A DNA stretch of 64,000 bases from an uncultured Gammaproteobacteria bacterium. Lineage in GTDB: Bacteria > Patescibacteriota > Patescibacteriia > SG8-24. The position numbers and the translations under genes were made by a program. The first letter of the stretch is position 1. Every line of letters begins with the position of its first letter. The stretch lies in NCBI GenBank assembly GCA_964491475.1, contig CAZBFO010000003.1, forward strand, positions 8,766 through 72,765, given 5' to 3'. Positions 1-64,000 of the stretch are shown here, piece after piece. The notes beneath the pieces were generated by a model. It saw nothing but the letters and a program-made list of their open reading frames with translations. It did no database searches and was not told the DNA's origin.

Positions 1-204
1 CTCCCTCCGCACCTCAAAGCGATTGAGCTTGAAGGCGGGTCGATTCGTCTGGGCTTCTCCTACTCGCTCAAGTATCTTTTTTACATGACGCTGACCGGAG
101 ACGATCGGGCGTTTGCCTGCTGTGAGCACTTGGTCGGCCTGTTGGGTACGACCGTTCCGCTCGGCATGGACGACCGAGGTCGTTGGTTGATTCCCGTCAT
201 CTAG
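1..204 (+). CDS. 3' end of an upstream gene (start outside window); product unknown
   Basis: Open frame 1 from the window edge to TAG at 202-204; GC-rich third codon positions; followed by a hairpin plus T-tract. Confidence 0.35.
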   Translation, partial: LPPHLKAIELEGGSIRLGFSYSLKYLFYMTLTGDDRAFACCEHLVGLLGTTVPLGMDDRGRWLIPVI

Positions 205-211
205 TCGGCAT

Positions 212-241
212 CCTCCGTCATTTGACGGGGGATTTTCTTTT
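212..241 (+). terminator. intrinsic terminator candidate
   Basis: Stem 212-219/224-231 (cctccgtc/gacggggg) followed by ttttcttttt. Confidence 0.45.
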
Positions 242-278
242 CATGCCGCAAATCACCCTGCCGCTTACTTATTTATAA

Positions 279-297
279 AGAGGGCTTCGAGCCCTCT
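279..297. terminator. hairpin 3' of the pth stop, probably bidirectional
   Basis: agagggc-ttcga-gccctct 7-bp stem with A/T-rich flanks on both sides. Confidence 0.45.
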
Positions 298-298
298 T

Positions 299-889
299 TT
301 ACTTCCCGTAAGTATTTGCGGCAACGTCGAGGCCGTCGGTCAGAGTCGTTTCCAGCGCTTTCACGGCGTTTTCGACTGCCTTTTCCAGCTCGCCCTCCTC
401 ATCCTTGCCGAACTTCTCCAGGACGAAGTCCTCGGCCGGAACGGTCTTGGCCCGTTCGGTCCCGATGCCGATGCGGACGCGTGCCACGTCCGGCGTTCCC
501 AGCCGTTCGATGACGTTCTTGATGCCGTTGTGCCCGCCGGCCGATCCGGTTGCGCGAATGCGGATGTTGCCCAGCGGAATGTCGAGCTCGTCGTAGACCA
601 CGATGATGTCGGCGGGGGAGAGCTTCCAGAAGCCTGCGGCCACCGCCACCGCCTCGCCGGAAAGGTTCATGTACGTTTGGGGCAGCATCAGCGCCACCTT
701 CTCACTGCCGACGCGCCCTTCCGAAACCTCGGCATTGAACTTATTCTTCCAGCCGTCAAAAGCGTCGGCATGCAGGGTATGAAAAGCCCGAAGCGCACGG
801 AAGCCGGCATTATGCCGAGTCTTCTCGTATTGCGCTCCGGGATTTCCGAGTCCGACGATCAGTTTCATACGGGTGACCATCTTTGCCAC
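299..889 (-). CDS. pth: peptidyl-tRNA hydrolase
   Basis: 196 aa; N-terminal GLGNPG..Y..TRHNAGF and GHNG motifs typical of Pth. Confidence 0.9.
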   Translation of the reverse strand: MAKMVTRMKLIVGLGNPGAQYEKTRHNAGFRALRAFHTLHADAFDGWKNKFNAEVSEGRVGSEKVALMLPQTYMNLSGEAVAVAAGFWKLSPADIIVVYDELDIPLGNIRIRATGSAGGHNGIKNVIERLGTPDVARVRIGIGTERAKTVPAEDFVLEKFGKDEEGELEKAVENAVKALETTLTDGLDVAANTYGK

Positions 890-1054
890 AGTCTAGCATA
901 TTGAGCCCTTTCTAGAACGCGCCAACCAAGAAAATTGTACGCGGGGGTGGCAGGGGCTGGGGACCCCGCGAGCGCGCAGTGTCGCCCGCAGGCGACCGAG
1001 CACTCGTGGGGTGAGCCCCTGACAGGCCCAGCGCAGTTTCTTGACAGCGCAACG

Positions 1055-2437
1055 TCAGTCGATCTCGCGAGCCAGTACGCGCAGCGGCGAGCCGGAGAAG
1101 TCGAAGTGTTCTCTCATGCGGTTTTCCACGAAGCGCAGGAAGCTGGGGTGCAGCGTCTCCTTGTCGTGGACCACCACCATGAAGGTGGGGGGCTTGGTGC
1201 CGACCTGCGTCATGCCGTACACCTTGGGGCGGTTGCCCTTCTTGCCGAAGCGGTCGCCGCCTTCGGCGAAGTGCGCGTGATGCTTCTTCTTGAGCAGGGC
1301 GATGAAGCCGTCCAGTTCCTCTTGAGGGATGACCTTTTCCCGCTTGGCGGCGATCTCGGTGACGTAACCGAGCAGGCGGTTGACGCGCGAGCCGGTGCGG
1401 GCGGCGATGAAGGCCACGGGCGCCCAAGAGAAGAAGGGGATCTGCCCGTAGACGTACTGGACGTAGTCCTCGGCCTTGCCGAGCTTGAGTCTCTCGGCCT
1501 CATCCCACTTGTTCACGACGATCAGGATGCCGCCGCTGAAGTCCTCGATCAGGCTGGCGAGCTTCTTTTCCTGCAGGTCGATGCCTTGGGTGGCGTCGAC
1601 CATCAGGATAGCCACGTCGGCCAGCTTGAGCTGCTCGATGCTCATGTGCACGCCGATCTTCTCGATGCCGGGCGCGACGCGCGACTTTTTGCGGATGCCG
1701 ACGGTGTCGATGACCAGGATGTTCTTCTTGTTGCCCTTCTCGTCTTCGTAGGTGAGCAAGGTGTCTTGCGGTTCCTTGGTGGTGTGGGCGACTTCGCTGA
1801 CGATGACGCGGTCCTCGCCGGCCAGGGCGTTCAGCAGCGACGACTTGCCGACGTTGGGTCGGCCGATGATGGCCACGCGCATGTCGATGGGCGGCATTTC
1901 CTTGCCGACGCGCTTTTCGGCCTCGAGCTTCTCATAGACCACGTCCAGCAGGTCGCCAACGCCGGTGCCGTTGGCGGCGGAGACGGGGTGCGGCGCGCCG
2001 AAGCCGAGCTTCAGCCATTCGGGATCTTCGGCAATGCGGCGCTTGCCCGGGTTGTCGGCCTTGTTGGCGACGAGAATCACGTCCTTCTTGGACTTCTGGA
2101 GGAATTTGGCGAAGGCGCGGTCCAAAGGGTTCAGTCCGGAAGGGGCGTCGATGAGGAAAAGGATGACGTCGGCCTTCTTCATGGCCAACTTGGCCTGGCG
2201 AGACAGGTTCTTGTCGGTGGCGGCCTCGGAAGTGAGGTCCAGGCCGGCGGTGTCGATCACCGTCATAATGGAGTCGCGCCAGTGGCAATGGCCGAACTTG
2301 ATGTCGCGGGTGGTGCCCGGTTCGGAGGAGGTTATGGCGACGCGCGTCTCGAGAAGACGGTTAAACAATGTCGATTTGCCGACATTCATGCGCCCGACGA
2401 TGGCGATTACCGGGGTGGCGGCGTGACGTTGGTCCAT
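1055..2437 (-). CDS. der: ribosome-associated GTPase Der (EngA), two GTPase domains
   Basis: 460 aa; two G1 motifs (GRMNVGKST, GRPNVGKSS) plus G3/G4 motifs in each half and a C-terminal KH-like region. Confidence 0.9.
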   Translation of the reverse strand: MDQRHAATPVIAIVGRMNVGKSTLFNRLLETRVAITSSEPGTTRDIKFGHCHWRDSIMTVIDTAGLDLTSEAATDKNLSRQAKLAMKKADVILFLIDAPSGLNPLDRAFAKFLQKSKKDVILVANKADNPGKRRIAEDPEWLKLGFGAPHPVSAANGTGVGDLLDVVYEKLEAEKRVGKEMPPIDMRVAIIGRPNVGKSSLLNALAGEDRVIVSEVAHTTKEPQDTLLTYEDEKGNKKNILVIDTVGIRKKSRVAPGIEKIGVHMSIEQLKLADVAILMVDATQGIDLQEKKLASLIEDFSGGILIVVNKWDEAERLKLGKAEDYVQYVYGQIPFFSWAPVAFIAARTGSRVNRLLGYVTEIAAKREKVIPQEELDGFIALLKKKHHAHFAEGGDRFGKKGNRPKVYGMTQVGTKPPTFMVVVHDKETLHPSFLRFVENRMREHFDFSGSPLRVLAREID

Positions 2438-2453
2438 ATTTCGGCCTTATTCC

Positions 2454-3914
2454 TTACAAGGCGTTCTTGCCGATAACGAAGACGAAATCTACCCCATTTG
2501 AGGCGTTTTCGGCAAGCCCCCCAGGGGGACCGGCCTTGGTCTTGCTGGCATTGGTGACGCTCTTGAGCTTGGCCAGTTCCAAGCCCTTCTTGCCCTGGGT
2601 CAAATCAAAGATGACCGAGTCGGAATAGTCAAAGGAATCAGCGTTGCCGATTTTCACGATCTGAAAGCCGTCGGCGATGAGTTTCTTTCCGAATGTTTGC
2701 GCTTGGCCCGGCGTGCCGCTGCCGTTCTGGATTTCCACGCGCGGTTTTTCGGCGGGTTTGGCGGGGGCGTTGGTCCTGTCGTTCGTCGTGGAAGAGGCGA
2801 CCACGGATGGTGCCGGTTCGGGCGGGACGTCGGTGGTGCCAAGGCGGAAGACGTCGGCGGCGAGCGTGCGCAATCCGCCCCAGTCGTCGTTGCGCGGCAC
2901 CAGCACGTAGGCGCCTCCGTAGGCGCTCTCGGCAAGCGGGGAGTCGGGACCGGCATCGACCACCTTGTGCACGATGTCGGCCGGCGTGATCTTTTGCGCC
3001 ACGCGAGCCAAACGCAGGATCTCGCCGATCTGCAGGTTGGTGGCGATGTTGGACTGCAACGCGGCCATGGTGTTAGTGACCGTGGTCGGGCTCTTGAAGG
3101 TGGAGGCGGTCAGCAGCTTGTCCTTGAGCGCCGAAAGTACCTTCTGCTGGCGGGCGGCGCGGGCGAAGTCCGAACCTTCGCCGTTGTTGCCGTGGCGGGA
3201 ACGGGTGAACTTGAGCGCTTCCTCGCCAGTCATGTGCGTCCAGCCTTTCTTGAACGAGACGACTTGGACCCCGTAATCATTGGTCGGATAGGTGTAGTCG
3301 GTGAAGCTCTTGTCGACGCTCACGTCGATGCCGCCGACCGAATCGACCACGCTCTTGAATCCCGCAAAGTCGACGCGGACGTAGTAGGGGATGTCGATGC
3401 CTAGCAGCCCCTCGAGCGCGGTGCGCGCGAAGTCGGCGCCGTGTCCGCGCGAGTCCATCTCGCCGAAGGCGTTGGCGGCATTGATCTTGCGCCAGCCGTA
3501 CTTTGGCAGCGGTACCAGCAAGTCGCGGGGAATCGACAGGAGCGCGACCTTGTCGTTCTTCGGTTCGATGCTCGCCACCATGATGGTATCGGTCAGGTTG
3601 GGACCCTCGTGCCCCTCGCCGCCGGTACCCAGAAGCAGGATGTTGATGCGGTTGTCGCCTTCGCCCTGCAGTTGGCGGTCGGCGCTGCCGATGAGGTGGC
3701 GCATCTGTCCGAGCAGGGGGATGTCATCGAGACCGGACATGGCAAAGATGCCGGTTTGCGATTGCGATGCCCGGCCGTAACCGAAGCAGCCCACGAAGGC
3801 GACGAACAGGAACAGCGTCGATAAAAAAAACTTCACCGGCGAACGACCGGTGCGGGCGGGCTTATGAGGAGTGACTCCACTCGTGGACAGCAGGTCCACT
3901 TTCACGGATTGCAT
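2454..3914 (-). CDS. LytR-CpsA-Psr (LCP) family cell-envelope protein with N-terminal TM anchor and Pro/Thr-rich linker
   Basis: 486 aa; LLLGTGGEGHEGPNLTDTIMVASI...LSIPRDL core typical of LCP phosphotransferases; N-terminal hydrophobic helix. Confidence 0.8.
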   Translation of the reverse strand: MQSVKVDLLSTSGVTPHKPARTGRSPVKFFLSTLFLFVAFVGCFGYGRASQSQTGIFAMSGLDDIPLLGQMRHLIGSADRQLQGEGDNRINILLLGTGGEGHEGPNLTDTIMVASIEPKNDKVALLSIPRDLLVPLPKYGWRKINAANAFGEMDSRGHGADFARTALEGLLGIDIPYYVRVDFAGFKSVVDSVGGIDVSVDKSFTDYTYPTNDYGVQVVSFKKGWTHMTGEEALKFTRSRHGNNGEGSDFARAARQQKVLSALKDKLLTASTFKSPTTVTNTMAALQSNIATNLQIGEILRLARVAQKITPADIVHKVVDAGPDSPLAESAYGGAYVLVPRNDDWGGLRTLAADVFRLGTTDVPPEPAPSVVASSTTNDRTNAPAKPAEKPRVEIQNGSGTPGQAQTFGKKLIADGFQIVKIGNADSFDYSDSVIFDLTQGKKGLELAKLKSVTNASKTKAGPPGGLAENASNGVDFVFVIGKNAL

Positions 3915-4039
3915 GCCCTCATCTTACGCAAAAAGGAAGAAACCGCAAGGCCGTTACTGTCCACTACCTGCGCGGATTTGCACATTGACAGAATTGTGCT
4001 ACCTTTGCTGTACTATGCGCCTAGAAGTGCGCAAATTAG

Positions 4040-4116
4040 GGACGTTTAGCTCAGCTGGTTAGAGCGCTGTCCTCACACGACAGAGGTCGGTGGTTCGATC
4101 CCACCAACGTCCACCA
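4040..4116 (+). tRNA. tRNA-Val (anticodon CAC)
   Basis: Acceptor stem ggacgtt/aacgtcc; D arm agctcagctggttagagc; anticodon stem ctgtc/gacag with loop ctCACac; T arm ggttcgatcc; discriminator a plus encoded CCA. Confidence 0.85.
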
Positions 4117-4176
4117 CCGAACTTCACGGAACTTCCACGAAACTTCGAGGAGAGGCACATTTTTCCATACATTTCC

Positions 4177-4830
4177 ATGCCTGAAACCATGCCGTCGGCT
4201 GACGAGCCGAAGATGCCCGAAGTGCAGCCAACCGTCGTAGACTCTCCCGATGCGTCCAAGTCCCCCTCGCTCTTTTCACGCATTTTCGCATTTGGAGGCG
4301 AACTGCTGCATGTGGTGGTCATCTCATTGGCCATCATCCTTCCGGTCCGCTACTTCCTGATTCAGCCTTTCTACGTGAAAGGCGCATCAATGGAGCCGAA
4401 TTTTTTCGACCACGAGTACCTCATCATCGATGAGATCGGCTACCGGATGCACGATCCGGCCCGCGGAGACATCGTCGTTTTCCGCTACCCGAACGATCCT
4501 CGCCAGTTCTTCATCAAGCGCGTCATCGGCTTGCCGGGGGAGCGGGTGAAGGTCGGCGGCGGCAAGGTCACCGTCTTCAATCAGGAATACCCGGCAGGCA
4601 AGCCGCTCGACGAGACTTCCTACCTGGGAGAGTTGACGACGAACGGCGAACGTGATACCAAGCTCGGCCCGGACGAATACTTCCTGATGGGCGACAATCG
4701 GCCGGCCAGCCTCGATTCACGCGTTTTCGGCTCCGTGCCGCGGTCGTTCATCGTCGGCCGCGTCTGGCTCCGCGGATGGCCGCCCGAGAAGATGAAAGTC
4801 TTTTCCGACAGCCCCGTAGCCCTCCCCTAA
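4177..4830 (+). CDS. lepB: signal peptidase I
   Basis: GASMEPNF (catalytic Ser box), RGDIVVF, IKRVIGLPGE and GDNRPASLDSR motifs. The ORF-track start at 4090 overlaps the tRNA, so the first ATG after the tRNA (4177) was chosen; 4189 and 4210 are alternatives. Confidence 0.75.
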   Translation: MPETMPSADEPKMPEVQPTVVDSPDASKSPSLFSRIFAFGGELLHVVVISLAIILPVRYFLIQPFYVKGASMEPNFFDHEYLIIDEIGYRMHDPARGDIVVFRYPNDPRQFFIKRVIGLPGERVKVGGGKVTVFNQEYPAGKPLDETSYLGELTTNGERDTKLGPDEYFLMGDNRPASLDSRVFGSVPRSFIVGRVWLRGWPPEKMKVFSDSPVALP

Positions 4831-4856
4831 AAGTTCAACTCTCATAAGCAACGAGT

Positions 4857-6272
4857 ATGCCAGCAACCAAAACGAAAAAGCCGGCCGCCGCCAAGTCGAA
4901 GGGTCCTTCCTTCACCAAGGCTTCCGACGGCAAGCCTTCCGCCAAGCGCCAGTCGCAAGGTCTCGATCCGGCCGCGCAGAAGCCGGTGTCCACCAAGGGT
5001 ACGCCGCAGACTCCACGCGGCATGCGCGACATCGTCCCCAGCGAGCAGAAGTACTGGAGGCACATCTACCGCAAGGCCGAGGAACTGACCGCGGCCTACG
5101 GCTTCGAGCGCCTCGACACGCCCATCCTCGAGGAGACTTCGCTGTTCGTGCGCTCCGCCGGCAAGCAGAGCGACGTGGTCGAGAAGGAAATGTTCTCGTT
5201 CATCGACAAGGGCGGCGACAACGTCACCCTGCGCCCCGAAGGCACCGCTCCGATGGTCCGCGCCTACGTCAACCATGGCATGGTCAACCTGCCGCAGCCG
5301 GTAAAGATGTACTACTGGGGTCCGATGTTCCGCTACGAGCGTCCGCAGCACGGCCGCTTCCGCCAGCACCACCAGTTCGGCGTGGAGGTGTTCGGCGATG
5401 CCAGCCCCGTGCAGGACTGCGAGGTGATCCTGCTCGCGTACCTGTTCTACAAGGAGCTGGGCATCAAGACCGCCATCCACATCAACAGCCTCGGTTGCTC
5501 CGGTTGCCGTGCCACCTACGCCACCGAGCTGGCCAACTACTACCGCACCAAGCGCAACCAGATTTGCGAGGACTGCAAGCGCCGCCTGGCCAAGAGCCCG
5601 CTCCGTCTGCTCGACTGCAAAGAGGCCGGCTGCCAGCCCGTCAAGGAAGGCGCGCCGCACATCGTCGACTTCCTCGACGAGGAGTGCAAGAACCACCTGA
5701 TGCGCGTGCTGGAGTACTTGGATGACCTGCAGGTGCCGTACGTGCTGAACCCGCACCTCGTTCGCGGCTTCGACTACTACACCCGCACGGTGTTCGAGAT
5801 CATGCTGGCCGAAGAGAATCCCGAGCAGTCGCAGATCGCGCTCGGCGGGGGAGGCCGGTACGACACGCTCGTGGAGCAGCTCGGCGGCCGCCCCACTCCT
5901 GCCTGCGGCTTCGGCATCGGCGTGGAACGCGTCATTCTCCAGCTGAAGGCGCAGCAGATCGAGCCCAAGGACGATCGTCGCCCGGACATCTTTCTTGCCC
6001 AGCTCGGCGACGCCGCCCGCCGCAAGGCCTTCATGCTGTTCGAGGACCTGCGCGCTTCCGGCGTGCACGCCTCGGCCAACTTCTCCAAGGGCGCGTTGAA
6101 GGGACAACTCGAAATCGCCAACCGCCTCGGTGCCAAGTACACCGTGATCCTCGGTCAAAAAGAGGTCATCGACGGCACCGTCCTCATCCGCGACATGGAG
6201 TCGGGCATGCAGGAGATCGTGCTGTACGACAAGGCCGGTTCGGAGATCAAGAAGAAGCTCGGCAAAGTCTAG
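4857..6272 (+). CDS. hisS: histidyl-tRNA synthetase with ~45-aa Lys/Pro-rich N-terminal extension
   Basis: 471 aa; class II aaRS motifs, RPEGTAPMVRAY, GGGRYD, HisRS anticodon-binding C-terminus; extension MPATKTKKPAAAKSKG... precedes the conserved RGMRD start region. Confidence 0.9.
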   Translation: MPATKTKKPAAAKSKGPSFTKASDGKPSAKRQSQGLDPAAQKPVSTKGTPQTPRGMRDIVPSEQKYWRHIYRKAEELTAAYGFERLDTPILEETSLFVRSAGKQSDVVEKEMFSFIDKGGDNVTLRPEGTAPMVRAYVNHGMVNLPQPVKMYYWGPMFRYERPQHGRFRQHHQFGVEVFGDASPVQDCEVILLAYLFYKELGIKTAIHINSLGCSGCRATYATELANYYRTKRNQICEDCKRRLAKSPLRLLDCKEAGCQPVKEGAPHIVDFLDEECKNHLMRVLEYLDDLQVPYVLNPHLVRGFDYYTRTVFEIMLAEENPEQSQIALGGGGRYDTLVEQLGGRPTPACGFGIGVERVILQLKAQQIEPKDDRRPDIFLAQLGDAARRKAFMLFEDLRASGVHASANFSKGALKGQLEIANRLGAKYTVILGQKEVIDGTVLIRDMESGMQEIVLYDKAGSEIKKKLGKV

Positions 6273-6278
6273 CCGAAG

Positions 6279-6328
6279 CGCAGGAACGCAAAACGCCCTG
6301 GTTTCTCGGGGCGTTTTGCGTTCCTGCG
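6279..6328. repeat. 20-bp perfect inverted repeat (hairpin) between the convergent hisS and Fic-like genes
   Basis: cgcaggaacgcaaaacgccc (6279-6298) pairs perfectly with gggcgttttgcgttcctgcg (6309-6328); 10-nt loop; no flanking U-tract. Confidence 0.7.
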
Positions 6329-6361
6329 GGGTCAGATTGCGCTTGCCAGCAGACTTCGTTC

Positions 6362-7816
6362 TCAGTCATTGAGGCCGTTGATGTTCATCAGGGCGTCGTA
6401 CAGTATTTTGCGGTTTTCAGGAAGTGACGCCTTTCCGTAGTACCCCGGCTCGTTGGCGATCTTGTATTGTTCGTGGCCGACGACGGCGATGGCCACGGGG
6501 TTGTAACCGACGATTTTGGCAAGATTCTTGTAGTAGTCCTTTTCGCGCGTCTTGGGCGGTTCGACGCCCTTCTTGGCCATCAGCAGTTCCAGGAACAGGA
6601 GAGACGTGCTCCCGTTGCGGTCGCCGAAGGGGTGCATGTCGAGCAGGTCATTGTGCAGTTTCGCGGCTTCGATTTCGTAGCGCATTTTGGAGGTGTTCTC
6701 CACGATGCTCTTATCGAACAGGTCGTTGGCCCGATCGATCATCTTCTCCATCTCTGGCCGCACGTCGTCGCTAAGGAGCCCGAGGCGCCTGTTGAAGGTC
6801 ACCACCATGTTCGGATCCTCGCGCAGCTTCGAGAACTCCTTGGGCACGATGCCCTTGTTGTTGAGCGCGTGCAGTTCCTCGATCATCGACAGCTCGATGG
6901 TGGGCGCGTCCGCCATCTTCTTGATGGCATCGGCAACGGCTTCACGATTGCTTTCCTTGAGCTGCTCCAATTCTTCGCGCGTGCGGCCGTACAGCTCCTT
7001 CGTGGTGTTCTCGATGCTTTGCGCCGAACCCGATTGCAGCCTGTGCGCCACCATTTCGTCTTCGATGAAATCGCTGAATTGGTCGAAGATTTCCGCGAAG
7101 GCCTTGTTGACCTCGGGTTTGAGCTGACCGCTGCGTTTCACCGAAGAAAGCTGGTTGAAACGGTTGTAAATGTTGCGCCAAGTGGTCTCGCTGCCTTGCT
7201 GGCTGCGGGGTATCTGCTTGGAGAGCGCGTTCAGCGTGCCCATGATTTCTGACAGTTCGCCCTTGAGTTTTTCCGGATCGGCGCCTTCGAGTTCAAGGTC
7301 CTGTCCCAGCGAGTCGATGTTCCTGAACGCCTGGCCCACGAGCTGTTCTTGGATGCCTTTTTCCATCGCCTCGGCGATGTTGGCACGCGAAGCGTCCAGC
7401 TTGCTGTTCTTCGCGCCAAGGTACATGACCGCGAGCTTGTCGCGATCGGCCGCGGAGACGCCTTCCAGCTTCACGCCGTAGGCCGAAGCCAGCGTATTGA
7501 GCTCGGCCGAAAACGCCTCGTCCTCAAGCATCGCGGGATCGTAGGCGGCGATGATTTCGAGCGATGCCTGCGCGTCCAAGCCCTTGGCATGCAACGCGTC
7601 GAGCAGCGGCCGGCGTTCCTTCTTTTCACGCTCGCGTTTTGCCTCGGGAGTCTCTCGACGATCGGGCCCACCCTCGCCCTTTTCGACGGTCTCCGGGATA
7701 TCCGCATCCGAGATTTCTTCCTCCTCGTCAAAAGAAACGTCAATCGAGCCGTCATCGGGCATCGCCGGCGGCTCCTTATCGCCCGGAGGCACATATTGTC
7801 GCATTTCCGGACCCAT
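6362..7816 (-). CDS. Fic-domain-like protein with degenerate active-site motif and long acidic/helical N-terminal region
   Basis: 484 aa; C-terminal HPFGDRNGSTSLLFLELL aligns to the Fic core HPFx[DE]GNGRxxRLL with substitutions; N-terminus E/D/K-rich. Confidence 0.55.
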   Translation of the reverse strand: MGPEMRQYVPPGDKEPPAMPDDGSIDVSFDEEEEISDADIPETVEKGEGGPDRRETPEAKREREKKERRPLLDALHAKGLDAQASLEIIAAYDPAMLEDEAFSAELNTLASAYGVKLEGVSAADRDKLAVMYLGAKNSKLDASRANIAEAMEKGIQEQLVGQAFRNIDSLGQDLELEGADPEKLKGELSEIMGTLNALSKQIPRSQQGSETTWRNIYNRFNQLSSVKRSGQLKPEVNKAFAEIFDQFSDFIEDEMVAHRLQSGSAQSIENTTKELYGRTREELEQLKESNREAVADAIKKMADAPTIELSMIEELHALNNKGIVPKEFSKLREDPNMVVTFNRRLGLLSDDVRPEMEKMIDRANDLFDKSIVENTSKMRYEIEAAKLHNDLLDMHPFGDRNGSTSLLFLELLMAKKGVEPPKTREKDYYKNLAKIVGYNPVAIAVVGHEQYKIANEPGYYGKASLPENRKILYDALMNINGLND

Positions 7817-7826
7817 GGAGGCGGTG

Positions 7827-8141
7827 CTAATGTCGCAGTCCGAGCGACTTGCGGACTTCCTCGGCCGCGTCCTCGTCCCGCTCTTCGGACTCGTTGCGGA
7901 TCGGATCGCGGATGCCCAAGGTAATCTCGGGGTACTGTTTGACCAGGTCCATCATCGACTCAGGCGGCACTTCGTTCGGAAACTGCTGCGTCAGTCGCAC
8001 CGCTTCCTTGGCGAGACCTCGGATGCGTTCAATCGGGACGTTTCCCTTTTCGAGCTCCTTGGCTATTTCGTCCAAGAGCGTTTTTTGCAGATCGTACGTT
8101 TTCATACGGTCTCGAAAATCCGAGTCTTCATAAGACTGCAT
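7827..8141 (-). CDS. hypothetical small protein, co-oriented immediately upstream of the Fic-like gene
   Basis: 104 aa ORF ending 10 nt before the Fic-like start; acidic C-terminus; no recognisable motif. Confidence 0.4.
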   Translation of the reverse strand: MQSYEDSDFRDRMKTYDLQKTLLDEIAKELEKGNVPIERIRGLAKEAVRLTQQFPNEVPPESMMDLVKQYPEITLGIRDPIRNESEERDEDAAEEVRKSLGLRH

Positions 8142-8164
8142 TATACCATTTTTAAGCCTAAAAG

Positions 8165-8190
8165 AAAAGGGCGCATGAAGCGCCCCTTAT
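8165..8190. terminator. intrinsic terminator for the metallophosphoesterase gene
   Basis: gggcgc-atgaa-gcgccc hairpin with A/T-rich flanks. Confidence 0.5.
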
Positions 8191-8195
8191 CGGTA

Positions 8196-9035
8196 TCAAG
8201 CTGCAAAGGCAAGACGTCGTATCGCATCTCCTTCTTTCACGACGAGCTGTTTTTCGTCATAGTCGCCGCCGATGCTGACGAAGCGCGTCGCACCCTTTTT
8301 GGCATCGCCGCTCATGTGGATGTGTCCGCTGACGACCAGGCTGTGCGGAGCGATGCGACGGATCGTATCGCCCAGGCGCTCGCTGCCGAGGAAGGCGTTC
8401 AGGAAACGCCAGACCTTTGGAACGAGGAAGCGAGGCCATTTCAGTAGGCACTTCGTCGGCACGTGATGCGTGAGAACGACGGTTTCGCGCGTGCCGGCGA
8501 TTTGCCGCAGCTGGCGTTCCAGACGAGATCGTTGCCATTCGGCAACTTCCTCGTCGCTGCAGCCCCAGTCCGCGTGAATCGCGTCTCCCCATATGGCCGA
8601 CTCGGGTCCGGGATAGACCTTCTTTCGGTACGCTTCCGCCGGAACGCCGATACCCTCGTCGCGAAAGGAAAGGTCGTACCATCCCATGGCGCCGGCAAAG
8701 CCGACGTCATTGACGATAAACGGCTCTTCCTCGAGCGGGTGAAAACCGGCTGCCTTGAAGAGGGAGGGGAGACCTCGGTAACGCTCGAGAGCATTACGTT
8801 GATCCTCCTTCCATACGTCATGGTTGCCGGCGATGGCAGCTCGTTTGCCTGGAAACGAGGCAAACAGGGACAAGCAGCTTGTGATGCTATCGTCATCGGT
8901 GGCAAGATCGCCACCGAGCAGGAGGACGTCGTTCTCTCGGCCGCGGGCACATACGTGGGCTGCCAGCGCCTGTACGGACCGGTTGCCGCGCTCACCGACC
9001 CCGAAATGGAGGTCACTTGCCATGAAAACCTTCAT
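8196..9035 (-). CDS. calcineurin-like metallophosphoesterase
   Basis: 279 aa; ASDLHFG, GGDL, GNHD and later His motifs of the metallophosphatase fold. Confidence 0.8.
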   Translation of the reverse strand: MKVFMASDLHFGVGERGNRSVQALAAHVCARGRENDVLLLGGDLATDDDSITSCLSLFASFPGKRAAIAGNHDVWKEDQRNALERYRGLPSLFKAAGFHPLEEEPFIVNDVGFAGAMGWYDLSFRDEGIGVPAEAYRKKVYPGPESAIWGDAIHADWGCSDEEVAEWQRSRLERQLRQIAGTRETVVLTHHVPTKCLLKWPRFLVPKVWRFLNAFLGSERLGDTIRRIAPHSLVVSGHIHMSGDAKKGATRFVSIGGDYDEKQLVVKEGDAIRRLAFAA

Positions 9036-9081
9036 TTTTAGCTCCCAGAGAACAGTGTGTGTCCCTTTATTGGGACACGAA

Positions 9082-9110
9082 ATCGTACCTTAAAAAGGCC
9101 GTTTTGTCAA
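9082..9110 (-). promoter_or_regulatory. sigma70-like promoter (TTGACA-17-TACGAT) with AAAACGGCCTTTTT spacer motif
   Basis: Minus strand: ttgacaaaacggcctttttaaggtacgat; about 45 nt upstream of the metallophosphoesterase ATG. Confidence 0.5.
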
Positions 9111-9125
9111 TCCTGTCGCTTGGTA

Positions 9126-9154
9126 TTCGGGACATTTGACGCCCTAGCCTTAAT
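9126..9154 (+). promoter_or_regulatory. sigma70-like promoter for rpsU (TTGACG-17-TACGAT), divergent from the previous one
   Basis: ttgacg at 9126-9131, 17-nt spacer, tacgat at 9149-9154. Confidence 0.45.
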
Positions 9155-9211
9155 TGAGTACGATGCATCTACGGAAGTATCCCCACGCGCCGCAGGCGCA
9201 AAGAAAGAGAG

Positions 9212-9472
9212 GTGACTATTGTGGCTGAAGTGAAACGAAAGAAAGGTGAAAGCTTTGAGAGCCTTCTGCGCCGGTTTAGCCGGAAAGTGCAGGACAGCGG
9301 CAAGCTTCTTCAGAAAAAGAAGATTCGGTACCACTCGCGCGACAAGTCCAAGACCGCAGTGCGAGCCGCAGCCCTTCGTCGCGAATATCTGCGCGCCAAG
9401 CGCGATTTCTTGATCAAGTCTGGTCAGGCAACCGAAGAAGATTTCCGCCCGAAGCGCGGAGGTCGCCGTTAA
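9212..9472 (+). CDS. rpsU: 30S ribosomal protein S21 (GTG start)
   Basis: 86 aa basic protein; V.V...E.FE..LRRF.R motif; preceded by aagaaagagagg RBS. Confidence 0.8.
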   Translation: MTIVAEVKRKKGESFESLLRRFSRKVQDSGKLLQKKKIRYHSRDKSKTAVRAAALRREYLRAKRDFLIKSGQATEEDFRPKRGGRR

Positions 9473-9484
9473 ACCCGTACCGCG

Positions 9485-9937
9485 ATGACTACCCGAGAGC
9501 GCATCGAAAGCGACTTCACCAGGGAATTCAAAGCACGCAACGCATCCGCCGTGTCCGCACTGCGGATGCTTCGCGCCGCCGTGAAGAACGTGGAGATCGA
9601 CAAGATGCACGCGCTTTCGGAGGAAGAGGTCGTCGACGTGGTCGGCAGGGAGGTCAAGAAACTCCGCGACGGTCTTGAATCGTTCAAGGCTGGCGGACGC
9701 GACGATCTTGCGGCGGGAGTCGCCGCCGAGATCGCGCTGATCGAGACCTACCTCCCGGCCCAGCTCGATGACGCAGCACTGGGTGAACTGGTAGGGAAGA
9801 CCGCGGCCGGCTTGGGTCCGCTCACCGAAAAGGACTTCGGACGGCTCATGAAGGAAGTCATGAAGGCCGCAGCCGGGAAGGCGGACGGGCAAAAGGTCAG
9901 CGCCGCCGTAAAGTCGGCCCTGGCACCAAAGACGTAG
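9485..9937 (+). CDS. yqeY: GatB/YqeY domain protein
   Basis: 150 aa; FKARNASAVSALRMLRAAVKNVEID...IETYLP pattern typical of the YqeY family. Confidence 0.85.
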   Translation: MTTRERIESDFTREFKARNASAVSALRMLRAAVKNVEIDKMHALSEEEVVDVVGREVKKLRDGLESFKAGGRDDLAAGVAAEIALIETYLPAQLDDAALGELVGKTAAGLGPLTEKDFGRLMKEVMKAAAGKADGQKVSAAVKSALAPKT

Positions 9938-9990
9938 GCCAATCCTTCGGCACAAACGCATAAACCCGCTTCGAATCTAACCCTTCTCCC

Positions 9991-12339
9991 ATGCTTGGAA
10001 GAGGTGCGAAACGAAAGAACGGGCAGCCCTGGTGGCTGCAAAAGAAGACCGCCTTTTTGACGCTCGCGGTTTTTCTTTTTGTCGGAACGGCGGTGTTCGG
10101 CCATGCTGTTGCCGCGTTCGCGCAGGTCAATGCCAAGGTCGGCCTCGGCGTCGAGTTTGCCACGGCGACCGGGCTGGCTACAGGCGACATCCGCACCTAC
10201 GTCTCCAAGATCATCCGCTACTTCCTGCTGCTGCTCGGCACCATCGCCGTGATCCTTTGCATGTACGCCGGCTTCCTCTGGATGACGGCCGGCGGCAACG
10301 AAGAAAAGATTTCCCAAGCGAAGAAAATCCTGACTAACGCGGTGATCGGCCTGCTCATCATCGTCGCCGCATACGCCATCGTGGCGTTCATCTTGCAATC
10401 TTTGGGCATCGATACCGGAGGGGGAGTGACTTCGAGCGGATCCGGTTCCTCGGGCGCCTTGTCCGGCGGAGGAAACGGCTCCAGTCAGCTGGGCAACGGC
10501 ATCATCGAGTACCACTATCCGGAACCGGGACAGACCGACGTGCCCCGCAACACCAAGATTTCGATCACCTTCAAGAAGCCGCTGGTGCTGTCGTCGGTCA
10601 TCAAGAACTACAACGACAAGGGCACTTATGATCCTTCCGACGACCTGCTGTGCGCCAGCGGCAATACTTGCGCTACCGGTACCGCGATTACCTCCGGCAC
10701 GGTGCTTTCCCTGAACACCGATAACATCAAGATCATTCCCAACAGCGCCTTGTTGCCTGGCGGTTCGGGCACTATCGACCAGCAATTCACCAATCGGTAT
10801 CCTGCCGCCTCGACCTCTGACGCCACCTCTCGCTTCACCGCCGTGGTGGTGCCGATGACCGCCGGTCAGCAGCAGACCATCGTGCTCAAGCCGGTGGCGC
10901 CGATCGGTTCCGCCACCGAGAACGTGAACTATCGCGTGGCGCTGCGCGGCGGCGACAACGGCGTGAAGGCCTGGACGCTCCCCGCCACCGGCGCGACGCC
11001 CGTTGCCGGTGCGGCCTTCTCGCGCACCTATGCCGACGGCGGCTATTACTGGTCTTTCACCACCAGCACCATCATCGACGTGACGCCGCCGCAGATCACC
11101 TCGGTCGTCTCTTCGACCTCGTACCCGGTCGGAACGCCGAGCACTTCGATCCTGTACCGCAACCAGTTGCTGCAGATCTACTTTAACGAAGCCATCGATC
11201 CGACCACTTCTACCGGCATCATCGGCACCGGTCCGGGCGGGGGATTCACGATCATTTCCGTTACGGGTCAGTGCAAGCCGGGCACCTATGATGCCAGCGG
11301 CGTCAACGACCCGACGAAGTGCGTCTTCAACGGCGGCAATCCCGGTTCCATCGACGGTACCGTGGCCATCGGCAATCGCAGCACCACGCTGGAGTTCACG
11401 CCGAGCACCCTCTGCGAAAACGTGCCCCTGAACTCCTGCGGCGAGCAGGTGTTCTGCCTGCCGAAGAACGTTCAGCTGACGGTGCGCGCGCTGGCCGCTT
11501 CCATCGGAGCCAGCGGTCCTTCCTCCATAGCTTCCGACGGCGTCGTCGACATGGCCGATAACTCCATGGACGGCAACCAGAACGGCACGGCAGAAGGTCG
11601 TCCGTCGGCGGTGCAGACCGTCAATCCGGCGAGGACTGCCGACTTCTACCGAAACAACCCGCAGACTGGCACCGACCTGGACACCGTGGACGACAACGCC
11701 AAATGGGACTATTGGGTGGGGGCGGACGTGGATTTGGTGGCCCCGTTCATCACCGAGATGGACCCGATTCCGCTGGGTAACGGCGCTCCGCTGCAGTATC
11801 CGGCCGGACCTTCGCAGGTGCCTCCGGACTTGGTGCCCGCGATCACCTGGAGCAAGGTCATGAGCATCGGCTCCATCCGCACCGGCGCGTTCGACGAATC
11901 GACGAAATCCTACACGCCGCCCACGTCGACGCTTTCGCTCCGTTCAAACGAATGCAAGAAGAACGGCGCCGACGCCTGCAAGCCGGGCGTGGCCTGCGCC
12001 TGCACGCCTGTCGAAGCTCCGGGATACTTCATCGACTCCGGCCTGCCTATAGCGGGATCGAACGGCGCCTTCTTTACCAAGATGCGCTTCCTGCATCCGG
12101 TCCGTCCGTTTTTTACGGCGAACGATCTCGGGTATACTGATGCTGACGTGCTGGCAGGCGCGAACATCCCCATGTACGTGCCCATCTCGCGGGCCCAACT
12201 GCGCGACACCCGGCAGAACTGCTTCTACCCCAGCAAGTACACCTCGTGCAGTACCAATCCTTCCACCGGTCAAACGTCCTGCTGCAACAGCCAAGTGACG
12301 GCAGACGGCACGTTCCTCACTACGTGCACGCCCAACTAG
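9991..12339 (+). CDS. large secreted/surface protein: signal peptide plus two-helix pilin-like (VirB2/TrbC-type architecture) N-terminal module, Ig-like domains, Cys-rich C-terminus
   Basis: 782 aa; N-terminal ~130 aa paralogous to the N-terminus of the following giant ORF (..YAGFLWMTAGGNEEKISQAKKIL..); Ser/Thr/Gly-rich beta-domain-like repeats; C-terminal CCNSQV..C. Confidence 0.8.
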   Translation: MLGRGAKRKNGQPWWLQKKTAFLTLAVFLFVGTAVFGHAVAAFAQVNAKVGLGVEFATATGLATGDIRTYVSKIIRYFLLLLGTIAVILCMYAGFLWMTAGGNEEKISQAKKILTNAVIGLLIIVAAYAIVAFILQSLGIDTGGGVTSSGSGSSGALSGGGNGSSQLGNGIIEYHYPEPGQTDVPRNTKISITFKKPLVLSSVIKNYNDKGTYDPSDDLLCASGNTCATGTAITSGTVLSLNTDNIKIIPNSALLPGGSGTIDQQFTNRYPAASTSDATSRFTAVVVPMTAGQQQTIVLKPVAPIGSATENVNYRVALRGGDNGVKAWTLPATGATPVAGAAFSRTYADGGYYWSFTTSTIIDVTPPQITSVVSSTSYPVGTPSTSILYRNQLLQIYFNEAIDPTTSTGIIGTGPGGGFTIISVTGQCKPGTYDASGVNDPTKCVFNGGNPGSIDGTVAIGNRSTTLEFTPSTLCENVPLNSCGEQVFCLPKNVQLTVRALAASIGASGPSSIASDGVVDMADNSMDGNQNGTAEGRPSAVQTVNPARTADFYRNNPQTGTDLDTVDDNAKWDYWVGADVDLVAPFITEMDPIPLGNGAPLQYPAGPSQVPPDLVPAITWSKVMSIGSIRTGAFDESTKSYTPPTSTLSLRSNECKKNGADACKPGVACACTPVEAPGYFIDSGLPIAGSNGAFFTKMRFLHPVRPFFTANDLGYTDADVLAGANIPMYVPISRAQLRDTRQNCFYPSKYTSCSTNPSTGQTSCCNSQVTADGTFLTTCTPN

Positions 12340-12349
12340 TGCTGACGCA

Positions 12350-15300
12350 ATGACTGCCATGACCACTTTCGTGAAAACCACACTCAAAAAGATTCGGAAC
12401 GCGTCGGCTGCGATAGCCGTCGCGTTTCTGGCGCTTCCGGTGGCCGTGTACGCGGCCGGTCCCGACCTCGGTTTGTCGTATGCAACTGCTACCGGACTGA
12501 CCACCACGGACATCCGCACGGTCATTGCCAGGATCATCAGCTACTTCCTGGGACTGCTCGGGCTGATCGCCCTGCTGCTGATTCTGTATGCGGGCTTCAC
12601 CTGGATGACTGCCGGCGGCAACGAAGAAAAGGTCAGCCAGGCCAAGCGCATCCTCACGCAAGCGGTCATCGGCCTCGTCATCATCATGTCGGCATTCGCC
12701 ATCACGCAGTTCGTCATCGGCGCGATTACCGAGGGAACTTTGGGAGGCAACACCTCGAACAGCGGCTGCACCACTCCGGGGGGGTGCTGCCCCGCCGGCC
12801 AGATCTGCAGCGGCCTGTCCGGAGGAGGGGGATTCAACGTTACCGGCATCACTCCGGCGGGCGCAGGCCCTGGTAATGGCGGCTGGCCCAAGAATTCCTC
12901 GCTCTCGGTCAATTTCAACGCCAACGTCAACATGGCCAGCGCCACCTCCACCAACGTGCAGGTGTTCAAATGCAATCCGCGTTTGGTGAACGGGGCCGCT
13001 TCGCCCTTCAATTACAATTCCTGCAATACGCCGGTGGCCGGCACCATCACCGCTGGCGGCAGCGGCAACCGCATTGACTTCCAGCCGACTGGCACGCCGG
13101 GACCGAACCCGACCGATTTCGAGGCCGATTTCTGGTACAAGATCAGCGTGCAGGGTCAGGCGGTGACCTCGCAGGCCGGCGATCCGCTGCAGTGCCCGCT
13201 TTTCACCTCGGACATTTCTTTGCCGACCGCCCTGAACTCCTATTGCGCTCGCGCCGTGGCTTTCAACGACAAGCGTGACACGCAACCGCCGACGGTCACG
13301 ATCGGCTCTCCGGTCTCGCCGCCCCCGTATTGCGCTTCTTCTTCCGGCGGCAGCCTGGTGCAGGTGATAGCCACGGGCAATGACGACTTCATGGTCGCGG
13401 GCGTCGACTACCTGCTCGACGGCGGCAGTTCCGGCCTGACCGACGTGCGCGGCGTTCCGTTGTCGTCCTCCGTCAACAACGCGGCCGCATTGCCGTTCAA
13501 CTCCGCTGACATCTACGCGGACATCGGCAAGTTGGCGCCGGGCATGCATTCGGTGAGCGCCGTGGCGCGGGACGGCGTGCCGCAGATGAGCTCGACCGCG
13601 CAAACGCAGTTCAAGGTGAACGCGCCGCATTGCTGCAACAACGTGCTCGACACCGCGCAAGGCGAGACCGGCAAGGACTGCGGAGGGGAGTGCGGCTCCT
13701 GCGTCGGAGGGTCCTGCACCGCCACTGCCGATTGCGCCGCGGGTGCGGTCTGCGTCAGCGGCAAATGCGTTACGCAGCCGACGATCACCAGCATCAACAC
13801 CTATTCCGCCGGGCCCGGCACGTACATCACCATCAAGGGAACCGGTTTCGGCACGATTGCCGGCACGGTCACGTTCCTCGGCGCCGCCGGCGACGGCGAC
13901 GACAAGATCGCGCAGGCCTGCGCCGCCAACCAGGGCTGGTCCGACACGCAGGTCATCGTGATCGTCCCTGCGGGCGCAGTCGACGGTCCCATCAAGCTGG
14001 CCGCATCGACGGGATTCGACGCCACCAACGATGCCAACGGCCCGCAGCTGCCTGATTTCAAGATCACTACCGCGACCGCCCCCGGCATCTGCTATCTCGA
14101 TCCGGCTTCCGGAGCTGCTGGCACCAAGTTTGCCATCAACGGCGCGGGCTTCGGGGCTACCATCGGCACGAGCTTCGTGCAGGTGGGATCGACGCAGGCG
14201 ACTGTCGTGACCTGCGGCACGGGCGATACCGACTGCGGTTGGAGCGACTCCCGCATCTGGGTGACGACGCCGCCGATCGCCGAAGGGGATTATCCCGTCA
14301 CTGCAACCGTCAACGGCACGCTTTCCAATCCGAGCACCTACGTGATCAGGCCGGCAGACCCGTTGGCCAGGCCCACCGTCACCGGTGTCATTCCCGAATC
14401 CGGCCCCGTCGGCACCTATGTCACCATCCAAGGTCTGCACTTCGGCACGCGCAAGGGCGTGGTGAAGTTCCTTTACGGCTCCGGCCTCACGGCCGAGGTC
14501 GCCCTTTCCGACGATCCCGTCTGCAGCGACAACTGGCACGACAACTACATCATCGTGAAGGTGCCGGCCAAATATAAGAGCACCTTGCCCGTCAACGCCT
14601 CCAACGCGGGCGTGTCGCATGGCATCCAAGTGGAGACGTCGACGCCCACGCAGATCAGCAACAACAATATTTCTTTCGGCGTGAACTTGGATCCGCTGCG
14701 CCCCGGCATCTGCTCGCTCAAGCCGGACAACGGTCCGGCTGCCAGCAATGTGACCGTGAACGGCGAAGGGTTCAACGGGGGAGGGCAGACGCCGTCTTCG
14801 CCGGGAGCCGCCTCCTCGCCACGGTTCAGCCTTGAATTCTACAAGACCGTCGGCAAGCACTGTCTCTACAGCCCGGCGACCGCCTGCGACGCATTGGCGC
14901 TCGGCACGGCCTGTCCCACTTCGGGTCAGGGCGTTTGCGTCCCCAACACCTTGCCTGCGCCGTTGTTCCGCAGCTGGAGCGACACCACGATCGAAGGGGT
15001 GGTCGCCGGCATTACCACCGACAAGGCCACCTGGCCGAAGACCGGTCCGGTGTACGTCATCGCCAACAACCAGTTGAGCGCCAACGCGGTACCGTTCACC
15101 GTGCAGGACTGCAACCAGGCGGGCATCACTTGCCCCGTCGGCAATCAGTGCTGCTCGAACGGCGCCTGCCAGACCAGCTGCGTGCCTGCCGCCAAGACCA
15201 GCGCCTACGGCTGGCAGTTCAGCACCAGCGTGCTGCCTGCGCTGCCCTATGTCATCGAGCGTGCGCAATGCGACATCGATGCCAAGCTGTTCCAGAGCCC

Positions 15301-18300
15301 GTCGCCGGCGCACGACAGTCAGGATGCCTGCAAGAACGCCCAGGCATACTTCGAGTTCAGCAGGCCGCTCGACACCTCGACCATCAGCAACTCGACCGTG
15401 AAGGCGGACAAATGCGGCACCGGCGATACGCCTGACTGCACGACACCGGTTTCCGTCGCCATGACCATCGGTCAGTCGTCTTTTACCGGTTGCGACGCCC
15501 TGAATCCCGCAAATTGTACCGGCTTCCAGACGCAGCCGAGTCCCGGCTACAACGGCGGCTTCTGGGAAAAGAAGGCCTGGTACCGTGTCACGCTGGTTTC
15601 CAATCCCGCGACCGGCATCGGTCTCCGGGAACCGGGTCCCACGGGTAAGTTCCTGGACGGAGATTTGGACAAGAAGCAGGGCGGCAACTACGTCACCATG
15701 TTCCGCGTTCGCGACAGCGATGACCCGTGCCAGATCGCCAACGTGCTCGTGGCGGCTTCTCGCCAGCTCATCGCCGACGACCAGAACCCCATCGGCTTCA
15801 ACGCCAACCCCATTGCCGCGAACTGCAACGTCCTCACCTGCGACGACAATCAGTACAACATTTCCTGGATTGCCGTTCCGGCCTACCTGACCACCAACAT
15901 CGCGCCGATGTCCCAGCCGACGTCGCAGTGCACCCGAAAGGCGTTGGCGCTCAAGGAGACTCCTCCGGGCCTGACGACCCCGTTCACTGCCACGATGTCC
16001 TCCAAGCCCTCGGGTCCGCCGAAGTCCGGCCAATCCGACGTCACGGTGAAGTTTGCCGATCCGAAGGTCATCGCCGTGAGTCCTACCAACGGCTGCACGC
16101 AGGCATGCATCAACGCGGCGATAACCGCGACGTTCAACGTGCCGATGAACGCCGCTTCGTTGAGCGCGTCCAACGTGCAGGTGCAGATCTGCCGCAACGA
16201 CACCTGCGCGCCGCCGTACCTGCCGTTGCCGAACGGTTTCACCTACACCACCTCCTTGTCACCGGACGGCTTCAAGCTGACGGTCAACAAGTCGATGGAC
16301 TTCGCCGTCAACACCTCGTACATCGTGCGCATCCTCGGCGACAATCCGGCTACGCCGGCGATCGAGGGCGCCTACAGCTTGAGCGGCGTGCCGCTTTCCG
16401 GCCTCAACGACGGCCAGAGCTTCTCTTGGAAGTTCCGCACCAAGAACGACCCCTCGCGCTGTGCCGTGGCCAGCACCAAGCTTGAACCCAAATCGGCAAT
16501 CCTGCGGTTCGTAGGTGACAGGGAGGACCTGACCGGCACCGGTTACGGTTCGGCCGATGCCTGCAATCCCGACGGTCAGGAACTCGACACCAGCACCACC
16601 AACTGGCTGTGGACTTTCGACAACCCGAATTTGGTGCTGCAAGGTTTCGTCCATGGCGACGATCTGGCCGGTCCGTACCAGTTCTGGAAGCCGGAAGTGA
16701 AAGCGACGCAATCCACCGTGGTCGACACCAAGCCGCATCCGGTGCTCGGTTGCAGCTCCAGCTGCCTCTACTCCGGCTCGCAGGATTCCTTGCCGGCCTG
16801 CGGCGACGGCATCGTCGACAGCAAGTTCGAGGCATGCGACCTTGGTCCCGCCAACGGCACCGGTCCGTGCAACAAGAACTGCACCTGGCGCGGCAATACC
16901 GCGGCAAACGGCTGCGGTGACGGCAACGTCGACCCCACCAAGGGAGAGGAGTGCGACATGATCAGCGGCGTGTTCCCGCCGGGCTGCAAGAAGCCCGACG
17001 TGGTCGATCCGAACGGCATCTTCGCCACCAACATCGGCTGCATCATGACCGGCGCTTCGACCGTGCCGGGGACGCAGTGCGGCAACGGCCTGATCGGCGA
17101 CGGCGAAGAGTGCGACGACGGCAGCTTGAGCAACGGCGACGGCTGCAACTCGGACTGTCTGCTTGAAGGTTCGCGTCCGTCATGCGTAATCGATCCGACC
17201 AATCCGCAGTGCATCGGCGTCTGCGGCAACGGCAAGCTGGAACCCGGCGAAGACCCTGATTGCGAGAAGGCAGGCGTTTCGCCGTCCACGCTCAACTGCA
17301 GCCCACACACTTGCCTCAAGAACGGCACTTCGGCTTGTGGCACGCCAAACGACCTCAACTGCTGCGGTAATGGCAAGGCTGATCCGGGCGAAGACCCCGC
17401 ATGCGACACCGTCAACGGCATTCCCCTGTACTGCACCACGCGATGCCTGCTCAAAGGCTCCTCGGCTTTCTACGACAAGCCGTCGTTCTGCGGTGACGGC
17501 TACAAGGGAGCGGGGGAAGTGGCTTCCTGCGAGCCCACCGGCAACGGCGACGGTAACACCGACGGCTACCAGGCGACGGTGGCCAACACCCAGCCCGGCT
17601 TCGACGCCACCAATCCGGCCGGCAGCATGAGCACGGTGAAGGGTTCGATTGCCGGCGTCAGCGACGCCAAATCCGGCCGATCCCAGATCACGCTTAGCTG
17701 CACCTGCAAGAACGAGCCTGTAAATTCCCAGGACACCTTCTGCGCCAACCTCCGCCCCGACTTGGCTTGCGCCGACAACGGCTGCTGCATGCCCAGGCCG
17801 ACGGTGGAACGCGTGGAGCCGACCACCTTCAACTCGTGCCGCAACGCGCTTGTGACCATGGTGTTCAGCGAGGTCATGGATGACTCCTCCGTCACCAAGA
17901 ACTTCATGATCGGCTTCGGCAACGGCAACGACGCTTGCCCGCAAGGGACCGTCGAAGTGCCTGCCGCCTACGTGCCGCAGTCTTTCTGGGTACGGTTGTG
18001 GCAGGGGATGGTCAACTTCCTGAAGGACACCTTCATCCGTCCCGTCTTCGGCGTCAGCGGCAACGACGCCGGTTACGACCAGCAGAAATTCTGCAGCGTC
18101 AAGGGCAACGCGATCATGTTCGTCGACGGTACCGGTCCGACCAAGAAATCGGTGCTGACCTTCACGCCTTCCCACGCTTACCCGACAGACAAGTACATGC
18201 GCATTCGCCTGAACGCCGGTGCCAAATCCGCCAGGGGCGTGCCTTTGTCCATCACGAATACCAGCGGTGCAGGCGGTTATACCGCTTACTTCGGCACCGG

Positions 18301-21300
18301 TTCCACGATTTGCGCCGTCCAGAAGGTGACGGTCAATCCGCCGTCCATCCTGCTTTCGTCGGTCGATGACCAGCAGGTCGTCATGGCAAACGCCGTGGCT
18401 GCCGGCGGGCAGGCCATCGCGCCTACGCCCGAATACGCCTGGGGCTGGTCATGGGACACGTATCCCTCGCAGCCGGTCTCCACGGCCGCCCCGCTGGTGA
18501 TTACCCCTCGCGTCTCCAACATCACCGCCTGCTCCCTCGGTGCCAAGTGCACCGCTGCCGGCGGCTGTCCGTGCTACATCGATTCCGGTTCGGCCCTGTG
18601 TACCGTTGCCGGCGGCGCCGATTCCTGCACGGGCACCGTCACTGAAACCCTGCCGATTGCCGATCTGCGCGTTCGCGGCTCCAAGGCCGCAGACGGCGCC
18701 TATTCGCCGAAGAACAGCAAGGGGCAGCTGCCGATCAACGCCAAGGCGGTCATCGCCAACGAATGCGTGCTGCCGTCGGTCTGCACCTCGCCCTCGGGTT
18801 GCAACTGCGGCGTCGGCCCGTCCTCCTGCACGGTCATCAACGGCGCCACGTCCTGCGCGGTTCTCTCCGGTTCGGGCGTCTCCGTAATCAGCTCGCAAAC
18901 CACCACGGGCACCGGTTCCGCCGTGGTAATGCTCTGCAAGCACCCGTGGCCGAATTATCACGCCTGTGTCGGTCAAGGTTGCTATACGGACATCTGGGAG
19001 CCGTATTCTCCGTTGGAATTCCCCGGCGTGGCCTTCTACTACTGCCGCGATTTGGGCAAGACGGGCGCCACATCGATGGCGCCTGGGCAGCCTGTCGCGG
19101 ACGCCGCCGGGGGAACGAAGCCTGCCAAGTCCGCCTTGCTCGCCGGCTCCACTGCTCCCGCGACCACGCTGCCGTGTCTCAAGGAGACTCCCGCCAGCGT
19201 AGCGGCGCCGGTACCGGGCATTCTTCGCGAGTACCTGTTCACTTATGAGTCGAATCTTAGCAATTGCCCTGATGGTCCGCAGTCTGCGGGCGCGCCATGG
19301 CTAAACGACGCTTTCGGCCTGCGCGTTTCGTCGAACGAGAAGCACGTGAGCATCGGCGATTGGTACTTCGGCCGAGGTTTCCGCGGCAATCCGACCCCGA
19401 AGGCGGTTGACGGTTATGGCGCCCTTAGCGAGGGCCGAACCACCTACGTCAGCGCCGCATTCCGAAAGGCAAGCTCGCAGAAGCTCTACACCAACTCATA
19501 CATCCTCTCGTACAGCGACAATTCCGCTCCGGAGACTTCCGCCATCTACGACCAGATACTAGCGAACGTCGATTTCAATGCGGATCCCGACCTGCAGAAC
19601 TTCGGCGCGTGCCGCCTCGGTCCGTCGCGAACCGACGCCATGGTGCTTTGCACCGTCGATAACGACTGCCGCGTCGACAGCTTCGGCAGGCCCGTTCCCG
19701 GCCGTGAGCAGTACAAGTGCGACGCGGCGACCCATACCGGGTGCGTCACCGATAAAAACGTCGCCGCGCCTGATGCCGGCAACCCTGTCGCTTGCGGCAC
19801 CGATTACGACTGCCTCGTCGGCGCTGGCGGCACTTCGCTGAATCGCCCCGCAACGGTCACCTGCGACGTGCCCAAGGCCAAGCTCACGCGCGACGTGAAG
19901 CGATGGTCCGACCTGCTGTCGCTGCGCGATTCGCTGGTCGCCAAGGCGACGGAGACCGGCTCGTTCCCCAAACTTGATGCCGGAACCTTCCTGCGCGCCC
20001 AAACGAACAGCACTTGGCCTTCGTGGGGTGATGCGTTCGCCAAGGGCGTCGGCGGTACCGTGCCGAACGATCCTGTGAACCAGCATGCCGTCTGCGCGGG
20101 TCCGAACCAGCCTTACGACCCCAAGACCTGCTGGGATGCCAACAGGCGTCAGTACGTCTGTCCTCAAGGTTCGCACGTCTACGAGTACCAGAGTTTCGGC
20201 GGCGTCGACTTCTGGCTGCGCAACGATTTCGAGTACGACGTGCTCGGCGATTCCTGGGCCGGCGGCACCTGCCTCGACAAGACCGATCTCGCCTCCTGCA
20301 TCGCCGATCCGATGTGCGGCGGCACCTGCAGCAACAACAAGGCGCAATCTTGCACCGACAGCGGAGATTGCAACGGCGGCACCTGCCAGGTTCCGTGCAA
20401 CTTCCGACTCGGCAAGGTCATCTTCGGCGCAGGGAATTCTGCTTCCTGCCAGGGCGTGCCGATCAGCCCGACCAGTGGCGGTTCCTGCGGTGACGGCATC
20501 CTGCAGGACAACCAGTCTGATCCCGCCAAGAACGAAGTCTGTGAAATCCGCATGACCCAGTCGCAGGCCTGCAACTCCGACCCTGCTAAGCTGGTACAGA
20601 AGCAGGGTGCTTATACGCAGACCTGCAATTCGCAGTGCAACGGCTGGGTGACGCAGGGCGTGTGCACCGCAAGCAGCCAACGTGCCGGGTTTATCTGCGT
20701 CACGAGCGCTGATTGCGGCACGGGCGGTTCCTGCATCACCTGGACCGATTTCCGCTGCAACGGCGAGGCGGGCAACGCCAAGAACGGCGCCGCCTGCGTC
20801 AAGGATTCCGACTGCACTGATGGCGCCAAGAAGGGCGTCTGCGCCAGCGCATGCCAAGGCGGCCGATGCGGCGACGGCGCCGTGCAGGCTCCCGAGCAGT
20901 GCGATGACGGCGCGTTGAACGGCACCTACGGTCATTGCAAGGCGGACTGCACCGCAGTCGGCTTCTCCTGCGGTGACTCGCTGCGCCAGCCCAACGAGGC
21001 TTGTGACTGCGGCGGCGCCAACGGCCAATATGCCTTCAACGGCATCAAGGCCGCGGCGTCCAACACCAATGCTCCCAACCAGTGTCTCCAGAACCCGGCC
21101 GGTTTCAACGTTTACTCGTGCTCTTGGGACTGCAGCGGCGCGGGTCCGCGCTGCGGCGACGGCATAGTCAACGGCACCGCCGAAAAGTGCGACGGCGGCT
21201 TCGAGGAGTTCAAGGGATTCTGCAACGATGCCGCCCAGACGGGCTGCAACGCCACTGCGAACTGCCCCGCGATCGGTACATGCGTTGGCGGCAAATGCAG

Positions 21301-23155
21301 CAACGGCGACAACGTTTCCTGCGTCTCCAATTCGGATTGCGTGGGATCCTGCGGCCACTTCTGCCCGACAGTCGAGCAGAAGCAGCGCCACTCCTGCAAC
21401 CCCAACAATCCGGCGACCATCGCCGATGACGCCACGGCATGCACCTGGTCCGCTTGGACCTGCACGTCGCCCGGCACCTGCGGCAACGGCAAGAAGGAAA
21501 CCGGAGAGCAGTGCGATGACGGCAATACCGACAATACCGATTCTTGCATCATCGACACGTCGCTCAACTACACCTGCAAGGCTTCCATCTGCGGCGACGG
21601 CTACGTAAATCCGGGTGCCGGCGAAGAGTGCGATACCGGTTCGAGCAACGGACGGCCGTGCATTCCCAAATACGGCATCACTTGCAACTACTGCAACGGC
21701 AATTGCCGTGTCGCCACCGTTTCCGGCGCCTACTGCGGCGACAATGCCATACAGGACTCCACCACCGTGCCCGTCGGTCCGGAACAATGCGACGGCGTAA
21801 AGGGACTGGGTGACGATTGGGTGTGCGTGTCCAACAAGGAAGAGAACCGGTCGTTCGGGCTCATCACTGGTCCCGGCGGCTGCTCGAACCAGACCTGCCA
21901 GCGTGCCTGTGCCGACCCAAACTCTTCGGCATGCAACAACACGGGCGGCAACACCGACAGCGATCAGTGCCCTCCTGGGGCCGCGAAGTCGTGGTGCGAT
22001 TCGCGCAAGGCATTGTCGGACAAGGCGTACACTTCCGTCAGCAGCTCATTCAACCTCACGTTCCTCAAGAGCAACACGACGCCGGCGGGGCTCAACGACA
22101 GCTGCGATCCCGACGACGACAATGACGGCGTGCCCGACAGCCTCGATTGCGACCCCAAGAACGCCAACGCCCATCCCTCCTACCAGATTCCCCCTCACGA
22201 CGGATTGGGCGCGGTGCTCATTCCTGCGGCACCCGAAGTCTGCGACGGCATCGACAATGACTGTGACGGAAAGATTGACAACCTGTTGAGTTTAAGCGGT
22301 CAGATGGTCGACGCGCAGACCGACAAGAAGCTGCCGGGCGCGTCCATCCAGTTCTTCTGCGGACCGAACCTGGTGTACGAGTTTCAGGACAACCAGATTG
22401 ACGGGAACGGAAACTTCAACGTCAACAATGCCGCCATCGACTCATCGCTTTGCGCGGGCGTCACGCAAATCGACTACAAGATCGTGTATGGCGGCGGCTT
22501 GTGCGGCGACGCCGGCGGAAGCTTCCCGTACACCCCAGGCGGTTGCTACGGCTGGATACTTCCCAAGCGATACGTCACCAAGAAGCCCGCTCCGGGCGAT
22601 GTTCGTGCCATTCTTACCTGGGGCGCGAACCCCCGAGACGTCGACTTCCACCTGTTTGCCAACCATGATAAGCCGAACAATCATTTGTGGTTCAGCGCCG
22701 GGGGAGGCAACGGTTCAAACATCAGGGCGCAAGTCAACGACGATGCAGGCTTATATACGCTGGACCACGATAGCACGACCGGCCTCGGTCCCGAGACCAT
22801 CTCGCTGCATCCTAAAGACACCTCGACGATTTACCGATTCGTCGCGCATCGATTCAGCGGCTCGGGTGACCTGCTGGCAAGCCCCATTCGAATCATCGCT
22901 TACGCCGTAAGCAAGCTCGACAACTCTTGCATGGAAAGCGTGTGGAACGCGCCGATCTATACGGGTTACAACCCCGTTTCCGACGATGTCTGCGTCTTCC
23001 AAGTACAGGGGGACAAGGTCGGCAACTGGGCAGGGCATGCTGACTGGCCCTTCTTCGCCTGTCCGCACGACACCACTCACAACATGCTGTTCATCAAGCC
23101 TGGCACGAACGGCAACGACGATACGGACGGTGACGCGCCCAAGTTCGACTACTAG
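12350..23155 (+). CDS. giant (3601 aa) cysteine-rich surface protein: pilin-like N-terminal module, 4 IPT/TIG domains, Ig-like domains, two blocks of Myxococcus-type cysteine-rich repeats, Asp-rich metal-binding motifs
   Basis: Uninterrupted 10.8 kb ORF with GC3 bias; TIG-like repeats (..ITSINTYSAGPGTYITIKGTGFG.. x4, ~13.8-14.8 kb); CGNGxxxxGEECDDGxxxNGDGC repeats (~16.75-17.56 and 20.85-21.80 kb); DCDPxxxNAHP...CDGIDNDCDG near the C-terminus. Confidence 0.85.
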   Translation: MTAMTTFVKTTLKKIRNASAAIAVAFLALPVAVYAAGPDLGLSYATATGLTTTDIRTVIARIISYFLGLLGLIALLLILYAGFTWMTAGGNEEKVSQAKRILTQAVIGLVIIMSAFAITQFVIGAITEGTLGGNTSNSGCTTPGGCCPAGQICSGLSGGGGFNVTGITPAGAGPGNGGWPKNSSLSVNFNANVNMASATSTNVQVFKCNPRLVNGAASPFNYNSCNTPVAGTITAGGSGNRIDFQPTGTPGPNPTDFEADFWYKISVQGQAVTSQAGDPLQCPLFTSDISLPTALNSYCARAVAFNDKRDTQPPTVTIGSPVSPPPYCASSSGGSLVQVIATGNDDFMVAGVDYLLDGGSSGLTDVRGVPLSSSVNNAAALPFNSADIYADIGKLAPGMHSVSAVARDGVPQMSSTAQTQFKVNAPHCCNNVLDTAQGETGKDCGGECGSCVGGSCTATADCAAGAVCVSGKCVTQPTITSINTYSAGPGTYITIKGTGFGTIAGTVTFLGAAGDGDDKIAQACAANQGWSDTQVIVIVPAGAVDGPIKLAASTGFDATNDANGPQLPDFKITTATAPGICYLDPASGAAGTKFAINGAGFGATIGTSFVQVGSTQATVVTCGTGDTDCGWSDSRIWVTTPPIAEGDYPVTATVNGTLSNPSTYVIRPADPLARPTVTGVIPESGPVGTYVTIQGLHFGTRKGVVKFLYGSGLTAEVALSDDPVCSDNWHDNYIIVKVPAKYKSTLPVNASNAGVSHGIQVETSTPTQISNNNISFGVNLDPLRPGICSLKPDNGPAASNVTVNGEGFNGGGQTPSSPGAASSPRFSLEFYKTVGKHCLYSPATACDALALGTACPTSGQGVCVPNTLPAPLFRSWSDTTIEGVVAGITTDKATWPKTGPVYVIANNQLSANAVPFTVQDCNQAGITCPVGNQCCSNGACQTSCVPAAKTSAYGWQFSTSVLPALPYVIERAQCDIDAKLFQSPSPAHDSQDACKNAQAYFEFSRPLDTSTISNSTVKADKCGTGDTPDCTTPVSVAMTIGQSSFTGCDALNPANCTGFQTQPSPGYNGGFWEKKAWYRVTLVSNPATGIGLREPGPTGKFLDGDLDKKQGGNYVTMFRVRDSDDPCQIANVLVAASRQLIADDQNPIGFNANPIAANCNVLTCDDNQYNISWIAVPAYLTTNIAPMSQPTSQCTRKALALKETPPGLTTPFTATMSSKPSGPPKSGQSDVTVKFADPKVIAVSPTNGCTQACINAAITATFNVPMNAASLSASNVQVQICRNDTCAPPYLPLPNGFTYTTSLSPDGFKLTVNKSMDFAVNTSYIVRILGDNPATPAIEGAYSLSGVPLSGLNDGQSFSWKFRTKNDPSRCAVASTKLEPKSAILRFVGDREDLTGTGYGSADACNPDGQELDTSTTNWLWTFDNPNLVLQGFVHGDDLAGPYQFWKPEVKATQSTVVDTKPHPVLGCSSSCLYSGSQDSLPACGDGIVDSKFEACDLGPANGTGPCNKNCTWRGNTAANGCGDGNVDPTKGEECDMISGVFPPGCKKPDVVDPNGIFATNIGCIMTGASTVPGTQCGNGLIGDGEECDDGSLSNGDGCNSDCLLEGSRPSCVIDPTNPQCIGVCGNGKLEPGEDPDCEKAGVSPSTLNCSPHTCLKNGTSACGTPNDLNCCGNGKADPGEDPACDTVNGIPLYCTTRCLLKGSSAFYDKPSFCGDGYKGAGEVASCEPTGNGDGNTDGYQATVANTQPGFDATNPAGSMSTVKGSIAGVSDAKSGRSQITLSCTCKNEPVNSQDTFCANLRPDLACADNGCCMPRPTVERVEPTTFNSCRNALVTMVFSEVMDDSSVTKNFMIGFGNGNDACPQGTVEVPAAYVPQSFWVRLWQGMVNFLKDTFIRPVFGVSGNDAGYDQQKFCSVKGNAIMFVDGTGPTKKSVLTFTPSHAYPTDKYMRIRLNAGAKSARGVPLSITNTSGAGGYTAYFGTGSTICAVQKVTVNPPSILLSSVDDQQVVMANAVAAGGQAIAPTPEYAWGWSWDTYPSQPVSTAAPLVITPRVSNITACSLGAKCTAAGGCPCYIDSGSALCTVAGGADSCTGTVTETLPIADLRVRGSKAADGAYSPKNSKGQLPINAKAVIANECVLPSVCTSPSGCNCGVGPSSCTVINGATSCAVLSGSGVSVISSQTTTGTGSAVVMLCKHPWPNYHACVGQGCYTDIWEPYSPLEFPGVAFYYCRDLGKTGATSMAPGQPVADAAGGTKPAKSALLAGSTAPATTLPCLKETPASVAAPVPGILREYLFTYESNLSNCPDGPQSAGAPWLNDAFGLRVSSNEKHVSIGDWYFGRGFRGNPTPKAVDGYGALSEGRTTYVSAAFRKASSQKLYTNSYILSYSDNSAPETSAIYDQILANVDFNADPDLQNFGACRLGPSRTDAMVLCTVDNDCRVDSFGRPVPGREQYKCDAATHTGCVTDKNVAAPDAGNPVACGTDYDCLVGAGGTSLNRPATVTCDVPKAKLTRDVKRWSDLLSLRDSLVAKATETGSFPKLDAGTFLRAQTNSTWPSWGDAFAKGVGGTVPNDPVNQHAVCAGPNQPYDPKTCWDANRRQYVCPQGSHVYEYQSFGGVDFWLRNDFEYDVLGDSWAGGTCLDKTDLASCIADPMCGGTCSNNKAQSCTDSGDCNGGTCQVPCNFRLGKVIFGAGNSASCQGVPISPTSGGSCGDGILQDNQSDPAKNEVCEIRMTQSQACNSDPAKLVQKQGAYTQTCNSQCNGWVTQGVCTASSQRAGFICVTSADCGTGGSCITWTDFRCNGEAGNAKNGAACVKDSDCTDGAKKGVCASACQGGRCGDGAVQAPEQCDDGALNGTYGHCKADCTAVGFSCGDSLRQPNEACDCGGANGQYAFNGIKAAASNTNAPNQCLQNPAGFNVYSCSWDCSGAGPRCGDGIVNGTAEKCDGGFEEFKGFCNDAAQTGCNATANCPAIGTCVGGKCSNGDNVSCVSNSDCVGSCGHFCPTVEQKQRHSCNPNNPATIADDATACTWSAWTCTSPGTCGNGKKETGEQCDDGNTDNTDSCIIDTSLNYTCKASICGDGYVNPGAGEECDTGSSNGRPCIPKYGITCNYCNGNCRVATVSGAYCGDNAIQDSTTVPVGPEQCDGVKGLGDDWVCVSNKEENRSFGLITGPGGCSNQTCQRACADPNSSACNNTGGNTDSDQCPPGAAKSWCDSRKALSDKAYTSVSSSFNLTFLKSNTTPAGLNDSCDPDDDNDGVPDSLDCDPKNANAHPSYQIPPHDGLGAVLIPAAPEVCDGIDNDCDGKIDNLLSLSGQMVDAQTDKKLPGASIQFFCGPNLVYEFQDNQIDGNGNFNVNNAAIDSSLCAGVTQIDYKIVYGGGLCGDAGGSFPYTPGGCYGWILPKRYVTKKPAPGDVRAILTWGANPRDVDFHLFANHDKPNNHLWFSAGGGNGSNIRAQVNDDAGLYTLDHDSTTGLGPETISLHPKDTSTIYRFVAHRFSGSGDLLASPIRIIAYAVSKLDNSCMESVWNAPIYTGYNPVSDDVCVFQVQGDKVGNWAGHADWPFFACPHDTTHNMLFIKPGTNGNDDTDGDAPKFDY

Positions 23156-23181
23156 CCCGCCGCCGGCATTACCTCCAAAGT

Positions 23182-23700
23182 ATGGATTACGAAAACGCAT
23201 ACGACGACGGCGGCAAGCGGCGGACGACGATCATCGCGATCGTCGTCGTCGCCGTAGTGTTGGCGGGCATCGGGGTCATCGTCGCCCTTGTTTTGCGCAA
23301 CAGGTCGGCAGCCGGCGTTTCGTCGTCTTCAGTCGGAAACGGGGGGGCGACGCAGGGGGCCAAGGTGCCCGATGCAAGCTTTCAATACCAGCAGGTTTCC
23401 GACCCTGCTGCGGCAGTGGGCGGCACGGCGGTGAACGCCAATTCGCCGACAAAAGGCGAAACGCCCCAACCGGGCGTCGATCGCCTTTTGACCGACGAAG
23501 AAAAAAAGAACTACGGTTACCCGGTGGAGTGGAGGGTACGCATGCGAACGACAAAAGGAAGCCTCGGTCTTCAGACCGAAATCATCGTCGAAGACAAGGG
23601 TAACTGGAAATTGCCGGTTGGTAACAAAGAAAAAATCGAGGAGCCGGCTTCGGAACCCGCTCCCGTCGCTGCTCCGACGGCAGCGCCAAAGACGCAATAA
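23182..23700 (+). CDS. hypothetical membrane-anchored protein
   Basis: 172 aa; N-terminal TM helix IIAIVVVAVVLAGIGVIVALVL; extracytoplasmic tail. Confidence 0.5.
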   Translation: MDYENAYDDGGKRRTTIIAIVVVAVVLAGIGVIVALVLRNRSAAGVSSSSVGNGGATQGAKVPDASFQYQQVSDPAAAVGGTAVNANSPTKGETPQPGVDRLLTDEEKKNYGYPVEWRVRMRTTKGSLGLQTEIIVEDKGNWKLPVGNKEKIEEPASEPAPVAAPTAAPKTQ

Positions 23701-23743
23701 TGGCCAAACCGCTGGGCGGTGGATAAGCTGAAGCAGACGGTGC

Positions 23744-23778
23744 AAAACCCCTCTGAAAAGAGGGTTTTTGCGTTTTTG
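23744..23778 (+). terminator. intrinsic terminator
   Basis: cccctct-gaaa-agaggg hairpin followed by tttttgcgttttt. Confidence 0.55.
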
Positions 23779-23818
23779 GCGAGAGTCAGGCATTTCCCTA
23801 GAGGCACCGCCTTAAATG

Positions 23819-23827
23819 TGCTATACT
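23819..23827 (+). promoter_or_regulatory. extended -10 element TGCTATACT
   Basis: TGnTATACT about 55 nt upstream of the ATG at 23883; a second GATACT lies 7 nt upstream of that ATG. Confidence 0.35.
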
Positions 23828-23882
23828 CCTAAGTGGAATGGTGCGCAGGTACGTCTGCGTCTAAATCGGCGATACTTGGCGT

Positions 23883-24587
23883 ATGTTCGACGAAAAGAAC
23901 GAACCCGTAGACATCTTGGCGGACGTGGATAAGGTCGTGCCCATGACACCCATGTCTGCGGCGGCGCCTTCGCCCGAAGCTCGGGTCGTGCGTCGCGGAC
24001 CATCCGTTCTGCTGTTGTTCATCATTTTGGCCGCGCTCGGCGGACTGGGCACGGGCGGTTATTTCCTTTTCCGCAGCAAACCGGCAGAGACGCCGTCTGT
24101 GCCTGCCACCGTAATGGAGGATAAAACCGGCACTTCCGCGCAAAATGCTCACGCTACCCCCGCGCCTGCACAGGTCCCCACCCCAGCGGAGAATGCCCAG
24201 CCCGCTCCCGTACCGGTCACACAGCCCCCTGCGAACGTTCCGGTTCCGGCTTCAGGCTCGGGCACCAATGCCAACGCCAATGTTCCTCCGGCCAATGAGC
24301 CGCAACCCACGCAGCCGGTACAGCCTCCCGAACAAGTCCAGAAGCCGCCTGATTCCGACGGCGACGGCTTGAGCGATGCCGAAGAAGTGCAGCTCGGCAC
24401 GAATCCGCAAGCCGTCGATACGGATAGCGACGGCCTGACGGATTTCGATGAGGTCAAGATTTACGGAACCGATCCAAAGAACCCCGATACCGACGGAGAC
24501 GGTTATCTCGACGGCGCAGAGGTCAAGGGCGGATACAATCCGAAAGGACAAGGGAAGTTATTCCAAGTGCCTGCTTCTCCGAAGTAG
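23883..24587 (+). CDS. membrane-anchored Pro-rich protein with thrombospondin-type-3-like Asp (calcium-binding) repeats
   Basis: 234 aa; TM helix [15 protein letters not shown]; Pro-rich linker; [36 protein letters not shown] motifs. Confidence 0.6.
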
Positions 24588-24602
24588 GAAACCAGGAATC
24601 GT

Positions 24603-25718
24603 ATGGCCGAGAACCCGAATGAACTCACAAAACCTGCAGGTGCCGCACCAGGCGGTGACGAGCCGGTGATTCACATCATCCCGGAGAAGTTTTACGGTGC
24701 CGCCCTTCGCAAGAAATTGCCCAAGGCGCAGCCGGCTCCGGCCGCAGCGTCCCAACCGCAGCAGCAGGCCGCTCCCAAGAAGCAGGGGAAGACCGGGCTT
24801 TTGATCGCCATCGGCGTGCTGGTGCTTTTGATCGGCTCTGCCGGCGCCTATTTCTTGCTTGGCAGCAAGAAGACGGCCCCGCCGCCTGCTCCGGTGAACA
24901 CCGCCCCTCCTGCCCCGGTCTGCGGCGACGCCAAGTGCGATGCGCCGTCCGAGACTTACGAGAACTGCAAGGCCGACTGCCCTCCGCCACCTCCGGTGTG
25001 CGGTGATCGCCAGTGCGATGCGGCCACCGAAAACTACAACACCTGCCCCGCCGACTGCCCGCCTCCTGCTCCGGTCTGCGGCGACGCCAAGTGCGAGGAG
25101 CCGACGGAATCGGTCACGTCGTGCCCTGAAGACTGCAAGAAGCCCGAACCCACTGCCGGTGCCGACGCCGACGCCGACGGCCTGACGGACGAAGAAGAGT
25201 CCCAGCTGTATCACACCAATCCCAACGATCCCGAAACCGACAAAGACAGCTTCCTCGACAACAACGAAGTGCTGAAGCTGTTCGATCCGGCCAAACCGAC
25301 GCCGGCAATGCTCCGCGACAACCCCGGCATCGCCATCTACGCAAACGCCGAACAGCACTATGAGGTCTTCCGGCCGGCCAACTGGACGGTGAAGGAAGAT
25401 GACGCCTCCATGAAGACCGTGTTCTTCAACGCTCCCAGCGGCGAGACGGTCACCATCCTGATTTCGGACAAGCAGCCCGGCCAGACGATCATGGATTGGT
25501 ACTTGGCCCACACGCCAGGCGTCACCAGCTCGCAGGTCACCATGTATAACACGCGCCAGGGCTACGATGCCATCATCAGTCCCGACCAGTTCGCCCATTA
25601 CGTCGATTTGGGCAACGGTCATGTGGCTTCCGTGACCTACGGTCTCGGTACCCGCCTGCAGGTGCAGTACAAAGTCACCTTCCAAATGATGGTGCAGAGC
25701 CTGCGGAAGACGCAGTAA
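24603..25718 (+). CDS. membrane-anchored protein with three tandem 26-aa four-Cys repeats, a TSP3-like Asp motif and a C-terminal globular domain
   Basis: 371 aa; TM helix LLIAIGVLVLLIGSAGAYFLL; repeats PVCGDxxCDxxxExYxxCxxDCPPP x3; DADADGLTDEEE..NPNDPETDKD. Confidence 0.6.
   Translation: MAENPNELTKPAGAAPGGDEPVIHIIPEKFYGAALRKKLPKAQPAPAAASQPQQQAAPKKQGKTGLLIAIGVLVLLIGSAGAYFLLGSKKTAPPPAPVNTAPPAPVCGDAKCDAPSETYENCKADCPPPPPVCGDRQCDAATENYNTCPADCPPPAPVCGDAKCEEPTESVTSCPEDCKKPEPTAGADADADGLTDEEESQLYHTNPNDPETDKDSFLDNNEVLKLFDPAKPTPAMLRDNPGIAIYANAEQHYEVFRPANWTVKEDDASMKTVFFNAPSGETVTILISDKQPGQTIMDWYLAHTPGVTSSQVTMYNTRQGYDAIISPDQFAHYVDLGNGHVASVTYGLGTRLQVQYKVTFQMMVQSLRKTQ
24915..25148 (+). repeat. coding tandem repeat, 3 x 78 nt
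   Basis: Copies start at 24915, 24993 and 25071; copies 1 and 3 share an identical ccggtctgcggcgacgccaagtgcga start. Confidence 0.7.
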
Positions 25719-25726
25719 GGCCAGGA

Positions 25727-25748
25727 GCCGGGGTCCGCCCCGGCTTTT
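25727..25748 (+). terminator. intrinsic terminator
   Basis: gccgggg-tccg-ccccggc hairpin followed by ttttgt. Confidence 0.55.
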
Positions 25749-25783
25749 GTCAATCCCGACGCTTCATCTTTTGGCGACGCCGC

Positions 25784-25791
25784 TGTACAAT
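25784..25791 (+). promoter_or_regulatory. extended -10 (TGTACAAT) abutting the ybeY ATG (leaderless candidate)
   Basis: TACAAT at 25786-25791 with upstream TG; ATG at 25800. Confidence 0.4.
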
Positions 25792-25799
25792 GTCCCTGT

Positions 25800-26249
25800 A
25801 TGGTCACCGTCGAATGCATCGGAAAACTGCCTGCGGGATTCACCAAATCGAAGGTGGTCGAGCTGGTTGCGGTCAGCTGCAAAAGGGCTGGCTTCCGCGG
25901 CAACGCTTCCGTCGGCATCCGCATCGTGGATGACCGCGCCATTCGCTCGCTGAACCGGACGCATCGCGGCAAGGATAAGGTCACCGACGTCCTGTCGTTC
26001 TCTGCCACCGAAGGACTGCCCGAAGTCATGGCCTCGGCGGCTAAAGGGGAGCTGGGCGACATCGTCATCGACTTGCCGCAGGTGCGGCGCCAGGCCAAGG
26101 CCATCGGCCGTTCGCCAAAAGACGAGTTCGCGCTGATGGTCGTCCACGGCACCCTGCATCTTCTCGGTTTCGATCACGAGTCCCTCAAGGACGAGGCAAA
26201 AATGTTCGCACTGCAGCACGACATTCTCATCCGCGCCGGCATCCTCTGA
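25800..26249 (+). CDS. ybeY: rRNA maturation endoribonuclease YbeY
   Basis: 149 aa; HGTLHLLGFDHE zinc-binding motif. Confidence 0.85.
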   Translation: MVTVECIGKLPAGFTKSKVVELVAVSCKRAGFRGNASVGIRIVDDRAIRSLNRTHRGKDKVTDVLSFSATEGLPEVMASAAKGELGDIVIDLPQVRRQAKAIGRSPKDEFALMVVHGTLHLLGFDHESLKDEAKMFALQHDILIRAGIL

Positions 26250-26258
26250 CCGCTGACC

Positions 26259-26651
26259 ATGACGCCCATGTCCATGTTCGACCTCAACAACTTCGGCAAG
26301 AGCCTCTCGTATGCCTATAAGGGCATCCGCAGGGTCGCCAAGGAGGAACAGAGCTTTCGCATTCAGCTGGTGGTTGCGGCCGTCGTGGTGGCTTTCATGT
26401 TCGCCTTCGGCCTTCGGACTGCGGAAAAAGCCCTATTGACGATGGCCATAGTCCTTGTGTTAGTGCTCGAATTGCTCAACAGCATCTTTGAGCGGATGGT
26501 GGATATCCTCAAGCCCCGAATCCATCATTATGTCGAAGACATCAAGGATATTATGGCCGGAACGGTGCTGGTGGCCTCTCTGGGAGCCCTGCTTATCGGC
26601 TGCTTGATTTTTTGGCCCTATTTCGTCAAACTAGTAACAAGCGCTCCCTAG
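26259..26651 (+). CDS. dgkA: diacylglycerol/undecaprenol kinase family (DgkA-like)
   Basis: 130 aa; three TM helices; ELLNSIFERMVD similar to the DgkA ELLNSAIEAVVD motif. Confidence 0.7.
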   Translation: MTPMSMFDLNNFGKSLSYAYKGIRRVAKEEQSFRIQLVVAAVVVAFMFAFGLRTAEKALLTMAIVLVLVLELLNSIFERMVDILKPRIHHYVEDIKDIMAGTVLVASLGALLIGCLIFWPYFVKLVTSAP

Positions 26652-26674
26652 GCTAAGGGGAAGCCGTTTGGCGT

Positions 26675-27928
26675 ATGGCTGAAGACGCATTGTTTACCGG
26701 CATCGACATCGGCTCGTCGTCCGTCCGCATAGCGGTCGGGCAGCGTTTGCCGTCTTCCGAAAAGGAACAGATGCACATCATCGGTGCCGCCGAAGTCGCT
26801 TCCGAAGGCATCAACAGGGGAACGATCAACTCCATCGAGGACGCGGTGTCTTCGGTTTCCGCGTGCATCGAGAAGGTCGAGCGCATGACGGGATCGCCCG
26901 TCACCAGCGCCTGGGTGTCCATTTCCGGCAATAACGTCACCCTCCTTGAGAGCAAGGGCGTCGTGGCCGTGGCCAAGTCTGACGGCGAAATCCGGGAGGA
27001 CGACGTCGAACGCGTCGTCGGCGCCGCAGAGACGGTCGCTACCCCGGTCAACTACGAAATCCTCCACGTCATTCCCAAGTCCTTTACCGTCGACGCGCAA
27101 AAAGGCATCAAGGACCCGATCGGCATGAACGGCCTGCGCCTCGAAGTCGACGCCCAGATCATCCAGGGGCTGACTTCGCACATCAAGAATCTCTCCAAGT
27201 GCGTGTATCGCACCGGCATCACCATGGAACGGCCGGTATTGGGCGTCTTGGCCGTCGCCGATGTCGTCACTGCTCCGCGGCAAAAGGAGCTGGGCGTGGC
27301 CGTCGTGAACATGGGCGGCTCAAGCACCACATTGGTGGTCTTCGAGCAGGGTGACATCCTGCACATGGCCTCCATTCCGCTCGGCTCCGATCATGTCACC
27401 TCGGACATCGCCATCGGGTTGCGCACGACCATCGACATCGCCGAGCGCGTCAAGCTGCAATACGCCGAAGCCTCGTCGTCCAACATCGGCCGTTCGGAGC
27501 AGATCAACCTGCGCGAGCTGGGCGCTGCCGACGACGAGTTGGTCGGCCGCAAGTACGTCTGCGAAATCGTGCAGGCCCGCGTCGAGGAAATCATGGAGCG
27601 CATCGAGAAGGAACTGAAGAAGATCGGACGGGCGGGAATGCTGCCCGCCGGCGTGGTGCTCACCGGCGGGGGAGCGAAGCTTTCCGGGCTGGTCGAGCTC
27701 ACCAAGAGCAAGCTCCGCCTTCCGGCCTCGCTCGGGTACCCGCTGGGCGTCACCAGCATCACCGATCGCGTCAACGATCTGGCGTTCACCACGGCAATCG
27801 GCCTGGTGCAGTGGGGAATGAACGAAGTGCCTGAAGGCCCCAAAAAGCGCGGCGGCATGAACGTCGGCAAGCAGGTCGAGGCCGTCACCGCGTCGTTCAA
27901 GAAACTCTTTGGCGGATTCAGCCGCTGA
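26675..27928 (+). CDS. ftsA: cell division protein FtsA
   Basis: 417 aa; actin-like ATPase motifs ([10 protein letters not shown].., DIGGGTT-like [14 protein letters not shown]); immediately upstream of ftsZ. Confidence 0.9.
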
Positions 27929-27957
27929 AAATCATCACAAGCGATACAAGCAACCTA

Positions 27958-27990
27958 AAAAGCGGATGCCAAAACGGCTCCGCTTTTTGG
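27958..27990 (+). terminator. intrinsic terminator after ftsA
   Basis: aagcgga..gcc-aaaac-ggc..tccgctt hairpin followed by ttttt, 30 nt past the ftsA stop; a TTGACG-17-TATTCT promoter-like sequence follows at ~28040. Confidence 0.5.
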
Positions 27991-28139
27991 TACCAGCATC
28001 AATGAACACTTTTTATGTTCAGTTAGCGGTTTTTTGCCTTGACGTGGGGATAACCGATGCCGTATTCTTTATGCATACAGATGCGTTGGCAGAGGCGCGT
28101 CTCATCCCTCATCAACCATTCTTCTCACACGCACACGCT

Positions 28140-29483
28140 ATGGCCGAAGTGAAACCAGCAGTCGAGACCTTCGCGAAAATCAAAGTCATCGGTGCCGGAG
28201 GTTCCGGCGGCTCTGCCATCAATCGCATGATCCGCTCCAAGATCAAGGGAGTGGAGTTCATCGCCGCCAATACCGACGTGCAGGCGTTGAGCCACTCCAA
28301 CGCCGCCACCAAGATCCATCTCGGCAAGACGCTCACCCGCGGTCTCGGTGCCGGCATGAATCCGGAAGTCGGTCGCGCTTCGGCAGAGGAGAGCCAGAAC
28401 GAGATTCGCGACGCGCTCAAGGGTTCCGACATGGTCTTCATCACCTGCGGCCTCGGCGGCGGGACCGGCAGCGGTGCCGCTCCGGTCATCGCCGAAATCG
28501 CCCGTGACTCCGGCGCACTGACCGTCGCCGTGGTCACCAAGCCGTTCGGTTTCGAGGGCGCCCAGCGCCGTGACATCGCCGAGAAGGCCTACGCCGACCT
28601 GGCCCAGCACGTCGACACCATCATCTCGATTCCCAACGACCGCGTCCTCCAGATCATCGACAAAAAGACATCGCTGCTCGACGCCTTCGAGACGGTCGAT
28701 GACGTCCTGCGCCAGGGCGTGCAGGGCATCTCCGAGCTCATCACCGTTCCGGGCCTCATCAACGTCGACTTCGCCGACGTGCGCGCCATCATGAACAGCA
28801 CCGGCTCGGCCCTCATGGGCATCGGTCGCGCCACTGGCGAGAACCGGGCAATCGACGCCGCCAAGCAGGCGATCGCCAGCCCCTTGCTCGAAGTGGCCAT
28901 CGACGGCGCCCGCGGCATCCTCTTCACCCTCACCGGCGGCAATAACCTGTCCATGCACGAGGTGTCCGAGGCAGCCAAGGTCATCACGGCCAACGCCGAT
29001 CCGAACGCCAAGGTCATCTTCGGCGCCGTCATCGACGAAAACCTCAAGGACGAGCTCAAGGTCTGCGTCATTGCCACGGGCTTCGACAACGCCGAACGCC
29101 CCGTTGAGCGTCGCGCCGCCGATTCCGGCTTCTATACCCCGAACCGGGCCATCAAGAAGGAAGTCGTGGCTCCGGCCCCGGCTCCCGTCGTCGCCCAGTC
29201 ACGGCCCTTTTCGTCGCCCTCTCGCAAGCCCGAACCGGCTCCCGTGGCCGCAGAGCCTGCGGCTCCGGCCTATGCCGAACCGCGCAAACCCGAACCGGTC
29301 GCCAAGCCGGTGATGGAGTCGGTCGATGATGTCGTTGCCAGCCCCTTCATCCGTCGCGCCATGCCGGCCGCCCGCGAGATGCAGCCGCACTATGAGCATC
29401 ATTCCGCCCCTGCGGCCGCGAACGCCGGATCAGTCGAAGAGGACCTCGAAATTCCCGCTTTCATCCGCCGCAAGCTGGGCTAA
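28140..29483 (+). CDS. ftsZ: cell division GTPase FtsZ
   Basis: [17 protein letters not shown] and [16 protein letters not shown] tubulin signature; start set at the [12 protein letters not shown] (28140) rather than the ORF-track start at 27909. Confidence 0.9.
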
Positions 29484-29510
29484 AAGGCCGGCGGCACGTT
29501 CCTGCTTCCC

Positions 29511-29996
29511 ATGCGCTGTCCCGTCTGCAATTTCGAAGACACCCGAGTCGTGGACTCCCGCATCACGCAGGACGGTTTGAGCATCCGCCGACGTCGAGAA
29601 TGCATGGAGTGCGAGTACCGCTTTTCGACCGTCGAGGAAACGGAAATCCTGGACCTCGCGCTGGTGAAACGTGACGGTCGCCGCGAGCCGTACCAGCGCC
29701 AGAAGCTGGAAAACGGCCTTCGCAAAGCGCTCGAGAAGCGCCCATACGAGGCGGAGGCCTTCAATTCGCTGGCCGGTTCCATCGAACGCGACATCCAAAA
29801 GCTGAAGAAAGACGAAATCACCAGCGAGGAGATCGGTGAAATCGTGATGGAGCACCTCAAGAAATTCGACACCGTCGCCTATATCCGGTTCGCCTCCGTT
29901 TATCGGTCGTTTGCCGACGTGGCGACTTTCCAGCAGGAGCTGGATAAGCTGCTGGTGAAGGATGCAGCCGGAGTACGGCGCAAGAAGGCAGCTTGA
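29511..29996 (+). CDS. nrdR: transcriptional repressor NrdR
   Basis: 161 aa; N-terminal zinc ribbon MRCPVCNFEDTRVVDSR...C.EC..RF.T.E plus ATP-cone. Confidence 0.9.
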   Translation: MRCPVCNFEDTRVVDSRITQDGLSIRRRRECMECEYRFSTVEETEILDLALVKRDGRREPYQRQKLENGLRKALEKRPYEAEAFNSLAGSIERDIQKLKKDEITSEEIGEIVMEHLKKFDTVAYIRFASVYRSFADVATFQQELDKLLVKDAAGVRRKKAA

Positions 29997-30116
29997 CGGA
30001 CGGAAAAGAGACATGGGCCGGTCCCGTGTTTTTTGATTCCCGCCGAGCCTTCACGAAAGCCGATTTTTTTGATATACTTAGGGCAATTAAGTCATTGCGT
30101 TGCCGCACGATTGCGT

Positions 30117-31556
30117 ATGATGCCCAAGAAGCGAACGAAGATCGTCTGTACCATTGGGCCGGCTTCGCATGACCCCGAAATGATGGAAAAGATGGCGCTG
30201 GCCGGCATGAACGTGGCTCGCCTCAACTTTTCGCACGGCACGCACGACGATCATGCCAAGACGGTCGCCGCGGTTCGCGCCCTCGCGGCCAAGCTGGGAA
30301 CGACCATCGGTATCCTTCAGGATTTGCAGGGGCCGAAAATCCGCGTCGGCAACCTGCCGCAGGACGGCGTGATGCTGGTCAAGGACGAGATGGTGACGTT
30401 TACCACCGACGCTTCGGCGCAGATGCCCAAGATTCCCGTCACCTACGACAAGCTGCATCAGGACGTGAAGGCCGGCGACGTCATTCTGCTGGACGACGGA
30501 CTGCTGGAAGTGCGCGTAGAGAAGGTGGAGGGCACGGACATCGTCACCCGCGTGGTGAACGGCGGTCCGCTGACTTCGCACAAGGGCTTCAACCTGCCGA
30601 CAGCCACGCTTTCCGTGCCTTCGGTGACCGATAAGGACAAGGACGACCTCAAGTTCGGCGTTTCGCAGCGCGTCGATTGGGTGGCGCTGTCATTCGTGCG
30701 TACCGCCAAGGAGATTCATGACTGCCGCGCGATGATTGCCCAGTTCGAGAAGGAATTGGGACTGTCCGACGCTCATTCCATCCGCATCGTCGCCAAGATC
30801 GAGAAGCACGAGGCCATCAAGAACATCGACGAGATCATTGATGCCGTCGACGCCATCATGGTGGCACGGGGCGACTTGGGCATCGAGACGCCGGCGGCCG
30901 AGGTGCCGCTGGTTCAGAAGACCATCATTGAGAAGTGCCTGGCTGCGGCCAAGCCCGTCATCGTAGCCACGCAGATGCTCGACTCGATGATACGCAATCC
31001 TCGCCCCACCCGCGCCGAAGTGTCCGACGTGGCCAACGCCGTCATCGACCACACCGACGCCGTGATGCTTTCGGGCGAATCAGCCTCGGGCAAATATCCT
31101 CTCGAAGCCGTCGAGACCATGGCCAACATCGTCACGGAGACCGAGGCGTCGCATTTTGACGACCTTGCGCCCGTCATCGGCGGCACGAAGCGCAGCTCCG
31201 AAGCCGCCATGTCGGAATTGGCCAACATCCTGTCGCATGAAGTCGCCGCCAAGCTCATCCTGGTATGCTCGGCCTCGGGCGACACCGGCCGCGCGGTCAG
31301 CCGTCACCGTCCGGAACTGCCCATCGTGGCGGTGTGCGACAGCGAACGTGTCCGCAACCAGTTGCAGCTGTCCTGGGGCGTCGTGCCGATGCTTCTGCCT
31401 GCCTTCGCCAGCGTCGAGGAGATGATCGTCGGGGCGATGGCCCGTCTGAAGGAGCAGCAGCTTGCCGTCCCGGGTGACAAGATCATCGTCGTTTCTGGCG
31501 AGCCTGTAGGTTCGTCGGAGGGGGTGAACCTGGTCGAGCTGCGGACCGTGGCTTGA
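30117..31556 (+). CDS. pyk: pyruvate kinase
   Basis: TKIVCTIGPAS, NVARLNFSHG, MVARGDLGIE motifs; start taken at the MMPKKRTKIV ATG. Confidence 0.9.
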   Translation: MMPKKRTKIVCTIGPASHDPEMMEKMALAGMNVARLNFSHGTHDDHAKTVAAVRALAAKLGTTIGILQDLQGPKIRVGNLPQDGVMLVKDEMVTFTTDASAQMPKIPVTYDKLHQDVKAGDVILLDDGLLEVRVEKVEGTDIVTRVVNGGPLTSHKGFNLPTATLSVPSVTDKDKDDLKFGVSQRVDWVALSFVRTAKEIHDCRAMIAQFEKELGLSDAHSIRIVAKIEKHEAIKNIDEIIDAVDAIMVARGDLGIETPAAEVPLVQKTIIEKCLAAAKPVIVATQMLDSMIRNPRPTRAEVSDVANAVIDHTDAVMLSGESASGKYPLEAVETMANIVTETEASHFDDLAPVIGGTKRSSEAAMSELANILSHEVAAKLILVCSASGDTGRAVSRHRPELPIVAVCDSERVRNQLQLSWGVVPMLLPAFASVEEMIVGAMARLKEQQLAVPGDKIIVVSGEPVGSSEGVNLVELRTVA

Positions 31557-31572
31557 GCGAAAACGAAACGAA

Positions 31573-31598
31573 AATCGGCCGGCTTCCGCCGGCCGATT
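31573..31598. terminator. bidirectional hairpin between pyk and the convergent minus-strand gene
   Basis: aatcggccggc-ttcc-gccggccgatt 11-bp stem; T-tract on the minus-strand side. Confidence 0.5.
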
Positions 31599-31599
31599 G

Positions 31600-32355
31600 T
31601 CATTGCGACGGCATGTTTCGGAGCGCATCGTCATCGAAGAACGTCTCGTTCGCCTTATAGGCGCCATGGTTGAGGACCTCGCAGCTGCCGTCACGTTGCG
31701 TTCCGCACTTGTAAGCGTCGGTGCCGGTGCGCTTTTGGAAATCGAGCACGTAGCCGTTGCTGGTGGCGGATTCGGCGTTTTCGCAGCGAAGGAGGAACTG
31801 GCTTTCGGGAGACGCGCCGTTGCCGGTGACGGTGCAGACGGACGGGGAGACGTCGTTCACCAGATTGAAGTCGTCAGCCGTGATGGCGATCGTGGCGGCC
31901 TTCGGGTCAGCCTCGCTCATGATGCCGAAGGCCACGCTGCCGGTGAAATTCGGCAGGTGCTTCACGGCCAGGAACAGGATGCGCGGATCGGCACTGTCAT
32001 CCGCGCAGGCGTCGGACAGTTCGTAGCCGTCGTCAATGAGCGAGGCGAACTTCTTGCTGACTTCCAGATAGGGCAGCACGGCCTCCGTGCGTTCGGCGTC
32101 GGTCAGGTCCTTTCGAATTGGCGTCTGGCCGCAGGCTTCAAGCATGCTCCGAGCGCTTTTGACGTCTGCTTCCGTTGCAGGAACGGCACCGGCCGCCTTG
32201 GTTTTGGCGGCTTGTCGGACCTGGTCAGAAAGAGTGCCGATGGAATCGTGGAGGCTGGCGATGTCGCCGTTTCGGAAATACAACGAAGCGCCTATTCCCA
32301 CGCAGGCGACGAGCAGGATGATAATGATGACGGTCTGGAGCCTCTGGATGGTCAT
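31600..32355 (-). CDS. hypothetical membrane-anchored secreted protein (Cys-containing)
   Basis: Start set at MTIQRLQTVIIIILLVACVGIG (signal anchor); no recognisable family. Confidence 0.45.
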   Translation of the reverse strand: MTIQRLQTVIIIILLVACVGIGASLYFRNGDIASLHDSIGTLSDQVRQAAKTKAAGAVPATEADVKSARSMLEACGQTPIRKDLTDAERTEAVLPYLEVSKKFASLIDDGYELSDACADDSADPRILFLAVKHLPNFTGSVAFGIMSEADPKAATIAITADDFNLVNDVSPSVCTVTGNGASPESQFLLRCENAESATSNGYVLDFQKRTGTDAYKCGTQRDGSCEVLNHGAYKANETFFDDDALRNMPSQ

Positions 32356-32517
32356 AGGGCTGCTACGCCAAAAATACCATATTTGACCCCACTTGGGCCA
32401 CATTATGGCCGAAAACAGTGGAAAAATGGCCAGGTCGCGAGAAGAACCAGGGGGACTTGAAAGAAAAAGCGACTTCGACTACAATAATCCCACTGTGAAT
32501 CCTGAAATGGATATCGT

Positions 32518-32595
32518 GGGTCCGTGGTGTAGCCCGGTTAACACGTCTCCCTGTCACGGAGAAGACCGAGGGTTCAAATCCCTTCGGACCCGCCA
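32518..32595 (+). tRNA. tRNA-Asp (anticodon GTC)
   Basis: Acceptor stem gggtccg/cggaccc; anticodon stem tctcc/ggaga with loop ctGTCac; T arm gagggttcaaatccctt; discriminator g plus CCA. Confidence 0.85.
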
Positions 32596-32597
32596 CG

Positions 32598-32629
32598 AAA
32601 ACACCTGCCTCAACGCAGGTGTTTTCGTT
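32598..32629 (+). terminator. intrinsic terminator after tRNA-Asp
   Basis: aaaacacctgc-ctcaac-gcaggtgtttt, 11-bp stem plus T-tract. Confidence 0.6.
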
Positions 32630-32724
32630 TGCGCGTTCGCGGATTGACCCGGCCTCGGTTTTATGCTTAGCTGTGACGGCAGCGGCGTTCCTTTCGCAAA
32701 AACGAACAAGACAGGAGCATCAAC

Positions 32725-33222
32725 ATGGGCACGTACCCTCGCGTCACGTACAACCCGGATGGCGGCATGGACCCCAGGGACAGCATCTTGGGCGGTCATC
32801 TGCAGATCACGGCGTTCGAAGACAAGTGCATCGTCTGGCAGCTGGTAACGTGGGGCGGCAGGGAGTACACCGGCCGCTACGTCCGCATCTTCGGCTACCG
32901 CTGTTCGCAGACGCGCGACGAGCCGGGAGGGCTGAAGTCGTTTGAGGTCTTTCCCATCGACCGTGAGAGCAGCAGGCGCGACGCCGAGGACGTGGTGGAC
33001 GAGCAGCTCCGCAAGCACGACGCGCGTCGGCACGACTCGATGAACATCTCCATCGGCTTCTGGCCGCGCAACGCCAAGCCCGAGACCTTCCATGTCATCG
33101 GCACGCATCCTTCCAAGCTGGTGCCGATTCCTCCGACGTATCAGGCGCCGTACGCGTCGCCGGACGGTACGACCATTCACTATCCGCCGGGAACGTACCC
33201 GGGCAACGGATACATTTCTTAG
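32725..33222 (+). CDS. hypothetical protein
   Basis: 165 aa ORF with coding-like GC3 bias; no motif recognised. Confidence 0.4.
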   Translation: MGTYPRVTYNPDGGMDPRDSILGGHLQITAFEDKCIVWQLVTWGGREYTGRYVRIFGYRCSQTRDEPGGLKSFEVFPIDRESSRRDAEDVVDEQLRKHDARRHDSMNISIGFWPRNAKPETFHVIGTHPSKLVPIPPTYQAPYASPDGTTIHYPPGTYPGNGYIS

Positions 33223-33307
33223 GCGGACGCCATGCCTGGCACCTCTGGCACCCGTAGCGGTTGACCGTTCGTGACTTTCGCGCTATACACCAGCCGGAGG
33301 AAGCAGG

Positions 33308-33718
33308 ATGAAACCCGCATACGCGATGTATCTTCTGCAGGTCGAATGGACCTGGGACCACAGCAACACCGAGTTCGCCACGATCACCGTGGAGGGCCGT
33401 GAAGGCTGCCGCTACGAACCCGAATTCGAGCGTCTGCTCGATCCGGACTTCCCGCAGGTTCGCAAGTCGGGAATGATCGAGGAACTCAATGCTGTCGCCC
33501 AGGCAGTCGCCAGGGGCACTCCCGGCAGTTGCAGGGTCGTCCGCTTGTACCGAATCGAGGATGCCGTCGGCATCCTGAACGGCGGTCAGCCCAATGGCGC
33601 CTTTGCCGCAGGGAGCTTGGCCGTCATGCAGATGACTCTGCGCCCCGTGTGTGAGTTCGATTCGGAAGGAGCACCCATCGCCCCGAAGGGGCAGAGCGTC
33701 GAGCTGCCGGCGACATAG
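33308..33718 (+). CDS. hypothetical protein
   Basis: 136 aa ORF; no motif recognised. Confidence 0.4.
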   Translation: MKPAYAMYLLQVEWTWDHSNTEFATITVEGREGCRYEPEFERLLDPDFPQVRKSGMIEELNAVAQAVARGTPGSCRVVRLYRIEDAVGILNGGQPNGAFAAGSLAVMQMTLRPVCEFDSEGAPIAPKGQSVELPAT

Positions 33719-33738
33719 ATTTCCCGTTCACCGACTCG

Positions 33739-33766
33739 GACGCCGATACCATCGGCGTCTTTTTTT
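33739..33766 (+). terminator. intrinsic terminator
   Basis: gacgccgat-acc-atcggcgtc 9-bp stem followed by ttttttt. Confidence 0.55.
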
Positions 33767-33777
33767 GCCAAAAAGAA

Positions 33778-33806
33778 AGCGCCCCCGGCATAAGGCCGGG
33801 AGCGCT
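33778..33806 (-). terminator. intrinsic terminator for the convergent minus-strand gene
   Basis: agcgcccccggc/gccgggagcgct hairpin with a T-rich tract on the minus strand. Confidence 0.45.
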
Positions 33807-33821
33807 GTGGGTGAGTCGCCT

Positions 33822-34211
33822 CTACTTGATGTCCTCATACACGACGACGGTGCAATCCGGGTCGGTGACGAGGGCGTTGTCGACGATTCGGATTTGGTCG
33901 CGCCGGCACTTCGACGCGTCGACGAGCTTGAGCTTCCGCTGCGGTGAGCCGGAGAAGACGGTGCGCGTGAGCGGCGTCTCTGCCGAATCGCCCTTTGAAG
34001 GCGCGTTGCAGGCGTGGAAGATTCCGGCGCCGGCGACGATGGCAGTGATGCCGAGGATGGCGTAGGTCAGGAACCGGCGCTTCGCCCGCACTCGCGGCAC
34101 GATGACCGTGGTCTCCTCGCGGGAGGTGTCGGTCGGCTTGGTTTCGGAAGGCTCCGCGGGCTTCGTCGTCTCGTTCTGCGCGGTCATCGGTTCGGTATTG
34201 GCTTGATGCAT
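33822..34211 (-). CDS. hypothetical membrane-anchored protein
   Basis: Start at the MHQANTEP ATG (34211); Thr/Glu/Pro-rich N-terminus, TM helix FLTYAILGITAIVAGAGIF, Cys-containing C-terminal domain; caggagag RBS. Confidence 0.45.
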   Translation of the reverse strand: MHQANTEPMTAQNETTKPAEPSETKPTDTSREETTVIVPRVRAKRRFLTYAILGITAIVAGAGIFHACNAPSKGDSAETPLTRTVFSGSPQRKLKLVDASKCRRDQIRIVDNALVTDPDCTVVVYEDIK

Positions 34212-34282
34212 TGCAGCTCTCCTGGTGGAACGTACGGGTAACCCGTTTTTGCGGGTGATCCCAAAGCAAATGGGAACTCCGC

Positions 34283-34311
34283 AATCTAGCACAAAAAAGC
34301 CGTTTTGTCAA
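34283..34311 (-). promoter_or_regulatory. sigma70-like promoter TTGACAAAACGGCTTTTTTGTGCTAGATT
   Basis: Minus strand: -35 TTGACA (34311-34306), 17-nt spacer, extended -10 TGcTAGATT (34288-34283). Confidence 0.5.
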
Positions 34312-34368
34312 CGCGGGGAGGCAATATCCAAACGAAAACGACCCCTTTTCGGGAGGTCGTTTTTTGGC

Positions 34369-34719
34369 TTACTGCTTGTTGGAGGCTTCGTAAATCATCC
34401 TGAAGGCTTCCGGGTGGCTGCCAGCGATCTGCGAGAGAATCTTGCGGTCGATGGTGATGCCGGCCTTCTTGAGGTTGCCCATGAACTTGCTGTAGGAGCC
34501 GCCGAGCGGGCGAACTGCCGCGCTGATGCGGGTTTGCCACAGGCCGCGCATGTCGCGCTTCTTGAGGCGGCGGTCGCGGTAGGCGTTCTTGCCGGCCTTG
34601 AGGATGGCGACCTTGGCAAGCTTGAGCTTGCTCTTGCGCCCCCACATGTAGCCCTTGGTCTGGGCCATGATGTTCTTGCGGCGCTTGAGGTGTGTTTTTC
34701 CACGTTTAACGCGAGGCAT
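34369..34719 (-). CDS. rplT: 50S ribosomal protein L20
   Basis: 116 aa; MPRVKRG..H..R...GY conserved start. Confidence 0.9.
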   Translation of the reverse strand: MPRVKRGKTHLKRRKNIMAQTKGYMWGRKSKLKLAKVAILKAGKNAYRDRRLKKRDMRGLWQTRISAAVRPLGGSYSKFMGNLKKAGITIDRKILSQIAGSHPEAFRMIYEASNKQ

Positions 34720-34728
34720 AGGCGGAGT

Positions 34729-34917
34729 TTACTGCTGGAGCGTCAGCTTCTTAATGCTCTTGGCGAAAGCGGGGTGCTGGGTCTTGTCACGGCGCTTGTT
34801 GCGCGTGGTGTTGCCCGATTCGCGGGTGTTGAAGTGGGCCTGACCGGCGGCGCGCTTGAGGATCTTGCCGCTCTTGGTCACTTTGTACCGCTTGGACATT
34901 GCTTTGTGGGTCTTCAT
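34729..34917 (-). CDS. rpmI: 50S ribosomal protein L35
   Basis: Start at MKTHKAMSKRYKVTKSGKILKR, which aligns to the L35 N-terminus MPKIKTxxxAAKRFKxTGKGG; the ORF-track start at 34971 is probably too far upstream. Confidence 0.8.
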   Translation of the reverse strand: MKTHKAMSKRYKVTKSGKILKRAAGQAHFNTRESGNTTRNKRRDKTQHPAFAKSIKKLTLQQ

Positions 34918-34976
34918 AAAATGGTGTTTTGACCAGAGAACCTGCGCTAGGCGCAGGTCCTGTAACTCCACGGATA

Positions 34977-35525
34977 TTACGCTTTTCCAACGATACTTGT
35001 CAACTGCCCGCCCTGGCGAAGCACCGGTTGTTCGATTTTGAGGGGGACATCCTTGTTCAGGAGGGCAATAAACTGCTGAATTACTTGGGTTGCCAGCTCT
35101 CCAAAGCGCTTTTCGCGGCCTCTCAAGATGATTTCTGCCTTCACTTTGTTGCCTTCGGCCAAAAACTCCTTGGCCTTCTCCTTGCGGACTTCCATGTCAT
35201 GCGGGGCGATGCGCAGAGAAAGGCGGATACCTTTCACCTCGACGGTCTTTTGCTTGGCCTTTTGCTTGCGAGCCTCCTTGTCTTGCTCGTATTTGTAGCG
35301 TCCAAAATCGACGATTTTGGCTACAGGAGGCTCCGCCTTGGGCTGAATGACGACCAGATCGAGATCGCGCTCTTTGGCCTTGGAAATGGCGTCAGCGGTA
35401 GGCATGACACCGACATGGACGTCGTTCTCATCAATGACGCGAACCTCCGCAAAGCGGATAAGCTCGTTCACCGAGTACATGACTTTTTGTGGCTTCGGTT
35501 TGAAGCGTCGGCGGGAGATTCGCAA
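34977..35525 (-). CDS. infC: translation initiation factor IF-3 (non-ATG TTG start in the track; exact start uncertain)
   Basis: 182 aa; VRVIDENDVHVGVM..DLDLVVIQP..EPPVAKIVDFGRYKYE N- and C-domain motifs; infC-rpmI-rplT order conserved. Confidence 0.85.
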   Translation of the reverse strand: MRISRRRFKPKPQKVMYSVNELIRFAEVRVIDENDVHVGVMPTADAISKAKERDLDLVVIQPKAEPPVAKIVDFGRYKYEQDKEARKQKAKQKTVEVKGIRLSLRIAPHDMEVRKEKAKEFLAEGNKVKAEIILRGREKRFGELATQVIQQFIALLNKDVPLKIEQPVLRQGGQLTSIVGKA

Positions 35526-35623
35526 GGTCGTACTGGTTAGCGATGGATATGTGGCTCATCATAGGGAAATTCTTGCCGTTTGTAAAGAGGTGACGGGCAA
35601 ATGGTCCGGTTAAGGTCTGGTTT

Positions 35624-35632
35624 TGCTATACT
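35624..35632 (+). promoter_or_regulatory. extended -10 (TGCTATACT) 10 nt upstream of the DUF2723 ATG (leaderless candidate)
   Basis: TATACT at 35627-35632 with TG at 35624-35625; ATG at 35642. Confidence 0.4.
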
Positions 35633-35641
35633 TGCGCTGTT

Positions 35642-37453
35642 ATGCGGCTTTTTACCGTACGTTGGGACAAAAAGTTTCCATCTTGGGCAGTTCCTTTGTT
35701 TTTGGGGAGTTTTTCGTTCTTTGCCTATCTTGAGACGCTGCCAAGTACGATTTCATTCGAGGATAGCGCGGAATTCGTGACCGCATCGGCGAGCTTGGGC
35801 ATCGCGCATCCATCCGGTTATCCGCTGTACGTGCTTCTCGGTCACCTGTTCAGTCTTTTGCCCTTTGGGACGGTTTCATGGAGGGTTGCCTTGCTTTCAG
35901 CGGTATGTGCTGCGGCGGCGGTGGCAGTCCTTTTCGTCGCTGGGCGTGAAATTGTCGAGTTTCTGGGCAGGCGGGCTGATGCAGCCACCGAAATGGTGAT
36001 GGCCGGCTGCTCGGCAGCCTTCGCGCTTTCACCGTTGTGGTGGAGCCAGGCCGTGTACGCCAAGGTGTACGCATTGCATGTCCTTCTTCTCGGGCTGGTA
36101 GCTTTGTACTTATTACGATGGGCAACGACGAATTCGGAACGAAACATCTTCCTTGTAGCTTTGTTTTTCGGTCTCGCCTGCGCGAATCATCTTTTTCTGA
36201 CTTTGGCGGCAGGCCCATGGCTGATTGCGGCGCTGATTATGGGTTCGGGGGAGGGACGGCGTTTGCGAAAGGCCGCGGTCGTCGTCGCCGGGGTGGCCGC
36301 AGGCATGCTGCCGTATGCGTATATAGCGCTGCGGATGCCGACGGCGCCGTATGCGACGGTAACCTTCGATCATGCCGCGCAGCTGCTGAAGTTCGTTCTC
36401 CGTTCCAATTATGCCGACGTGGGCGTCGGCGGAGGAGAAAAATTCTGGCTGCTCCTGATCCTCTGTGCGAATGCGTTGGCGGACGTGGGCATGGGAGTCG
36501 CGGCGTTGGCAACCTTTGGCGCCCACGGTCTCGTGCAGCGAGGCATTCGGCGTCAGGCGAGAGCTGCAGGCATTTTCTGGCTCGGCGTCATCGCCGTGCC
36601 GCTGTTCATCGTCGGTTTCCGGTCGATCGGTTTCTCCGGCGAGGCAGCCTACCTCTATCGCGTTTACGGCCTTTCGAGCGAGGCGTTTGTGTCAGCCTTG
36701 GCCGCCGTCGGCATGGCGGTCATCTGGCAATCGGCTGCAGCTCGACGTTTCGGGGTCGCACGATATGCGCTGTCGATGCTTGCCGTCGCCCTGCCGATTC
36801 TTTCCGCGATAAACGCGGCACCGGCCGTGAGACTGGCAGCCGATCCGTTCGTGGAGCAGTGGCTCCGCTCCACATTGGAAAGCTTGCCGCCGGAGGCAGT
36901 CCTGGTCGTTTCCGAGGAGGGTACGGTATCCGACACCGAGCTGTTCGGTTTGTCGTATCTGCAGGTAACGGAAGGACTTCGTCGCGACGTTACCGTGGTG
37001 ACCGACATGGGCATCCGTCCGCTGTATCGTCCGGAGCTGCCGGCGGGGGAGTCTCGTTTCCCTCTCCCCATCCAGCGACGGATGCTGCTCGAGGCGACAC
37101 TGCGTGATCCCGCCTTGGCGGCGCGTCCGTTATTTACGAGTTTCCCTCCGGAAGTCGTCGCCGCACAATACCGTTCTCGCGCCACGGGCTACGTCTTTGC
37201 TCTCGATGAGGACGCTGCATTGCCGGCGGCGCCGCTGTATCGACTGCCGGCGGATGCGGGTTCGTCCTACGCGGCGGCAAAGATTACGGCCCATCTGGGA
37301 TACCTTGAAGCCGCTCGAATCACCGAAACCGACGGCGTCAGGGCGGCGATGCCTGCGCTGCAAAAAGCCATGAATCTCGATCAGGAACCGGAGAGCAGCG
37401 ATTATGTGGGATTCGTGCGTCATCGCGGGGCGACGGTAGAGGTTGAGCGATGA
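35642..37453 (+). CDS. DUF2723 (TMEM260-like) polytopic membrane protein, putative glycosyltransferase-like
   Basis: 603 aa; N-terminal DSAEFVTASASLGIAHPSGYPLY matches the DUF2723 hallmark (DSGE..GIAHPPGYPLY); more than 10 TM helices then a soluble C-terminal domain. Confidence 0.7.
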   Translation: MRLFTVRWDKKFPSWAVPLFLGSFSFFAYLETLPSTISFEDSAEFVTASASLGIAHPSGYPLYVLLGHLFSLLPFGTVSWRVALLSAVCAAAAVAVLFVAGREIVEFLGRRADAATEMVMAGCSAAFALSPLWWSQAVYAKVYALHVLLLGLVALYLLRWATTNSERNIFLVALFFGLACANHLFLTLAAGPWLIAALIMGSGEGRRLRKAAVVVAGVAAGMLPYAYIALRMPTAPYATVTFDHAAQLLKFVLRSNYADVGVGGGEKFWLLLILCANALADVGMGVAALATFGAHGLVQRGIRRQARAAGIFWLGVIAVPLFIVGFRSIGFSGEAAYLYRVYGLSSEAFVSALAAVGMAVIWQSAAARRFGVARYALSMLAVALPILSAINAAPAVRLAADPFVEQWLRSTLESLPPEAVLVVSEEGTVSDTELFGLSYLQVTEGLRRDVTVVTDMGIRPLYRPELPAGESRFPLPIQRRMLLEATLRDPALAARPLFTSFPPEVVAAQYRSRATGYVFALDEDAALPAAPLYRLPADAGSSYAAAKITAHLGYLEAARITETDGVRAAMPALQKAMNLDQEPESSDYVGFVRHRGATVEVER

Positions 37454-37480
37454 CGCTCCTCACGGTACAGTGCCCCCGAT

Positions 37481-37924
37481 ATGTCCACGTTGGCCGAAAA
37501 CAAGAAAGCCCGTTTCGAATACGAAATCCTCGAGCCGTTCGAGGCCGGCTTGATGCTGCTCGGCCACGAGGTGAAGTCGGTCCGTGCGGGCCGGATGGCA
37601 CTGGTAGGTTCGTATGTCACCATTTCGCGCGGCGCCCTTTGGCTGGTCGGCGCGCAAATACAGCGCTACCCGCAGGCGGGACCGCTGCCTGATTACGATC
37701 CCCAGCGCACCCGCAAACTCCTGCTGCACAAGCGCGAAATCCAAAAATTGGCCGGAAAAATGGAGCAGAAAGGATTGACTTTGGTCCCTCTTTCTGTCTA
37801 TACTAAGGGGTCGAAAATCAAGTTGTCCTTCGGATTGGCCCGCGGCAGGAAGCAGTTCGAGAAGAAGGACAAGCTCAAGAAGCGCGACCTGGACCGCGAC
37901 ATCCGGCGCACCCTCAAAGGATAG
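37481..37924 (+). CDS. smpB: SsrA-binding protein SmpB
   Basis: 147 aa; ..FEYEILE..EAG..L.G.EVKS.R.G...L..SY and a basic C-terminal tail. Confidence 0.9.
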   Translation: MSTLAENKKARFEYEILEPFEAGLMLLGHEVKSVRAGRMALVGSYVTISRGALWLVGAQIQRYPQAGPLPDYDPQRTRKLLLHKREIQKLAGKMEQKGLTLVPLSVYTKGSKIKLSFGLARGRKQFEKKDKLKKRDLDRDIRRTLKG

Positions 37925-37945
37925 AAGCCCGCTTCTGTCTTTCGA

Positions 37946-38337
37946 GGGGATGACCGGCATCGACGGGAGTTCGTTTCACGGCATGCCATCCGAGGTCGGC
38001 CGCATCCTCGTAAATCCGCGGTCACCGAACAAGTGCAAACTTGCTCTCGCGCGCGAAGTCGGCCCTGGCTAACGCCTTTGCCCCTTCGTTCGTTCCGGCT
38101 TTCGCTTAAGCGTTAAAGCCCATCCGTTCCGCTGACGTCAGATAAGCGGAGTCCGGGTGTCATTCATCTGGCAGAGCAGTCGCGCCGCACCGACGCGCCC
38201 GCCGAAATTGCATCGGCGCTCGTGGCAGGGGATTTCGTCCGCTTTCCACCCCCGCCAGACCACCAAACGGACTACGATCGTAGAAGTGCCGAGGGATACC
38301 TCACCAGACGGGAGTTCGACTCTCCCCATCTCCACCA
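37946..38337 (+). ncRNA. ssrA: tmRNA (SsrA), one-piece
   Basis: 5' GGGGAUGACCGGCAUCGACGGG and 3' GGGAGUUCGACUCUCCCCAUCUCCACCA form a tRNA-Ala-like acceptor stem with a G3-U wobble; conserved GCAUGCC, GAGG and CCUCGUAAA; resume codon GCA at 38035; tag ORF ends at TAA 38107-38109. Confidence 0.8.
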
Positions 38338-38339
38338 AG

Positions 38340-38370
38340 AAAAACGACCGATTGATGATCGGTCGTTTTT
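38340..38370. terminator. bidirectional intrinsic terminator
   Basis: aaaaacgaccgat-tgatg-atcggtcgttttt, perfect 13-bp stem with A- and T-tracts. Confidence 0.6.
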
Positions 38371-38389
38371 CGTACCGCGTTGCGGCGGC

Positions 38390-39064
38390 TTACGGGTTGT
38401 TGTGTGTCTGGATCGGCTGACCGTCCAGAATGGCGTGAATCGGGCCGTTCACGTTGATGAGCGGAACGTTGAGGAACTTGACGGGGACTTCTTGGGCGTC
38501 AGGGGTGTATTGGACGTGTGCCGCGACGATCGTGGGCGCGCCGCCGGTACTCACGGGCTCAACGGTCGCAGAAATGGAAAGCGAAGTGTTGAACTTGATG
38601 GGTACCGTCGTTGAGATGAAGTCTTTGGTAATCTGCCAGCCGGAAACCAAGCCGCTTGCAACTGCGTCCGTGTCGGTATTTGCTCCGACCGTGACCAGCG
38701 GCGTCGCCATGCCGTCCACGTTGATGCTGTACGTCACCTTGTCGCCGGTCCTGGCGCGCTTGGCGCGAAGCGAAATGGCTTGCGTCGCGCCGCCAAAAGG
38801 GGCCGTGCAATTGACAATCTGCTGCGTCGAGGTGCCGGAAGAGCTGAATTGCACTATGCCCGGCCCGGAAGACGCGTTCGACATCAGGATGTCAGGCGAT
38901 CCGCACGATACTGAACCGGCTCCCTGCACCGCCAGCGCGGTAGTCGGCCGGAAGTACGGCAGGCTCAATATTCCGACGACGATCAGCATACCGATTGCCC
39001 CGATAGATACGGCAAGGATGCTGCCGGGCTTGGGGCCATTTATGGTCGATGTGTCCATAGGCAC
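38390..39064 (-). CDS. hypothetical secreted/membrane-anchored protein
   Basis: 224 aa; N-terminal hydrophobic anchor, Ser/Thr/Gly-rich beta-like domain; divergent from the ECF sigma gene. Confidence 0.5.
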   Translation of the reverse strand: MPMDTSTINGPKPGSILAVSIGAIGMLIVVGILSLPYFRPTTALAVQGAGSVSCGSPDILMSNASSGPGIVQFSSSGTSTQQIVNCTAPFGGATQAISLRAKRARTGDKVTYSINVDGMATPLVTVGANTDTDAVASGLVSGWQITKDFISTTVPIKFNTSLSISATVEPVSTGGAPTIVAAHVQYTPDAQEVPVKFLNVPLINVNGPIHAILDGQPIQTHNNP

Positions 39065-39235
39065 TTAGGGTAAAATGCAAAGTACCTTCAGAATAGCATA
39101 TATGCCGATTTTGGCGGAGCCTTACGGTAAGGAGAGGGCGCAGACCTTGCCTAAACGCCCGTTTTAGGCTATCTTTGACCGTTACGCCCCTCAATCCGTA
39201 AGAAAAAACCGGGGCTGGCGTCATCATAAACGGAC

Positions 39236-39739
39236 ATGCAAAGCGCCCAGCTACAACATGACGAGTTCATGAAAGCGTACGATCTCTACGCCGACGCCAT
39301 TTTTCGTCATTGTTACTTTCGGGTGTATGACCGCGAGAAGGCCCGGGAAATGATGCAGGACGCGTTCATGAAGACCTGGGAGTACCTTTCCAAAGGAAAG
39401 GAAATCGATAACCTCCGGGCATTCCTTTATCGCGTGGCCAACAACATGGTCATCGACCACAGCCGCAAGAAGAAGGAGTCTTCGCTCGATGCGCTGATGG
39501 AAGAAGGGTTCGAACCTGCCGTCAACGACAAGACGACCCTGGCGGCGGAGGCCGGACAGATGATCGCGCTGCTGGACCGGCTCGACGTGAAGTACCGCGA
39601 CGCCGTCCGCATGCGGTATCTCGACGACCTTTCGCCTAAGGAAATCGCTCATGCATTGGGAGAGACGGAAAACGTCATCTCCGTGCGCATTCACAGGGGC
39701 ATTGCCCAACTGCGCGCCTTGATGGCGCAAACCGCCTGA
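39236..39739 (+). CDS. ECF-type RNA polymerase sigma factor (sigma-70 family)
   Basis: 167 aa; region 2 (..AFMKTWEYL..) and region 4 HTH (RMRYLDDLSPKEIAHALGETENVISVRIHRG). Confidence 0.85.
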   Translation: MQSAQLQHDEFMKAYDLYADAIFRHCYFRVYDREKAREMMQDAFMKTWEYLSKGKEIDNLRAFLYRVANNMVIDHSRKKKESSLDALMEEGFEPAVNDKTTLAAEAGQMIALLDRLDVKYRDAVRMRYLDDLSPKEIAHALGETENVISVRIHRGIAQLRALMAQTA

Positions 39740-39747
39740 TATCGCCT

Positions 39748-40998
39748 ATGGAAGACCTGCTCAACAACCTGAAGGCCCATGCCAAGAACGTGGCGCTGAC
39801 GGCCGGGGAGAAATCCGCCGGCCGTGAGGCCTTGCGCTCTTTCATGGCGCTGACGCCGAACCGTCTTTCCCAGGCCAAAGCGTCGAAACCGAAACGCTTC
39901 GCCTTCCTGCGGCTCTCGCATGCGGGTCGCGCGGCCGGAGTGTTCGCCGCCTCCTTTGCCCTGCTGCTTTCTGCTGGCGGGATTTCCTATGCCGCCGAAG
40001 GCGCGGTGCCCGGCGACACGCTGTATCCGGTGAAGGTCTCGTTCAGCGAGCCGATCCGCGCAGCAGTCGCCGTCTCCGAAAAGGACCGTGCCGAATGGTC
40101 GGCAGAGCGTGCCAGCCGCCGCCTGGCCGAGGCGGAGGTGCTGGCTCAGCGGGGCAAGCTCGAGGCGGAAATGCGAGCCTCGCTTGATGCCGACTTCCAG
40201 CGCTTTTCCGAAGGCGCCGAACTTCACTTGGCGAAGGTCAGGGAGGAAGATGACGCCGACGCCGCCGATGTCAGCGCTCACATCGAGGGTACGCTCCGCG
40301 CGCACAGCCAGATCATGGCCGCGTTGGCCGAGAATCGCCGGGAGCGGCGGAAGGCCGCCAAGCTCGACGACCGTGCGGAGGGCGGCGATGCCGGCGACAA
40401 CGGCGACGATGAGGAACACCAGGTTGCCGTCCTTGCCGCTTCGGTCGACCAGCAGGTGAGCGTGACGATTAAGGAAAACGATTCTACCGAGACGCGAGCC
40501 TCTTCCGGCGGTTCCGTCAAGGCCGCGGGATTCGCCCGGGGCAGGCATGATGCCGCCGTACGCAAGATTGCCGAAGTCCGTTCCTGGCTCGCCGCCAAGT
40601 CGGGTTCGTTCACGGCCGACTCGCGCACGCAGGCCGATGCGCGACTGACCGCCGCGGATTCCTCCGTGGCCGCCGGTGACGCGGCCCTTGCCGCCGGCAA
40701 GAATCGCGAGGCCTTTGCCGCTTACGCCAAGGCGCAGCGGCTGGCGCAGGAAGCCAAACTCATCGTTCGCGCCAGCAACGACTTGGGAGTGCAGGTGCGT
40801 TTCAAGGACTCGTCCGAGGACGACACCGATCGCGAAGGCGACGCGGACAAGCGGAACGGTGACGGGAATGACCGTGGCGGCTTGGACCTCAACGCGGACG
40901 CGGGCGTCCATCTCGACGGCCTGCTCGGCGGCCATGACCGCGGCAGTTCCGACGAGAACCGCCGACGGCATGGTTCTCGCGATGGAAGCGACAACTAG
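39748..40998 (+). CDS. DUF5667-like putative anti-sigma factor (TM anchor, helical Ala/Glu-rich extracytoplasmic domain)
   Basis: 416 aa; begins 9 nt after the sigma gene; TM helix after ~60 aa; PGDTLYPVKVSFSE motif typical of DUF5667; Asp/Gly/Arg-rich C-terminus. Confidence 0.65.
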   Translation: MEDLLNNLKAHAKNVALTAGEKSAGREALRSFMALTPNRLSQAKASKPKRFAFLRLSHAGRAAGVFAASFALLLSAGGISYAAEGAVPGDTLYPVKVSFSEPIRAAVAVSEKDRAEWSAERASRRLAEAEVLAQRGKLEAEMRASLDADFQRFSEGAELHLAKVREEDDADAADVSAHIEGTLRAHSQIMAALAENRRERRKAAKLDDRAEGGDAGDNGDDEEHQVAVLAASVDQQVSVTIKENDSTETRASSGGSVKAAGFARGRHDAAVRKIAEVRSWLAAKSGSFTADSRTQADARLTAADSSVAAGDAALAAGKNREAFAAYAKAQRLAQEAKLIVRASNDLGVQVRFKDSSEDDTDREGDADKRNGDGNDRGGLDLNADAGVHLDGLLGGHDRGSSDENRRRHGSRDGSDN

Positions 40999-41003
40999 CG
41001 ACG

Positions 41004-41031
41004 AAAAACCTCCGGAACGCCGGAGGTTTTT
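41004..41031. terminator. bidirectional intrinsic terminator
   Basis: aaaaacctccgg-aacg-ccggaggttttt. Confidence 0.6.
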
Positions 41032-41046
41032 CGTTTTGCGAACGTT

Positions 41047-43617
41047 TCAGCTTGCTGCGGTTCGCGGCTTGGCAGTGGCCCGCAACAACCATCGTTTGAC
41101 CAGTTCGCTGGCCAGGAAGTAGCCCCCGACAATGGCCAAGCCCATCAGCGCGTGTTTCGGTGCAGGCGACACGAAGTGGAAGATGGAGCGCCCCAGCGCC
41201 GAGAAGGGAATGGCGATGGCGGTCAGCGCCGCCACGACCGACATGCCGGCCAGCGGCCAGGAGGGAGGCGCGGCCTTCCAGAAACGGCCGGCGGTGCGCA
41301 GCGAGAACACCAGCGCGATTTCGGTCAGCACGCTGACGATGAACCACGATGACTGCAGGATGGCTTCGCCCTCGCCTCGGAATACCGCGAAGGTGGTGAA
41401 GTCGAAAAGGCTGCTGACGAGGCCGAGGATGGTGGTGTAGATGATGATGCTGCGCGCGTCGTACTTCTTCGGCTCCGCCAAGTCGGCCTTGTCGAGGCTG
41501 TCGGTGGCGATGGTCAGCATGGGGAAGTCGGAGAGCAGGTTCAGCAGCAGAATCTGCAACGGCAGCATCGGCAGGTAGTTCACGAACAGCGAGATGATCG
41601 CCACCGAATAGAAGTTGCCGAAGTTGGATGCCAGCGTGACCTTGATGTACTTGATGGTGTTGCTCGACGTGCGGCGGCCCTCCTCGATGCCGTCGAAGAT
41701 GACGTGCAGGTCGCGGTTGAGCAGGATGACGTCGGCGGATTCCTTGGCGATGTCCGAGGCGCCTTCGACCGCCAGTCCGACGTTGGCCATCTTGAGGCCG
41801 GGCGCGTCATTGAAGCCTTCGCCCAGGAAGCCGACGGTCTTCTTTTCCTGCAGCAGCCCCAGCACCATGAACTTCTGCCGCGGGTTCATTCGGGCGAAGA
41901 CGTGCCTGGCATGCACTGCGGCGTGCCGTTCGTCGTCGCTCATGGCCTCGAGTTCGGCGCCGGTGACGACGTCGGTGGGGTCGCTGACGATGTTCAGCTT
42001 GCGGGCCACTGCGCCGGCCACGTCGCGCGAGTCGCCGGTGATGATCTTGATCTGGACGCCCAGCGCGGCGGCCTTCTTGGCGGCGCGGACGGCGCTCGGC
42101 TTGAGCGGGTCCACGAAGGAGATGAGGCCGAGCAGGCGCATGCCGTGCTCCTCGTCGCGCAGCGCCGCGTGCGCCGAAACGTCTTTGGCCGCCACGGCGA
42201 TCACGCGGTTGCCGGCGAGACCTTGCCGGACGATTTCCTTGCCGACGGACACGGCATTGGGGACGTTGGCACACAGGGGGAGCACGTCATCGGGGGAGCC
42301 GCGCATGATCATCCTGGCCCTGCCCCCCGGCAACGCGATCATGACGCTGTTGCGGCGGCGCACGGGATCGAAGGGCAGCTCGGCCAGCTTCACGACGTGC
42401 TTGGCTTCGCCCTGCAGCTTGGCGCCGGCGTGCCGCCACAGCGCGACGTCGAAGGCGTTGTTCTGCTGCTTGGCCTTTTCGCCGATGAAAGAGGAGGACA
42501 GCAGCCCGTGGCGGAAGCATTCGTCGGGGTCGGCCGAGAGCACGTCGGCCACCTCGAGCTCGTTCTTGGTGATGGTGCCGGTCTTGTCGGTGCACAGGAT
42601 TTCGATGCTGCCGAGGTCGTCGATGGCCGAAAGGCGTTTTACGACGACCTTGCGCTTGGCCAGTGTGACCGCGCCGCGCGACAGCGAAATAGTCGAGACT
42701 ACCGGCAATGCCTCGGGAATGATGCCGACGGTGAGCACGATGGAGAAGATCAGCAATTCCTGCAGGTGGCTCCAGCCCTTGAGCATCACATTCAGGAAGA
42801 ACATGAAGGCGATGGTGACCAGCACCAGCTTCATGATGAAGGTGCTGAAACCGGAAATTTCCCTTTCGAAGGCGCTGGTTCCCTTGGCGGCGGAGGCGAG
42901 GGCGGCGATGTCGCCGAGCGCGGCCGCCTTGCCCGTGGCGATGACCACCGCGGTCGCCTCGCCCGTCAGCATGGACGTGCCGGAGAAGCCGATGTTGGTG
43001 GCGGCGTAGTATTCTCCTGGCTCGACCGCCATCCGCAGGGCGTCCTTGTAGACGTCGTTTGATTCGCCGGTGAGCACCGACTCGTCCACGGACGCCGAAG
43101 TGACGGACAGGAAGCGGATGTCGGCAGGGATTTTGTCGCCGGCCTGCAGGTGCACGACGTCGCCCGGAACGAGTTCGGCGGAATCGACGATGACCGTCTT
43201 GCCGTCGCGGATGACATGCGTGGATTGCCGCCAGTACTTCATCAGCACTTCGACCGCCCGTTCGGCGCGGAATTCCTGGAAGAAGCCGAGGACGGTGTTC
43301 AGCACGGTGAACAGCACGATCATGCCTGCGTCAAAGCGCTCGCCGGTGGCGAAGGCCACGGCCGCCGCGACCGCCAGCAGGTAGATGAAAGGTGACGTGA
43401 GCTGGCGCACCAGCACGTCGAGCGCGGTCTTCCGCTTTCGGGCGATGTCGTTCGGTCCGAACTCCGCTTTTCGGGATCGCGCCTCGTCCGCGGAAAGGCC
43501 GGCGGCCGCATCCGAGCGCAGCGCTTTCAGCAGCTGGTCGGCAGGCGCGGCCGCCGCCTTCTTGAAGTCATGGTTTGCGAGCTGTTCGGTGGGTTGCATG
43601 GCCTCATCGTAGCACAA
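41047..43617 (-). CDS. cation-transporting P-type ATPase (P2/P3-like; Mg/Ca/H type)
   Basis: 856 aa; DKTGTITKN phosphorylation motif, TGES, TGDSRD, GEGFNDAPGLKMANVG (GDGxND) and 10 TM helices. Confidence 0.9.
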   Translation of the reverse strand: MCYDEAMQPTEQLANHDFKKAAAAPADQLLKALRSDAAAGLSADEARSRKAEFGPNDIARKRKTALDVLVRQLTSPFIYLLAVAAAVAFATGERFDAGMIVLFTVLNTVLGFFQEFRAERAVEVLMKYWRQSTHVIRDGKTVIVDSAELVPGDVVHLQAGDKIPADIRFLSVTSASVDESVLTGESNDVYKDALRMAVEPGEYYAATNIGFSGTSMLTGEATAVVIATGKAAALGDIAALASAAKGTSAFEREISGFSTFIMKLVLVTIAFMFFLNVMLKGWSHLQELLIFSIVLTVGIIPEALPVVSTISLSRGAVTLAKRKVVVKRLSAIDDLGSIEILCTDKTGTITKNELEVADVLSADPDECFRHGLLSSSFIGEKAKQQNNAFDVALWRHAGAKLQGEAKHVVKLAELPFDPVRRRNSVMIALPGGRARMIMRGSPDDVLPLCANVPNAVSVGKEIVRQGLAGNRVIAVAAKDVSAHAALRDEEHGMRLLGLISFVDPLKPSAVRAAKKAAALGVQIKIITGDSRDVAGAVARKLNIVSDPTDVVTGAELEAMSDDERHAAVHARHVFARMNPRQKFMVLGLLQEKKTVGFLGEGFNDAPGLKMANVGLAVEGASDIAKESADVILLNRDLHVIFDGIEEGRRTSSNTIKYIKVTLASNFGNFYSVAIISLFVNYLPMLPLQILLLNLLSDFPMLTIATDSLDKADLAEPKKYDARSIIIYTTILGLVSSLFDFTTFAVFRGEGEAILQSSWFIVSVLTEIALVFSLRTAGRFWKAAPPSWPLAGMSVVAALTAIAIPFSALGRSIFHFVSPAPKHALMGLAIVGGYFLASELVKRWLLRATAKPRTAAS

Positions 43618-43651
43618 AAGACCCTTTCACGACTCCGGGGGAGCTGGTATA

Positions 43652-44152
43652 GTGAAGGTGCATATGACGCCAAAAACTCCCAAGCGAAAGTCGCTTTTCG
43701 TGTTCAACGAGTTCACCGTCCTGTTCACGTTCGGCGCGGTCGGGTTGGTGATGCTGCTGTTCGGGGGAATCTTCGGCGTCGGCAATCTCGATTGGGATGA
43801 TTCGGCGAAAGAAATCGCCGCACCGGAAGCGATAGTGCAGACGGCGCCCACCACGGAGGAGTATCAGGCGGAGGCCCGCGGCGCGATGACGCCTTTCCTG
43901 CAGGAGGCCGTGAACGTGCGCAAGGAGAATTTCGCGTCGATGGATCCCTCGATGCTTGATTTGGCGACGAAAACCCAGGACCGGATGCTCGACGTGCGAG
44001 TGCCCAAGGATTCGCGTGACGCGCATCTCGCCTTCGTGCTCCTGCTTGACCAGTGGAAGCGCGCGCTCGGCGGCTCCAAGATCGATCAGAAGGCGGTGCT
44101 GAAGAAGACTTCGCAGCTGATCGCGGAGAACCCGTGGGTGCTGCAGCAGTAG
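43652..44152 (+). CDS. hypothetical single-pass membrane protein (first gene of a 4-gene operon)
   Basis: 166 aa; TM helix FTVLFTFGAVGLVMLLFGGIFGV. Confidence 0.4.
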   Translation: MKVHMTPKTPKRKSLFVFNEFTVLFTFGAVGLVMLLFGGIFGVGNLDWDDSAKEIAAPEAIVQTAPTTEEYQAEARGAMTPFLQEAVNVRKENFASMDPSMLDLATKTQDRMLDVRVPKDSRDAHLAFVLLLDQWKRALGGSKIDQKAVLKKTSQLIAENPWVLQQ

Positions 44153-44153
44153 T

Positions 44154-44876
44154 ATGACCAGAATCGAAAACGCCGCTTCGTTCCAGGACAAGGAGGCGCT
44201 CAAGAAGGAAATACGGCGCGAAATCAAGGTGGAAGAGCGGCGCAAGAAGCTGGTTGGCTGCGGCGGCTGCCTGCTGCTGGCGCTGGTCGTCATCTGCGTG
44301 CCCCTCTTTTTGGTCGCGCCGTTCTTCGCGAAGACAGGTTTCGTCGAGGTGCCGCTGCTGACTCGCGCGGTATACAGGCCGTCGGCTCCCATGCGGGATG
44401 TCGCGCCGTTCAGCGGCGAAACCTCCGATCAGGTGCTGGCGGTGCTTCCGCACAAGATCACCTACGACGTTGCGGCGGCGCAGCTGCGTCTGCCGATCAG
44501 CGAGCAGGAGTTCACCACCGTGATGCAGCGCGTCGCCACGATGAAGCCCAGCCAGCTGCCGTTCGCCGTGAGCCGGATGCAGATGGTCATCGAACCGAAC
44601 CAGGTCGAGGTCTTCGCCGTGTCTCCCCGGCATGGCCGGGACGTGACGGTGCGCATCCGCCTCGTTCCCCGTGTTCGCGACGGCCAGCTGGTCATTGAGT
44701 CGCCGCAAGTGCTTTTGGGCGGCGAAGCGGTGCCGCATTTCCTGGCCCAGCCCTTTTTCGATTACTTCGCGAAGAGCATGATGGACCAGCTTCGCGGTGC
44801 CATGGATTCCGTCGGCCGCCTGGTGGACATCAAGCTTTCGGAAGGCGCAATGACCTTCGTCTTTTTCAGACAATGA
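44154..44876 (+). CDS. hypothetical single-pass membrane protein
   Basis: 240 aa; start 1 nt after the previous stop; TM helix LLLALVVICVPLFLVAPFF. Confidence 0.45.
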   Translation: MTRIENAASFQDKEALKKEIRREIKVEERRKKLVGCGGCLLLALVVICVPLFLVAPFFAKTGFVEVPLLTRAVYRPSAPMRDVAPFSGETSDQVLAVLPHKITYDVAAAQLRLPISEQEFTTVMQRVATMKPSQLPFAVSRMQMVIEPNQVEVFAVSPRHGRDVTVRIRLVPRVRDGQLVIESPQVLLGGEAVPHFLAQPFFDYFAKSMMDQLRGAMDSVGRLVDIKLSEGAMTFVFFRQ

Positions 44877-44886
44877 CCTGACAACC

Positions 44887-45675
44887 ATGAAGAAGTTCTC
44901 CTCATCGGCCGTCGCCTGGGTGTCTGCTGCCATCGTGGTCGGGTCGTTTGTGACGCTCTCGCTCGTGCCGCGCCTTTCGGCATCGGCTGCCGCCGCGATG
45001 GTGCCGTGGGTCTGCGTGTTGGGTCCGGTCAGCATCGCGCTGACCACTTTCTTCACCAACCGGGACTCCGCCGTCTCCGCGGCGCTGCTCTCGTCGATCA
45101 CTCCCGCCATCCTGCTCGCCGGCGCGCTGGGCACCTTCATGACCGTCGAGGGTGACACCGCCAGGCTGCTGGTCGCCGCAACTACCATCGGCTTCAGCGT
45201 GCTGTTCCTGGCGTACTGGCACGGCATGGGCAGGGGGGACGTCCGTTTCAGCGCCGATGACTTTGCCCACCTGTCGTTCGCGCTGCACGTAGTCGCCATG
45301 TTCTTCGTGCTGGTCAGCGTCTTCGGCCTGTCCGACTTCCTGACGCTGCCTTTGCCCGCCGTGGCCGGCATCGCCGGTGCCATCACCTTGGTGACCGTGG
45401 CCGAAACCATGCGCCGCGCCGGCCTTCCGCGGCAGTCGATAGTCGCTTTCTCCGCGACCATGGCGCTCATCATGGCCGAGGCGACGGTGGCCTTGAGCGA
45501 ATTGCCGACCGGCAACCTGGTGGACGCGATGATGGGCGTCGTGGTATACGCTACCTGCCTGCATGCGGCTACGGCCATTCTCCAGCCTTCGCCCAGGCCT
45601 CCCGCGTTGCGCAGGCATTTCGCGCTTTCCTTCGCCATCGTCATCCTCGTGCTGTCCACCGCGCGGTGGGCCTGA
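44887..45675 (+). CDS. hypothetical polytopic membrane protein
   Basis: 262 aa; about 7 hydrophobic helices. Confidence 0.5.
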   Translation: MKKFSSSAVAWVSAAIVVGSFVTLSLVPRLSASAAAAMVPWVCVLGPVSIALTTFFTNRDSAVSAALLSSITPAILLAGALGTFMTVEGDTARLLVAATTIGFSVLFLAYWHGMGRGDVRFSADDFAHLSFALHVVAMFFVLVSVFGLSDFLTLPLPAVAGIAGAITLVTVAETMRRAGLPRQSIVAFSATMALIMAEATVALSELPTGNLVDAMMGVVVYATCLHAATAILQPSPRPPALRRHFALSFAIVILVLSTARWA

Positions 45676-46823
45676 ATGCTATGAACGAAAAAACATCCCA
45701 AAAAAGCGGATCATTTACGCAGACATTTTTGGTGACCACGGCGTTGGGCGTGGCGGCCGGCGTTGCCGGTGCCATGTTCATGCTGCCGTATGCCACGTCC
45801 GTGCTGGTGCAAAAGTCGGCCACCTCCTCCGTTTCGACTTCCGATTTGCCGCGACCTCGCGTCGCCAGTTCCGTCGCCGCCGGCACGTTGGCTCCGGCCG
45901 TTCGCGCTTCGGTTTCATTTGCGGCCGTCAAAACGACGTCGGGCATCGCCGGAAAGGCCTATGTGCCGGGGGACGCCATCGGCATGGGCGCCGTCGTCAC
46001 TTCCGACGGTTGGATGGCCACGGTGAGCGATTCGCCGCTTCTGAAGAACAGGAACTTGTCCGGCATTACCGCGCTTGTCGGCGGCCGGGCGTACAAGCTG
46101 ACCAGCATGGTCCGTGATGCCTATTCCGGCGTGACGTTCCTGAAGGCCGACGCGGACAATCTCCCGGTGACCGCGTTCGGCGCCACCGACGCCGTCGCGG
46201 CCGGCGATTCCGTGTTCGCGGCCGATTCCGCCGGGGGACTGCGCCGGCTCGAAGTGCTGGCCAATGACACGCTGCCGGCAATCAGCAGCGATGACCTGCT
46301 GCGCTCCTCGGAAAAAGTGCAGCGCCTGTTGCGCGTGACGGGCGGACTGATCGGCACCGGCGCGATGGTGCTGAACGGCAGGGGCGAGATCATCGGGCTG
46401 GCGGCAGGCGACGGGCGTTTCGGGTCCGTGGTGGTGCCGGTCGAGGCGTTCTCGGACATCATCGGCGCGGTGCTGCGCGGACAGCCGCTGCGGCGTCCGT
46501 ACTTGGGACTCAACTACGTCGATTTGTCCCTGATTTCCGGCCGTGACGGCGAGGGGCCGGCTCGCGGTGCCCTGGTTTCCGGTTCGTCCGACGGCAAGCA
46601 ACCGGCGGTCATCAGGGGCGGTCCTGCCGCTGCGGCAGGCATCAGGGCAGGGGATGTCATCGTGGCGATTGACGGCGAGCAGGTCTCCGGAAAGAACCCG
46701 TTGGCCGACGCGCTGATGCAATACCAGCCCGGCGATAAGCCGACGCTCTCCGTACAGCGCGGCAACGCCTCAACGACCATGGACGTGACGGTCACGCTGG
46801 GGGTCGCAAAGAATCTGCAATAA
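45666..46823 (+). CDS. HtrA/DegP-like trypsin-fold protein with C-terminal PDZ domain; catalytic His and Ser apparently absent
   Basis: 385 aa; overlaps the previous gene by 10 nt; N-terminal TM; trypsin-like beta-barrel alignable to DegP, with TVSDS in place of TNNHVV and GTGAMVL in place of GNSGGAL; PDZ region GIRAGDVIVAIDGEQV. Confidence 0.55.
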   Translation: MGLNAMNEKTSQKSGSFTQTFLVTTALGVAAGVAGAMFMLPYATSVLVQKSATSSVSTSDLPRPRVASSVAAGTLAPAVRASVSFAAVKTTSGIAGKAYVPGDAIGMGAVVTSDGWMATVSDSPLLKNRNLSGITALVGGRAYKLTSMVRDAYSGVTFLKADADNLPVTAFGATDAVAAGDSVFAADSAGGLRRLEVLANDTLPAISSDDLLRSSEKVQRLLRVTGGLIGTGAMVLNGRGEIIGLAAGDGRFGSVVVPVEAFSDIIGAVLRGQPLRRPYLGLNYVDLSLISGRDGEGPARGALVSGSSDGKQPAVIRGGPAAAAGIRAGDVIVAIDGEQVSGKNPLADALMQYQPGDKPTLSVQRGNASTTMDVTVTLGVAKNLQ

Positions 46824-46894
46824 ATAAGGGCGCGAGAGGGGTTCGGGATGCGTTCCTGCCCCTTTTTTGGTACACTGGAACCGACCTGGCACGA

Positions 46895-46923
46895 TTGACA
46901 AAACGCCCTTTTCGTGCTAGTTT
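46895..46923 (+). promoter_or_regulatory. sigma70-like promoter TTGACAAAACGCCCTTTTCGTGCTAGTTT
   Basis: -35 TTGACA 46895-46900, 17-nt spacer, extended -10 TGcTAGTTT 46915-46923. Confidence 0.5.
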
Positions 46924-46938
46924 GGCCGGTTGTCTTTC

Positions 46939-47583
46939 ATGACGCCTCCCATGCATTCCTACGACTCCCACTACCTGTACGTCCTCTCGCGAGGCTGGAA
47001 GAAAATTCTGGTCTTCGCTTTGGGTATCGCTCTCGCCGGCGCCGGTTTGAGCCTGCTGTTCCCGTTGCGCTACAGCTCGTCGATGCGCATGCTCATCATT
47101 CAGAAGCAGCTTTCGGCGACCGATCCGTACACTGCCATCAAGGCTTCGGAACGCATTTCGGACAACTTGTCGCAGATCATGTACACCACCTCGTTTTTCG
47201 ACAAGGTGATGGGCTCCAACTTCACCATCGACAAGTCGGTCTTCAGCACCGACGAGATGAAGAAGCGCAAGCAGTGGAGCCAGATGATCAGCACCCAGGT
47301 GGTGCGCGACTCCGGCATGCTCATCGTGACGGTCTACCACACCGACCCCAAGCAGGCCGAGCAGATTTCCCGCGCCATCGCCTTCATCCTTTCGACCGAC
47401 GGCGCCGATTACATCGGCGGAGGCAACCTGGACATCCGCTTGGTGGACGATCCGTTGATTTCCAAGTACCCGGTCAAGCCAAACATCCCCGCCAATGCCG
47501 TTCTCGGCTTTATGCTGGGCATCATCATCGGCACCGGCTACGTGCTGTCGGATTCGCGTCGACATTCCATTTTTGGAGCTTAA
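46939..47583 (+). CDS. Wzz/Cap-type polysaccharide co-polymerase (chain-length determinant) family protein
   Basis: Two terminal TM helices flanking a periplasmic domain; Pro-rich PVKPNIPANAVLGFMLGIIIG motif before TM2. Start set at ATG 46939 because the track's TTG at 46930 coincides with the predicted TSS. Confidence 0.6.
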   Translation: MTPPMHSYDSHYLYVLSRGWKKILVFALGIALAGAGLSLLFPLRYSSSMRMLIIQKQLSATDPYTAIKASERISDNLSQIMYTTSFFDKVMGSNFTIDKSVFSTDEMKKRKQWSQMISTQVVRDSGMLIVTVYHTDPKQAEQISRAIAFILSTDGADYIGGGNLDIRLVDDPLISKYPVKPNIPANAVLGFMLGIIIGTGYVLSDSRRHSIFGA

Positions 47584-47605
47584 AGTCAGAAAAGAACTAA
47601 GATTA

Positions 47606-47641
47606 GCCAAATCCGCCAAAACGGCGGATTTGGCTTATTTT
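47606..47641 (+). terminator. intrinsic terminator
   Basis: gccaaatccgcc-aaaac-ggcggatttggc, perfect 12-bp stem followed by ttatttt. Confidence 0.6.
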
Positions 47642-47743
47642 AGATAAAATATTCATTTTAAGGCTAAAATTATCCCGAGAAATGATGGGTAAGAGGCTTA
47701 AATTTAAGCTTAAACAAAGATGATTTTTGCCCTGTGGGTCATC

Positions 47744-47773
47744 TTGACAAAAGCCCTGTTTTATGTTACAGTC
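47744..47773 (+). promoter_or_regulatory. sigma70-like promoter TTGACAAAAGCCC...TGTTACAGT inside an AT-rich island
   Basis: -35 TTGACA 47744-47749, 18-nt spacer, extended -10 TGtTACAGT. Confidence 0.45.
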
Positions 47774-47991
47774 CTGTGTTAATTGATAACTGGAGCATTG
47801 AGACCGTTTGGCGAACAGCGCGACATCTCCTCCTCGTCACGCTGGACGTCAAACGGTCCCAGGGCTTCACGGTTCTGGAAAATGTTCGCTGACAATCGAA
47901 TGTGCACGGTTACAAGGCATTGGAAAATGCTTCGGCCGCCACCACTCGTGCCCGGAAGGGCCAACCATCCCTTTTGGGAAGGAGCAAGGTC

Positions 47992-48942
47992 ATGAAGAAT
48001 ATCGTTGTTACGTGTCTCACGGTTCTCGCTCTCACGATGGTGTCCAGCGTCGCTCTCGCGGAGGGCTCGCAGGTCAAGCTCCCGGCCGACGTGGCCGCGT
48101 GCGTCAACGCCTGCACGGGCTCAAGCCCTTCGGGCGCGGGCTCGTGCTGCGAAGACAGCGACCGGCGTCTCAAAGTCCTCGAGGCCGACCTTGCCCAGCG
48201 CAGGGCTTGGCTCGAGGCTGCTCGGAAGAATGTCCGGCCGCAGGTCGATAGGGTCAAGCAGCTTCAGGATCAACTGAAGTCGCTCAACGAGAGCGTCGAC
48301 AAGAACGCAGGCGAACTCGCCCGCGTCGCCGGCGAACTCGCCGTCCAGACCAAGAAGCTCGAAGATTTGACCAAAGACGTCAAAAATTTGGCAGAAAAGG
48401 TCTCGGGCCTCGAGCGCGATCTCGCCGACCTGAAGAAGACGGTCGACGGTCACGATGCGACGCTCGCCGATCACAGCAAGCGCCTCGAGAAGCTCGAGCT
48501 GGCGCCGCCCTCCATCAGGGTCGGCTTCCACGCGGGCGTCCTCGGGCTGCATGCCTTCGGCAGCGGCACGGACTTCACGGCAGTGCCGATTACTGCTAGC
48601 CTGACCTTCCCGATTTCGAAGCGCGTCACGGTGTTCACCGAGGCGGGCGCGACGTTGTCGGGAGACAGGTACGCGGTCGGCACCGTGCTTCACGGGGCCG
48701 CGCAGTACCACTTCGACCCGCACTGGTCGATCGACGGCGGCGTCACCAGCGTGTGGGCCGGTTTCAACAACCACCTGAAGGCCGCGCAAGCGTCCTTCCT
48801 GGCGGATGTGGGGCCAACCTACACGAATGGCGTCTTCATGGCGCGTGCCGGCCTCCTGGCCGGTCCGGCCTTCGAGCCAAGCCCGAAGGGAGCGTCTTTC
48901 GCTCTCGGCGGTACGCTTTCGCTCGGGGTCGTCTTGCCCTGA
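47992..48942 (+). CDS. hypothetical secreted coiled-coil protein with a C-terminal beta-rich domain
   Basis: Start at the MKNIVVT ATG with ggaaggagc RBS; signal peptide; CxxxC..CC; ~120-aa heptad-like region (LEADLAQRRAWLEAARK..LKKTVDG); Gly/aromatic-rich C-terminus. Confidence 0.5.
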   Translation: MKNIVVTCLTVLALTMVSSVALAEGSQVKLPADVAACVNACTGSSPSGAGSCCEDSDRRLKVLEADLAQRRAWLEAARKNVRPQVDRVKQLQDQLKSLNESVDKNAGELARVAGELAVQTKKLEDLTKDVKNLAEKVSGLERDLADLKKTVDGHDATLADHSKRLEKLELAPPSIRVGFHAGVLGLHAFGSGTDFTAVPITASLTFPISKRVTVFTEAGATLSGDRYAVGTVLHGAAQYHFDPHWSIDGGVTSVWAGFNNHLKAAQASFLADVGPTYTNGVFMARAGLLAGPAFEPSPKGASFALGGTLSLGVVLP

Positions 48943-49019
48943 GCGTGAGCTGGGGCGGTCCGAAATTGTTCGGACCGCCCTTCACCAAAAGTTCAACGCA
49001 TCAGGATTAGGAGCCAGTC

Positions 49020-49697
49020 ATGAAAACGTTCATCAAGTTCGCGAGCTTGCTCTCGTTCATCGTCATCTTTGCCGTCATCGGCGGCTGCGGCCTCCAGGAC
49101 GGCGAGTCCGACCCGGGATCCGGCGGTCCGCCTCCGAACAGCGGAGGCAACGGCGGTAACGGCGGGAATGGCGGTAACGGCGGTAACGGCGGCAACGGCG
49201 GTTCCGCCACGACCAGCAATGGCGGGGCGAAGCCTACGAACAAGGCTTGTGCTGTCGTCGATCTGCCCTCACCGTTCCAGAGCATCAAGTCGTACGACTT
49301 GGACTTTAACAAGTTCTACGTCAGCGGCTCAAGCACCGGCTTCGTGTGCGGCACTCTGCCGAACATGAAGTGGGACCAGTGCCAGGCTCTCGGCGACGAC
49401 AACGCTGATGCCTGGATCGGGATGACGATCGTGGACCCGAAGGCACTGCCGGACGGCACGTACGACTTCTCGTACAAGGACGCACGCGACGTGTTTGCAC
49501 AGTACGGCGCTCCTGCGCAGATTCTGTGCATGCCGCGCGACGGTGTCGCGTACCTTCAGTGCAATTGGGTCAACCAAGACGGCTCGACGACGGATCTCGG
49601 TCGCCAGGGCGAGTGCCACGTTCGCGTCAGTACGCATTCCGGCGTCATTTCGCCGGCAGGCAATGCTGTCGTGTTCTGGGACCGTCTGAACAAGTGA
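49020..49697 (+). CDS. lipoprotein with (GGN)n linker and Cys-containing C-terminal domain
   Basis: 225 aa; signal peptide plus lipobox-like VIGGC; SGGNGGNGGNGGNGGNGGNGG linker; C-terminal domain paralogous to the next gene (shared TYDFSY/TYSFTY and CNW). Confidence 0.55.
   Translation: MKTFIKFASLLSFIVIFAVIGGCGLQDGESDPGSGGPPPNSGGNGGNGGNGGNGGNGGNGGSATTSNGGAKPTNKACAVVDLPSPFQSIKSYDLDFNKFYVSGSSTGFVCGTLPNMKWDQCQALGDDNADAWIGMTIVDPKALPDGTYDFSYKDARDVFAQYGAPAQILCMPRDGVAYLQCNWVNQDGSTTDLGRQGECHVRVSTHSGVISPAGNAVVFWDRLNK
49143..49202 (+). repeat. hexanucleotide coding microsatellite (GGY AAY GGC)n
   Basis: Six consecutive ggcggtaac / ggcgggaat / ggcggcaac units encoding (GGN)6. Confidence 0.8.
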
Positions 49698-49735
49698 CGG
49701 GGTACGAAGGTCAGCCGAGATTCTTCGGCAGACAA

Positions 49736-49769
49736 GAAGGGGTCCAGCGCTTGCTGGGCCCCTCTTTTT
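49736..49769 (+). terminator. intrinsic terminator
   Basis: ggggtccagc-gctt-gctgggcccc hairpin followed by tcttttttat. Confidence 0.6.
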
Positions 49770-49806
49770 TATGCTTATTTTAGCATAAAAATAGTATATG
49801 GCATGG

Positions 49807-49835
49807 TTGACAAAATGGCTTTTTTGTGCTATGGT
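49807..49835 (+). promoter_or_regulatory. sigma70-like promoter TTGACAAAATGGCTTTTTTGTGCTATGGT
   Basis: -35 TTGACA 49807-49812, 17-nt spacer, extended -10 TGcTATGGT; AT-rich palindrome tatgcttattttagcata just upstream. Confidence 0.5.
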
Positions 49836-49919
49836 GATCAGTCCTCTAATACAAGATTTTGCGCCAACGGCCATTCGGGCTGAAGGTGTGGGGACACCAC
49901 GAATACGGGAGCTCATTCC

Positions 49920-50762
49920 ATGAAAAAGCATTTCGTTTTGGCACTGCTGTCTTCGGCGCTCATGCTCGTCGCTTGCGGCGTGCAGACCGGCGATGACGAG
50001 CTGTTCGCTCCGATGCCTCCCAATTCCGCCGCTTTCGGCGGAGTCGATGGCGGTCCGGCGGCCGACGCGGGCGCATCGCGCCCCGACGCCACGGCAGCTT
50101 CCTCCGACACCGGAGGAGGCAAGACCGACAGCGGTTCCTCGGAACCGAAGTCGGACGCGGGCGGCACGGTTCCGGACAGCGGCAGCGATGCCGCCGATTC
50201 CGGCAAACCGAAACCTGACGCATCGACCCCCGATTCCGGCGTCTCTGACGCTGGCGTCGCCGATGCGGCAACCGAAGCCGGCAGCGATGCCGGTGCCGAT
50301 TCCGGTCCGGCCGACGCTGGCGTGGTCGTTCCCGACAACGCCGATGTCGTCCGTTTGACCGCTGACCGCAAGACATTCCTGCTCTCGACTCGCTATATCT
50401 TCTCCGCCAAGTGCGGTGAGGTGCGCGGGCCGATGCCGGGCGTCGGCTGGTCCGCCGGTCCGCAGTCCTGCGACACCGATAGTGACGGCTACTTCGCCTA
50501 CACGCCGATCGCGGGGACGGTGGGGACCTACTCCTTCACTTACCTCGATCCCAACAAGCCGGCGGACGGCTGGGCCCTCTACGGCAATATCGACCTCCTT
50601 CGGGCGATGTCGCCGACGGCACGGTCGTTCGTCGAGTGCAATTGGTGGGATGCGTCCACGCAGAAGACCGTTTCGGTCGGCAACCCGAGCTGCAGCCTGA
50701 AGGCCACCTTCGGTGCCAACGGACTGCTCGCGGGTGCGGGGAACATGGCGAACCTCCAGTAG
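49920..50762 (+). CDS. lipoprotein with Asp/Ser/Gly/Ala-rich low-complexity region and C-terminal domain paralogous to the preceding lipoprotein
   Basis: 280 aa; classic lipobox LMLVAC; gggag RBS; ~90-aa acidic repeat-like region; shared C-terminal Cys pattern. Confidence 0.55.
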   Translation: MKKHFVLALLSSALMLVACGVQTGDDELFAPMPPNSAAFGGVDGGPAADAGASRPDATAASSDTGGGKTDSGSSEPKSDAGGTVPDSGSDAADSGKPKPDASTPDSGVSDAGVADAATEAGSDAGADSGPADAGVVVPDNADVVRLTADRKTFLLSTRYIFSAKCGEVRGPMPGVGWSAGPQSCDTDSDGYFAYTPIAGTVGTYSFTYLDPNKPADGWALYGNIDLLRAMSPTARSFVECNWWDASTQKTVSVGNPSCSLKATFGANGLLAGAGNMANLQ

Positions 50763-50785
50763 GTTCGACGGAAGTTCCATTCTAA

Positions 50786-50819
50786 AAAAGGGCGGCTGAC
50801 GCTTGTCGGCCGCCCTTTT
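50786..50819. terminator. bidirectional hairpin terminator
   Basis: aaaaagggcggc..(loop)..gccgccctttt. Confidence 0.55.
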
Positions 50820-50833
50820 ACGCTGCCCAAACG

Positions 50834-50842
50834 TGCTACAAT
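50834..50842 (+). promoter_or_regulatory. extended -10 (TGCTACAAT) 9 nt upstream of ATG 50851 (leaderless candidate)
   Basis: TACAAT at 50837-50842 with TG at 50834-50835. Confidence 0.4.
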
Positions 50843-50850
50843 GGGCCTGT

Positions 50851-52395
50851 ATGCACCACGGTGAACCGGTGGCCGACATCATGGCCAAAGAAACCACCAA
50901 GGCCGTACGCAGCCCCTATGGGCCCGTTTTGGGCACTCTTTTGACCATAACGGTGCTGCTGGGCATCATCGTTTCCCCGTGGAAGGCGGTGGCGCTGGCC
51001 GTAACCCTGGCGGTAGTGGTGGTTACCATGGCTAGGCCGCATTGGGCGCTGTTTTTCCTGGCGGTCTACACGCCCTTCGAACCTTTCCTTCTCAAATTCG
51101 TCCCGGACGAACTGTACGTCTACGCGCGTTATTTTACCGAGGGCCTGGTGTACCTGCTGTTGGCGGCCGTGCTCGTGCGCATCTTCGCGCGCGAAAAGAA
51201 AATGGTGGCCACGCCCATCGACCTGCCGTTCGTTTTTTTCCTGCTGGTCGCCCTCACTTCGTTGGTCGTGAATTTCGTGCCGCCGTTCATCGGCATCCTC
51301 GGTTTGCGGCAGATCATCCGCTTCATCCTGCTGTTCTTCGCGACCGTCTACCTTAATCCCGAGGAACAGTTCATTCGCAAGGTGACTGCGGCGATGTTCT
51401 GCGTGGTGGCGTTCGAGGGCGTGCTCGGATTGGCGCAGGCTTTCGTGGGTGCGCCGCTCGACCAGTTCCTGATTCCCAGCGAGCGTCACTTTTACGAAAG
51501 CATCCAGCTGACCAGCGGCACCGCCCAGTCGTGGTCGCCAGGCACGCGCGTCTTCGCCACGCTCGGGCGGTATGACCAATTGGGCACGTTCCTGTGCTTC
51601 TTCATCGTGCTGGCCATCGGCCTGTGGTACGTGCACGGGCGCAAGGAAGGCGGTCGCAAGTTCATGCCGTTCGCCGTCGCCGCGCTGCCGGCCCTCCTGC
51701 TGACGCTTTCGCGCGCCTCGTGGTTCGGCCTGCTCATCGCGCTGTTCTGCATCGGCGGCATGCTGATGCGCGACTGGCGGGTGCGGTTCGCCTACGCGGG
51801 TGCGATTTTCCTGGCGGTGGGCTATCTGGCCGTTTCCGGCATCACCGTCAAATACCTCACGGATTATCCCGAACAGACGCCGATAGAGCGCCTGTTCGAA
51901 TCGTTCTCGTACGAGCGGTGGCGCGGCGAATATTACGGCCTCGGTCGGCTGTACTGGATCGTGCAGACGCCGGCAGTGGTGGTGCGCTCGTCGCCGCTGG
52001 TGGGCGTGGGTCCCGGCCAATACGGTGGGGGAGCCGCCGCGGCGCTCGGCAACACCACGGTATACGAGCGCCTGAACCTGCCCTTCGGCGTCTACGGCAC
52101 GGACGGGTATATTGACAACAACTGGTTCTCGCTGTGGGGCGAGACGGGAACGCTCGGCCTGGTGTTCTACCTGTGGATGTTCGTGGCGCTGTGGCGAATG
52201 TCGCTGACCGTCTGGCGCGAGGCCAAGGACAAGAACGTGCGCGGCCTGGCGCTGGGTTTTGCCGGCTGCCTGCTGGCGTTCGGTTTCCAGGCGTTCCTGG
52301 CGACCTACCTCGAAGTGCGCACCATCGCGCTGTATTTTTGGATGTACGCCGCCTTCGTGTACGTCCTCGGGCGCAGGAACAAGGTGTTCAGCTAA
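50851..52395 (+). CDS. O-antigen ligase / Wzy_C family polytopic membrane protein
   Basis: About 12 TM helices; periplasmic loop LLLTLSRASWFGLLIALF typical of the O-antigen-ligase (Wzy_C) domain. Start at 50851 (MHHGEP) favoured over 50803 or 50881 from promoter position. Confidence 0.65.
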   Translation: MHHGEPVADIMAKETTKAVRSPYGPVLGTLLTITVLLGIIVSPWKAVALAVTLAVVVVTMARPHWALFFLAVYTPFEPFLLKFVPDELYVYARYFTEGLVYLLLAAVLVRIFAREKKMVATPIDLPFVFFLLVALTSLVVNFVPPFIGILGLRQIIRFILLFFATVYLNPEEQFIRKVTAAMFCVVAFEGVLGLAQAFVGAPLDQFLIPSERHFYESIQLTSGTAQSWSPGTRVFATLGRYDQLGTFLCFFIVLAIGLWYVHGRKEGGRKFMPFAVAALPALLLTLSRASWFGLLIALFCIGGMLMRDWRVRFAYAGAIFLAVGYLAVSGITVKYLTDYPEQTPIERLFESFSYERWRGEYYGLGRLYWIVQTPAVVVRSSPLVGVGPGQYGGGAAAALGNTTVYERLNLPFGVYGTDGYIDNNWFSLWGETGTLGLVFYLWMFVALWRMSLTVWREAKDKNVRGLALGFAGCLLAFGFQAFLATYLEVRTIALYFWMYAAFVYVLGRRNKVFS

Positions 52396-52401
52396 AAGCG
52401 C

Positions 52402-53658
52402 ATGAAAGTCGTCTTTGCCAACAAATACTATTTTCTGAAGGGCGGCGCGGAGCGCTATCTTTTCGATTTGAAGGCGCTGCTGGAGCGCCACGGCAACGAG
52501 GTCATACCTTTCGCCATGCGGGACGGGCGCAACCTCAAGACGCCGTGGGAAAAATATTTCGTCAGCGCCGTGCGGACCGAGCGCGTGCGTTTCTCGCTTG
52601 ACGGTCTCAAGACCGCCGGCCGGATGCTGTACTCGTTCGAGGCCAAGCGCAAGTTCGCGAGGCTGCTCGATGCCGCCAAGCCGCAGCTGCTGCACGTGCA
52701 CAACATCTACCACCAGATTTCGCCGTCCATTCTTCCCGAAGCGCGCAAGCGGGGAATCCCCGTGGTGATGACCGCGCACGATTACAAGCTGGTCGCGCCC
52801 AACTACTCGCTGTTTCACGACGGCGCCATCTGCGAGCGTACCAAGCCCGACAAGTACTGGCAGGCATACAGGCACCGTTGCATCAAAGGCTCTGCCGCCG
52901 CCAGCGCGCTCGCGGCGATGGAGATGACCCTGCACAAGGCGCTCGGCCTGTACCGAGACAACGTCGACAAGATCATCGCGCCCAGCCGCTTCATGCAGGC
53001 GCTGCTGGCCGAATACGGCATTCCCGCCCGAAAGATCGTGCATATCCCGCATCCGATCGACGCCTCGGCATGGCGACCGGCTTTCGGAGGGGGGAAGTAT
53101 GCGCTCTACGTGGGGCGCTTGTCCGAGGAGAAGGGCGTCGACGTTTTGATCCGCGCCGCGGCCATGCGAAAAGACATCCCCGTGCATATCGTGGGCACCG
53201 GCCCGGACGAGGCGCGATTAAAAGAGCTGGCCAAGAAGCTCGATGCCGCTAACGTCATCTTCCGCGGCTTCATGTCCGGCGGCGACCTCCGATCCGAATA
53301 TGCCGGAGCAAGTTTCCTGGTCGTTCCTTCGGTCTGGTACGAAGTCTTCGGCCTGATCGTTCTCGAAGCCTACGCTGCAGGCAAACCGGTGGTGGCCTCG
53401 CAAATCGGCGGCCTCGGCGAACTGGTCCGCGACGGCGAAACCGGCTTCCTCTGCTCCGCCGGCGACTCCGAAGACTTTGCCGACAAGATGGGCGCATTGT
53501 GGGACGCCCCGTTAATAGCCGACGACATGGGCGTCGCCGGACGCGCTTGGGTGGAAAGCGACTTCACCCCGGATGAACACCTGAAAAGGATTCTCGACGT
53601 ATATGCGGGCGCGCTGGCGTCCGCAAGCGCGCCCCTTGCGCGGCCCCGCTCCGGGTGA
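52402..53658 (+). CDS. glycosyltransferase family 4 (GT-B, RfaB-like)
   Basis: 418 aa; EVFGLIVLEAYAAGKPVVASQIGGLGELVRDGETGFL, the E-x7-E GT4 C-terminal motif. Confidence 0.85.
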   Translation: MKVVFANKYYFLKGGAERYLFDLKALLERHGNEVIPFAMRDGRNLKTPWEKYFVSAVRTERVRFSLDGLKTAGRMLYSFEAKRKFARLLDAAKPQLLHVHNIYHQISPSILPEARKRGIPVVMTAHDYKLVAPNYSLFHDGAICERTKPDKYWQAYRHRCIKGSAAASALAAMEMTLHKALGLYRDNVDKIIAPSRFMQALLAEYGIPARKIVHIPHPIDASAWRPAFGGGKYALYVGRLSEEKGVDVLIRAAAMRKDIPVHIVGTGPDEARLKELAKKLDAANVIFRGFMSGGDLRSEYAGASFLVVPSVWYEVFGLIVLEAYAAGKPVVASQIGGLGELVRDGETGFLCSAGDSEDFADKMGALWDAPLIADDMGVAGRAWVESDFTPDEHLKRILDVYAGALASASAPLARPRSG

Positions 53659-53695
53659 CGCTCTCGCTAAAAAAAATCTCGGCTCCGAGCAATCA

Positions 53696-53722
53696 AAAAC
53701 GAGACCCCTTCGGTCTCGTTTT
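53696..53722. terminator. bidirectional intrinsic terminator between two convergent GT4 genes
   Basis: aaaaacgagacc-ccttc-ggtctcgttttt. Confidence 0.6.
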
Positions 53723-53735
53723 GGCATGTGATCGG

Positions 53736-54941
53736 TTACGCCGTCATCCGCGTCCGCTTCGCGCTCACGAGCGCGGCCGTCGCGGTCCTGCGGGAAGCCG
53801 CGCGCATCGCGCTCCGTTCCGTCGCGAACAGCGACTCGTACGTGCGCTCGACGCCGCGCGCGACGTCATCCCAATGGTAGTTGGCGATGACGAATTTCTT
53901 GGCGGCGGCTCCGTTCAGCGCGACTGCTTCGGGCTGGTCGAGCAGCACGCGCAGCTTGCGGGTGAGGTCGGCGACGCTGCGGTTGCGGAAGCTCATGCCG
54001 AACTCGCGGGTGCATTCCATGTTCTCGGGAATGTCGGAAGCGAGGACGGTCTTGCCGTAGCTCATGGCTTCGAGAACTGCGATGGGCAGGCCTTCGGATT
54101 CCGAAGGGTGCACGACGGCGTACGAACCGGCGAAGACCTGCTCGAGCGCGCGGCCCTTGAGGTAGCCGGTAAAGAGGATGTCGGGGTTGCCGGCGGCCAT
54201 GGCGCGCAGGCGGGCCACGTAGTCGTCGGTGAAGGCCGAGCCGCCGACGATGACCAGCTTCTTGCCGCGGGTCAGGTCGCGCTTTTGCAGGCGCTGATAG
54301 GCCTCGATGAGATGGTGCGCGCCCTTATGGCGCACCAGGCGCGAAACCATGATCACGTAACCGTCTTTCTTCAGGCCGAACTTGGCCAGGACGTCAGTGC
54401 CGATGCGTCCGGGAGTCTCGATGCCGTTCGGAACGTAGATGACGTCGCCGCCGAAGCGGTGCATGCAGTACGACTGCAACGTCTTGGAGACGGCGATGGT
54501 CTGATGGGGGAACATGCAGGCGGCGCGTTCGCCGAGGCCGAGCATGGTGCGGGCGATGAAGCCCCACTTTTGGTGGTTGCGGTCGACACAGTGGAAGGTC
54601 GCCACGACTTTGGCGCGAGGCGCGAACACGCGCGGAATCCAGGAAAGCAGCGACGGACCGACGCCATGATAATGGATCACTTCGGCACCGTCGCGAATCG
54701 CGTGCACCGTCGAAGTGAAGGTGTGCACGATGGCATCGAGGTGCTTGGAGTTGATGGTCGGAGTGGCCACCGTGCTGACGCCTTTCGAAAAGCGGCGCTT
54801 TGCGGGCGCATACCAAGAACGCGTGTAGACGGTCACATCATGCCCTCGCTTGCCCAGGCGAACAGCCAAAGCTTCAACGTGGCGCTCAATGCCGCCAAAT
54901 TGCGTGGGGATGCCCTTTTGTCCGATCATTGCGATCTTCAT
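53736..54941 (-). CDS. glycosyltransferase family 4
   Basis: 401 aa; N-terminal MKIAMIGQKGIPTQFGGIERHVEALA and C-terminal EGLPIAVLEAMSYGKTVLASDIPEN motifs. Confidence 0.85.
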   Translation of the reverse strand: MKIAMIGQKGIPTQFGGIERHVEALAVRLGKRGHDVTVYTRSWYAPAKRRFSKGVSTVATPTINSKHLDAIVHTFTSTVHAIRDGAEVIHYHGVGPSLLSWIPRVFAPRAKVVATFHCVDRNHQKWGFIARTMLGLGERAACMFPHQTIAVSKTLQSYCMHRFGGDVIYVPNGIETPGRIGTDVLAKFGLKKDGYVIMVSRLVRHKGAHHLIEAYQRLQKRDLTRGKKLVIVGGSAFTDDYVARLRAMAAGNPDILFTGYLKGRALEQVFAGSYAVVHPSESEGLPIAVLEAMSYGKTVLASDIPENMECTREFGMSFRNRSVADLTRKLRVLLDQPEAVALNGAAAKKFVIANYHWDDVARGVERTYESLFATERSAMRAASRRTATAALVSAKRTRMTA

Positions 54942-54991
54942 AGGCGTTTTTGGCTCAACACTGCGATAAAAGCAGTATTTGAGAACCAGCT

Positions 54992-55020
54992 AACTTAGCA
55001 TAATTTTGGCTGATTGTCAA
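54992..55020 (-). promoter_or_regulatory. sigma70-like promoter (TTGACA-17-TAAGTT)
   Basis: Minus strand: ttgacaatcagccaaaattatgctaagtt, about 45 nt upstream of the GT4 ATG. Confidence 0.45.
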
Positions 55021-55044
55021 CGGTCGTGGTGGCCATAACTAACA

Positions 55045-55070
55045 AAAAAGCCCTTAAACAAGGGCTTTTT
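55045..55070. terminator. bidirectional intrinsic terminator
   Basis: aaaaagccctt-aaac-aagggcttttt. Confidence 0.6.
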
Positions 55071-55084
55071 TCAGGCTTCTGGCC

Positions 55085-57112
55085 TTATTTCCGGCTCTTC
55101 TTGCCGGTTTTCGTGGTTACTGGCGCGGGCTCGACGGCGCCTTTTCCTGCCGATCGCTGGTCGTAGGGAAGGTCCGTCGTCAGGTCGGCGGCAGTGGCAT
55201 GCAGGGTGGCGTTCGTTGCCTGATCGCGTCCGGTAATTTTGACGCTCTTAAGCAAGGTCGGCGCCGTCCCTACGTCCGCTGCCGTCGGGGTCAGCGCGAT
55301 CTCGAAGCTGCCGCCGACGCTGGTGGCGTCGCCGTTGGCAAAAGCAGGGACGCTCCCCAGGTCCCAGCGAACCGTGCGCGTGCTGGGCAAGTAGTCGATT
55401 GCCGTGCCCGAGGTGACGCTTGACTTACCCGTCCAGGAAACTTCGGGCGGCAGCGTCGCCTCGACGACAGTGCCGTCGACGCCGCCGGTGGTCGTCGTTA
55501 CGGTCAGGAAGACGCGATACTTGGTGGTTTCGCCTGCGCGCGGCGGCAGCGGGCCGATGCCCAGCTGGTCGCCGGCCTTGGTGTAGTACAGCGCGGCCGC
55601 CTCGATGCCCAGCCGGGTCGCCACCGGCAGGTCGATAGTGCCGGTATCGACGTGAACGACATCTGATTCGCCAGCCAGCTCGTACTCTGCGCGGCCGATG
55701 ACGTGGAGGGAAGGGAACGCGGTCGCGCCCAGGTCTTCCGAGGTAAGGTCACGCTTGGCGGAGAACGTCGCGATCAGCTCGCCGGATTCTCCCGGCTGCA
55801 CGATGGCCAGCTTTGGCGTGTCCTTTTCGTTCCACGAAAGGGCGGCCGGGTTCTGGTCGACGATAAACGACGCGCCCGGGTCGAGAGTCACGCGGAGATG
55901 GGCGATGGGCTGCGCGCCGTCGTTCTTGTAGCGAATGCTGACGCGCGCAGGTTCGCCGGGCAGCAGCGCGTCGCGGCCGTCGGGGTTGAGCAGCTGGGCG
56001 TCAAACGAGAGCGCTGCTGCACGCGAGTCGGCATTCCGGCGCACCCGTTCCGCAAGCGCGTTGCTCGTCTGGCCGTCCTCGCGCACGTACCCGCGCACGG
56101 TGAAGACCGAGGCCTCTCGCAGTTTTTCGGGCACCGATCGGAAATAGCCGTACATTTTCAGGGTGCCGTGAGCGTTGGCCGGCAGCGTTCCCAGGCGCCA
56201 TTCCCTGACGCCGGCGAAGGCCGGCGAAACGCCGGTAACCGTGAAGTCATCGGGAATCGCAATGCGAACGACGACGCCGGAAAGCGGTCGGTCGGCCTTG
56301 TTCGCGTATTCCAGTCCGATTTCGCGAGTCACCCCGCGGTCGATGTTCGCGGGCAGGTGCAGGTCGAGCGAGAGCACCGAGCCGGTGATGGGCCGATCGT
56401 CGAGCGTCGAAACGCGCGAGGAGACGGTGGCGGCGTCGTCCCAGTAAAGCAGCTCGGCCGACATCGAAGAAGTGTCGCCGGTGGCACCGTAGGTGCGCGC
56501 CTTGAAGCGGATTTCGTCGCGGCTGTTCGGCGGAACGGTGCCCAGCGCGTAGACCAGGATGTCGTGACGCGAATTTTCGGACAGCGCCTTAGCCATGGTG
56601 GTGTCGACCGTGCAAGCCTTTTCCTTGGGGTCGGCGTCGGCGACATCGCTGACCAGGCCGGTGCCCGGCGGCAGGTGCACCCGCAGGACGACGCAGCCCA
56701 GCGGCCTGGGCGAGTCGTTGCGATAGGCATAGACGTACTCGGTGTCGGCGCCGCTGACGATCGATTGCGGCGAAACGGCGTCGATGCGGGCCAGCGGCGG
56801 CGTGGGAATCAGCGGCAAGAGCGTGTCGGCGAAAAACCAGATCACCAGCATGCCGCTCAACATCGCCAGCAGAGCCATGTCGAACCAGAACACCTTGGAG
56901 TGGTGCTTGGGGAACCTGGTGCGGTATTTGCGCTCGTAGTGGCTGGCCAGATGGTCGTAGCACACCTTTTTGACGGGATCGGCGTACTTAAACAGCGGCT
57001 CGGCGATGTCCTGCAGCTTGTCCCAAATGCGCATCATCGCGCCCGAATAGGCGGTGACGGCTTTGGCGGCCGTCCCTTTGGCGCGAGTCTGCTTTTGCTT
57101 GCGTTCTGGCAT
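55085..57112 (-). CDS. membrane-anchored surface protein with repeated DUF11/CARDB-like beta-sandwich domains
   Basis: 675 aa; N-terminal cytoplasmic basic region, TM helix LLAMLSGMLVIWFFADTLL, then at least 4 repeats with the pattern ..L.PG..FIVD.. / ..IAIPDDFTVTG.. / ..ATLPPEVSWTG.. Confidence 0.5.
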   Translation of the reverse strand: MPERKQKQTRAKGTAAKAVTAYSGAMMRIWDKLQDIAEPLFKYADPVKKVCYDHLASHYERKYRTRFPKHHSKVFWFDMALLAMLSGMLVIWFFADTLLPLIPTPPLARIDAVSPQSIVSGADTEYVYAYRNDSPRPLGCVVLRVHLPPGTGLVSDVADADPKEKACTVDTTMAKALSENSRHDILVYALGTVPPNSRDEIRFKARTYGATGDTSSMSAELLYWDDAATVSSRVSTLDDRPITGSVLSLDLHLPANIDRGVTREIGLEYANKADRPLSGVVVRIAIPDDFTVTGVSPAFAGVREWRLGTLPANAHGTLKMYGYFRSVPEKLREASVFTVRGYVREDGQTSNALAERVRRNADSRAAALSFDAQLLNPDGRDALLPGEPARVSIRYKNDGAQPIAHLRVTLDPGASFIVDQNPAALSWNEKDTPKLAIVQPGESGELIATFSAKRDLTSEDLGATAFPSLHVIGRAEYELAGESDVVHVDTGTIDLPVATRLGIEAAALYYTKAGDQLGIGPLPPRAGETTKYRVFLTVTTTTGGVDGTVVEATLPPEVSWTGKSSVTSGTAIDYLPSTRTVRWDLGSVPAFANGDATSVGGSFEIALTPTAADVGTAPTLLKSVKITGRDQATNATLHATAADLTTDLPYDQRSAGKGAVEPAPVTTKTGKKSRK

Positions 57113-57122
57113 ATCGGTGATA

Positions 57123-59174
57123 TCAGCGGCCGGAAGAGAATTGGAAGACGTCGTCGGTCATGGTGGCGATTTCGTAGGTGCCGTCGCCGTTGGTATCGGC
57201 TACCGCCACGCGCACGCCCGTGCGAGAAGCAGGGTCGGCGGCGAAGAATCCCTTGCCTTGCGGCACGCCGAAGCGGTTGAAGATGCGCACGTGCGGCCCG
57301 CCCCCCGGCCCGGCGCCGGTGACGATTTCCGCCTTGCCGTCGCCGTTCAGGTCGCCAACGGCAACGTTCACGCCGCCGCGGAAGCTGCGGTCGTAAGCAT
57401 ACCAGCCTTTGTCTATCAGCTTGCCAAAGCGGCTGAACACGCGCACGTGCGGCCCGCCCCCCGGCCCGGCGCCGGTAACGATGACCGGTCGTCCTGTCCC
57501 GTAGACGTCGCCGACTGCCACGCTGACGCCGCCGTGGAATCCGGAAGCGTATGCCATGAAGCTCGGTCCCAACGGGTTGCCTTCGCGATCGTAAACGCGC
57601 ACTTCCGGCGCGCTGCCCTGGGTGGCACCGACGACCACCTCGGCTTTGCCGTCACCGTTCAAGTCGCCGACTGCCACGTTCACGCCTTGCGTGTACCCGT
57701 CGCCGAAAGGGGAGAAGGAAGCCTTGAGAGTGCGGTCCGCAGCGTAGATGGACACCCGGCCCTTGGCCGCCACCACCTTTTCGATTTGACCGTCCTTCTC
57801 GATGTCGGCATTGATGATGCTGGCGCTGCCGTCATAGCCGCTCTCATAAGAGAAGAAGCCGTTGCGCAGCTTGGAGCCGTCGGCTCCGAACAGGCGCACG
57901 AACGAGCCGTTGCCGAAGACGGCATTGGCCACCGTCTCGATGCGCTTCATCAGCAGCAGGCCGTCGTTGGGCGGAATAGTCACCGTGGTCACCACCGACC
58001 CGTCATTGGTGGCAGGGTCTTGCGTGCCGTGCAGTTTTTCCATCTCGCCGTCCAAGCTAACGGTTTTGGGGTCGGAAGAAGAGTTGACCAGTGCGACGCC
58101 GTCCTGGAAGTCGCGGCGCCAGACGCTCGGCGCAAGGCGGCGATCGGCGGGGGCGAGGACGTTCACGGCGTCGCCGAGCGGTTTGCCCAGGTGCACGTCT
58201 TCCTCGTCGTAGCGCCACAGCTGTCCGTGGTCGCTCTCGCCGAAGTCGAAGCTGAAGAAGCCGTCGGCCATCAGGGTCGAGGCCAGTCCGTAGCGCACCT
58301 TCTTGTAGTCGGTGTCGCTGCCGGCGTTGGCCGTGTTTGCGTTGATGATGAACACCGGCGCGCTCCCGACCGACTTGTGCAGGCGCACGTAGTTGGACAT
58401 CACGCCCGACCACGATCCGCCCGCCTCCCACGGCGTGGGGAAGGACTCGAACATGCGCCCGTTCACGTACGGCTGGAGCGCGTCGGTGGAGTCGCCGTTG
58501 GTGACGATGACCGCGTCGGAGCCGAGCGCGTCGCGCGTGGCCTTGAGCATGTTGACCATGCCGCGCTGCCAGGCGACGTCAATCAGCGTCTTGTCGTCGC
58601 GAATGCCGTCGCGGTGCAGGTCCAAATTGCCGCCGTTCATCCACGAAGCGGTGGCGGAAAATTCATCGTAAAAAATGCCGTCCCAGTCGCCGGTCGACCA
58701 GATATCATCATGGACGAACTTGGGAAGATAGCTGTTCCATTCGGACGCGCCCGAGAGCACCGCCGTTCCCGGCCAGACGGAGACGCGGTTGCCCTGCGGA
58801 TCGAGCAGCCACCAGGAGTCCTGGATGCCGTCCCGGAGTTTTCGGTGCAGAGGATCAACCCACGAAAAGTTGTACGACTTGGTAGGCACGTATGCCAGGA
58901 TGATGATGTCCGGGTTCAGCTGCCGCAGTTTGGGAAACATGCCGGGGTTGTAGACCTGCGCCTCGGCAGGGAACACCAGCAGGTCGTACTTGGCCAGCTG
59001 CGGATACATCGACGGCGTGATGTCCGTGCCGGCCTTGAGGTAGTAGTTGGCGGTGCGCACGAACTTGTCGCTCGGCGTCTTGATCGCCGCGCGCGCGTCC
59101 GAGGCAAAAAGCGAAACGCCCGCGACCGCAATCGCGAGTGTCAGCGTCAGGCGTTGTGCGGCGAGTCGTTTCAT
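57123..59174 (-). CDS. secreted protein: N-terminal TIM-barrel glycoside-hydrolase-like domain (tentative) plus C-terminal FG-GAP/VCBS beta-propeller repeats
   Basis: 683 aa; signal peptide; C-terminal repeats GDLNGDGKAEVVVGA, GDVYGTGRPVIVTGA, GDLNGDGKAEIVTGA, DTNGDGTYEIA (FG-GAP). The hydrolase call for the N-terminal ~400 aa is by loose resemblance only. Confidence 0.55.
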   Translation of the reverse strand: MKRLAAQRLTLTLAIAVAGVSLFASDARAAIKTPSDKFVRTANYYLKAGTDITPSMYPQLAKYDLLVFPAEAQVYNPGMFPKLRQLNPDIIILAYVPTKSYNFSWVDPLHRKLRDGIQDSWWLLDPQGNRVSVWPGTAVLSGASEWNSYLPKFVHDDIWSTGDWDGIFYDEFSATASWMNGGNLDLHRDGIRDDKTLIDVAWQRGMVNMLKATRDALGSDAVIVTNGDSTDALQPYVNGRMFESFPTPWEAGGSWSGVMSNYVRLHKSVGSAPVFIINANTANAGSDTDYKKVRYGLASTLMADGFFSFDFGESDHGQLWRYDEEDVHLGKPLGDAVNVLAPADRRLAPSVWRRDFQDGVALVNSSSDPKTVSLDGEMEKLHGTQDPATNDGSVVTTVTIPPNDGLLLMKRIETVANAVFGNGSFVRLFGADGSKLRNGFFSYESGYDGSASIINADIEKDGQIEKVVAAKGRVSIYAADRTLKASFSPFGDGYTQGVNVAVGDLNGDGKAEVVVGATQGSAPEVRVYDREGNPLGPSFMAYASGFHGGVSVAVGDVYGTGRPVIVTGAGPGGGPHVRVFSRFGKLIDKGWYAYDRSFRGGVNVAVGDLNGDGKAEIVTGAGPGGGPHVRIFNRFGVPQGKGFFAADPASRTGVRVAVADTNGDGTYEIATMTDDVFQFSSGR

Positions 59175-59184
59175 GGAAGGGGGA

Positions 59185-59466
59185 TTACTCCTCGTCCTTC
59201 TTTTCCAGCGTTTTGGGATTCGGGCTGTACAGCCGGTTGCGAATCTTCCACTGGTTCACGAACTGCCCGATGCCTTCCTTGGCCAGCTTGTTGCGCACGG
59301 ACGGTCGATCTTGCGACCAGCGCACCAAGCTCTCAAAGTTAATCTTATACCTTCCGCGGATGACCACATAGGTCACGTCGCCGTCCGAGATGGCACGACG
59401 AATCGTCTTTGTGGAGATGCCAAAGAGGCGAGAGGCTTCGGATACGGACACGCGGATGATGCTCAT
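59185..59466 (-). CDS. small helix-turn-helix DNA-binding protein (excisionase/MerR-like HTH)
   Basis: 93 aa; SVSEASRLFGISTKTIRRAISDGDV HTH; first gene of the minus-strand operon with the two surface-protein genes. Confidence 0.55.
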   Translation of the reverse strand: MSIIRVSVSEASRLFGISTKTIRRAISDGDVTYVVIRGRYKINFESLVRWSQDRPSVRNKLAKEGIGQFVNQWKIRNRLYSPNPKTLEKKDEE

Positions 59467-59531
59467 AGTAACCGAGTACAGTAGCAGTTCTGCCTTAAAA
59501 TGTCAACCCGACATTAAGGGTAAATCAGTGT

Positions 59532-59559
59532 TATTTGTCTACACCAGTGTAGACAAATA
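59532..59559. promoter_or_regulatory. 28-nt near-perfect palindrome (candidate operator) upstream of the HTH gene
   Basis: tatttgtctacac-ca-gtgtagacaaata (13-bp arms); adjacent second inverted repeat tgacg-tttc-cgtca at 59560-59573; 14-bp palindrome ggttgagctcaacc at 59653-59666. Confidence 0.5.
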
Positions 59560-59805
59560 TGACGTTTCCGTCAAATGTTTTTATCGACCGAATCGACTCG
59601 CTAAGCGACGAAGTCGCTCCGTTACTTTTTGAAGCTCGTCACGTTCCCTAATGGTTGAGCTCAACCGCTCGGCATTTTTTTGACCTTAAATAAGGCCGAA
59701 AAAACAAGGCTCCTTCGTTGCCAATACGGCTCCGAACCCTTATACTCTTCGACAGCGCATATAAGGTCATGAGCTGTAACGCTTTTTTCTTTTTCTCGTC
59801 TGATT

Positions 59806-60405
59806 GTGCAGAACCGTTTAAAAGAAAAGTTTCTCCTGTTTCGCATTAGGGCGAAAAAGGACCCTGAAGCGTTTGGCGCCATTTACGACGCCTACGTGAA
59901 GCAGCTCTACCGCTTCATCTACTTCAAGGTCGCGTCCGCGGAACAGGCTGAAGATCTCACCTCGGAAACTTTCCTCAAGGCCTGGCAGTACCTGAAGGAG
60001 AAGAGGGAAGTTCCGAACCTGCAGGCGCTCCTCTACAGCGTCGCGCGCTCGGTGGTCATCGACCACTACCGCTCGAACGCGGCTGAACGCGCCACGATCT
60101 CGCTCGACGAAAACATCGCCGACGCGAACGTGGACGTGGCCAGCGAGAAGTTCCTCAAGGACATGGAGACCAAGTTCGACACGACGCTCGTCCTGGAAAA
60201 GCTTCGCGGCTTGAAGGAAGAGTATCGCGACGTGGTCATCATGCGGTTCCTCGACGAGATGTCGACGGGTGAGATAGCGGCGGTACTCGGCAAGTCCGCC
60301 TCGAACGTCAGGGTCATCCTTCACCGGGCGACCAAGGCGCTTTCGGACGCCATCTCTCATGACCAATCGAGAACTCGGCACAATCCTGAAACAGACAAAG
60401 AATGA
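59806..60405 (+). CDS. ECF-type RNA polymerase sigma factor (second copy; GTG start)
   Basis: 199 aa; region 2 (YRFIYFKV..AEDLTSETFLKAW) and region 4 HTH (IMRFLDEMSTGEIAAVLGKSASNVRVILHRA). Confidence 0.85.
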   Translation: MQNRLKEKFLLFRIRAKKDPEAFGAIYDAYVKQLYRFIYFKVASAEQAEDLTSETFLKAWQYLKEKREVPNLQALLYSVARSVVIDHYRSNAAERATISLDENIADANVDVASEKFLKDMETKFDTTLVLEKLRGLKEEYRDVVIMRFLDEMSTGEIAAVLGKSASNVRVILHRATKALSDAISHDQSRTRHNPETDKE

Positions 60406-61420
60406 ACGACGGGGTGGCGCGCCACACGACGTTTGGGTTCAGCGTAATCGGGAAATTCTCCTGATGCAGGTCCGGAACACCACCGACCTCAACGCCAAGC
60501 CCAACTTCGGCGGCATGATGCGCGACCTCGTTTCTGTTTTCATGCCGATGGAAGGTTTGATGACCGTCGCTCATGGCGTCGGCATCTTCATGCTGGTGGT
60601 CGGTTCGGTGCTGGGCGGGGGACTCGCTTCCGCGCAGGTGTACCGCAACTCGGCCCCTGGCGAGATGCTCTATAATGTGAAACTTGCCGTGGAACGCGCA
60701 CAGCTTCTGCTCGCCCCCAATGATGACTACCGCACCGGCCTTCATGCCGAGTTCGCCGACCATCGCATCGACGAGGTGGCCAAGCTGGCAGAGGAGAACG
60801 CCTCGCGGCAGGCTCTGGTGCCGGGGGTGCTGGCGGCCTTCAACGGCGAAGTGGCCGCGCTGACCGCCGGCCTCGACGTGATGAAGGCGACGGATCCGCA
60901 GGGGACGGTAGAGGCGGCCAAGCTGATGGAACGGAAGATGGCGGTTTACCAGAACGAACTGCGAAAGGCATCGTCCACGCTCCCTCCCCAATACCAGCTG
61001 TCAGTAGCAGCGTCCCGCGACCTGGTGGACGGCACCACGCTCCGGGCCATCGCGGTCATCGTCGACAGCCACCTGGCAAACGCCGACTCCGTATCGACCA
61101 CCGTGGTCACCAACAAGTTCGAGGAGCGGCTGCAGCAGGCGGAAGACAACCTGAACGCCAACAGCTCCACCGACGCGGCCAAGACGGCGTCGGCCACCAA
61201 GGCCAAGGCGGCCATCGCCGAAGCCAAGAAGCTGCTCAAGGATCAGGACTACCGCGCGGCACTTTCCAAGATCGAAGAGGTCGCCCAGCTGACGAAGGAG
61301 GCCGAGGCAGACAGCGCGACTGTAACGCCCGCGCCCGCCGTAACGGACACCAACACGAACACGTCTGCTCCAGAGAAGGGGGCGGCATCGACGAACACGC
61401 CAACGCAGGTCAAGCAATAA
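60359..61420 (+). CDS. DUF5667-like putative anti-sigma factor (second copy)
   Basis: 353 aa; overlaps the sigma gene 3' end; TM helix VGIFMLVVGSVLGGGLASA; GEMLYNVKLAVERA motif; helical Ala/Glu/Lys-rich domain. Confidence 0.65.
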   Translation: MTNRELGTILKQTKNERRGGAPHDVWVQRNREILLMQVRNTTDLNAKPNFGGMMRDLVSVFMPMEGLMTVAHGVGIFMLVVGSVLGGGLASAQVYRNSAPGEMLYNVKLAVERAQLLLAPNDDYRTGLHAEFADHRIDEVAKLAEENASRQALVPGVLAAFNGEVAALTAGLDVMKATDPQGTVEAAKLMERKMAVYQNELRKASSTLPPQYQLSVAASRDLVDGTTLRAIAVIVDSHLANADSVSTTVVTNKFEERLQQAEDNLNANSSTDAAKTASATKAKAAIAEAKKLLKDQDYRAALSKIEEVAQLTKEAEADSATVTPAPAVTDTNTNTSAPEKGAASTNTPTQVKQ

Positions 61421-61714
61421 AAGGGCCAGGCCCTACAAAGTCGCCCGAACCGTTCGGACGTCGCTGTAGGGTCTGGCTACCGACAGTCGGGCCGTGCAAT
61501 CAAGTTGTGGTGCAGGGGGACTCTCCCCGCATGGGGCAAGTCCCCCCGCCGCAACTCCGCACTGCCCGATGAACCGGTCGCTATGACCTGTATATCGCTA
61601 TTTACGTGATAGGCAGAAAGGTCGGGATCTCGAAAGGATCGCCTCCACGGTACATCAGCCCGGCATTCCCATTTAGTGAATGCGGGTAAACTACCGAAAG
61701 GCAGTACATCTCAT

Positions 61715-64000
61715 ATGAACGAAGTTATCAAAATGACCCGCAAGGCCGTCACCGCCGCCGTCGTGGCTGCGACGATCGCCTGGTCGGTGTCGCTTTCGGC
61801 CTTCCTCGCGCCGCTCGCCGCACAGGCAGCGACCGCAGGATCGCTCGTCAAGGCTTCCCTCCCGGCCGTCTACTACGTCGGTCAGGATGGCAAGCGCTAC
61901 GTCTTCCCTAACGAGAAGACCTACAAGACTTGGTACGCCGACTTCTCGTCGGTCATGACCATCACGGACGCCGAATTGGCAGCCATGTCGATCGGCGGCA
62001 ACGTGACCTACAAGCCTGGTGTCCGCATGGCGAAGATCACCACGGATCCCAAGGTGTACGTCGTCGACGCGCACGGCACCCTCCGCGGTATTTCCTCGGA
62101 AGCTGTCGCCTCCGCGCTCTACGGCGCCAACTGGAACAAGATGATTGACGACGTCCCGGATGCGTTCTTCACGAACTACACCGTGGGCTCGGATGTCACC
62201 TCGGCTTCCATGTTCAGCCCGTCCACGGCTTCGGCCGGCGCGGCGTCGATCAACCAGGACAAGAACCTGGGCTCGGCGACGACCGTTTCGGGCACGCTCT
62301 CCGCGATGCTTTCTTCCAGCCAGCCGGCTGGCGGCACGCTTCCGAAGGGCGCCATGGCTGTTAACGTCCTCAAGGTCGATGTCCACAACGGTGGCTCCGC
62401 CGCGATGACGGTTGACTCCGCCACCGTGCACCGCTCCGGTTCCGGTATTGTCGGCGACATCAAGAACGTCTATGTCTACGCTGGCAACGACCGCCTGACC
62501 ACGGGCCGCACCTTCAACAGCACGACCCACGACGCTTCCTTCTCCGGTCTCAACCTCGCGTTGGCCGCTGGCGAAACGAAGTCCCTCTGGATCGCTGTTG
62601 ACTTCTCGTCGACGGCTACCGCCTCCGACGTGCACTCGTTCTCGCTCACCAACCTGCAGTCCGGCAGCTCGATGGCCTCTGGCCTTCCGCTCTCCGGCTC
62701 GACCTTCACCCTTTCCGGCGCCTCCGCTGGCTCCGTTACGGTGCTGAAGTCGGGTACCATCACCAAGCCGAAGGCTGGTCAGATGGCCGCCAAGGTTGCC
62801 GAATTCCAGCTTCAGGCTGGCGGCAGCGAGGACATCACGCTTTCCCGCATCTCGCTCTACCAGAGCGGCGCGATTGGTCGCGACAAGCTGACCAACTTCA
62901 CGCTCAAGCAGGCCGGTCTGACGATCGCCACGGCTTCCGCGCTTAACGGCAAGGATCTCGCGGTGTTCGCTCTCTCCAACCCGCTCCTGATCGAGAAGGG
63001 CAACTCCAAGACCTTCCAGGTCTACGCTGACATCTCCGGTGCCGCTCGCACCACCGACACCATCATGTTCTACGTCGATCAGACGACTGACGTGCTGGCG
63101 CTCGGCGCGACCTACGGCTACGGCGTCTCCGTCGACACTGGTACCACCGGTACCTACGATGGCGCTGGTTGCGTCGCCGTTCCTGCCGCGGGCAACTGCT
63201 CCGCTGCTGGCGTCGATGCCGGTCAGCTCACCATCAACTTCAATGGTCCTTCCTCGAAGGACATCGCCGCCAACGCCAAGGACACTGAACTCTTCAACTT
63301 CTCCATGGCCGCCGGCTCGAACCTTGAAGTCCGCAAGCTTCAGCTTCAGCTCGACTCGGCCGGTGGTAACCTCCACAACGGTACCAACCCCCGCGTCACT
63401 GACGTGAAGGTCATCGACACCGCCACGGGCGCCGTCGTCGCCGGTCCTAAGGATGTGACCGCCGCCGCCACGACCGAGACCCTGTCGTACACCGAGGTGT
63501 TCAACCTGACCTCCGGTCAGACCCGCACCTTCAAGGTCACTGCCGATATCGCCAACGCCACCACGCTCGGCGCCATGAACAAGCTTCGTGTCACCCTGCT
63601 GACGTTCGGCACCAGCGACATCCGCAACCTTGATGCCAGCACCAACTTGGTCCCGTCCACGGACATCGTTCCGAACTCGGCCATCGCTGGTAACAACCAC
63701 ACCCTGAAGACCCCGACTCTGACTCTCGGCGTCGCCTCGACTCCGGTCGCCCAGACCTACATCAAGGGCAGCCAGAACGTCAACCTGATGGGCATCACGC
63801 TCAAGGCTGGCGATGGCGTTGACGTCAAGGTCGACTCGATCCAGCTCCAGGGCCAGATCGACACCAATGACGGTACGGCCACCTGCACCGTCGCACCGGA
63901 TGGCGCCTTCGCCAACGGTCAGGAAAACGCCGCTTGCTCGTCCATCGCTGACGTCGTCCAGACCCTCAAGCTCTGGAACGGCTCCACGCAGATCGGCACG
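61715..64000 (+). CDS. large secreted repeat protein (S-layer/surface-array-like), 5' part only; runs off the window end
   Basis: ATG at 61715 (alternative 61733); signal peptide MTRKAVTAAVVAATIAWSVSLSAFLAPLAAQAA; more than 760 codons of Ser/Thr/Gly/Ala-rich repeated ~100-aa beta-like modules without a stop. The ORF-track hit on the opposite strand (61691..63700) is rejected as a shadow ORF. Confidence 0.7.
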   Translation, partial: MNEVIKMTRKAVTAAVVAATIAWSVSLSAFLAPLAAQAATAGSLVKASLPAVYYVGQDGKRYVFPNEKTYKTWYADFSSVMTITDAELAAMSIGGNVTYKPGVRMAKITTDPKVYVVDAHGTLRGISSEAVASALYGANWNKMIDDVPDAFFTNYTVGSDVTSASMFSPSTASAGAASINQDKNLGSATTVSGTLSAMLSSSQPAGGTLPKGAMAVNVLKVDVHNGGSAAMTVDSATVHRSGSGIVGDIKNVYVYAGNDRLTTGRTFNSTTHDASFSGLNLALAAGETKSLWIAVDFSSTATASDVHSFSLTNLQSGSSMASGLPLSGSTFTLSGASAGSVTVLKSGTITKPKAGQMAAKVAEFQLQAGGSEDITLSRISLYQSGAIGRDKLTNFTLKQAGLTIATASALNGKDLAVFALSNPLLIEKGNSKTFQVYADISGAARTTDTIMFYVDQTTDVLALGATYGYGVSVDTGTTGTYDGAGCVAVPAAGNCSAAGVDAGQLTINFNGPSSKDIAANAKDTELFNFSMAAGSNLEVRKLQLQLDSAGGNLHNGTNPRVTDVKVIDTATGAVVAGPKDVTAAATTETLSYTEVFNLTSGQTRTFKVTADIANATTLGAMNKLRVTLLTFGTSDIRNLDASTNLVPSTDIVPNSAIAGNNHTLKTPTLTLGVASTPVAQTYIKGSQNVNLMGITLKAGDGVDVKVDSIQLQGQIDTNDGTATCTVAPDGAFANGQENAACSSIADVVQTLKLWNGSTQIGT

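Follow-up and report, generated by a model that had tools for sequence, protein, structure and literature searches.

A conserved gene pair for predicted membrane-tethered TSP3 proteins between giant surface protein genes and ftsA–ftsZ in Patescibacteria

The locus

The window, that is, the whole 64,000-nucleotide stretch of DNA analysed here, contains the following features in the region of interest (all on the + strand).

9991–12339, +, protein of 782 aa, VirB2-like T4SS_pilin domain at the N-terminus, plus Big_5 (Pfam)
12350–23155, +, giant surface protein of 3601 aa, T4SS_pilin domain at the N-terminus (Pfam)
23182–23700, +, gene 1, variable slot gene (ORF, hydropathy)
23227–23295, +, transmembrane (TM) segment of gene 1 (hydropathy)
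23742–23779, +, terminator-like hairpin in the gap between gene 1 and gene 2, GCAAAA-CCCUCU-GAAA-AGAGGG-UUUUUGC and then a U-run (consensus scan)
23883–24587, +, gene 2 (ORF, Pfam TSP3_bac)
23901–23933, +, putative 11-aa cytoplasmic motif of gene 2 (motif conservation)
24003–24071, +, TM segment of gene 2 (hydropathy)
24351–24521, +, three TSP3 repeats of gene 2 (Pfam)
24603–25718, +, gene 3, with predicted cytoplasmic tail, TM helix, stalk, TSP3 pair and PsbP-like domain
24660–24698, +, putative cytoplasmic motif of gene 3, EPVIHIIPEKFYG (alignment A1)
24795–24863, +, TM helix of gene 3 (hydropathy; AF2)
24915–25148, +, three tandem 78-nt/26-aa four-Cys repeats, PVCGDxxC-x11-C-x3-C (TRF)
25158–25298, +, TSP3 pair of gene 3, DADADGLTDEEE and a degenerate ETDKDSFLDNNEV, with conserved LFDP linker
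25314–25715, +, predicted PsbP/Mog1-like alpha/beta domain of gene 3, aa ~238–371 (AF2, Foldseek)
25727–25750, +, terminator-like hairpin past gene 3, GCCGGGG-UCCG-CCCCGGC and then UUUUGU
25800–29483, +, downstream block: ybeY 25800–26249, dgkA 26259–26651, ftsA 26675–27928, ftsZ ~28140–29483 (Pfam)

The three co-oriented genes of the original prediction, each with one TM segment, are found as open reading frames of 172, 234 and 371 aa. Gene 1 starts 26 nt past the stop of the 3601-aa frame and gene 3 starts 15 nt past the end of gene 2; no further paralogues of genes 1–3 were found elsewhere in the window. The 782-aa and 3601-aa proteins both score above the 26.6-bit Pfam cut-off for T4SS_pilin (PF18895), with 32.7 and 40.1 bits, respectively, and the larger also contains IPT/TIG and Big_5 domains, Cys-rich DUF4215-like repeats and a MopE-like motif. 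The PsbP-like fold, the paralogy of genes 2 and 3, their cytoplasmic motifs and the conserved ybeY–dgkA–ftsA–ftsZ neighbourhood, all described below, were absent from the original prediction.

Co-transcription with the giant genes had been made a condition of the original prediction, but in this genome genes 2 and 3 look transcriptionally separated from the giant gene. The hairpin between genes 1 and 2 has a minimum free energy of −17.6 kcal/mol (z = −2.25), and hairpins like it precede gene 2 in the related loci L002, L003 and L005; the one after gene 3 (−23 kcal/mol, z = −2.5) has similar counterparts in L002–L005. Bracketed by these terminator-like elements, genes 2 and 3 look like a transcription unit of their own in this genome. 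A scan of the region for sigma-70 consensus promoters found none.

TSP3 repeats and the relationship between genes 2 and 3

All four Asp motifs quoted in the original prediction are present in genes 2 and 3, and their identification as calcium-binding repeats is borne out by a match to Pfam TSP3_bac (PF18884). Gene 2 scores 74.8 bits (E = 4.4e-21) over three stretches, above the 25-bit gathering cut-off, and gene 3 scores 23.9 bits (E = 3.7e-5), just short of it; 40 of 66 gene 3 family members match at E ≤ 0.1. The repeats of gene 2 are preceded by a Pro-rich linker that joins them to the TM segment and followed by a conserved C-terminal GGYNPKGxGKLF (24528–24572). In gene 3, the TSP3 pair and its LFDP linker form the most conserved stretch of the family, with D188, D192, G193, E198 and P229 invariant across 66 sequences (alignment A1). 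This conservation of the motifs suggests that the repeats bind Ca2+.

Tandem DxDxDGxxDxxE Ca2+-binding loops are likewise found in the type 3 repeats of thrombospondin/COMP and in Myxococcus CglD and MtsD. NCBIfam gives partial matches to CglD (E = 7e-9) and to MtsD (E = 2e-8), but these are confined to the repeat region and score far under the equivalog cut-offs; the proteins are therefore not orthologues of either. They differ from CglD and MtsD in having a bitopic N-terminal anchor and only 2–3 repeats, and in having neither an OmpA or vWA domain nor a lipoprotein signal. The gene 3 family profile also matches the pair of Ca-binding motifs in Staphylococcus aureus Bap (7c7u, E = 0.005), where the TSP3 pair aligns to residues 388–426 of region B (7c7u/7c7r; DYDKDGLLDRYE...DTDGDGKNDGDE); this is a short, motif-level likeness only, the remainder of Bap being unrelated.

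Judged by sequence, genes 2 and 3 are paralogues, since the TSP3 pairs of the two genes in the window are 48% identical and the gene 2 of locus L006 still has the PsbP-like domain (hhalign 99.3%, E = 1e-20).

The four-Cys repeats of gene 3

Tandem Repeats Finder reports a period of 78 over 24915–25109 (2.5 copies, score 227); the third copy, at 25071–25148, is more divergent but retains the pattern PVCGDxxC-x11-C-x3-C. The 3 × 26-aa array is indeed present. Its copy number, which was expected to vary, is 2, 3 or 4 among orthologues. The first 26 nt of copies 1 and 3 are identical, as had been noted; recent duplication, one of the two causes then suggested, does not hold, the units being just 60–72% identical overall. 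The chance of eight identical codons for the same amino acids is P ~0.007 under this genome's codon bias and in orthologues other pairs of copies have comparable identical 5′ stretches of 28–33 nt; short-tract conversion or selection may therefore lie behind the identity.

We could not uphold the idea that the repeat is a miniature of those in the giant protein, as HMM, hhalign and tblastn comparisons were all non-significant: the repeat HMM scored 1.0 bit on the giant protein, where the best shuffle reached 0.3, hhalign with the CGNG/EECDDG giant repeats gave a probability of 12% over 12 columns, and tblastn gave E = 0.069. The mini-repeat and the DUF4215/Myxococcus Cys-rich repeat (PF13948), which is the giant's type, both start with CG[DN]G and have four Cys, but these are spaced C-x4-C-x11-C-x3-C in the former and C-x10-C-x10-C-x3-C in the latter, and Pfam found no DUF4215/PF13948 match in gene 3. 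The repeat is also, as foreseen, without a match to a curated family in Pfam or NCBIfam. A 25–26-aa repeat of the form VCGDGxCxxGETxxxCxxDC is widespread in other bacteria, with no model in either collection.

At the position of the four-Cys repeats, other relatives have FN3 domains, DUF4215 repeats (as in orthologues P0056 and P0057) or nothing, and in 80 GTDB loci the mini-repeat is absent from every scorable gene-3 ORF (ORFs at contig edges, such as that of L009, being unscored). It is a lineage-specific stalk module. In AF2 models, the repeats have a pLDDT of 87–92 without regular secondary structure. The conserved pattern, this pLDDT and the occurrence of the repeat behind secretion-like N-termini together suggest indirectly that it may be disulfide-bonded; CPR genomes are enriched in a disulfide system of the MdbA/VKOR type (bioRxiv 10.1101/335083).

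The C-terminal domain of gene 3

The ~170-aa C-terminal domain to which the original prediction could assign no family is globular in part, but it is not one domain: the globular part spans ~135 aa and follows the ~50-aa TSP3 pair. It is modelled by AF2 with a pLDDT above 94 and matches CyanoP (2lnj) in a Foldseek search of the PDB with E = 2.4e-5 and probability 1.00; the best 22 matches are all PsbP, CyanoP, PsbP-like, Tsi3, BT_1490 or Mog1. Two AF2 models (pLDDT 83.6 and 90.9) both find this fold group alone at E ≤ 1e-3. By superposition on solved members, the modelled domain has a PsbP/Mog1-like fold, PsbP being a distant structural match (TM 0.41–0.54, 7–15% identity). Sequence profiles give little: no match to Pfam PsbP (PF01789) at E ≤ 0.1 in the protein of the window, weak matches in 6 of 66 relatives (best E = 0.0068), E = 0.15 with NCBIfam PsbP, and E = 0.16 for the gene 3 family profile against CyanoP 2xb3 in the PDB. 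Searched for at E ≤ 1e-3, the domain turns up in 825 cluster representatives (50% identity); of the 150 listed, nearly all have it at or near the C-terminus.

Solved members of the PsbP/Mog1 fold are non-enzymatic binding proteins, and several of them (CyanoP, PsbP, Tsi3) are extracytoplasmic and membrane-tethered. Like CyanoP and PsbP, with which it shares the alpha/beta sandwich (Foldseek probability 1.00, E = 2e-5 to 1e-3), the gene 3 domain is predicted to be extracytoplasmic, membrane-tethered and non-enzymatic. It differs from them in showing no significant sequence similarity, in being joined to a TSP3 pair and anchored by a TM segment instead of a lipid, and in its non-photosynthetic host.

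Membrane topology

Hydropathy picks out a single strongly hydrophobic stretch per protein, aa 16–38 in gene 1, 41–63 in gene 2 and 65–87 in gene 3, and aa 64–85 of gene 3 form a helix in the AF2 model. Because the positive-inside bias is weak (3 versus 2 K/R in the 15-aa flanks), the N-in/C-out topology that we propose is inferred mainly from domain content. The Cys repeat type is also found behind N-termini that, judged by eye, look like signal peptides or lipoprotein signals (among them those of P0068, P0071, P0072 and P0080), which likewise points to a location outside the cell.

The same weak bias would allow the reverse orientation (N-out, C-in), with a cytoplasmic PsbP/Mog1-like domain acting as a chaperone like T6SS Eag/DUF1795 and holding the TM hairpin of the giant pilin-domain proteins before insertion. 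Foldseek does give low-probability matches to SciW/Eag with an Rhs TM domain (0.3–0.77), and SciW, too, is small, belongs to this fold class and is encoded beside a giant Rhs/polymorphic toxin gene. The adjoining giant gene is an arrangement also seen with Eag chaperones. However, Eag proteins bind the TM helices of effectors in the cytoplasm, whereas the gene 3 domain is predicted to lie outside the cell; the SciW/Eag matches are much weaker than those to PsbP and CyanoP; and TSP3, FN3 and four-Cys repeats are modules of extracytoplasmic type, the last found behind N-termini that read as signal peptides. We regard the reversed orientation as highly improbable.

Conservation of the gene order

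In about 80 Patescibacteria species genomes a giant pilin-domain gene precedes a variable slot gene, gene 2 and gene 3, in that order and usually with ybeY–dgkA–ftsA–ftsZ after them, and the gene 2–3 pair occurs in Uhr-, Magasanik-, Falkow-, Kuenen- and Komeilibacteria. The observed features are not due to chance: some 60 full-length orthologues share the architecture of gene 3. Of 77 loci, 73 have a TSP3-type tblastn match to gene 2 immediately before gene 3. The synteny with giant genes expected in relatives is seen in nearly all of the 62 loci that have enough upstream flank: a same-strand frame of at least 1000 aa ends within 3.5 kb upstream of gene 3 in 60, and in the remaining 2 the giant frame is slightly farther upstream. 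This adjacency extends across several lineages of order rank, in which the identity of gene 3 falls to as low as ~25%. We found no description of the module in literature searches.

Downstream, ftsA lies within 3 kb of gene 3 in 65 of 72 loci and within 10.5 kb in 68 of 72. For two distant representatives of the C-terminal domain, P0143 and P0233, the short contigs say little about context, although P0233 again precedes ybeY–dgkA–ftsA. In seven loci ybeY/ftsA no longer directly follow gene 3; the giant gene is still upstream in six of these (L063, L074 and L081–L084), the upstream flank of L085 being too short to judge. The neighbours in the displaced loci, as read from their N-terminal sequences, are probably secD/F- and pilD-like, mreC/D-like and PBP2-like genes, and L063 and L074 have no ftsA match after gene 3 within the available flank.

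Cytoplasmic motifs and a possible role in cell division

Genes 2 and 3 each appear to have their own conserved cytoplasmic short motif. That of gene 3 has the family consensus hydrophobic-H-x-[MI]-P-x-x-[FY]-x-G, with I23, I26, P27, F30 and G32 at least 90% conserved (alignment A1), and [MI]P..[FYL] is found in 69 of 83 gene-3 tails. By reading of the sequences, the I-H-x-M-P part resembles the INLLP motif of PilN, and IPEKF is loosely like the C-terminal EIPAFIRRK of this genome's own FtsZ. PilN and PilO are a paralogous N-in bitopic pair, one of which has a short conserved cytoplasmic motif, and PilN binds PilM as FtsN binds FtsA.

These motifs and the closeness of ftsA give the main rival to the adaptor role proposed below, namely that genes 2 and 3 encode cell-division or envelope proteins whose tail motifs bind FtsA or FtsZ, the products of genes 2–3 places farther on, and whose ectodomains act on the wall or septum, the giant gene being a mere neighbour. 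Their design as a paralogous bitopic pair is that of PilN/PilO and GspL/GspM, with an actin-like ATPase gene (ftsA) nearby, and the displaced loci still have putative envelope genes as neighbours. The likeness to PilN/PilO is, however, one of functional analogy only; the motif lies 30–60 aa from the TM segment rather than adjoining it, and no sequence or fold match to PilN/PilO, nor any to FtsQ/DivIB or FtsN, was found in Pfam and NCBIfam at E ≤ 1 or among the Foldseek matches listed. The terminator-like hairpin separates gene 3 from ybeY, the giant gene is retained where ftsA is not seen within the available flank (L063, L074), and stalks of TSP3, FN3 and Cys repeats typify surface display, not divisome proteins. 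We consider a division role unlikely.

The variable slot

The ectodomain of gene 1 has a small conserved motif (RLLTDEEKKNYGYPVEW..., 23482–23589) and, in this genome, no TSP3 repeat. Only one close homologue was found among 5.8 billion proteins searched; locally, the common ectodomain motif traces the family to the slot genes of L002, L003 and L007, and those of L002 and L003 bear TSP3 repeats too. Slot content differs from locus to locus, and slot genes and gene 3 draw on modules (TSP3, four-Cys repeats, DUF4215) that are also found in giant proteins. Gene 1 would occupy a fast-evolving accessory slot using the same module pool as genes 2 and 3 and the giants.

Such shuffling of modules around a fast-evolving gene typifies surface proteins under diversifying pressure, and would also fit genes 1–3 acting each on its own at the surface, as adhesins or host-interaction factors without a specific partner, their order reflecting vertical inheritance in streamlined genomes. 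TSP3 repeats occur in many unrelated bacterial adhesins, as the partial CglD and MtsD matches illustrate, and the hairpins suggest separate transcription units. Against this, the adjacency to the giant gene outlasts downstream rearrangements and extends across order-level lineages at low gene 3 identity, and the strong conservation of the TSP3 pair, the PsbP-like domain and the cytoplasmic motifs is not what variable adhesin tips typically show. On balance we consider independence unlikely too.

Proposed role of genes 2 and 3

Our preferred reading, to which we give a probability of roughly 0.45, is that the products of genes 2 and 3 are calcium-stabilised, non-enzymatic, membrane-tethered adaptors or scaffolds that serve the giant surface proteins. 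They would form a paralogous bitopic pair (N-in, C-out) with a common layout in which a short cytoplasmic tail with its own linear motif leads through the TM helix into a flexible, Pro-rich stalk, stiffened in this lineage by 2–4 disulfide-type four-Cys mini-repeats, and ends in two or three TSP3-type Ca2+-binding loops. The loops of gene 3 would pack on the non-enzymatic PsbP/Mog1-like binding domain. The pair may dock onto, position or help to assemble the VirB2-pilin-anchored giant proteins encoded directly upstream, to which it would be physically linked. In favour of this reading are the linkage to the giant gene, which is kept where the downstream block is displaced, and the module pool shared with the giant proteins; a precedent is the adaptor role suggested for PsbP/Mog1-like proteins whose genes adjoin those of very large secreted toxins (PMC3482391).

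Of what the original prediction had claimed, the Ca repeats, the variable copy number and the synteny are carried over into this proposal; the giant-repeat miniature, the recent duplication and the co-transcription are not. Synteny alone cannot tell functional coupling from inherited order in small genomes, and several observations weigh against an adaptor role: the downstream ybeY–dgkA–ftsA–ftsZ block is nearly as conserved as the giant gene upstream; hairpins part genes 2–3 from the giant gene and gene 1, here and in close relatives; the positive-inside signal is weak; the PsbP match is remote; and the Cys repeat lacks significant similarity to the giant repeats.

Genes 2 and 3 make up a conserved two-gene accessory module with assignable domains and a fixed position between giant genes and ftsA–ftsZ. 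Both the PsbP-like domain family and the widespread 25–26-aa four-Cys repeat are missed by the present models of Pfam and NCBIfam. Attachment to other microbes is the presumed way of life of Patescibacteria, with giant surface proteins as leading candidates to mediate it; to our knowledge, almost nothing is known of how such proteins are anchored or assembled. The module offers testable handles: binding of the tail peptides to FtsA, binding of the ectodomains to the giant protein, and Ca2+ dependence. It is conceivable, if improbable enough to be a long shot, that the adaptor and division roles meet in transmembrane couplers, the motifs EPEDIFA (gene 2) and IHxMPxxFxG (gene 3) recruiting FtsA/FtsZ or another cytoskeletal ATPase and the ectodomains holding the giant adhesins. 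If so, the placement or assembly of the host-attachment apparatus would be physically tied to the division machinery in these ultra-small episymbiotic bacteria.

Results

Small membrane proteins beside a giant gene

Three small genes lie on the plus strand directly 3' of a giant gene, as the original prediction had it, and each encodes a protein with a single strongly hydrophobic segment. Gene 1 starts 26 nt past the stop of the giant gene.

9991–12339: 782-aa ORF directly before the giant gene; N-terminal VirB2-like T4SS_pilin domain (PF18895, 32.7 bits)
12350–23155: giant gene, 3601-aa ORF; N-terminal VirB2-like T4SS_pilin domain (PF18895, 40.1 bits)
23182–23700 (+): gene 1, 172 aa; hydrophobic segment aa 16–38
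23883–24587 (+): gene 2, 234 aa; hydrophobic segment aa 41–63
23901–23933: gene 2 cytoplasmic motif, acidic, common to orthologues; pattern EP[EV]D[IM]FA..D
24603–25718 (+): gene 3, 371 aa; hydrophobic segment aa 65–87
24660–24698: gene 3 cytoplasmic motif; hydrophobic-H-x-[MI]-P-x-x-[FY]-x-G

The Asp motifs reported in genes 2 and 3 correspond in gene 2 to three stretches of Pfam TSP3_bac, the thrombospondin type 3 Ca2+-type repeat (E = 4.4e-21), and gene 3 gives one match just below the 25-bit cut-off (23.9 bits, E = 3.7e-5). The giant protein further contains three IPT/TIG domains, Big_5, DUF4215-like Cys repeats and a MopE-like motif. GC content of the window is ~61%, and from its gene content and relatives the genome is that of a member of the Patescibacteria (CPR) of Uhrbacteria type.

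A TMEM260-like protein O-mannosyltransferase (35642–37453 (+), Pfam E = 8e-32) is encoded 12 kb downstream. Human TMEM260 O-mannosylates IPT/TIG domains, and since the giant protein has three of these, its glycosylation by the TMEM260-like enzyme is a possible lead. The window that encodes the Ca2+-repeat proteins also holds a P-type cation ATPase with Cation_ATPase_N and Cation_ATPase_C domains, a Ca2+-ATPase-like architecture (41047–43617 (−)), a tmRNA gene (37946–38337 (+), 99.4 bits) and two tRNA genes (4040–4113 (+) and 32518–32592 (+)). Other surface-type or odd proteins, encoded at 55085–59174 (−) and 6362–7816 (−), are a DUF11 protein, a GHL15 glycosyl-hydrolase-like protein with FG-GAP repeats and a Fic-domain protein.

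The C-terminal domain of gene 3

A search among 5.8 billion proteins found ~60 full-length relatives of gene 3 with identities of 30–87%. The few that carry source names are called hypothetical, thrombospondin type 3 repeat-containing or fibronectin type III domain-containing proteins and come from Patescibacteria, Parcubacteria or Uhrbacteria MAGs. Invariant across the family are D188, D192, G193 and E198 in the TSP3 pair, P229 in the LFDP linker that follows it, and L237, P258 and W261 in the C-terminal domain. The TSP3 pair of the family profile also matches, at E = 0.005, a pair of Ca2+-binding motifs in S. aureus Bap (7c7u).

The C-terminal domain had been left unassigned. AlphaFold2, given a 66-sequence alignment, modelled gene 3 with a mean pLDDT of 83.6, exceeding 94 from residue ~180 to the end, and aa 183–371 alone with a pLDDT of 90.9 and a pTM of 0.89. 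The top 20–22 Foldseek matches of both models in the PDB are all PsbP, CyanoP, PsbP-like, Tsi3 (a T6SS immunity protein), BT_1490 or Mog1p, the best being CyanoP 2lnj (E = 1.3e-5 and 2.4e-5, probability 1.00, target-normalised TM 0.45–0.54). Weak sequence signals agree with this fold: Pfam PsbP matches in 6 of 66 family members (best E = 0.0068), NCBIfam PsbP against gene 3 (E = 0.15) and the family profile against CyanoP 2xb3 (E = 0.16). The domain is thus, as modelled, a remote PsbP/Mog1-like fold. Membership of the PsbP sequence family itself was rejected, the sequence matches being weak. When 1.84 billion cluster representatives were scanned exhaustively with HMMER, the domain was found in 825 proteins at E ≤ 1e-3, of which 182 also passed E ≤ 1e-10; of the 150 matches listed, nearly all carry it at or near the C-terminus and most are 300–500 aa long.

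Paralogous genes 2 and 3, and the variable gene 1

Genes 2 and 3 are paralogues: over 42 aa, the TSP3 pair of one is 48% identical to that of the other, and in the gene 2 orthologue of locus L006 (371 aa), from a distant clade with an FN3 domain in gene 3, a homologue of the gene 3 C-terminal domain is kept (hhalign 99.3%, E = 1e-20). The cytoplasmic motifs differ by paralogue, each being strongly kept down to ~25% overall identity. Close relatives have EPVDIFADVDK as the gene 2 motif and distant ones EPEDIFA..D or VDDIFAETDK; a C-terminal motif, GGYNPKGxGKLF, is also common to the gene 2 orthologues. In gene 3, I23, I26, P27, F30 and G32 are conserved at ≥90%; examples are VIHIIPEKFYG, IHVMPKDF and IHNMP, and the core [MI]P..[FYL] is found in 69 of 83 tails.

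Gene 1 evolves fast and occupies a variable slot between the giant gene and gene 2, with only one close homologue in a large protein database. A ~40-aa motif of its ectodomain (RLLTDEEKxxYGYPxEW...) recurs in the slot genes of L002, L003 and L007, those of L002 and L003 bearing TSP3 repeats too. Elsewhere the slot is empty or is filled by TM proteins that have TSP3 repeats, a Cys mini-repeat or other content.

A conserved locus

Seven metagenomic orthologue loci share one order, namely a giant T4SS_pilin protein, at least one slot gene, gene 2, gene 3, ybeY and dgkA, with ftsA and ftsZ next wherever the contig extends far enough. The window ftsZ ORF was called mechanically at 27909–29483 (+), its TTG start overlapping the end of ftsA, and the gene call on an identical contig starts at ~28140; the protein ends in ...[15 protein letters not shown]. 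A wider scan, with each GTDB species represented by one genome, gave 80 loci from Uhr-, Magasanik-, Falkow-, Kuenen- and Komeilibacteria and unclassified Parcubacteria, all of them Patescibacteria save records titled 'bacterium' or mislabelled 'uncultured Gammaproteobacteria'. Many records of related genomes (L028–L088) are titled 'uncultured Gammaproteobacteria bacterium' and are probably mislabelled, as the genes present and their order (giant pilin-domain gene, genes 2–3, ybeY–dgkA–ftsA–ftsZ) match Patescibacteria.

Context was counted from tblastn and ORF maps, the giant-ORF count being limited to loci with >6 kb of upstream flank. The predicted synteny was borne out: a same-strand frame of at least 1000 aa ends ≤3.5 kb upstream of gene 3 in 60 of 62 loci, the giant ORFs of the other two (L008 and L086) being slightly more distant. 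A gene 2 TSP3-type match lies directly upstream of gene 3 in 73/77 loci, and ftsA lies downstream within 3 kb in 65/72 and within 10.5 kb in 68/72. YbeY and ftsA are not directly next in seven loci. By N-terminal sequence reading, L082, L084 and L085 have clpP-, secD/F-, glycosyltransferase- and pilD-like genes and then ftsA–ftsZ; L081 and L083 have a similar set, the flank stopping before any ftsA; and L063 and L074 have mreC/D-like and PBP2-like genes, greA and lysS. Giant genes are still upstream in six of the seven, the flank of L085 being too short, so the upstream association is marginally more robust than the downstream one; both are strong.

In the window, genes 1 and 2 are separated by a stable hairpin flanked by A- and U-tracts (23742–23779, −17.6 kcal/mol, z −2.25), and a GC-rich hairpin followed by UUUUGU lies 3' of gene 3 (25727–25750, −23 kcal/mol, z −2.5). 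With these hairpins, the 15-nt gap between genes 2 and 3 and the short gap before gene 1, genes 2–3 look like a separate bicistronic unit in this lineage, gene 1 going with the giant gene. This suggests three putative transcription units: giant gene and gene 1; genes 2–3; and ybeY–dgkA–ftsA–ftsZ. Similar terminator-like hairpins flank genes 2–3 in L002, L003 and L005 and partly in L004; L006–L008 have short gaps without hairpins.

The Cys mini-repeat

The tandem repeat reported in gene 3 was recovered by TRF (period 78 nt, 24915–25109, score 227) and translates into three 26-aa units of pattern PVCGDxxC-x11-C-x3-C. Copy number varies among relatives, being mostly 3 and in several 2 or 4; an FN3 domain replaces the units in P0061–P0067, and P0056 and P0057 have three DUF4215 repeats and one unit. 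None of the scorable gene 3 ORFs of the 80 species-representative genomes (contig-edge ORFs, e.g. L009, left out) contains it. The mini-repeat is therefore a lineage-specific, exchangeable stalk element. Its proposed status as a miniature of the giant protein's repeats remains, on sequence comparison, a loose resemblance: the top score of an HMM of 63 orthologous units was 1.0 bit on the giant protein, where the best of 50 shuffled versions reached 0.3, and hhalign with the CGNG...C[DE]DG repeats gave 12% probability over 12 columns. Orthologues with DUF4215 repeats at the mini-repeat position do show the two modules to be interchangeable in function.

Many unrelated bacterial proteins (P0068–P0089) contain a 25–26-aa unit, VCGDGxCxxGETxxxCxxDC, among them one from a Myxococcales MAG and one with a trypsin domain; the N-termini of some were read as signal peptides or lipoprotein signals. 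In secreted proteins of other bacteria the unit is repeated in long arrays. This four-Cys unit has no model in Pfam or NCBIfam and is thus an uncurated repeat family.

The first 26 nt of copies 1 and 3 are identical, as reported, and eight codons agree given the same residues (P ~0.007 under local codon usage). The recent duplication read from this identity is incompatible with the 60–72% nucleotide identity of the three units and with identical 5' stretches of 28–33 nt in other copy pairs of orthologues; the pattern is compatible with occasional short-tract conversion between units.

Discussion

The products of genes 2 and 3 may be membrane-tethered, non-enzymatic scaffolds or adaptors. A cytoplasmic tail bearing a short linear motif would lead through a TM anchor to a Pro-rich stalk, made stiffer in this lineage by mini-domains of disulfide type, and then to a Ca2+-binding TSP3 pair packed against the PsbP-like binding domain. 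A weak positive-inside bias leaves this topology an inference, and a chaperone of reversed topology is very improbable. Those PsbP/Mog1-like proteins whose structures are solved act as binding modules: CyanoP and PsbP attach to a membrane complex on its extracytoplasmic side, and Tsi3 binds an effector. For PsbP/Mog1-like proteins encoded beside giant T6SS toxins, an adaptor role has been proposed (PMC3482391). Disulfide formation outside the cell is plausible, given the enrichment of CPR genomes in MdbA/VKOR-type oxidoreductases (bioRxiv 10.1101/335083).

As adjacency to the giant genes is near-universal, the most likely role, tentatively at a probability of about 0.45, is that of accessory proteins serving the giant pilin-anchored surface proteins as adaptor or scaffold. 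Synteny alone is also compatible with the proteins having no specific partner, which we consider rather unlikely. Each module belongs to a known kind, and database entries for the proteins exist under hypothetical or TSP3-repeat names; we found no description in the literature of the module, the PsbP-like domain family, the cytoplasmic motifs or the conserved locus. The main rival to the adaptor role, in which the conserved cytoplasmic motifs would link the proteins to FtsA/FtsZ, is unlikely; on sequence reading, these motifs resemble INLLP of PilN and bear a loose likeness to the C-terminal peptide of FtsZ. Were the division machinery indeed coupled to giant adhesins, the interest of the system would rise substantially.

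Follow-up and report, generated by a model that had tools for sequence, protein, structure and literature searches.

Canonical HtrA proteins carry a Ser-His-Asp triad together with a GNSGG motif. In Escherichia coli, DegP S210A retains chaperone activity. MamO, an HtrA-family pseudoprotease of magnetotactic bacteria, is non-catalytic and has been repurposed; the MamE/MamO duplication and degeneration has been documented three times, and the polytopic TauE-like domain of MamO is needed for MamE activation (PMC4794232). In plants, DEG7 contains a second, degenerated protease domain that lacks the triad and serves oligomerisation (PMC3194040). Among envelope proteins of other families, the mycobacterial LmeA binds phospholipids and acts in support of a membrane glycosyltransferase and of the lipoglycan that it yields (PMC7643837).

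The locus considered here encodes an HtrA homologue from the Patescibacteria (CPR). These ultra-small bacteria with tiny genomes account for a large share of bacterial diversity, and little is known about the biology of their envelope. In the literature library searched, no paper linked Patescibacteria with HtrA pseudoproteases, and none dealt with DUF5656. The features of the locus within the window (the whole stretch of DNA that was analysed, 64,000 nucleotides) are:

39236-39739, ECF sigma gene, upstream of the cluster
39748-40998, DUF5667 gene, upstream of the cluster
43626..43653, plus strand, sigma-70-like promoter candidate (TTCACG, 16 nt, TG-TATAGT), just 5' of gene 1
43664..44152, plus strand, gene 1, 162-aa bitopic membrane protein, N-in, with a transmembrane (TM) helix at about residues 19-37 and an outside domain of about 125 aa
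44154..44876, plus strand, gene 2, bitopic membrane protein of 240 aa, N-in, made up of a basic tail (39 aa), one TM helix (residues 40-58) and an outside domain of 182 aa
44887..45675, plus strand, gene 3, polytopic membrane protein of 262 aa, predicted to have nine helices, probably a divergent DUF5656 (PF18900) protein
45681..46823, plus strand, gene 4, predicted catalytically dead HtrA homologue of 380 aa, whose ORF extends to GTG 45666
45729..45806, plus strand, N-terminal membrane anchor of gene 4 (about residues 17-42, GxxxG at G23 and G27), from hydropathy and an AlphaFold helix at 12-46
45972..46475, plus strand, trypsin/HtrA-fold domain of gene 4 (about residues 98-265), without catalytic triad
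46029-46031, 46128-46130 and 46356-46358, plus strand, triad-equivalent codons of gene 4 (D117, G150 and T226)
46494..46805, plus strand, PDZ domain of gene 4 (about residues 272-375), with the carboxylate-binding loop R-P-Y-L-G-L conserved
46844..46868, plus strand, terminator-like hairpin with a T run after it, 21 nt 3' of the gene 4 stop codon
46939..47583, plus strand, gene 5, 214-aa Wzz/PCP-like protein with two TM helices, outside the range of an earlier note made on this DNA

All four plus-strand ORFs described in that note (43652-44152, 44154-44876, 44887-45675 and 45666-46823) exist, and their GC3 of 0.79-0.87 is typical of coding sequence in this genome. The tight packing is likewise borne out, including the 1-nt gap between genes 1 and 2 and the 10-nt gap between genes 2 and 3, as is the divergence from a P-type ATPase gene, here found to be of the Mg type. 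The 10-nt overlap given for genes 3 and 4 holds only with the GTG start at 45666; with ATG 45681, which is the start in all orthologues and in the public gene calls, a 5-nt gap separates them. For gene 1, the public call starts at ATG 43664, and the ORF reaches GTG 43652. The promoter candidate, a consensus match only, is the sole such site in 43300-47300 (0.4 expected from shuffles), while the hairpin is a pattern match only, with seven such sites in the region against 3.9 expected. With a promoter-like site on one side and a terminator-like hairpin on the other, genes 1-4 would fit a transcription unit; since the hairpin separates gene 5 from gene 4, gene 5 may have a transcript of its own.

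The likeness of the gene 4 protein to HtrA/DegP, already drawn from the sequence, is confirmed by two routes. DegP and DegQ structures match residues 103-379 in a phmmer search of PDB chains (E down to 2.4e-13), and the AlphaFold model (pLDDT 73 overall, 80-90 in the domain) is matched by Foldseek to HtrA, MucD, AlgW, DegS and DegP over both domains, with E values of 1.5e-17 to 1e-14 and a probability of 1.0. The PDZ domain is recognized by PDZ_2 (48.1 bits, 1.4e-12) and PDZ_6 (42.8 bits, 4.3e-11), both with a gathering score of 27, and its loop aligns with RGYLGV and RGWLGV of solved HtrAs. The curated protease families respond differently: Pfam Trypsin_2 gives 21.7 bits, under its gathering score of 27.6, TIGR02037 gives 66.3 bits against a cut-off of 416.2, and NF041521 gives 64.4 against 450. 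Of the characters that define the HtrA/DegP serine endopeptidases (MEROPS S1C), gene 4 has the two-beta-barrel domain and the PDZ; it lacks the triad motifs (TNxHV, D[IVL]A, GNSGG) and falls below the curated family thresholds. Without the Ser-His-Asp triad and the GNSGG oxyanion motif, it cannot, as far as its sequence tells, be filed as a serine endopeptidase.

The catalytic residues can be followed one by one. The protein contains no histidine, so the catalytic His is absent beyond doubt, as the earlier note had claimed; the aligned residue is D117. That note had also reported the Ser as missing, which is right, from a pairing of GTGAMVL with GNSGGAL whose register is off by one residue: HMMER and MAFFT L-INS-i align IGTGAM with GNSGGP and place T226 at the Ser position, where close orthologues have V, A, P or S instead. 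The catalytic Asp, thought to be retained, is not. In the motif DxxxD[IVL]A it is the second D, whose counterpart here is G150 in RDAYSGVTFLK; the Asp that had been seen is D146, the non-catalytic Asp of DxxxD, which is conserved in active HtrAs too. Neither a His nor a GxSGG Ser is placed at the catalytic positions by these alignments. With all three triad residues gone, the protein is predicted to be unable to perform Ser-His-Asp catalysis.

This loss is not a peculiarity of one genome. In 50 non-redundant triad-less homologues of gene 4 from Patescibacteria genomes, no residue exceeds a frequency of 0.42 in the columns of TNxHVV, D[IL]A and GNSGGP, whereas the same three motifs stand at 0.9-1.0 in 20 active CPR HtrAs. 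The ORF is nevertheless intact and full-length in more than 50 species-level genomes, with a dN/dS of 0.165-0.34. Residues conserved at 0.76-1.0 among the triad-less homologues are found both in the scaffold (G103, TSDGW 107-111, D146, K155, NLP 160-162, G175, G227, G235, P253) and in the PDZ domain (L275 at 0.82, G276 at 1.00, G296, SPA 314-316, G320, L321, D325, I327). The anchor GxxxG is also better conserved in the triad-less than in the active homologues (G23 0.80 vs 0.50; G27 0.90 vs 0.40), and T107, S108, W111 and RSSE 208-211 are invariant among 15 close orthologues. Intact ORFs, low dN/dS, and conserved scaffold and PDZ argue that gene 4 is not decaying and is still functional. By these comparisons the triad loss is family-wide and gene 4 is under purifying selection; a degenerate triad in an HtrA-fold domain is kept under selection, as in MamO. 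The neighbour-joining tree that bears on the triad losses is a rough one.

The three upstream membrane proteins had been described as of unknown function; two of them, those of genes 3 and 2, can now be given probable family relationships. The gene 3 protein of the window does not itself match PF18900 at E<=1; 13 of 28 family members do, three relatives that were checked scoring 40.2, 31.3 and 30.3 bits against a gathering score of 23.3. An iterated HMM ties the window protein to these DUF5656-matching relatives without false positives, and a leave-out HMM gave zero false positives among 3921 ORFs. Word-indexed protein searches yielded only 5 and 7 matches because hydrophobic words saturate the candidate list, and the AlphaFold model (pLDDT 77.5, pTM 0.77) was built on a 7-sequence alignment. 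No solved structure resembling it was found, and when genes 1, 2 and 3 were compared as profiles with PDB sequences, nothing significant came up. Conserved residues of gene 3 are P73, F139, E198, P207 and W261. Gene 2 belongs to a family of 345 representatives among 1.84 billion proteins (conserved residues AKTG 59-62, P67, P79, E117, T121, Q143, E152 and G189). The window protein matches neither PF09911 nor PF11209; among 91 relatives, DUF2140 is matched by 27 (best 1.4e-7) and LmeA by 12 (best 4e-6), all under the gathering score (20.2 vs 34.3 in one relative checked), and every other family is matched by a single relative only. These sub-threshold matches suggest that gene 2 is distantly DUF2140 (YpmS)/LmeA-like and possibly lipid-binding; like those proteins it has a membrane-anchored extracytoplasmic domain, and its weak profile matches are family-specific. 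For gene 1, searches of Pfam, NCBIfam and PDB gave no match, even with its 28-member family; its conserved residues are Y71, V117-P118, H125-L126 and W162 (166-aa ORF numbering), and in 29 loci it precedes DUF5656 or gene 2.

In 29 loci gene 5 comes next after the HtrA-like gene, in the same orientation; with a dN/dS of 0.10-0.18, it is the most conserved of the set. It has the order and architecture of a polysaccharide co-polymerase, with an N-terminal Wzz match (residues 16-90, 20.9 bits, gathering score 25.5, 4.5e-4), a C-terminal GNVR match (residues 168-206, 25.3 bits, gathering score 27.7, 1.4e-5) and two TM helices; these scores, as well as that of TIGR01006 (4.4e-8), are sub-threshold. 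A foreign origin of gene 5 from low GC was rejected, its GC3 of 0.83 being like that of its neighbours. Wzy/GT4 genes follow downstream in the window clade, and the support that LmeA gives to a glycosyltransferase and its lipoglycan fits this Wzz/Wzy/GT4 neighbourhood of gene 2. On the other side of the cluster, the divergent ATPase gene sits between it and the ECF sigma/DUF5667 pair; a functional link to the ATPase was also rejected, as that gene is present only in the closest relatives.

The wider synteny was examined in 54 non-duplicate loci, anchored on an HtrA-like gene preceded by gene 3. DUF5656 is immediately 5' of the HtrA-like gene in about 51 of them, with a gap of 3-5 nt in the window and in two further loci (L001, L003). 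Genes 1-3 keep their synteny with the HtrA-like gene in about 25 species-level genomes, and gene 3 does so in about 50. The proposal of a pseudoprotease working with its upstream partners is thus well supported by family-wide loss, purifying selection and synteny, except that the unit is not exactly four genes: from gene order, the invariant core is DUF5656 with the HtrA-like gene after it, to which genes 1 and 2 are lineage-restricted additions. This pair is, on the same comparative grounds, a conserved and undescribed module across Patescibacteria. DUF5656 also precedes active HtrAs (L045, L052 and L037; weakly in L031, L034 and L038), and in eight loci active HtrA (with H, D and S), DUF5656 and dead HtrA are consecutive or within 5 kb, in the order LepA, DivIC-like, PpiC/PrsA-like PPIase, active HtrA, DUF5656, dead HtrA. 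Contexts diverge between protein folding (PrsA, HtrA; Moranbacteria-type) and glycan/lipid assembly (Wzz-like, LmeA-like, Wzy/GT4; window clade). No active HtrA was found within 10 kb of the cluster in about 25 loci of the four-gene type, and phmmer and tblastn searches of the 64-kb window with four triad-bearing CPR HtrAs match only gene 4. A weak tblastn match at 53251-53676 on the minus strand is spurious, being antisense to a GT4 glycosyltransferase gene. A canonical trypsin/PDZ protein (P0022) taken as contig-mate of an orthologue (P0010) was likewise discarded, since the two lie on separate, unrelated 17,720-bp contigs.

MamO is the closest precedent for gene 4. Both have an HtrA/trypsin fold with a degenerate triad retained under selection, both are associated with a polytopic membrane module and an active HtrA paralogue, probably through duplication and loss, and the window protein shares with MamO a Thr at the nucleophile position. 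MamO keeps the His and the Asp, whereas gene 4 lacks all three residues; MamO function needs a di-His metal site, which is impossible in gene 4 because it has no histidine. MamO carries a fused C-terminal TauE-like transporter and no PDZ, while gene 4 ends with a PDZ conserved in its family and has a separate upstream DUF5656 gene as partner, which shows no Pfam TauE match. The contexts are the magnetosome and the Patescibacteria envelope, respectively. With DegS, DegP, DegQ, MucD and AlgW, gene 4 shares the fold, the domain order and an RxYLG-type PDZ loop, its anchor being DegS-like, but not the triad and GNSGG. The dead domain of DEG7 has also lost its triad and been kept for a non-catalytic role; it is fused to an active domain, whereas that of gene 4 is part of a stand-alone membrane protein.

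The fold, triad loss, family-wide conservation, synteny and topology of this system are computational observations. The reading that we favour, and hold to be somewhat better than even, is that gene 4 is a functional pseudoprotease, the ligand-binding subunit of a Patescibacteria envelope complex. Its N-terminal helix would tether it to the cytoplasmic membrane, on the outer side; it keeps the two-barrel scaffold of HtrA and a PDZ domain that looks fit to bind peptides. The nine-helix DUF5656 protein would be its obligatory partner, probably through the GxxxG anchor helix, and in the window lineage genes 1, 2 (LmeA-like, possibly lipid-binding) and 5 (Wzz-like) may join the complex. The PDZ would bind exported proteins by their C-termini or by hydrophobic stretches that are exposed, and the dead protease domain, without cutting them, would keep hold of them, present them or signal occupancy to DUF5656. 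Gene 4 would then serve the assembly of the envelope and of extracytoplasmic proteins as a holdase or adaptor; the physical complex, the peptide binding and this role are what we infer.

Another possibility, to which we give roughly a one-in-several chance, is that the dead HtrA is, by analogy with MamO and MamE, the non-catalytic partner of an active HtrA encoded elsewhere, whose proteolysis it would switch or target through mixed oligomers or DUF5656. The eight loci with both HtrA types and DUF5656, and the presence of DUF5656 before active HtrAs, suggest duplication then degeneration, as in MamE/MamO, although the four-gene-type loci and the window have no active HtrA nearby. This alternative overlaps with the ligand-binding subunit rather than excluding it. 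It is improbable that gene 4 is a DegS-like non-cutting stress sensor relaying PDZ occupancy to the ECF sigma/DUF5667 anti-sigma-like pair. The architecture (N-terminal anchor, protease fold, single PDZ) is that of DegS, and the pair lies upstream in the window and directly adjoins gene 1 in three loci (L010, L011, L017); however, only the window's own clade (8-10 loci) shows this linkage, an AI-2E transporter gene taking the upstream place in most clusters and in other lineages, and in the window the ATPase gene intervenes. A DegS-type system combines anti-sigma cleavage with conserved sigma linkage, and gene 4 has no triad and a clade-only linkage; a non-cleaving site-1 sensor, moreover, has no known mechanism.

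The conserved polar residues raise the question of an unconventional hydrolase, with Thr226 or S108/S209/S210 acting together with K155, E211 or D146. T226 occupies the nucleophile position, as does Thr in MamO, and the invariance of T107, S108, W111 and RSSE could be read in the same sense. Nonetheless, T226 varies even in close orthologues, and neither the GNSGG oxyanion hole nor the general base is left. Active HtrAs conserve D146, K155 and E211 just as strongly, which marks these three as scaffold residues and not as a new active site, and in MamO, which is inactive, the Thr is dispensable (PMC4794232); such an activity is very improbable. As for a decaying HtrA relic without function, the loss of all catalytic residues and the scores below the Pfam Trypsin_2 and NCBIfam HtrA thresholds would agree with it, but the conservation data effectively refute it: over 50 CPR organisms, whose genomes are very small, carry the gene at full length with its frame intact, dN/dS is 0.17-0.34, PDZ and scaffold are as conserved as in active HtrAs, and synteny is kept.

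Some proteins of the gene 4 type are publicly annotated as 'serine protease Do' or 'S1-C subfamily serine protease'; on triad-less homologues, such annotations overstate the proteolytic capacity of these organisms. The gene 4 family would be the second broad bacterial case, after MamO, of non-proteolytic HtrA repurposing, with the triad loss complete and the PDZ retained. For DUF5656, the partnership with HtrA-family proteins, whether active or dead, is a first lead to its function. That gene 4, coupled each time to DUF5656, has outlasted genome reduction in over 50 species-level genomes marks conserved envelope biology. A bolder proposal, which we regard as doubtful, is that DUF5656 and the often-dead HtrA-like PDZ protein form a Patescibacteria-wide, lineage-defining envelope machine, in which the dead protease would be the ligand-gated subunit of an unrecognised class of transporter or assembly factor, coupling the state of exported proteins to lipid/glycan surface assembly via the LmeA-like and Wzz-like partners. 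If true, this might bear on how episymbionts build and remodel their surface.

The HtrA-like PDZ protein encoded by gene 4 (45681-46823) has the fold and architecture of the HtrA family, yet it fails both the catalytic feature that defines the family and the curated thresholds, and filing or annotating it as a serine endopeptidase would for that reason be wrong; family members appear in some public records as 'serine protease Do'. The likeness to a DegP-type protease domain plus PDZ, proposed in an earlier note on this DNA, was borne out by profiles, phmmer and AlphaFold/Foldseek. In Pfam the PDZ domain is solid (PDZ_2, 1.4e-12) and the Trypsin_2 match is sub-threshold, while the NCBIfam HtrA, DegS and DegQ models give full-length alignments of 46-66 bits, with cut-offs above 400. 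Residues 103-379 align to DegP and DegQ (best E 2.4e-13; phmmer, PDB sequences), and an AlphaFold model computed from 15 orthologues (pLDDT 73; 80-90 in the protease and PDZ regions) matches HtrA, MucD, AlgW, DegS and DegP in Foldseek (E 1e-17 to 1e-14, probability 1.0).

Of the two Asp residues in the HtrA motif DxxxD[IVL]A, the second is the catalytic one. The earlier note had read this residue as retained in gene 4, which was mistaken: G150 of 'RDAYSGVTFLK' fills the position, and D146 is the first, non-catalytic Asp of the motif, equally conserved in active HtrAs. The His is missing as claimed; there is not a single histidine in the protein, so that no alignment can supply one, and the aligned residue is D117. 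The Ser is missing too, its column being occupied by T226, although the by-eye register was one residue off ('IGTGAM' corresponds to 'GNSGGP'). With D117, G150 and T226 at the triad positions, all three catalytic residues have been lost, and no alignment placed a His and a GxSGG Ser there, the outcome named beforehand as contrary.

A search of 5.8 billion proteins returned 15 gene 4 orthologues with 38-79% identity, one labelled Candidatus Parcubacteria, and a scan covering a single genome for each GTDB species gave 63 loci, nearly all in Patescibacteria/CPR MAGs (Uhr-, Buchanan-, Moran-, Kuenen-, Yanofsky- and Torokbacteria). Among 70 non-redundant homologues drawn from these loci and aligned, 20 retain the full H/D/S triad in textbook motifs and 50 are triad-less. 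In the triad-less group (n = 50) the active-site columns are scrambled (top residue frequency <=0.42) and the fold scaffold is kept (G103, TSDGW 107-111, D146, K155, NLP 160-162, G175, G227, G235 and P253). Its PDZ conservation (0.76-1.0) matches that of active enzymes and covers the carboxylate-binding loop L275-G276 of 'RPYLGL', SPA 314-316, G320-L321, D325 and I327. The dN/dS of gene 4 (Nei-Gojobori) is 0.165 against a 73%-identical orthologue and 0.34 against a 51%-identical one, rough values with dS of about 1-1.3, near saturation. By these comparisons gene 4 encodes a non-catalytic protein under purifying selection.

Other degenerate proteins were noticed. In a separate group of proteins from other metagenomes, annotated 'putative serine protease PepD' (P0025 and P0029), Gly replaces His (TNVGVV) and Asp while the Ser is kept (GASGAP); this is a further, independent HtrA lineage with partial degeneration. 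The HtrA-like protein encoded 3' of DUF5656 in one homologous locus (L039:4113-5375) has S/E/S in the triad columns (LTNKSIVP, E at the Asp position, GNSGGP retained). It branches beside the active clade in a neighbour-joining tree that is too rough to count independent triad losses, and may represent a halfway stage of degeneration. Many loci with clearly Patescibacteria-type genes (L009, L017, L020-L025 and others) come from MAGs labelled 'uncultured Gammaproteobacteria bacterium' or 'Candidatus Binatia', and such submitted organism labels look unreliable.

The cluster and its surroundings in the window comprise the following features:

37481-37924 (+), smpB
37946-38337 (+), tmRNA gene, 22 nt after smpB (Rfam 99.4 bits; tag peptide ANLLSRAKSALANAFAPSFVPAFA)
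39236-39739 (+), ECF-type sigma factor gene
39748-40998 (+), DUF5667 protein, 416 aa, containing a TM segment and a tail very rich in Asp, Gly and Arg
41047-43599 (-), P-type ATPase, best model TIGR01524 (Mg-translocating type IIIB), 582.6 bits, slightly below the equivalog cut-off of 610.75
43626-43653, sigma-70-like promoter match 5' of gene 1
43652-44152 (+), gene 1, start called at ATG 43664
44154-44876 (+), gene 2
44887-45675 (+), gene 3, DUF5656 membrane protein
45681-46823 (+), gene 4, HtrA-like PDZ protein
46844-46868, hairpin and T run 3' of gene 4
46939-47583, gene 5, two-TM Wzz/PCP-like protein
47902-48942, 49020-49697, 49920-50762, 50803-52395 and 52402-53658 (+), 53736-54941 (-), surface-polymer genes

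All four ORFs listed previously are present on the + strand, with a GC3 of 0.79-0.87, as in real genes of this 62-65% GC sequence. The 1-nt and 10-nt gaps were correct, but the 10-nt overlap of genes 3 and 4 was not: orthologues and public gene calls place the gene 4 start at ATG 45681 (380 aa) and not at GTG 45666, so that the two genes lie 5 nt apart. The divergent upstream neighbour is indeed a P-type ATPase gene, of Mg type, found at this position in the closest relatives only.

Neighbourhoods were compared by iterated HMM searches of all ORFs of the fetched loci and by unsupervised clustering, with agreeing results. In about 51 of 54 non-duplicate loci, which were anchored on an HtrA-like gene preceded by gene 3, gene 3 is the immediate 5' neighbour of that gene, and from this gene order gene 3 is taken as the invariant partner. 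Through its family, gene 3 is assigned to Pfam DUF5656 (PF18900), whose model is matched by 13 of 28 members, the three checked passing the gathering score; the window's own sequence, too divergent, gives no match. AlphaFold models the gene 3 product as a bundle of nine helices (pLDDT 77.5, pTM 0.77), with no counterpart among solved structures. A leave-out HMM also detected DUF5656 5' of triad-intact HtrAs (L045, 4.5e-39; L052, 8.7e-24; L037, 4.9e-18), more weakly in L031, L034 and L038 (about 1e-4 to 1e-3), and nowhere else among 3921 ORFs at E<10. Eight Moranbacteria-type loci carry, in order, LepA, a DivIC-like protein, a PpiC/PrsA-like PPIase, an active HtrA, DUF5656 and a dead HtrA. A second, longer DUF5656-like paralogue (299 aa, weak match) lies about 2.7 kb 3' of the DUF5656/dead-HtrA pair in two loci (L047:12403-13302 and L048:5433-6332). 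Gene 3 has a Glu within a predicted TM helix, E198 (nt 45478-45480), conserved across 84% of 57 family members, with a conserved 'LP' (P207) after it; E198 is a candidate for a functional role such as ion coupling or contact with a partner.

Judged from their distribution, genes 1 and 2 are additions to this DUF5656 and HtrA-like core. Gene 1 accompanies DUF5656 and a dead HtrA in 29 loci, and the HtrA-like genes of these and of the complete four-gene loci are all triad-less. The four-gene cluster of the earlier note does recur, in about 23-25 loci; its core is nevertheless genes 3 and 4, and gene 5, beyond the range of that note and the most conserved of the set, comes immediately after the HtrA-like gene in 29 loci. 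Of the upstream membrane proteins, which the earlier note described as of unknown function, gene 1 has no relatives detected outside the cluster, gene 3 can be placed in DUF5656 and gene 2 can be placed distantly. The gene 2 product is bitopic, with a domain on the outside, and its family counts 345 representatives among 1.84 billion proteins; matches to DUF2140/YpmS (27 of 91 members) and to LmeA (12 of 91) are repeated and specific but sub-threshold. LmeA is a mycobacterial envelope protein that binds phospholipid (PMC7643837).

Linkage of the ATPase, ECF sigma and DUF5667 genes is limited to the window's own clade; other clades have an AI-2E transporter gene and smpB upstream instead, and about 18 related loci have smpB 5' of the cluster. 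The ECF sigma gene and the DUF5667 gene next to it, probably a sigma/anti-sigma pair, adjoin gene 1 in L010, L011 and L017, and are separated from it by the ATPase gene in the window. The surface-polymer neighbourhood 3' of the cluster, conserved in the window's clade, encodes a coiled-coil protein, a pair of secreted paralogues, one of them carrying a low-complexity linker (GGN x7), a membrane protein of Wzy_C/O-antigen-ligase-like type and two GT4 glycosyltransferases.

In each of the products of genes 1, 2 and 4 a short basic N-terminus leads into a single TM helix and a large C-terminal part follows, so that their bulk is extracytoplasmic. The anchor GxxxG of gene 4 (G23, G27) shows a conservation of 0.8-0.9 among triad-less homologues and of 1.0 within the four-gene clade, compared with 0.4-0.5 among active HtrAs, which is consistent with an anchor helix that packs against a membrane partner.

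The best-supported reading of these computational data is that gene 4 encodes a functional pseudoprotease in a membrane complex around DUF5656. Conservation and synteny favour the pseudoprotease with upstream membrane partners that had been proposed, except that three triad residues are lost and not two. The protein would be anchored in the membrane as DegS is, its PDZ domain may still bind peptides as ligands, and the inactive protease fold would hold or present these, or relay occupancy, within the complex built round DUF5656. In one set of lineages the PrsA/HtrA context suggests a part in the folding and quality control of extracytoplasmic proteins, and the LmeA-like and Wzz-like proteins, plus the Wzy_C and GT4 neighbours in the window's clade, suggest the assembly of surface glycans or lipids.

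A close rival, compatible with this reading, is that the dead copy may regulate an active HtrA, as MamO does MamE in magnetotactic bacteria, and the regulatory role of MamO likewise requires its polytopic membrane domain (PMC4794232). There is little support for a non-cleaving DegS-like sensor serving the nearby ECF sigma pair, for cryptic hydrolase activity from an unconventional active site, or for a relic; purifying selection and the scaffold and PDZ conserved in the 50 triad-less homologues argue against the last.

Gene 4 as a pseudoprotease would act most like two known HtrA pseudoproteases, MamO and, in plants, the degenerate DEG7 domain (PMC3194040). Its points of difference from them are that all three triad residues are absent, His-based metal binding is impossible, the PDZ domain is kept and the DUF5656 partner is on a separate gene. 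Literature searches found no work on DUF5656 or on HtrA pseudoproteases of Patescibacteria. The gene 4 family occurs widely in a major but poorly understood lineage, and DUF5656, an uncharacterised membrane family, gains its first functional association.

Follow-up and report, generated by a model that had tools for sequence, protein, structure and literature searches.

A conserved Patescibacteria gene cluster with a proposed role in assembly and trimming of a cell-envelope alpha-glycan

The surface-glycan locus in the window, by which we mean the whole 64,000-nucleotide stretch of DNA analyzed, is a genuine gene cluster kept across many uncultivated, ultra-small Patescibacteria, and it is a locus of a familiar kind rather than a new type of system. 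On balance we favor reading it as a conserved module for the assembly and trimming of a cell-envelope alpha-glycan in Patescibacteria of the Uhrbacteria/Magasanikbacteria type, coupled genetically to a wall-protein gene and to regulators of its own. Its gene content, folds, catalytic residues, conserved synteny, and operator motif are directly supported. GC3 frame analysis and profile searches recovered every gene of the first-pass annotation at its annotated position, and the surface-glycan machinery proposed there is borne out, with domain calls that mostly pass profile or fold tests. The features discussed below are as follows.

2454-3923, strand not given: LCP enzyme (ligase), from a profile search of the window
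46939..47583, plus: g2, short two-TM co-polymerase-like protein of CpsC/CapA type, no kinase domain (Pfam, NCBIfam, alignment)
47605..47635, no strand: strong bidirectional terminator-like hairpin 3' of g2, 13-14 bp stem, T runs on both strands
47992..48942, plus: g3, secreted coiled-coil protein (signal peptide from sequence)
49020..49697, plus: g4, lipoprotein with a (GNG)n linker (lipobox IGGC)
49920..50762, plus: g5, lipoprotein (lipobox LVAC; sigma-70-like promoter 49807-49835)
50851..52395, plus: g6, polytopic WaaL/Wzy-fold (Wzy_C superfamily) membrane protein, core (Pfam, AF2, Foldseek)
52402..53658, plus: g7, retaining GT4 glycosyltransferase, core (Pfam; E-x7-E motif)
53696..53722, no strand: hairpin between the convergent GT4 genes (AAAACGAGACC/GGTCTCGTTTT), A4/T4 flanks, terminator-like in both directions
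53736..54941, minus: g8, GT4 glycosyltransferase, core (Pfam; own sigma-70-like promoter)
55044..55071, minus: terminator-like hairpin between g9 and g8 (hairpin search)
55085..57112, minus: g9, N-in single-pass membrane protein with DUF11-type repeats, core (Pfam, orthologue profiles)
57123..59174, minus: g10, secreted GHL15 (GH168-like) TIM-barrel glycanase with a beta-sheet subdomain and five FG-GAP repeats, core (Pfam, AF2, Foldseek)
59185..59466, minus: gH, HTH_17 DNA-binding protein of 93 aa, heading the g10-g9 operon (Pfam)
59532..59559, no strand: perfect 13+13 palindrome (TATTTGTCTACAC/GTGTAGACAAATA), candidate operator overlapping a promoter-like site of the gH operon
59806..60405, plus: g11, ECF-type sigma factor, divergent from gH, core (Sigma70_r2, r4_2, ECF)
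60359..61420, plus: g12, single-pass DUF5667 protein, putative anti-sigma factor, core (DUF5667, 37 bits)
61715..64000, plus: g13, 1208-aa secreted wall protein ("S-layer-like"), core, extending past the window end (full length P0241)

The core runs, in order, through the genes for the S-layer-like protein, the putative DUF5667 anti-sigma factor, and the ECF sigma factor, then HTH_17, GHL15/FG-GAP, DUF11, and one GT4, then the second GT4 and the Wzy_C protein; its limits are the Wzy_C gene (50851) on one side and, on the other, the S-layer-like gene, whose end lies about 1.3 kb past the window. Of 36 species-level loci whose flanks are fully covered, 18 keep these nine genes in order and orientation, with identities near 50%; the sample represents one clade and was chosen by g8 homology. 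By protein, g6, g8, and g10 are 36-57% identical across core loci, and g9 about 20-26%. The flanking genes g1-g5 are lost or replaced at the same divergence where the core persists; the clustering, therefore, is not chance, and the core is syntenic in related genomes rather than scattered. Three rearranged loci (L060, L068, L079) have the glycosyltransferase, HTH, sigma, anti-sigma, and g13 genes, with g9 and g10 absent; g10 is relocated in L065, L076, and L080, and other genomes have unrelated genes inserted between the convergent GT4 genes. The block comprises at least four transcription units, set apart by terminators and separate promoters. A DUF2723/TMEM260-like gene (35642) lies 17 kb distant from the locus. 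The 12-kb span first taken as the unit thus needs redrawing: the core is the stretch from the Wzy_C gene through g13, while the Wzz, coiled-coil, and lipoprotein genes are lineage-specific, and the 93-aa HTH_17 gene at 59185-59466(-) had been overlooked.

The four lineage-specific genes adjoin the core in close relatives only, g2 in just L001, L003, L037, and L081-83, while g3 is present only in seven related loci. The call of a Wzz-type co-polymerase for g2 holds as to CpsC-type architecture: two TM helices surround an extracytoplasmic domain by sequence reading, and a Pro/Gly motif entering TM2 (P175, P181, P184, G193, G197) is conserved in ten orthologues. Family cut-offs, however, are not reached by the Pfam models Wzz (20.9 against 25.5) and GNVR (25.3 against 27.7), nor by TIGR01006 (32.8 against 296), which aligns nearly full length (25-206; 23-194 of 226 positions). 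No BY-kinase of AAA_31/CbiA type (CpsD/CapB) occurs in any window ORF. The signal peptide of g3 and the lipoboxes of g4 and g5 can be read in the sequence, in agreement with the first description of these proteins; g3 is rich in beta strands over about 140 aa at its C-terminal end and has profile matches to generic coiled coils only, and g4 and g5, which match no Pfam or NCBIfam family, are paralogues by jackhmmer cross-matches.

For g6, the Wzy_C score of 29.5 bits lies below the Pfam cut-off of 31.7, but precomputed PF04932 matches occur in nearly all of the 120 homologues listed, and the modeled fold is WaaL-like, in keeping with its description as a Wzy_C-like polytopic protein. Its start is fixed by a 514-aa form, P0121. 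The AF2 model (pLDDT 76, about 12 helices, conserved loops at 200-240 and 333-424) has WaaL 7TPG as best PDB match by Foldseek (E 1e-6, TM 0.62), followed by the SEDS proteins RodA/FtsW; by sequence, g6 matches no solved WaaL or Wzy. Ligases of the WaaL/PglL type are recognized by a catalytic His in the loop motif H-N-x-x-L...E-x-G. No His is invariant in 38 g6 homologues, and the motif reads D422-N423-N424-W...E431-T-G; by motif inspection only, the position of the His seems to be an invariant Asp in this family.

Both glycosyltransferases were assigned to GT4 from Pfam matches to the N- and C-domains (g7: Glycos_transf_1 132 bits, Glyco_transf_4 77 bits; g8: Glyco_transf_4 73 bits, Glycos_transf_1 92 bits) and from the E-x7-E motif, EVFGLIVLE in g7 and EGLPIAVLE in g8. 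These strong matches confirm a convergent GT4 pair, and the hairpin at 53696-53722 is a candidate for the shared bidirectional terminator. The closest solved relative of g8 by sequence is PglA (E 7e-13), then WaaG and PimA; all three use lipid-linked acceptors, that of PglA being undecaprenyl-PP-linked. Upstream of g8 is the sigma-70-like promoter TTGACA-17-TAAGTT.

The nearest relatives of the g10 hydrolase domain are GH168 endo-alpha-fucanases, whose catalytic Asp/Glu pair it retains. GHL15 scores 104 bits against a cut-off of 27, FG-GAP 60 bits, and FG-GAP_3 54 bits, with five repeats within 448-678, which agrees with the earlier view of a TIM-barrel hydrolase-like protein with FG-GAP repeats. 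In the AF2 model (pLDDT 90.5) the (beta/alpha)8 barrel exceeds pLDDT 90, and the best 17 Foldseek matches are all of GH168 type, mostly endo-1,3-fucanases (E 1e-17 to 1e-12). In GH168, the catalytic roles belong to an Asp on beta4 and a Glu on beta6 (PMC12534559). A profile of 35 g10 orthologues matches 8rg5 (E 1e-10), and D170 and E243, invariant in 52 g10 homologues, align with the catalytic Asp and Glu (DGVFMD; MIEH/MFEH) of 8rg5, 9jom, and 8ya6. Because these residues align, g10 is probably an active enzyme, alpha-specific like the products of retaining GT4s. We did not place g10 in GH168 itself, because it lacks the Lys of the "polar knuckle", which is strictly conserved there and binds the 2-O-sulfate: in a moderately confident part of the 8ya6 alignment, this Lys (IEKNH) falls on Ala/Val in the g10 family (lpVEaq), followed by an invariant Glu.

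The FG-GAP region of g10 is all-beta in the AF2 model, and its profile matches integrin alpha propellers (E 5e-5). It is also 43% identical to the FG-GAP region of an adjacent secreted S8 protease, and the label "integrin-like" is better replaced by that of a C-terminal module common to the two neighbors; to judge from the sequences, such sharing is the pattern of wall-targeting modules. A second shared module, of about 118 aa, forms the N terminus of g13 (61844-62197), ahead of beta-rich repeats, and recurs at the N or C terminus of three adjacent secreted proteins. It is found in 4313 representative proteins and matches nothing in Pfam or the PDB. Homologues of g13 number more than 1000, with lengths of about 1200 aa, and the named ones are from Patescibacteria; neither g13 nor the 120 homologues listed contain a Pfam domain, SLH, CWB2, or other known S-layer domains included. 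The term "S-layer-like" suits the size, the composition, and the shared anchoring-type module of g13, then, but not its domain content. Linkage of g13 to the glycan genes is supported by an adjacency that is kept even in rearranged loci.

The DUF11 protein g9 has three beta-sandwich repeats; its cytoplasmic tail, about 75 aa long, and its C-terminal domain are conserved. DUF11 scores 25.9 bits against a cut-off of 24.6, and is matched in 31 of 35 orthologues (best 5e-16), CARDB in three, so that, like the hydrolase call, the DUF11 call passes profile tests. The repeats at 105-240, 245-375, and 380-500 are mutually homologous, and the region 505-645 is divergent. The protein is indeed membrane-anchored, but "at least 4" DUF11/CARDB-like repeats is slightly generous, since three are clear and the fourth domain is divergent.

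The overlooked gene gH (HTH_17, 32.8 bits, cut-off 27) is present in 45 loci, always in the same position. A degenerate form of the palindrome upstream of it has 32 matches in 1.34 Mb; 26 of them are just upstream of gH, spread over 17 of 46 gH-bearing sequences (the window and 45 loci). As a candidate operator, the motif is almost exclusive to the gH promoter region. Divergently encoded g11 has sigma70 regions 2 and 4 only, with the single-pass membrane protein g12 as partner alongside; the two genes overlap by 47 nt, both in the window and in L081. A literature search found no paper mentioning DUF5667.

Profile searches of GC3-supported ORFs found no Wzx, ABC transporter, or phosphoglycosyltransferase family in the window, as had been reported for the flippase and the initiating phosphoglycosyltransferase, and neither of these two occurs in the 11 kb downstream. 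A Wzy-dependent pathway is therefore incomplete locally. Just past the window end are genes for a UDP-sugar dehydrogenase-like and a GtrA-like protein. We infer the substrate, step order, acceptor, regulation, and anchoring role of the alpha-glycan module as follows. The glycan would be started by an initiating transferase and carried over the membrane by a flippase, both encoded elsewhere; the cytoplasmic retaining enzymes g7 and g8 would extend it as a lipid-linked alpha-glycan, and g6 would, outside the membrane, polymerize it or ligate it to its final acceptor. In this lineage the CpsC-like g2 may set chain length, and the LCP enzyme (2454-3923) could link the polymer to peptidoglycan. As a retaining endo-alpha-glycanase, g10 would trim or release the polymer, its FG-GAP propeller keeping the enzyme at the surface, with membrane-anchored g9 as a possible scaffold. 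The module appears co-inherited with the 1208-aa wall protein g13, for which, along with other proteins bearing the 118-aa module, the polymer would probably serve as wall ligand or matrix. Control would rest with the ECF sigma/DUF5667 pair and an HTH_17 repressor acting at the palindromic operator.

Oligosaccharyltransferases that act on protein O-linked sites are members of the Wzy_C superfamily, and g6 is a divergent member. The locus might accordingly O-glycosylate the S-layer-like protein: the GT4 enzymes would build a lipid-linked oligosaccharide, g6, as a PglL/WsaB-type O-oligosaccharyltransferase, would move it en bloc onto surface proteins, g13 or others, and g10 would trim it. Its Ser/Thr-rich sequence, its adjacency in most loci, and its staying with the glycosyltransferases where g9 and g10 are absent make g13 an apt acceptor, and a Wzz-like gene dispensable in most genomes fits a non-polymerizing transferase. 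Yet no feature of g6 distinguishes an oligosaccharyltransferase from a polymerase or ligase, the apparent Asp in place of the WaaL/PglL-type His (motif inspection only) argues against it, no glycosylation motif is defined in g13, and an endo-acting glycanase with a co-polymerase suits a polymer better than short protein glycans; we regard this explanation as unlikely. The possibility that g7, g8, or both produce an anchor of glycosyl-diacylglycerol, to which a TacL-like g6 ligates an undecaprenyl-PP-linked chain as in a lipoteichoic-acid-like polymer, is quite improbable. It has a precedent in pneumococcal TacL, a Wzy_C protein: in this monoderm, TacL is proposed to join chains of teichoic acid to a glycolipid anchor (PMC5727136). 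Weak NCBIfam matches of g7 and g8 to glycolipid-anchor GT4s (IagA/BgsA, diacylglycerol glucosyltransferase, GlcN-phosphatidylglycerol synthase) point the same way, but they fall far below cut-offs and are no better than those to many other GT4 subfamilies; the window has no visible polyol-phosphate transferases or TacF-type flippase, and PglA, nearest to g8, uses an undecaprenyl-PP-linked acceptor.

Patescibacteria are mostly episymbionts, and g10 and g9 could instead bind and cut host surface polysaccharide at attachment, with the glycosyltransferase genes nearby for regulation only. Such a host-directed role would suit a secreted g10 with intact catalytic residues, a ligand-binding-type propeller, and closest characterized relatives that degrade foreign polysaccharides, as well as the dedicated ECF/anti-sigma sensor alongside and the loci that retain the glycosyltransferases without g9 and g10. 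We nevertheless give it little credence: in most loci g10 and g9 lie co-oriented directly upstream of a GT4 gene, they stay in the block when it is rearranged, the same propeller on a protease argues for a self-surface address tag, and the sulfate-binding Lys that defines fucanase specificity is absent. That the genes form no functional unit at all, being adjacent by shared ancestry and working independently, is highly improbable; the related clade sampled through g8 and the separate transcription units speak for it, and the persistence of the core where flanks are lost or replaced, with partners retained in rearranged variants, speaks against it.

The proposed alpha-glycan assembly and trimming module can be compared with several known systems. 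With the Wzy-dependent pathways (O-antigen, group 1 capsule, Gram-positive CPS), the locus shares GT4s, a Wzy_C-superfamily protein, a CpsC-like co-polymerase, and an LCP enzyme in the window; it differs in lacking a nearby Wzx, initiating transferase, and CpsD-type kinase, in having its co-polymerase outside the conserved core, and in a g6 too divergent for a sequence match to solved WaaL. The GH168 endo-alpha-1,3-L-fucanases (Fun168A/E, PbFucA, 9nhf) resemble g10 in the (beta/alpha)8 barrel with beta-sheet subdomain, the beta4 Asp, and the beta6 Glu, and Pfam GHL15 covers both, although identity is only 15-20%, the polar-knuckle Lys is absent from g10, and g10 is fused to FG-GAP repeats in a biosynthetic rather than catabolic context. 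PelA, PslG, Ega3/Sph3, and PgaB are self-glycan hydrolases encoded in exopolysaccharide operons, and here too the gene for a secreted glycoside hydrolase lies next to those for the transferases that make its presumed target polymer; the synthase-type or Pel/Psl-type machinery of those operons is missing. GH114, to which Ega3 belongs, also resembles g10 in fold, though more weakly (9ep6, Foldseek). Bacillus anthracis WpaA/WpaB are polytopic WaaL/Wzy-clan proteins that serve monoderm wall-polymer assembly with LCP ligases and S-layer anchoring (PMC6030368). Compared by description, they and TacL are like g6 in being polytopic members of that clan in bacteria without LPS, with undecaprenyl-PP-linked wall polymers, although WpaA/WpaB belong to Pfam PF13425 and not PF04932.

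The slpA/cwp cluster of Clostridioides difficile likewise has a surface-protein gene beside wall-polymer glycosyltransferases, a GHL-type TIM-barrel hydrolase and a protease that each carry the same wall-targeting module, and one anchoring domain common to several neighboring secreted proteins. Cwp84 of that species joins a protease to CWB2. The cluster adjoins the locus for the anionic polymer PSII, and its Cwp19 combines a GHL10 TIM-barrel hydrolase with CWB2 (PMC5765458). The modules are unrelated, being CWB2 there and, here, an unannotated domain of 118 aa and an FG-GAP propeller; the hydrolase is GHL15/GH168-like here and GHL10 there; and only here does the unit include a WaaL/Wzy-fold protein, an ECF sigma pair, and HTH_17. 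In this comparison the S-layer and the polymer of our locus are putative. We suggest, tentatively, that this clade of Patescibacteria may anchor surface proteins by a system of its own, in which an alpha-glycan made by GT4 and WaaL/Wzy-fold proteins would be bound by the 118-aa module, by FG-GAP propellers on secreted enzymes, or by both, remodeled by a GH168-like endo-glycanase, and tuned by the ECF/DUF5667 sensor and HTH_17 repressor. Such a system would be a functional analogue of SLH-SCWP or CWB2-PSII built from unrelated parts.

Because the window is about 62% G+C, true reading frames were picked by third-position GC. Every gene that the first-pass annotation had named in a 12-kb surface-glycan locus (46939-59174) was found where it had been placed, together with one that had been overlooked, the HTH_17 gene gH.

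Genes of the locus, with Pfam scores in bits
g2, 46939-47583 (+): protein with two transmembrane helices; Wzz 20.9 and GNVR 25.3, both below cut-off
g3, 47992-48942 (+): signal peptide and coiled coil; generic coiled-coil matches only
g4, 49020-49697 (+): lipobox protein without a family match, paralogue of g5
g5, 49920-50762 (+): lipobox protein without a family match, paralogue of g4
g6, 50851-52395 (+): membrane protein; Wzy_C 29.5 against a cut-off of 31.7
g7, 52402-53658 (+): strong GT4 glycosyltransferase match, E-x7-E motif
g8, 53736-54941 (-): strong GT4 glycosyltransferase match, E-x7-E motif
g9, 55085-57112 (-): N-in single-pass protein; DUF11 marginal, 25.9 against a cut-off of 24.6
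g10, 57123-59174 (-): cleavable signal peptide; GHL15 104, FG-GAP 60
gH, 59185-59466 (-): 93-residue HTH_17 protein, 32.8 against a cut-off of 27

Profile searches aligned g2 nearly end to end with the CpsC family TIGR01006, and a Pro/Gly-rich motif entering its second transmembrane helix is kept in 10 orthologues. After its coiled coil, the C-terminal 140 or so residues of g3 (48500-48942) carry alternating amphipathic beta-strand patterns resembling a small beta-barrel, an odd feature for a presumed single-membrane organism. The GHL15 match bears out the earlier hydrolase-like call on g10. The DUF11-like call on g9 also stands: the match is marginal here, but 31 of 35 orthologues match the family, the best at 5e-16. 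As for the "at least 4" repeats claimed for g9, three are mutually homologous while the fourth, a C-terminal domain, is divergent. No open reading frame in the window matched flippase or initiating transferase families in profile searches, in agreement with the first-pass annotation, and Rfam and tRNA scans of the locus found no RNA elements.

The wider gene content, with T4SS_pilin-domain giant proteins, two sigma/DUF5667 pairs, an LCP enzyme and housekeeping genes, points to a genome of Patescibacteria (CPR) type, and the closest relatives in protein searches are labelled Candidatus Uhrbacteria, Magasanikbacteria or Patescibacteria group. Many GTDB species records with this Patescibacteria-type locus (L003, L014, L017, L023 and about 20 others) are titled "uncultured Gammaproteobacteria bacterium"; these submitter taxonomy labels are probably wrong. 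The giant proteins, adjacent and of 791 and about 3618 residues (9964-12339 and 12299-23155, both +), have an N-terminal T4SS_pilin domain followed by Ig-like/TIG domains and are another surface system within the window. The second ECF-type sigma/DUF5667 pair (39230-40998, +) has no g13-like gene after it. The LCP (LytR-CpsA-Psr) wall-polymer ligase (2454-3923, -) lies 43 kb from the core described below, and a TMEM260-like/DUF2723 GT-C glycosyltransferase (35594-37453, +) lies 17 kb from it.

Window proteins were mapped with tblastn and jackhmmer onto 80 species-level loci around g8 homologues plus three around g10 homologues, a sample from one clade chosen through g8. The recurring block reads g13, g12 (DUF5667), g11 (ECF sigma), then gH, g10, g9 and g8, then g7 and g6, where g13 is the S-layer-like wall protein gene that begins at 61715. 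All nine core genes keep order and orientation in 18 of the 36 loci whose flanks are long enough on both sides, contrary to what would be expected of scattered, non-syntenic genes. Among the 52 loci whose flank on the side concerned reaches 9 kb or more, g9 and g10 are present in 38, gH and the sigma factor in 36, and g13 in 32. Identities at distant loci are about 48-57% for g8, 36-46% for g10, 46-53% for g6 and 21-26% for g9. Only the closest relatives (L001, L003, L037, L081-83) have genes g1-g5 next to the core; elsewhere, at the core's own divergence, these genes are gone. Three loci (L060, L068, L079) have g6-g7-g8 beside gH, the sigma and anti-sigma genes and g13, without g9 or g10; in three others (L065, L076, L080) g10 lies on the opposite side of g8. 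Since flanking genes are lost at equal divergence and rearranged loci retain their partners, selection evidently holds the core genes close together, within the one clade sampled through g8. The 12-kb span first proposed thus contains genes that are syntenic in relatives, but it adds a lineage-specific appendix and omits the regulators and g13.

Farther loci have pairs of MopE-motif secreted proteins in place of g1-g5; these, not glycan enzymes, were what the search downstream of g6 in distant Uhrbacteria returned. Next to the Wzy_C gene, on its downstream side, there is always a pair of secreted proteins or lipoproteins, of differing families: the g4/g5 paralogues in the window (49020-50762), two Cu-binding_MopE-motif proteins in distant Uhrbacteria (L010 14071-18203, L036 14536-18593). 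The convergent GT4 junction is an insertion hot spot, with inserts of 2-6 kb in L004 (5614-10181), L022 (11476-14455), L023 (11803-12747) and L044 (11051-12322). They encode unrelated proteins (HEAT, a methyltransferase/CYTH/HAD fusion, AAA, ParA-like, an FAD enzyme), and neither a flippase nor an initiating transferase was found in them.

PF04932 is present in nearly all of the 120 listed homologues of g6, whose start was fixed by the 514-residue form P0121. Neither the single sequence nor a 38-member profile matched a solved structure in the PDB, and fold comparison of a model (pLDDT 76) gave WaaL (7TPG, E 1e-6) as best match, then RodA and FtsW. No histidine is invariant among 38 homologues; on inspection, the loop motif at residues 422-433 of 514 reads D-N-N-W...E-T-G against the usual H-N...E-x-G, and the family may use a catalytic residue other than that of WaaL/PglL. 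The model suggests a divergent WaaL/Wzy-fold enzyme, for which polymerase, ligase and oligosaccharyltransferase roles are all compatible. A PDB sequence search with g9 returned only chance antibody matches.

For g10, an AlphaFold model built from a 52-sequence alignment reached a mean pLDDT of 90.5. Its 17 best Foldseek matches in the PDB are all of GH168 type, mostly endo-alpha-1,3-fucanases (9nhf, 9f9v, 9joo, 8rg5, 8ya7), with E from 1e-17 to 1e-12, TM of 0.64-0.72 on the target and 15-20% identity; next come GH31, GH13, GH66, GH191 and GH114 barrels. Likewise, a profile built from the N-terminal domains of 35 orthologues matches 8rg5 at E 1e-10 and 8ya6 at 2e-9. GH168 enzymes use an Asp on beta4 as nucleophile and a Glu on beta6 as acid/base, and they bind the 2-O-sulfate through a "polar knuckle", a Lys that is strictly conserved (PMC12534559). 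Residues D170 (DGIFYDE, beta4) and E243 (GRMFES, beta6) of g10 align with the nucleophile and acid/base and are invariant among 52 homologues; g10, a GHL15-superfamily protein, is very likely active as a retaining endo-alpha-glycanase. Where GH168 has the polar-knuckle Lys, the g10 family has Ala/Val and then an invariant Glu, with moderate alignment confidence in that stretch. As it lacks this sulfate-binding residue, g10 was not accepted as a true GH168 fucanase, and we conclude from the alignment that it is not predicted to act on sulfated fucan.

Five FG-GAP repeats occupy residues 448-678 of g10, and this part shares 43% identity (E 5e-41) with the C-terminal region of a Peptidase_S8 protein encoded 6.5 kb beyond g13. 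That secreted protease lies at 15733-17844 of the sequence L084, about 11.7 kb past the window end. Since the protease carries this module too, we give less weight to FG-GAP as the mark of an integrin-like adhesin.

A Logan contig that matches window 57447-64000 exactly carries the sequence 11.3 kb further and completes the view of g13, a protein of 1208 residues whose full-length form is P0241. Its family exceeds 1000 proteins of about 1200 residues, those with a source name being hypothetical proteins of Patescibacteria, and no Pfam domain was found in it; a paralogue is encoded on the same contig. The N-terminal module of g13, about 118 residues long, is found again in three adjacent secreted proteins: the next two carry it C-terminally and the third N-terminally.

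Copies of the 118-residue module
Window 61844-62197: in g13
L084 8929-9288, 12000-12350 and 13487-13837: in the three adjacent secreted proteins

The module (YYxGxDGKRYxFPN...NVTYRPG...PKVYAV...WNxxIDDVxDAFF) has no match in Pfam or the PDB and occurs in 4313 representative proteins, 3487 of them at E<=1e-10; the best 150 of the 4313 range from 148 to 1544 residues. Its place is either directly behind the signal peptide or at the very C-terminal end. Position-independent modules common to different secreted proteins are a signature of wall-targeting domains, and by this pattern the module looks like a very widespread, unannotated surface-anchoring tag. Also beyond the window, a UDP-sugar dehydrogenase-like gene (268 residues) lies just before the Peptidase_S8 gene and a GtrA-like gene just after it.

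As first gene of the g10-g9 operon, gH diverges from the sigma gene, and a perfect 13+13 palindrome at 59532-59559 overlaps a promoter-like site of this operon. A scan of 1.34 Mb (the loci plus the window) for the degenerate motif TTGTnTAnA-n(2-6)-TnTAnACAA gave 32 matches, 26 of them directly upstream of gH, in 17 of 46 gH-bearing sequences; Magasanikbacteria-type loci have two or three tandem copies. The motif is best read as a candidate operator of the HTH_17 protein. Genes g7 and g8 converge on a hairpin at 53696-53722, and g8 has its own sigma-70-like promoter after another terminator-like hairpin, at 55044-55071. A k-mer count on g13 upstream regions sought a motif common to the sub-operons, as in an ECF regulon, and returned only A[AG]GTCG[AG]G, which is confined to the g13 leader (31 of 162 matches there, against about 2 expected) and shows no enrichment before other core genes. 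It occurs at about 61610-61640 and in equivalent leaders in 31 of 37 loci, some 100 nt upstream of the start codon within a 300-nt GC-rich leader, and may represent either the -10 region of a promoter or part of the 5'UTR. A literature search found no papers on DUF5667.

The most economical reading of the locus is an envelope alpha-glycan module. The GT4s would act on a lipid-linked acceptor, since the nearest solved relatives of g8 are PglA, WaaG and PimA; g6 would act outside the membrane, g10 would trim the polymer as a dedicated secreted alpha-glycanase, and g9 may serve as scaffold, the whole being presumably co-inherited with g13 and its regulators. On balance we lean towards this reading, including its weaker part, a wall-associated polymer serving the 118-residue module or the FG-GAP proteins. 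The main gap in the reading is that neither an initiating transferase nor a flippase was found locally.

Protein O-glycosylation by g6 would fit the oligosaccharyltransferase role among those its modelled fold accommodates, polymerase and ligase being the others, and we consider it unlikely. We think it quite improbable that the product is a TacL-like glycolipid-anchored polymer (compare PMC5727136), and equally so that g10 belongs to a host-directed glycanase/adhesin pair, given an FG-GAP region shared with a protease. Mere inherited adjacency is very hard to credit, given the retention of partners in rearranged loci. A CPR-specific surface-anchoring system, in keeping with the spread of the 118-residue module, is a possibility that we hold as doubtful.

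Polysaccharide clusters beside surface-protein genes are well known, and each enzyme of the locus falls in a known superfamily. What is new here is the conserved gene combination, the fusion of a GH168-like glycanase to FG-GAP, the divergent, predicted WaaL/Wzy-fold protein, and the regulator set of an ECF sigma/DUF5667 pair plus HTH_17 with a candidate operator; a limited literature search found no published description of the module. The Patescibacteria/CPR envelope mediates an episymbiotic lifestyle, and we know of almost no experimental work on it. The envelope alpha-glycan module offers testable handles: a probably active secreted glycanase with predicted catalytic residues, a putative divergent WaaL/Wzy-fold enzyme, a candidate operator-repressor pair and the widespread unannotated 118-residue module. 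Should the anchoring reading be true, it would account for the display of much of the CPR surface proteome; should it be wrong, the locus keeps its value as a clearly bounded case of a polysaccharide cluster specific to one lineage. The closest parallel to modules shared in this way among secreted proteins is the cwp/anionic-polymer region of C. difficile, which includes Cwp19, a GHL10 hydrolase fused to CWB2 (PMC5765458).
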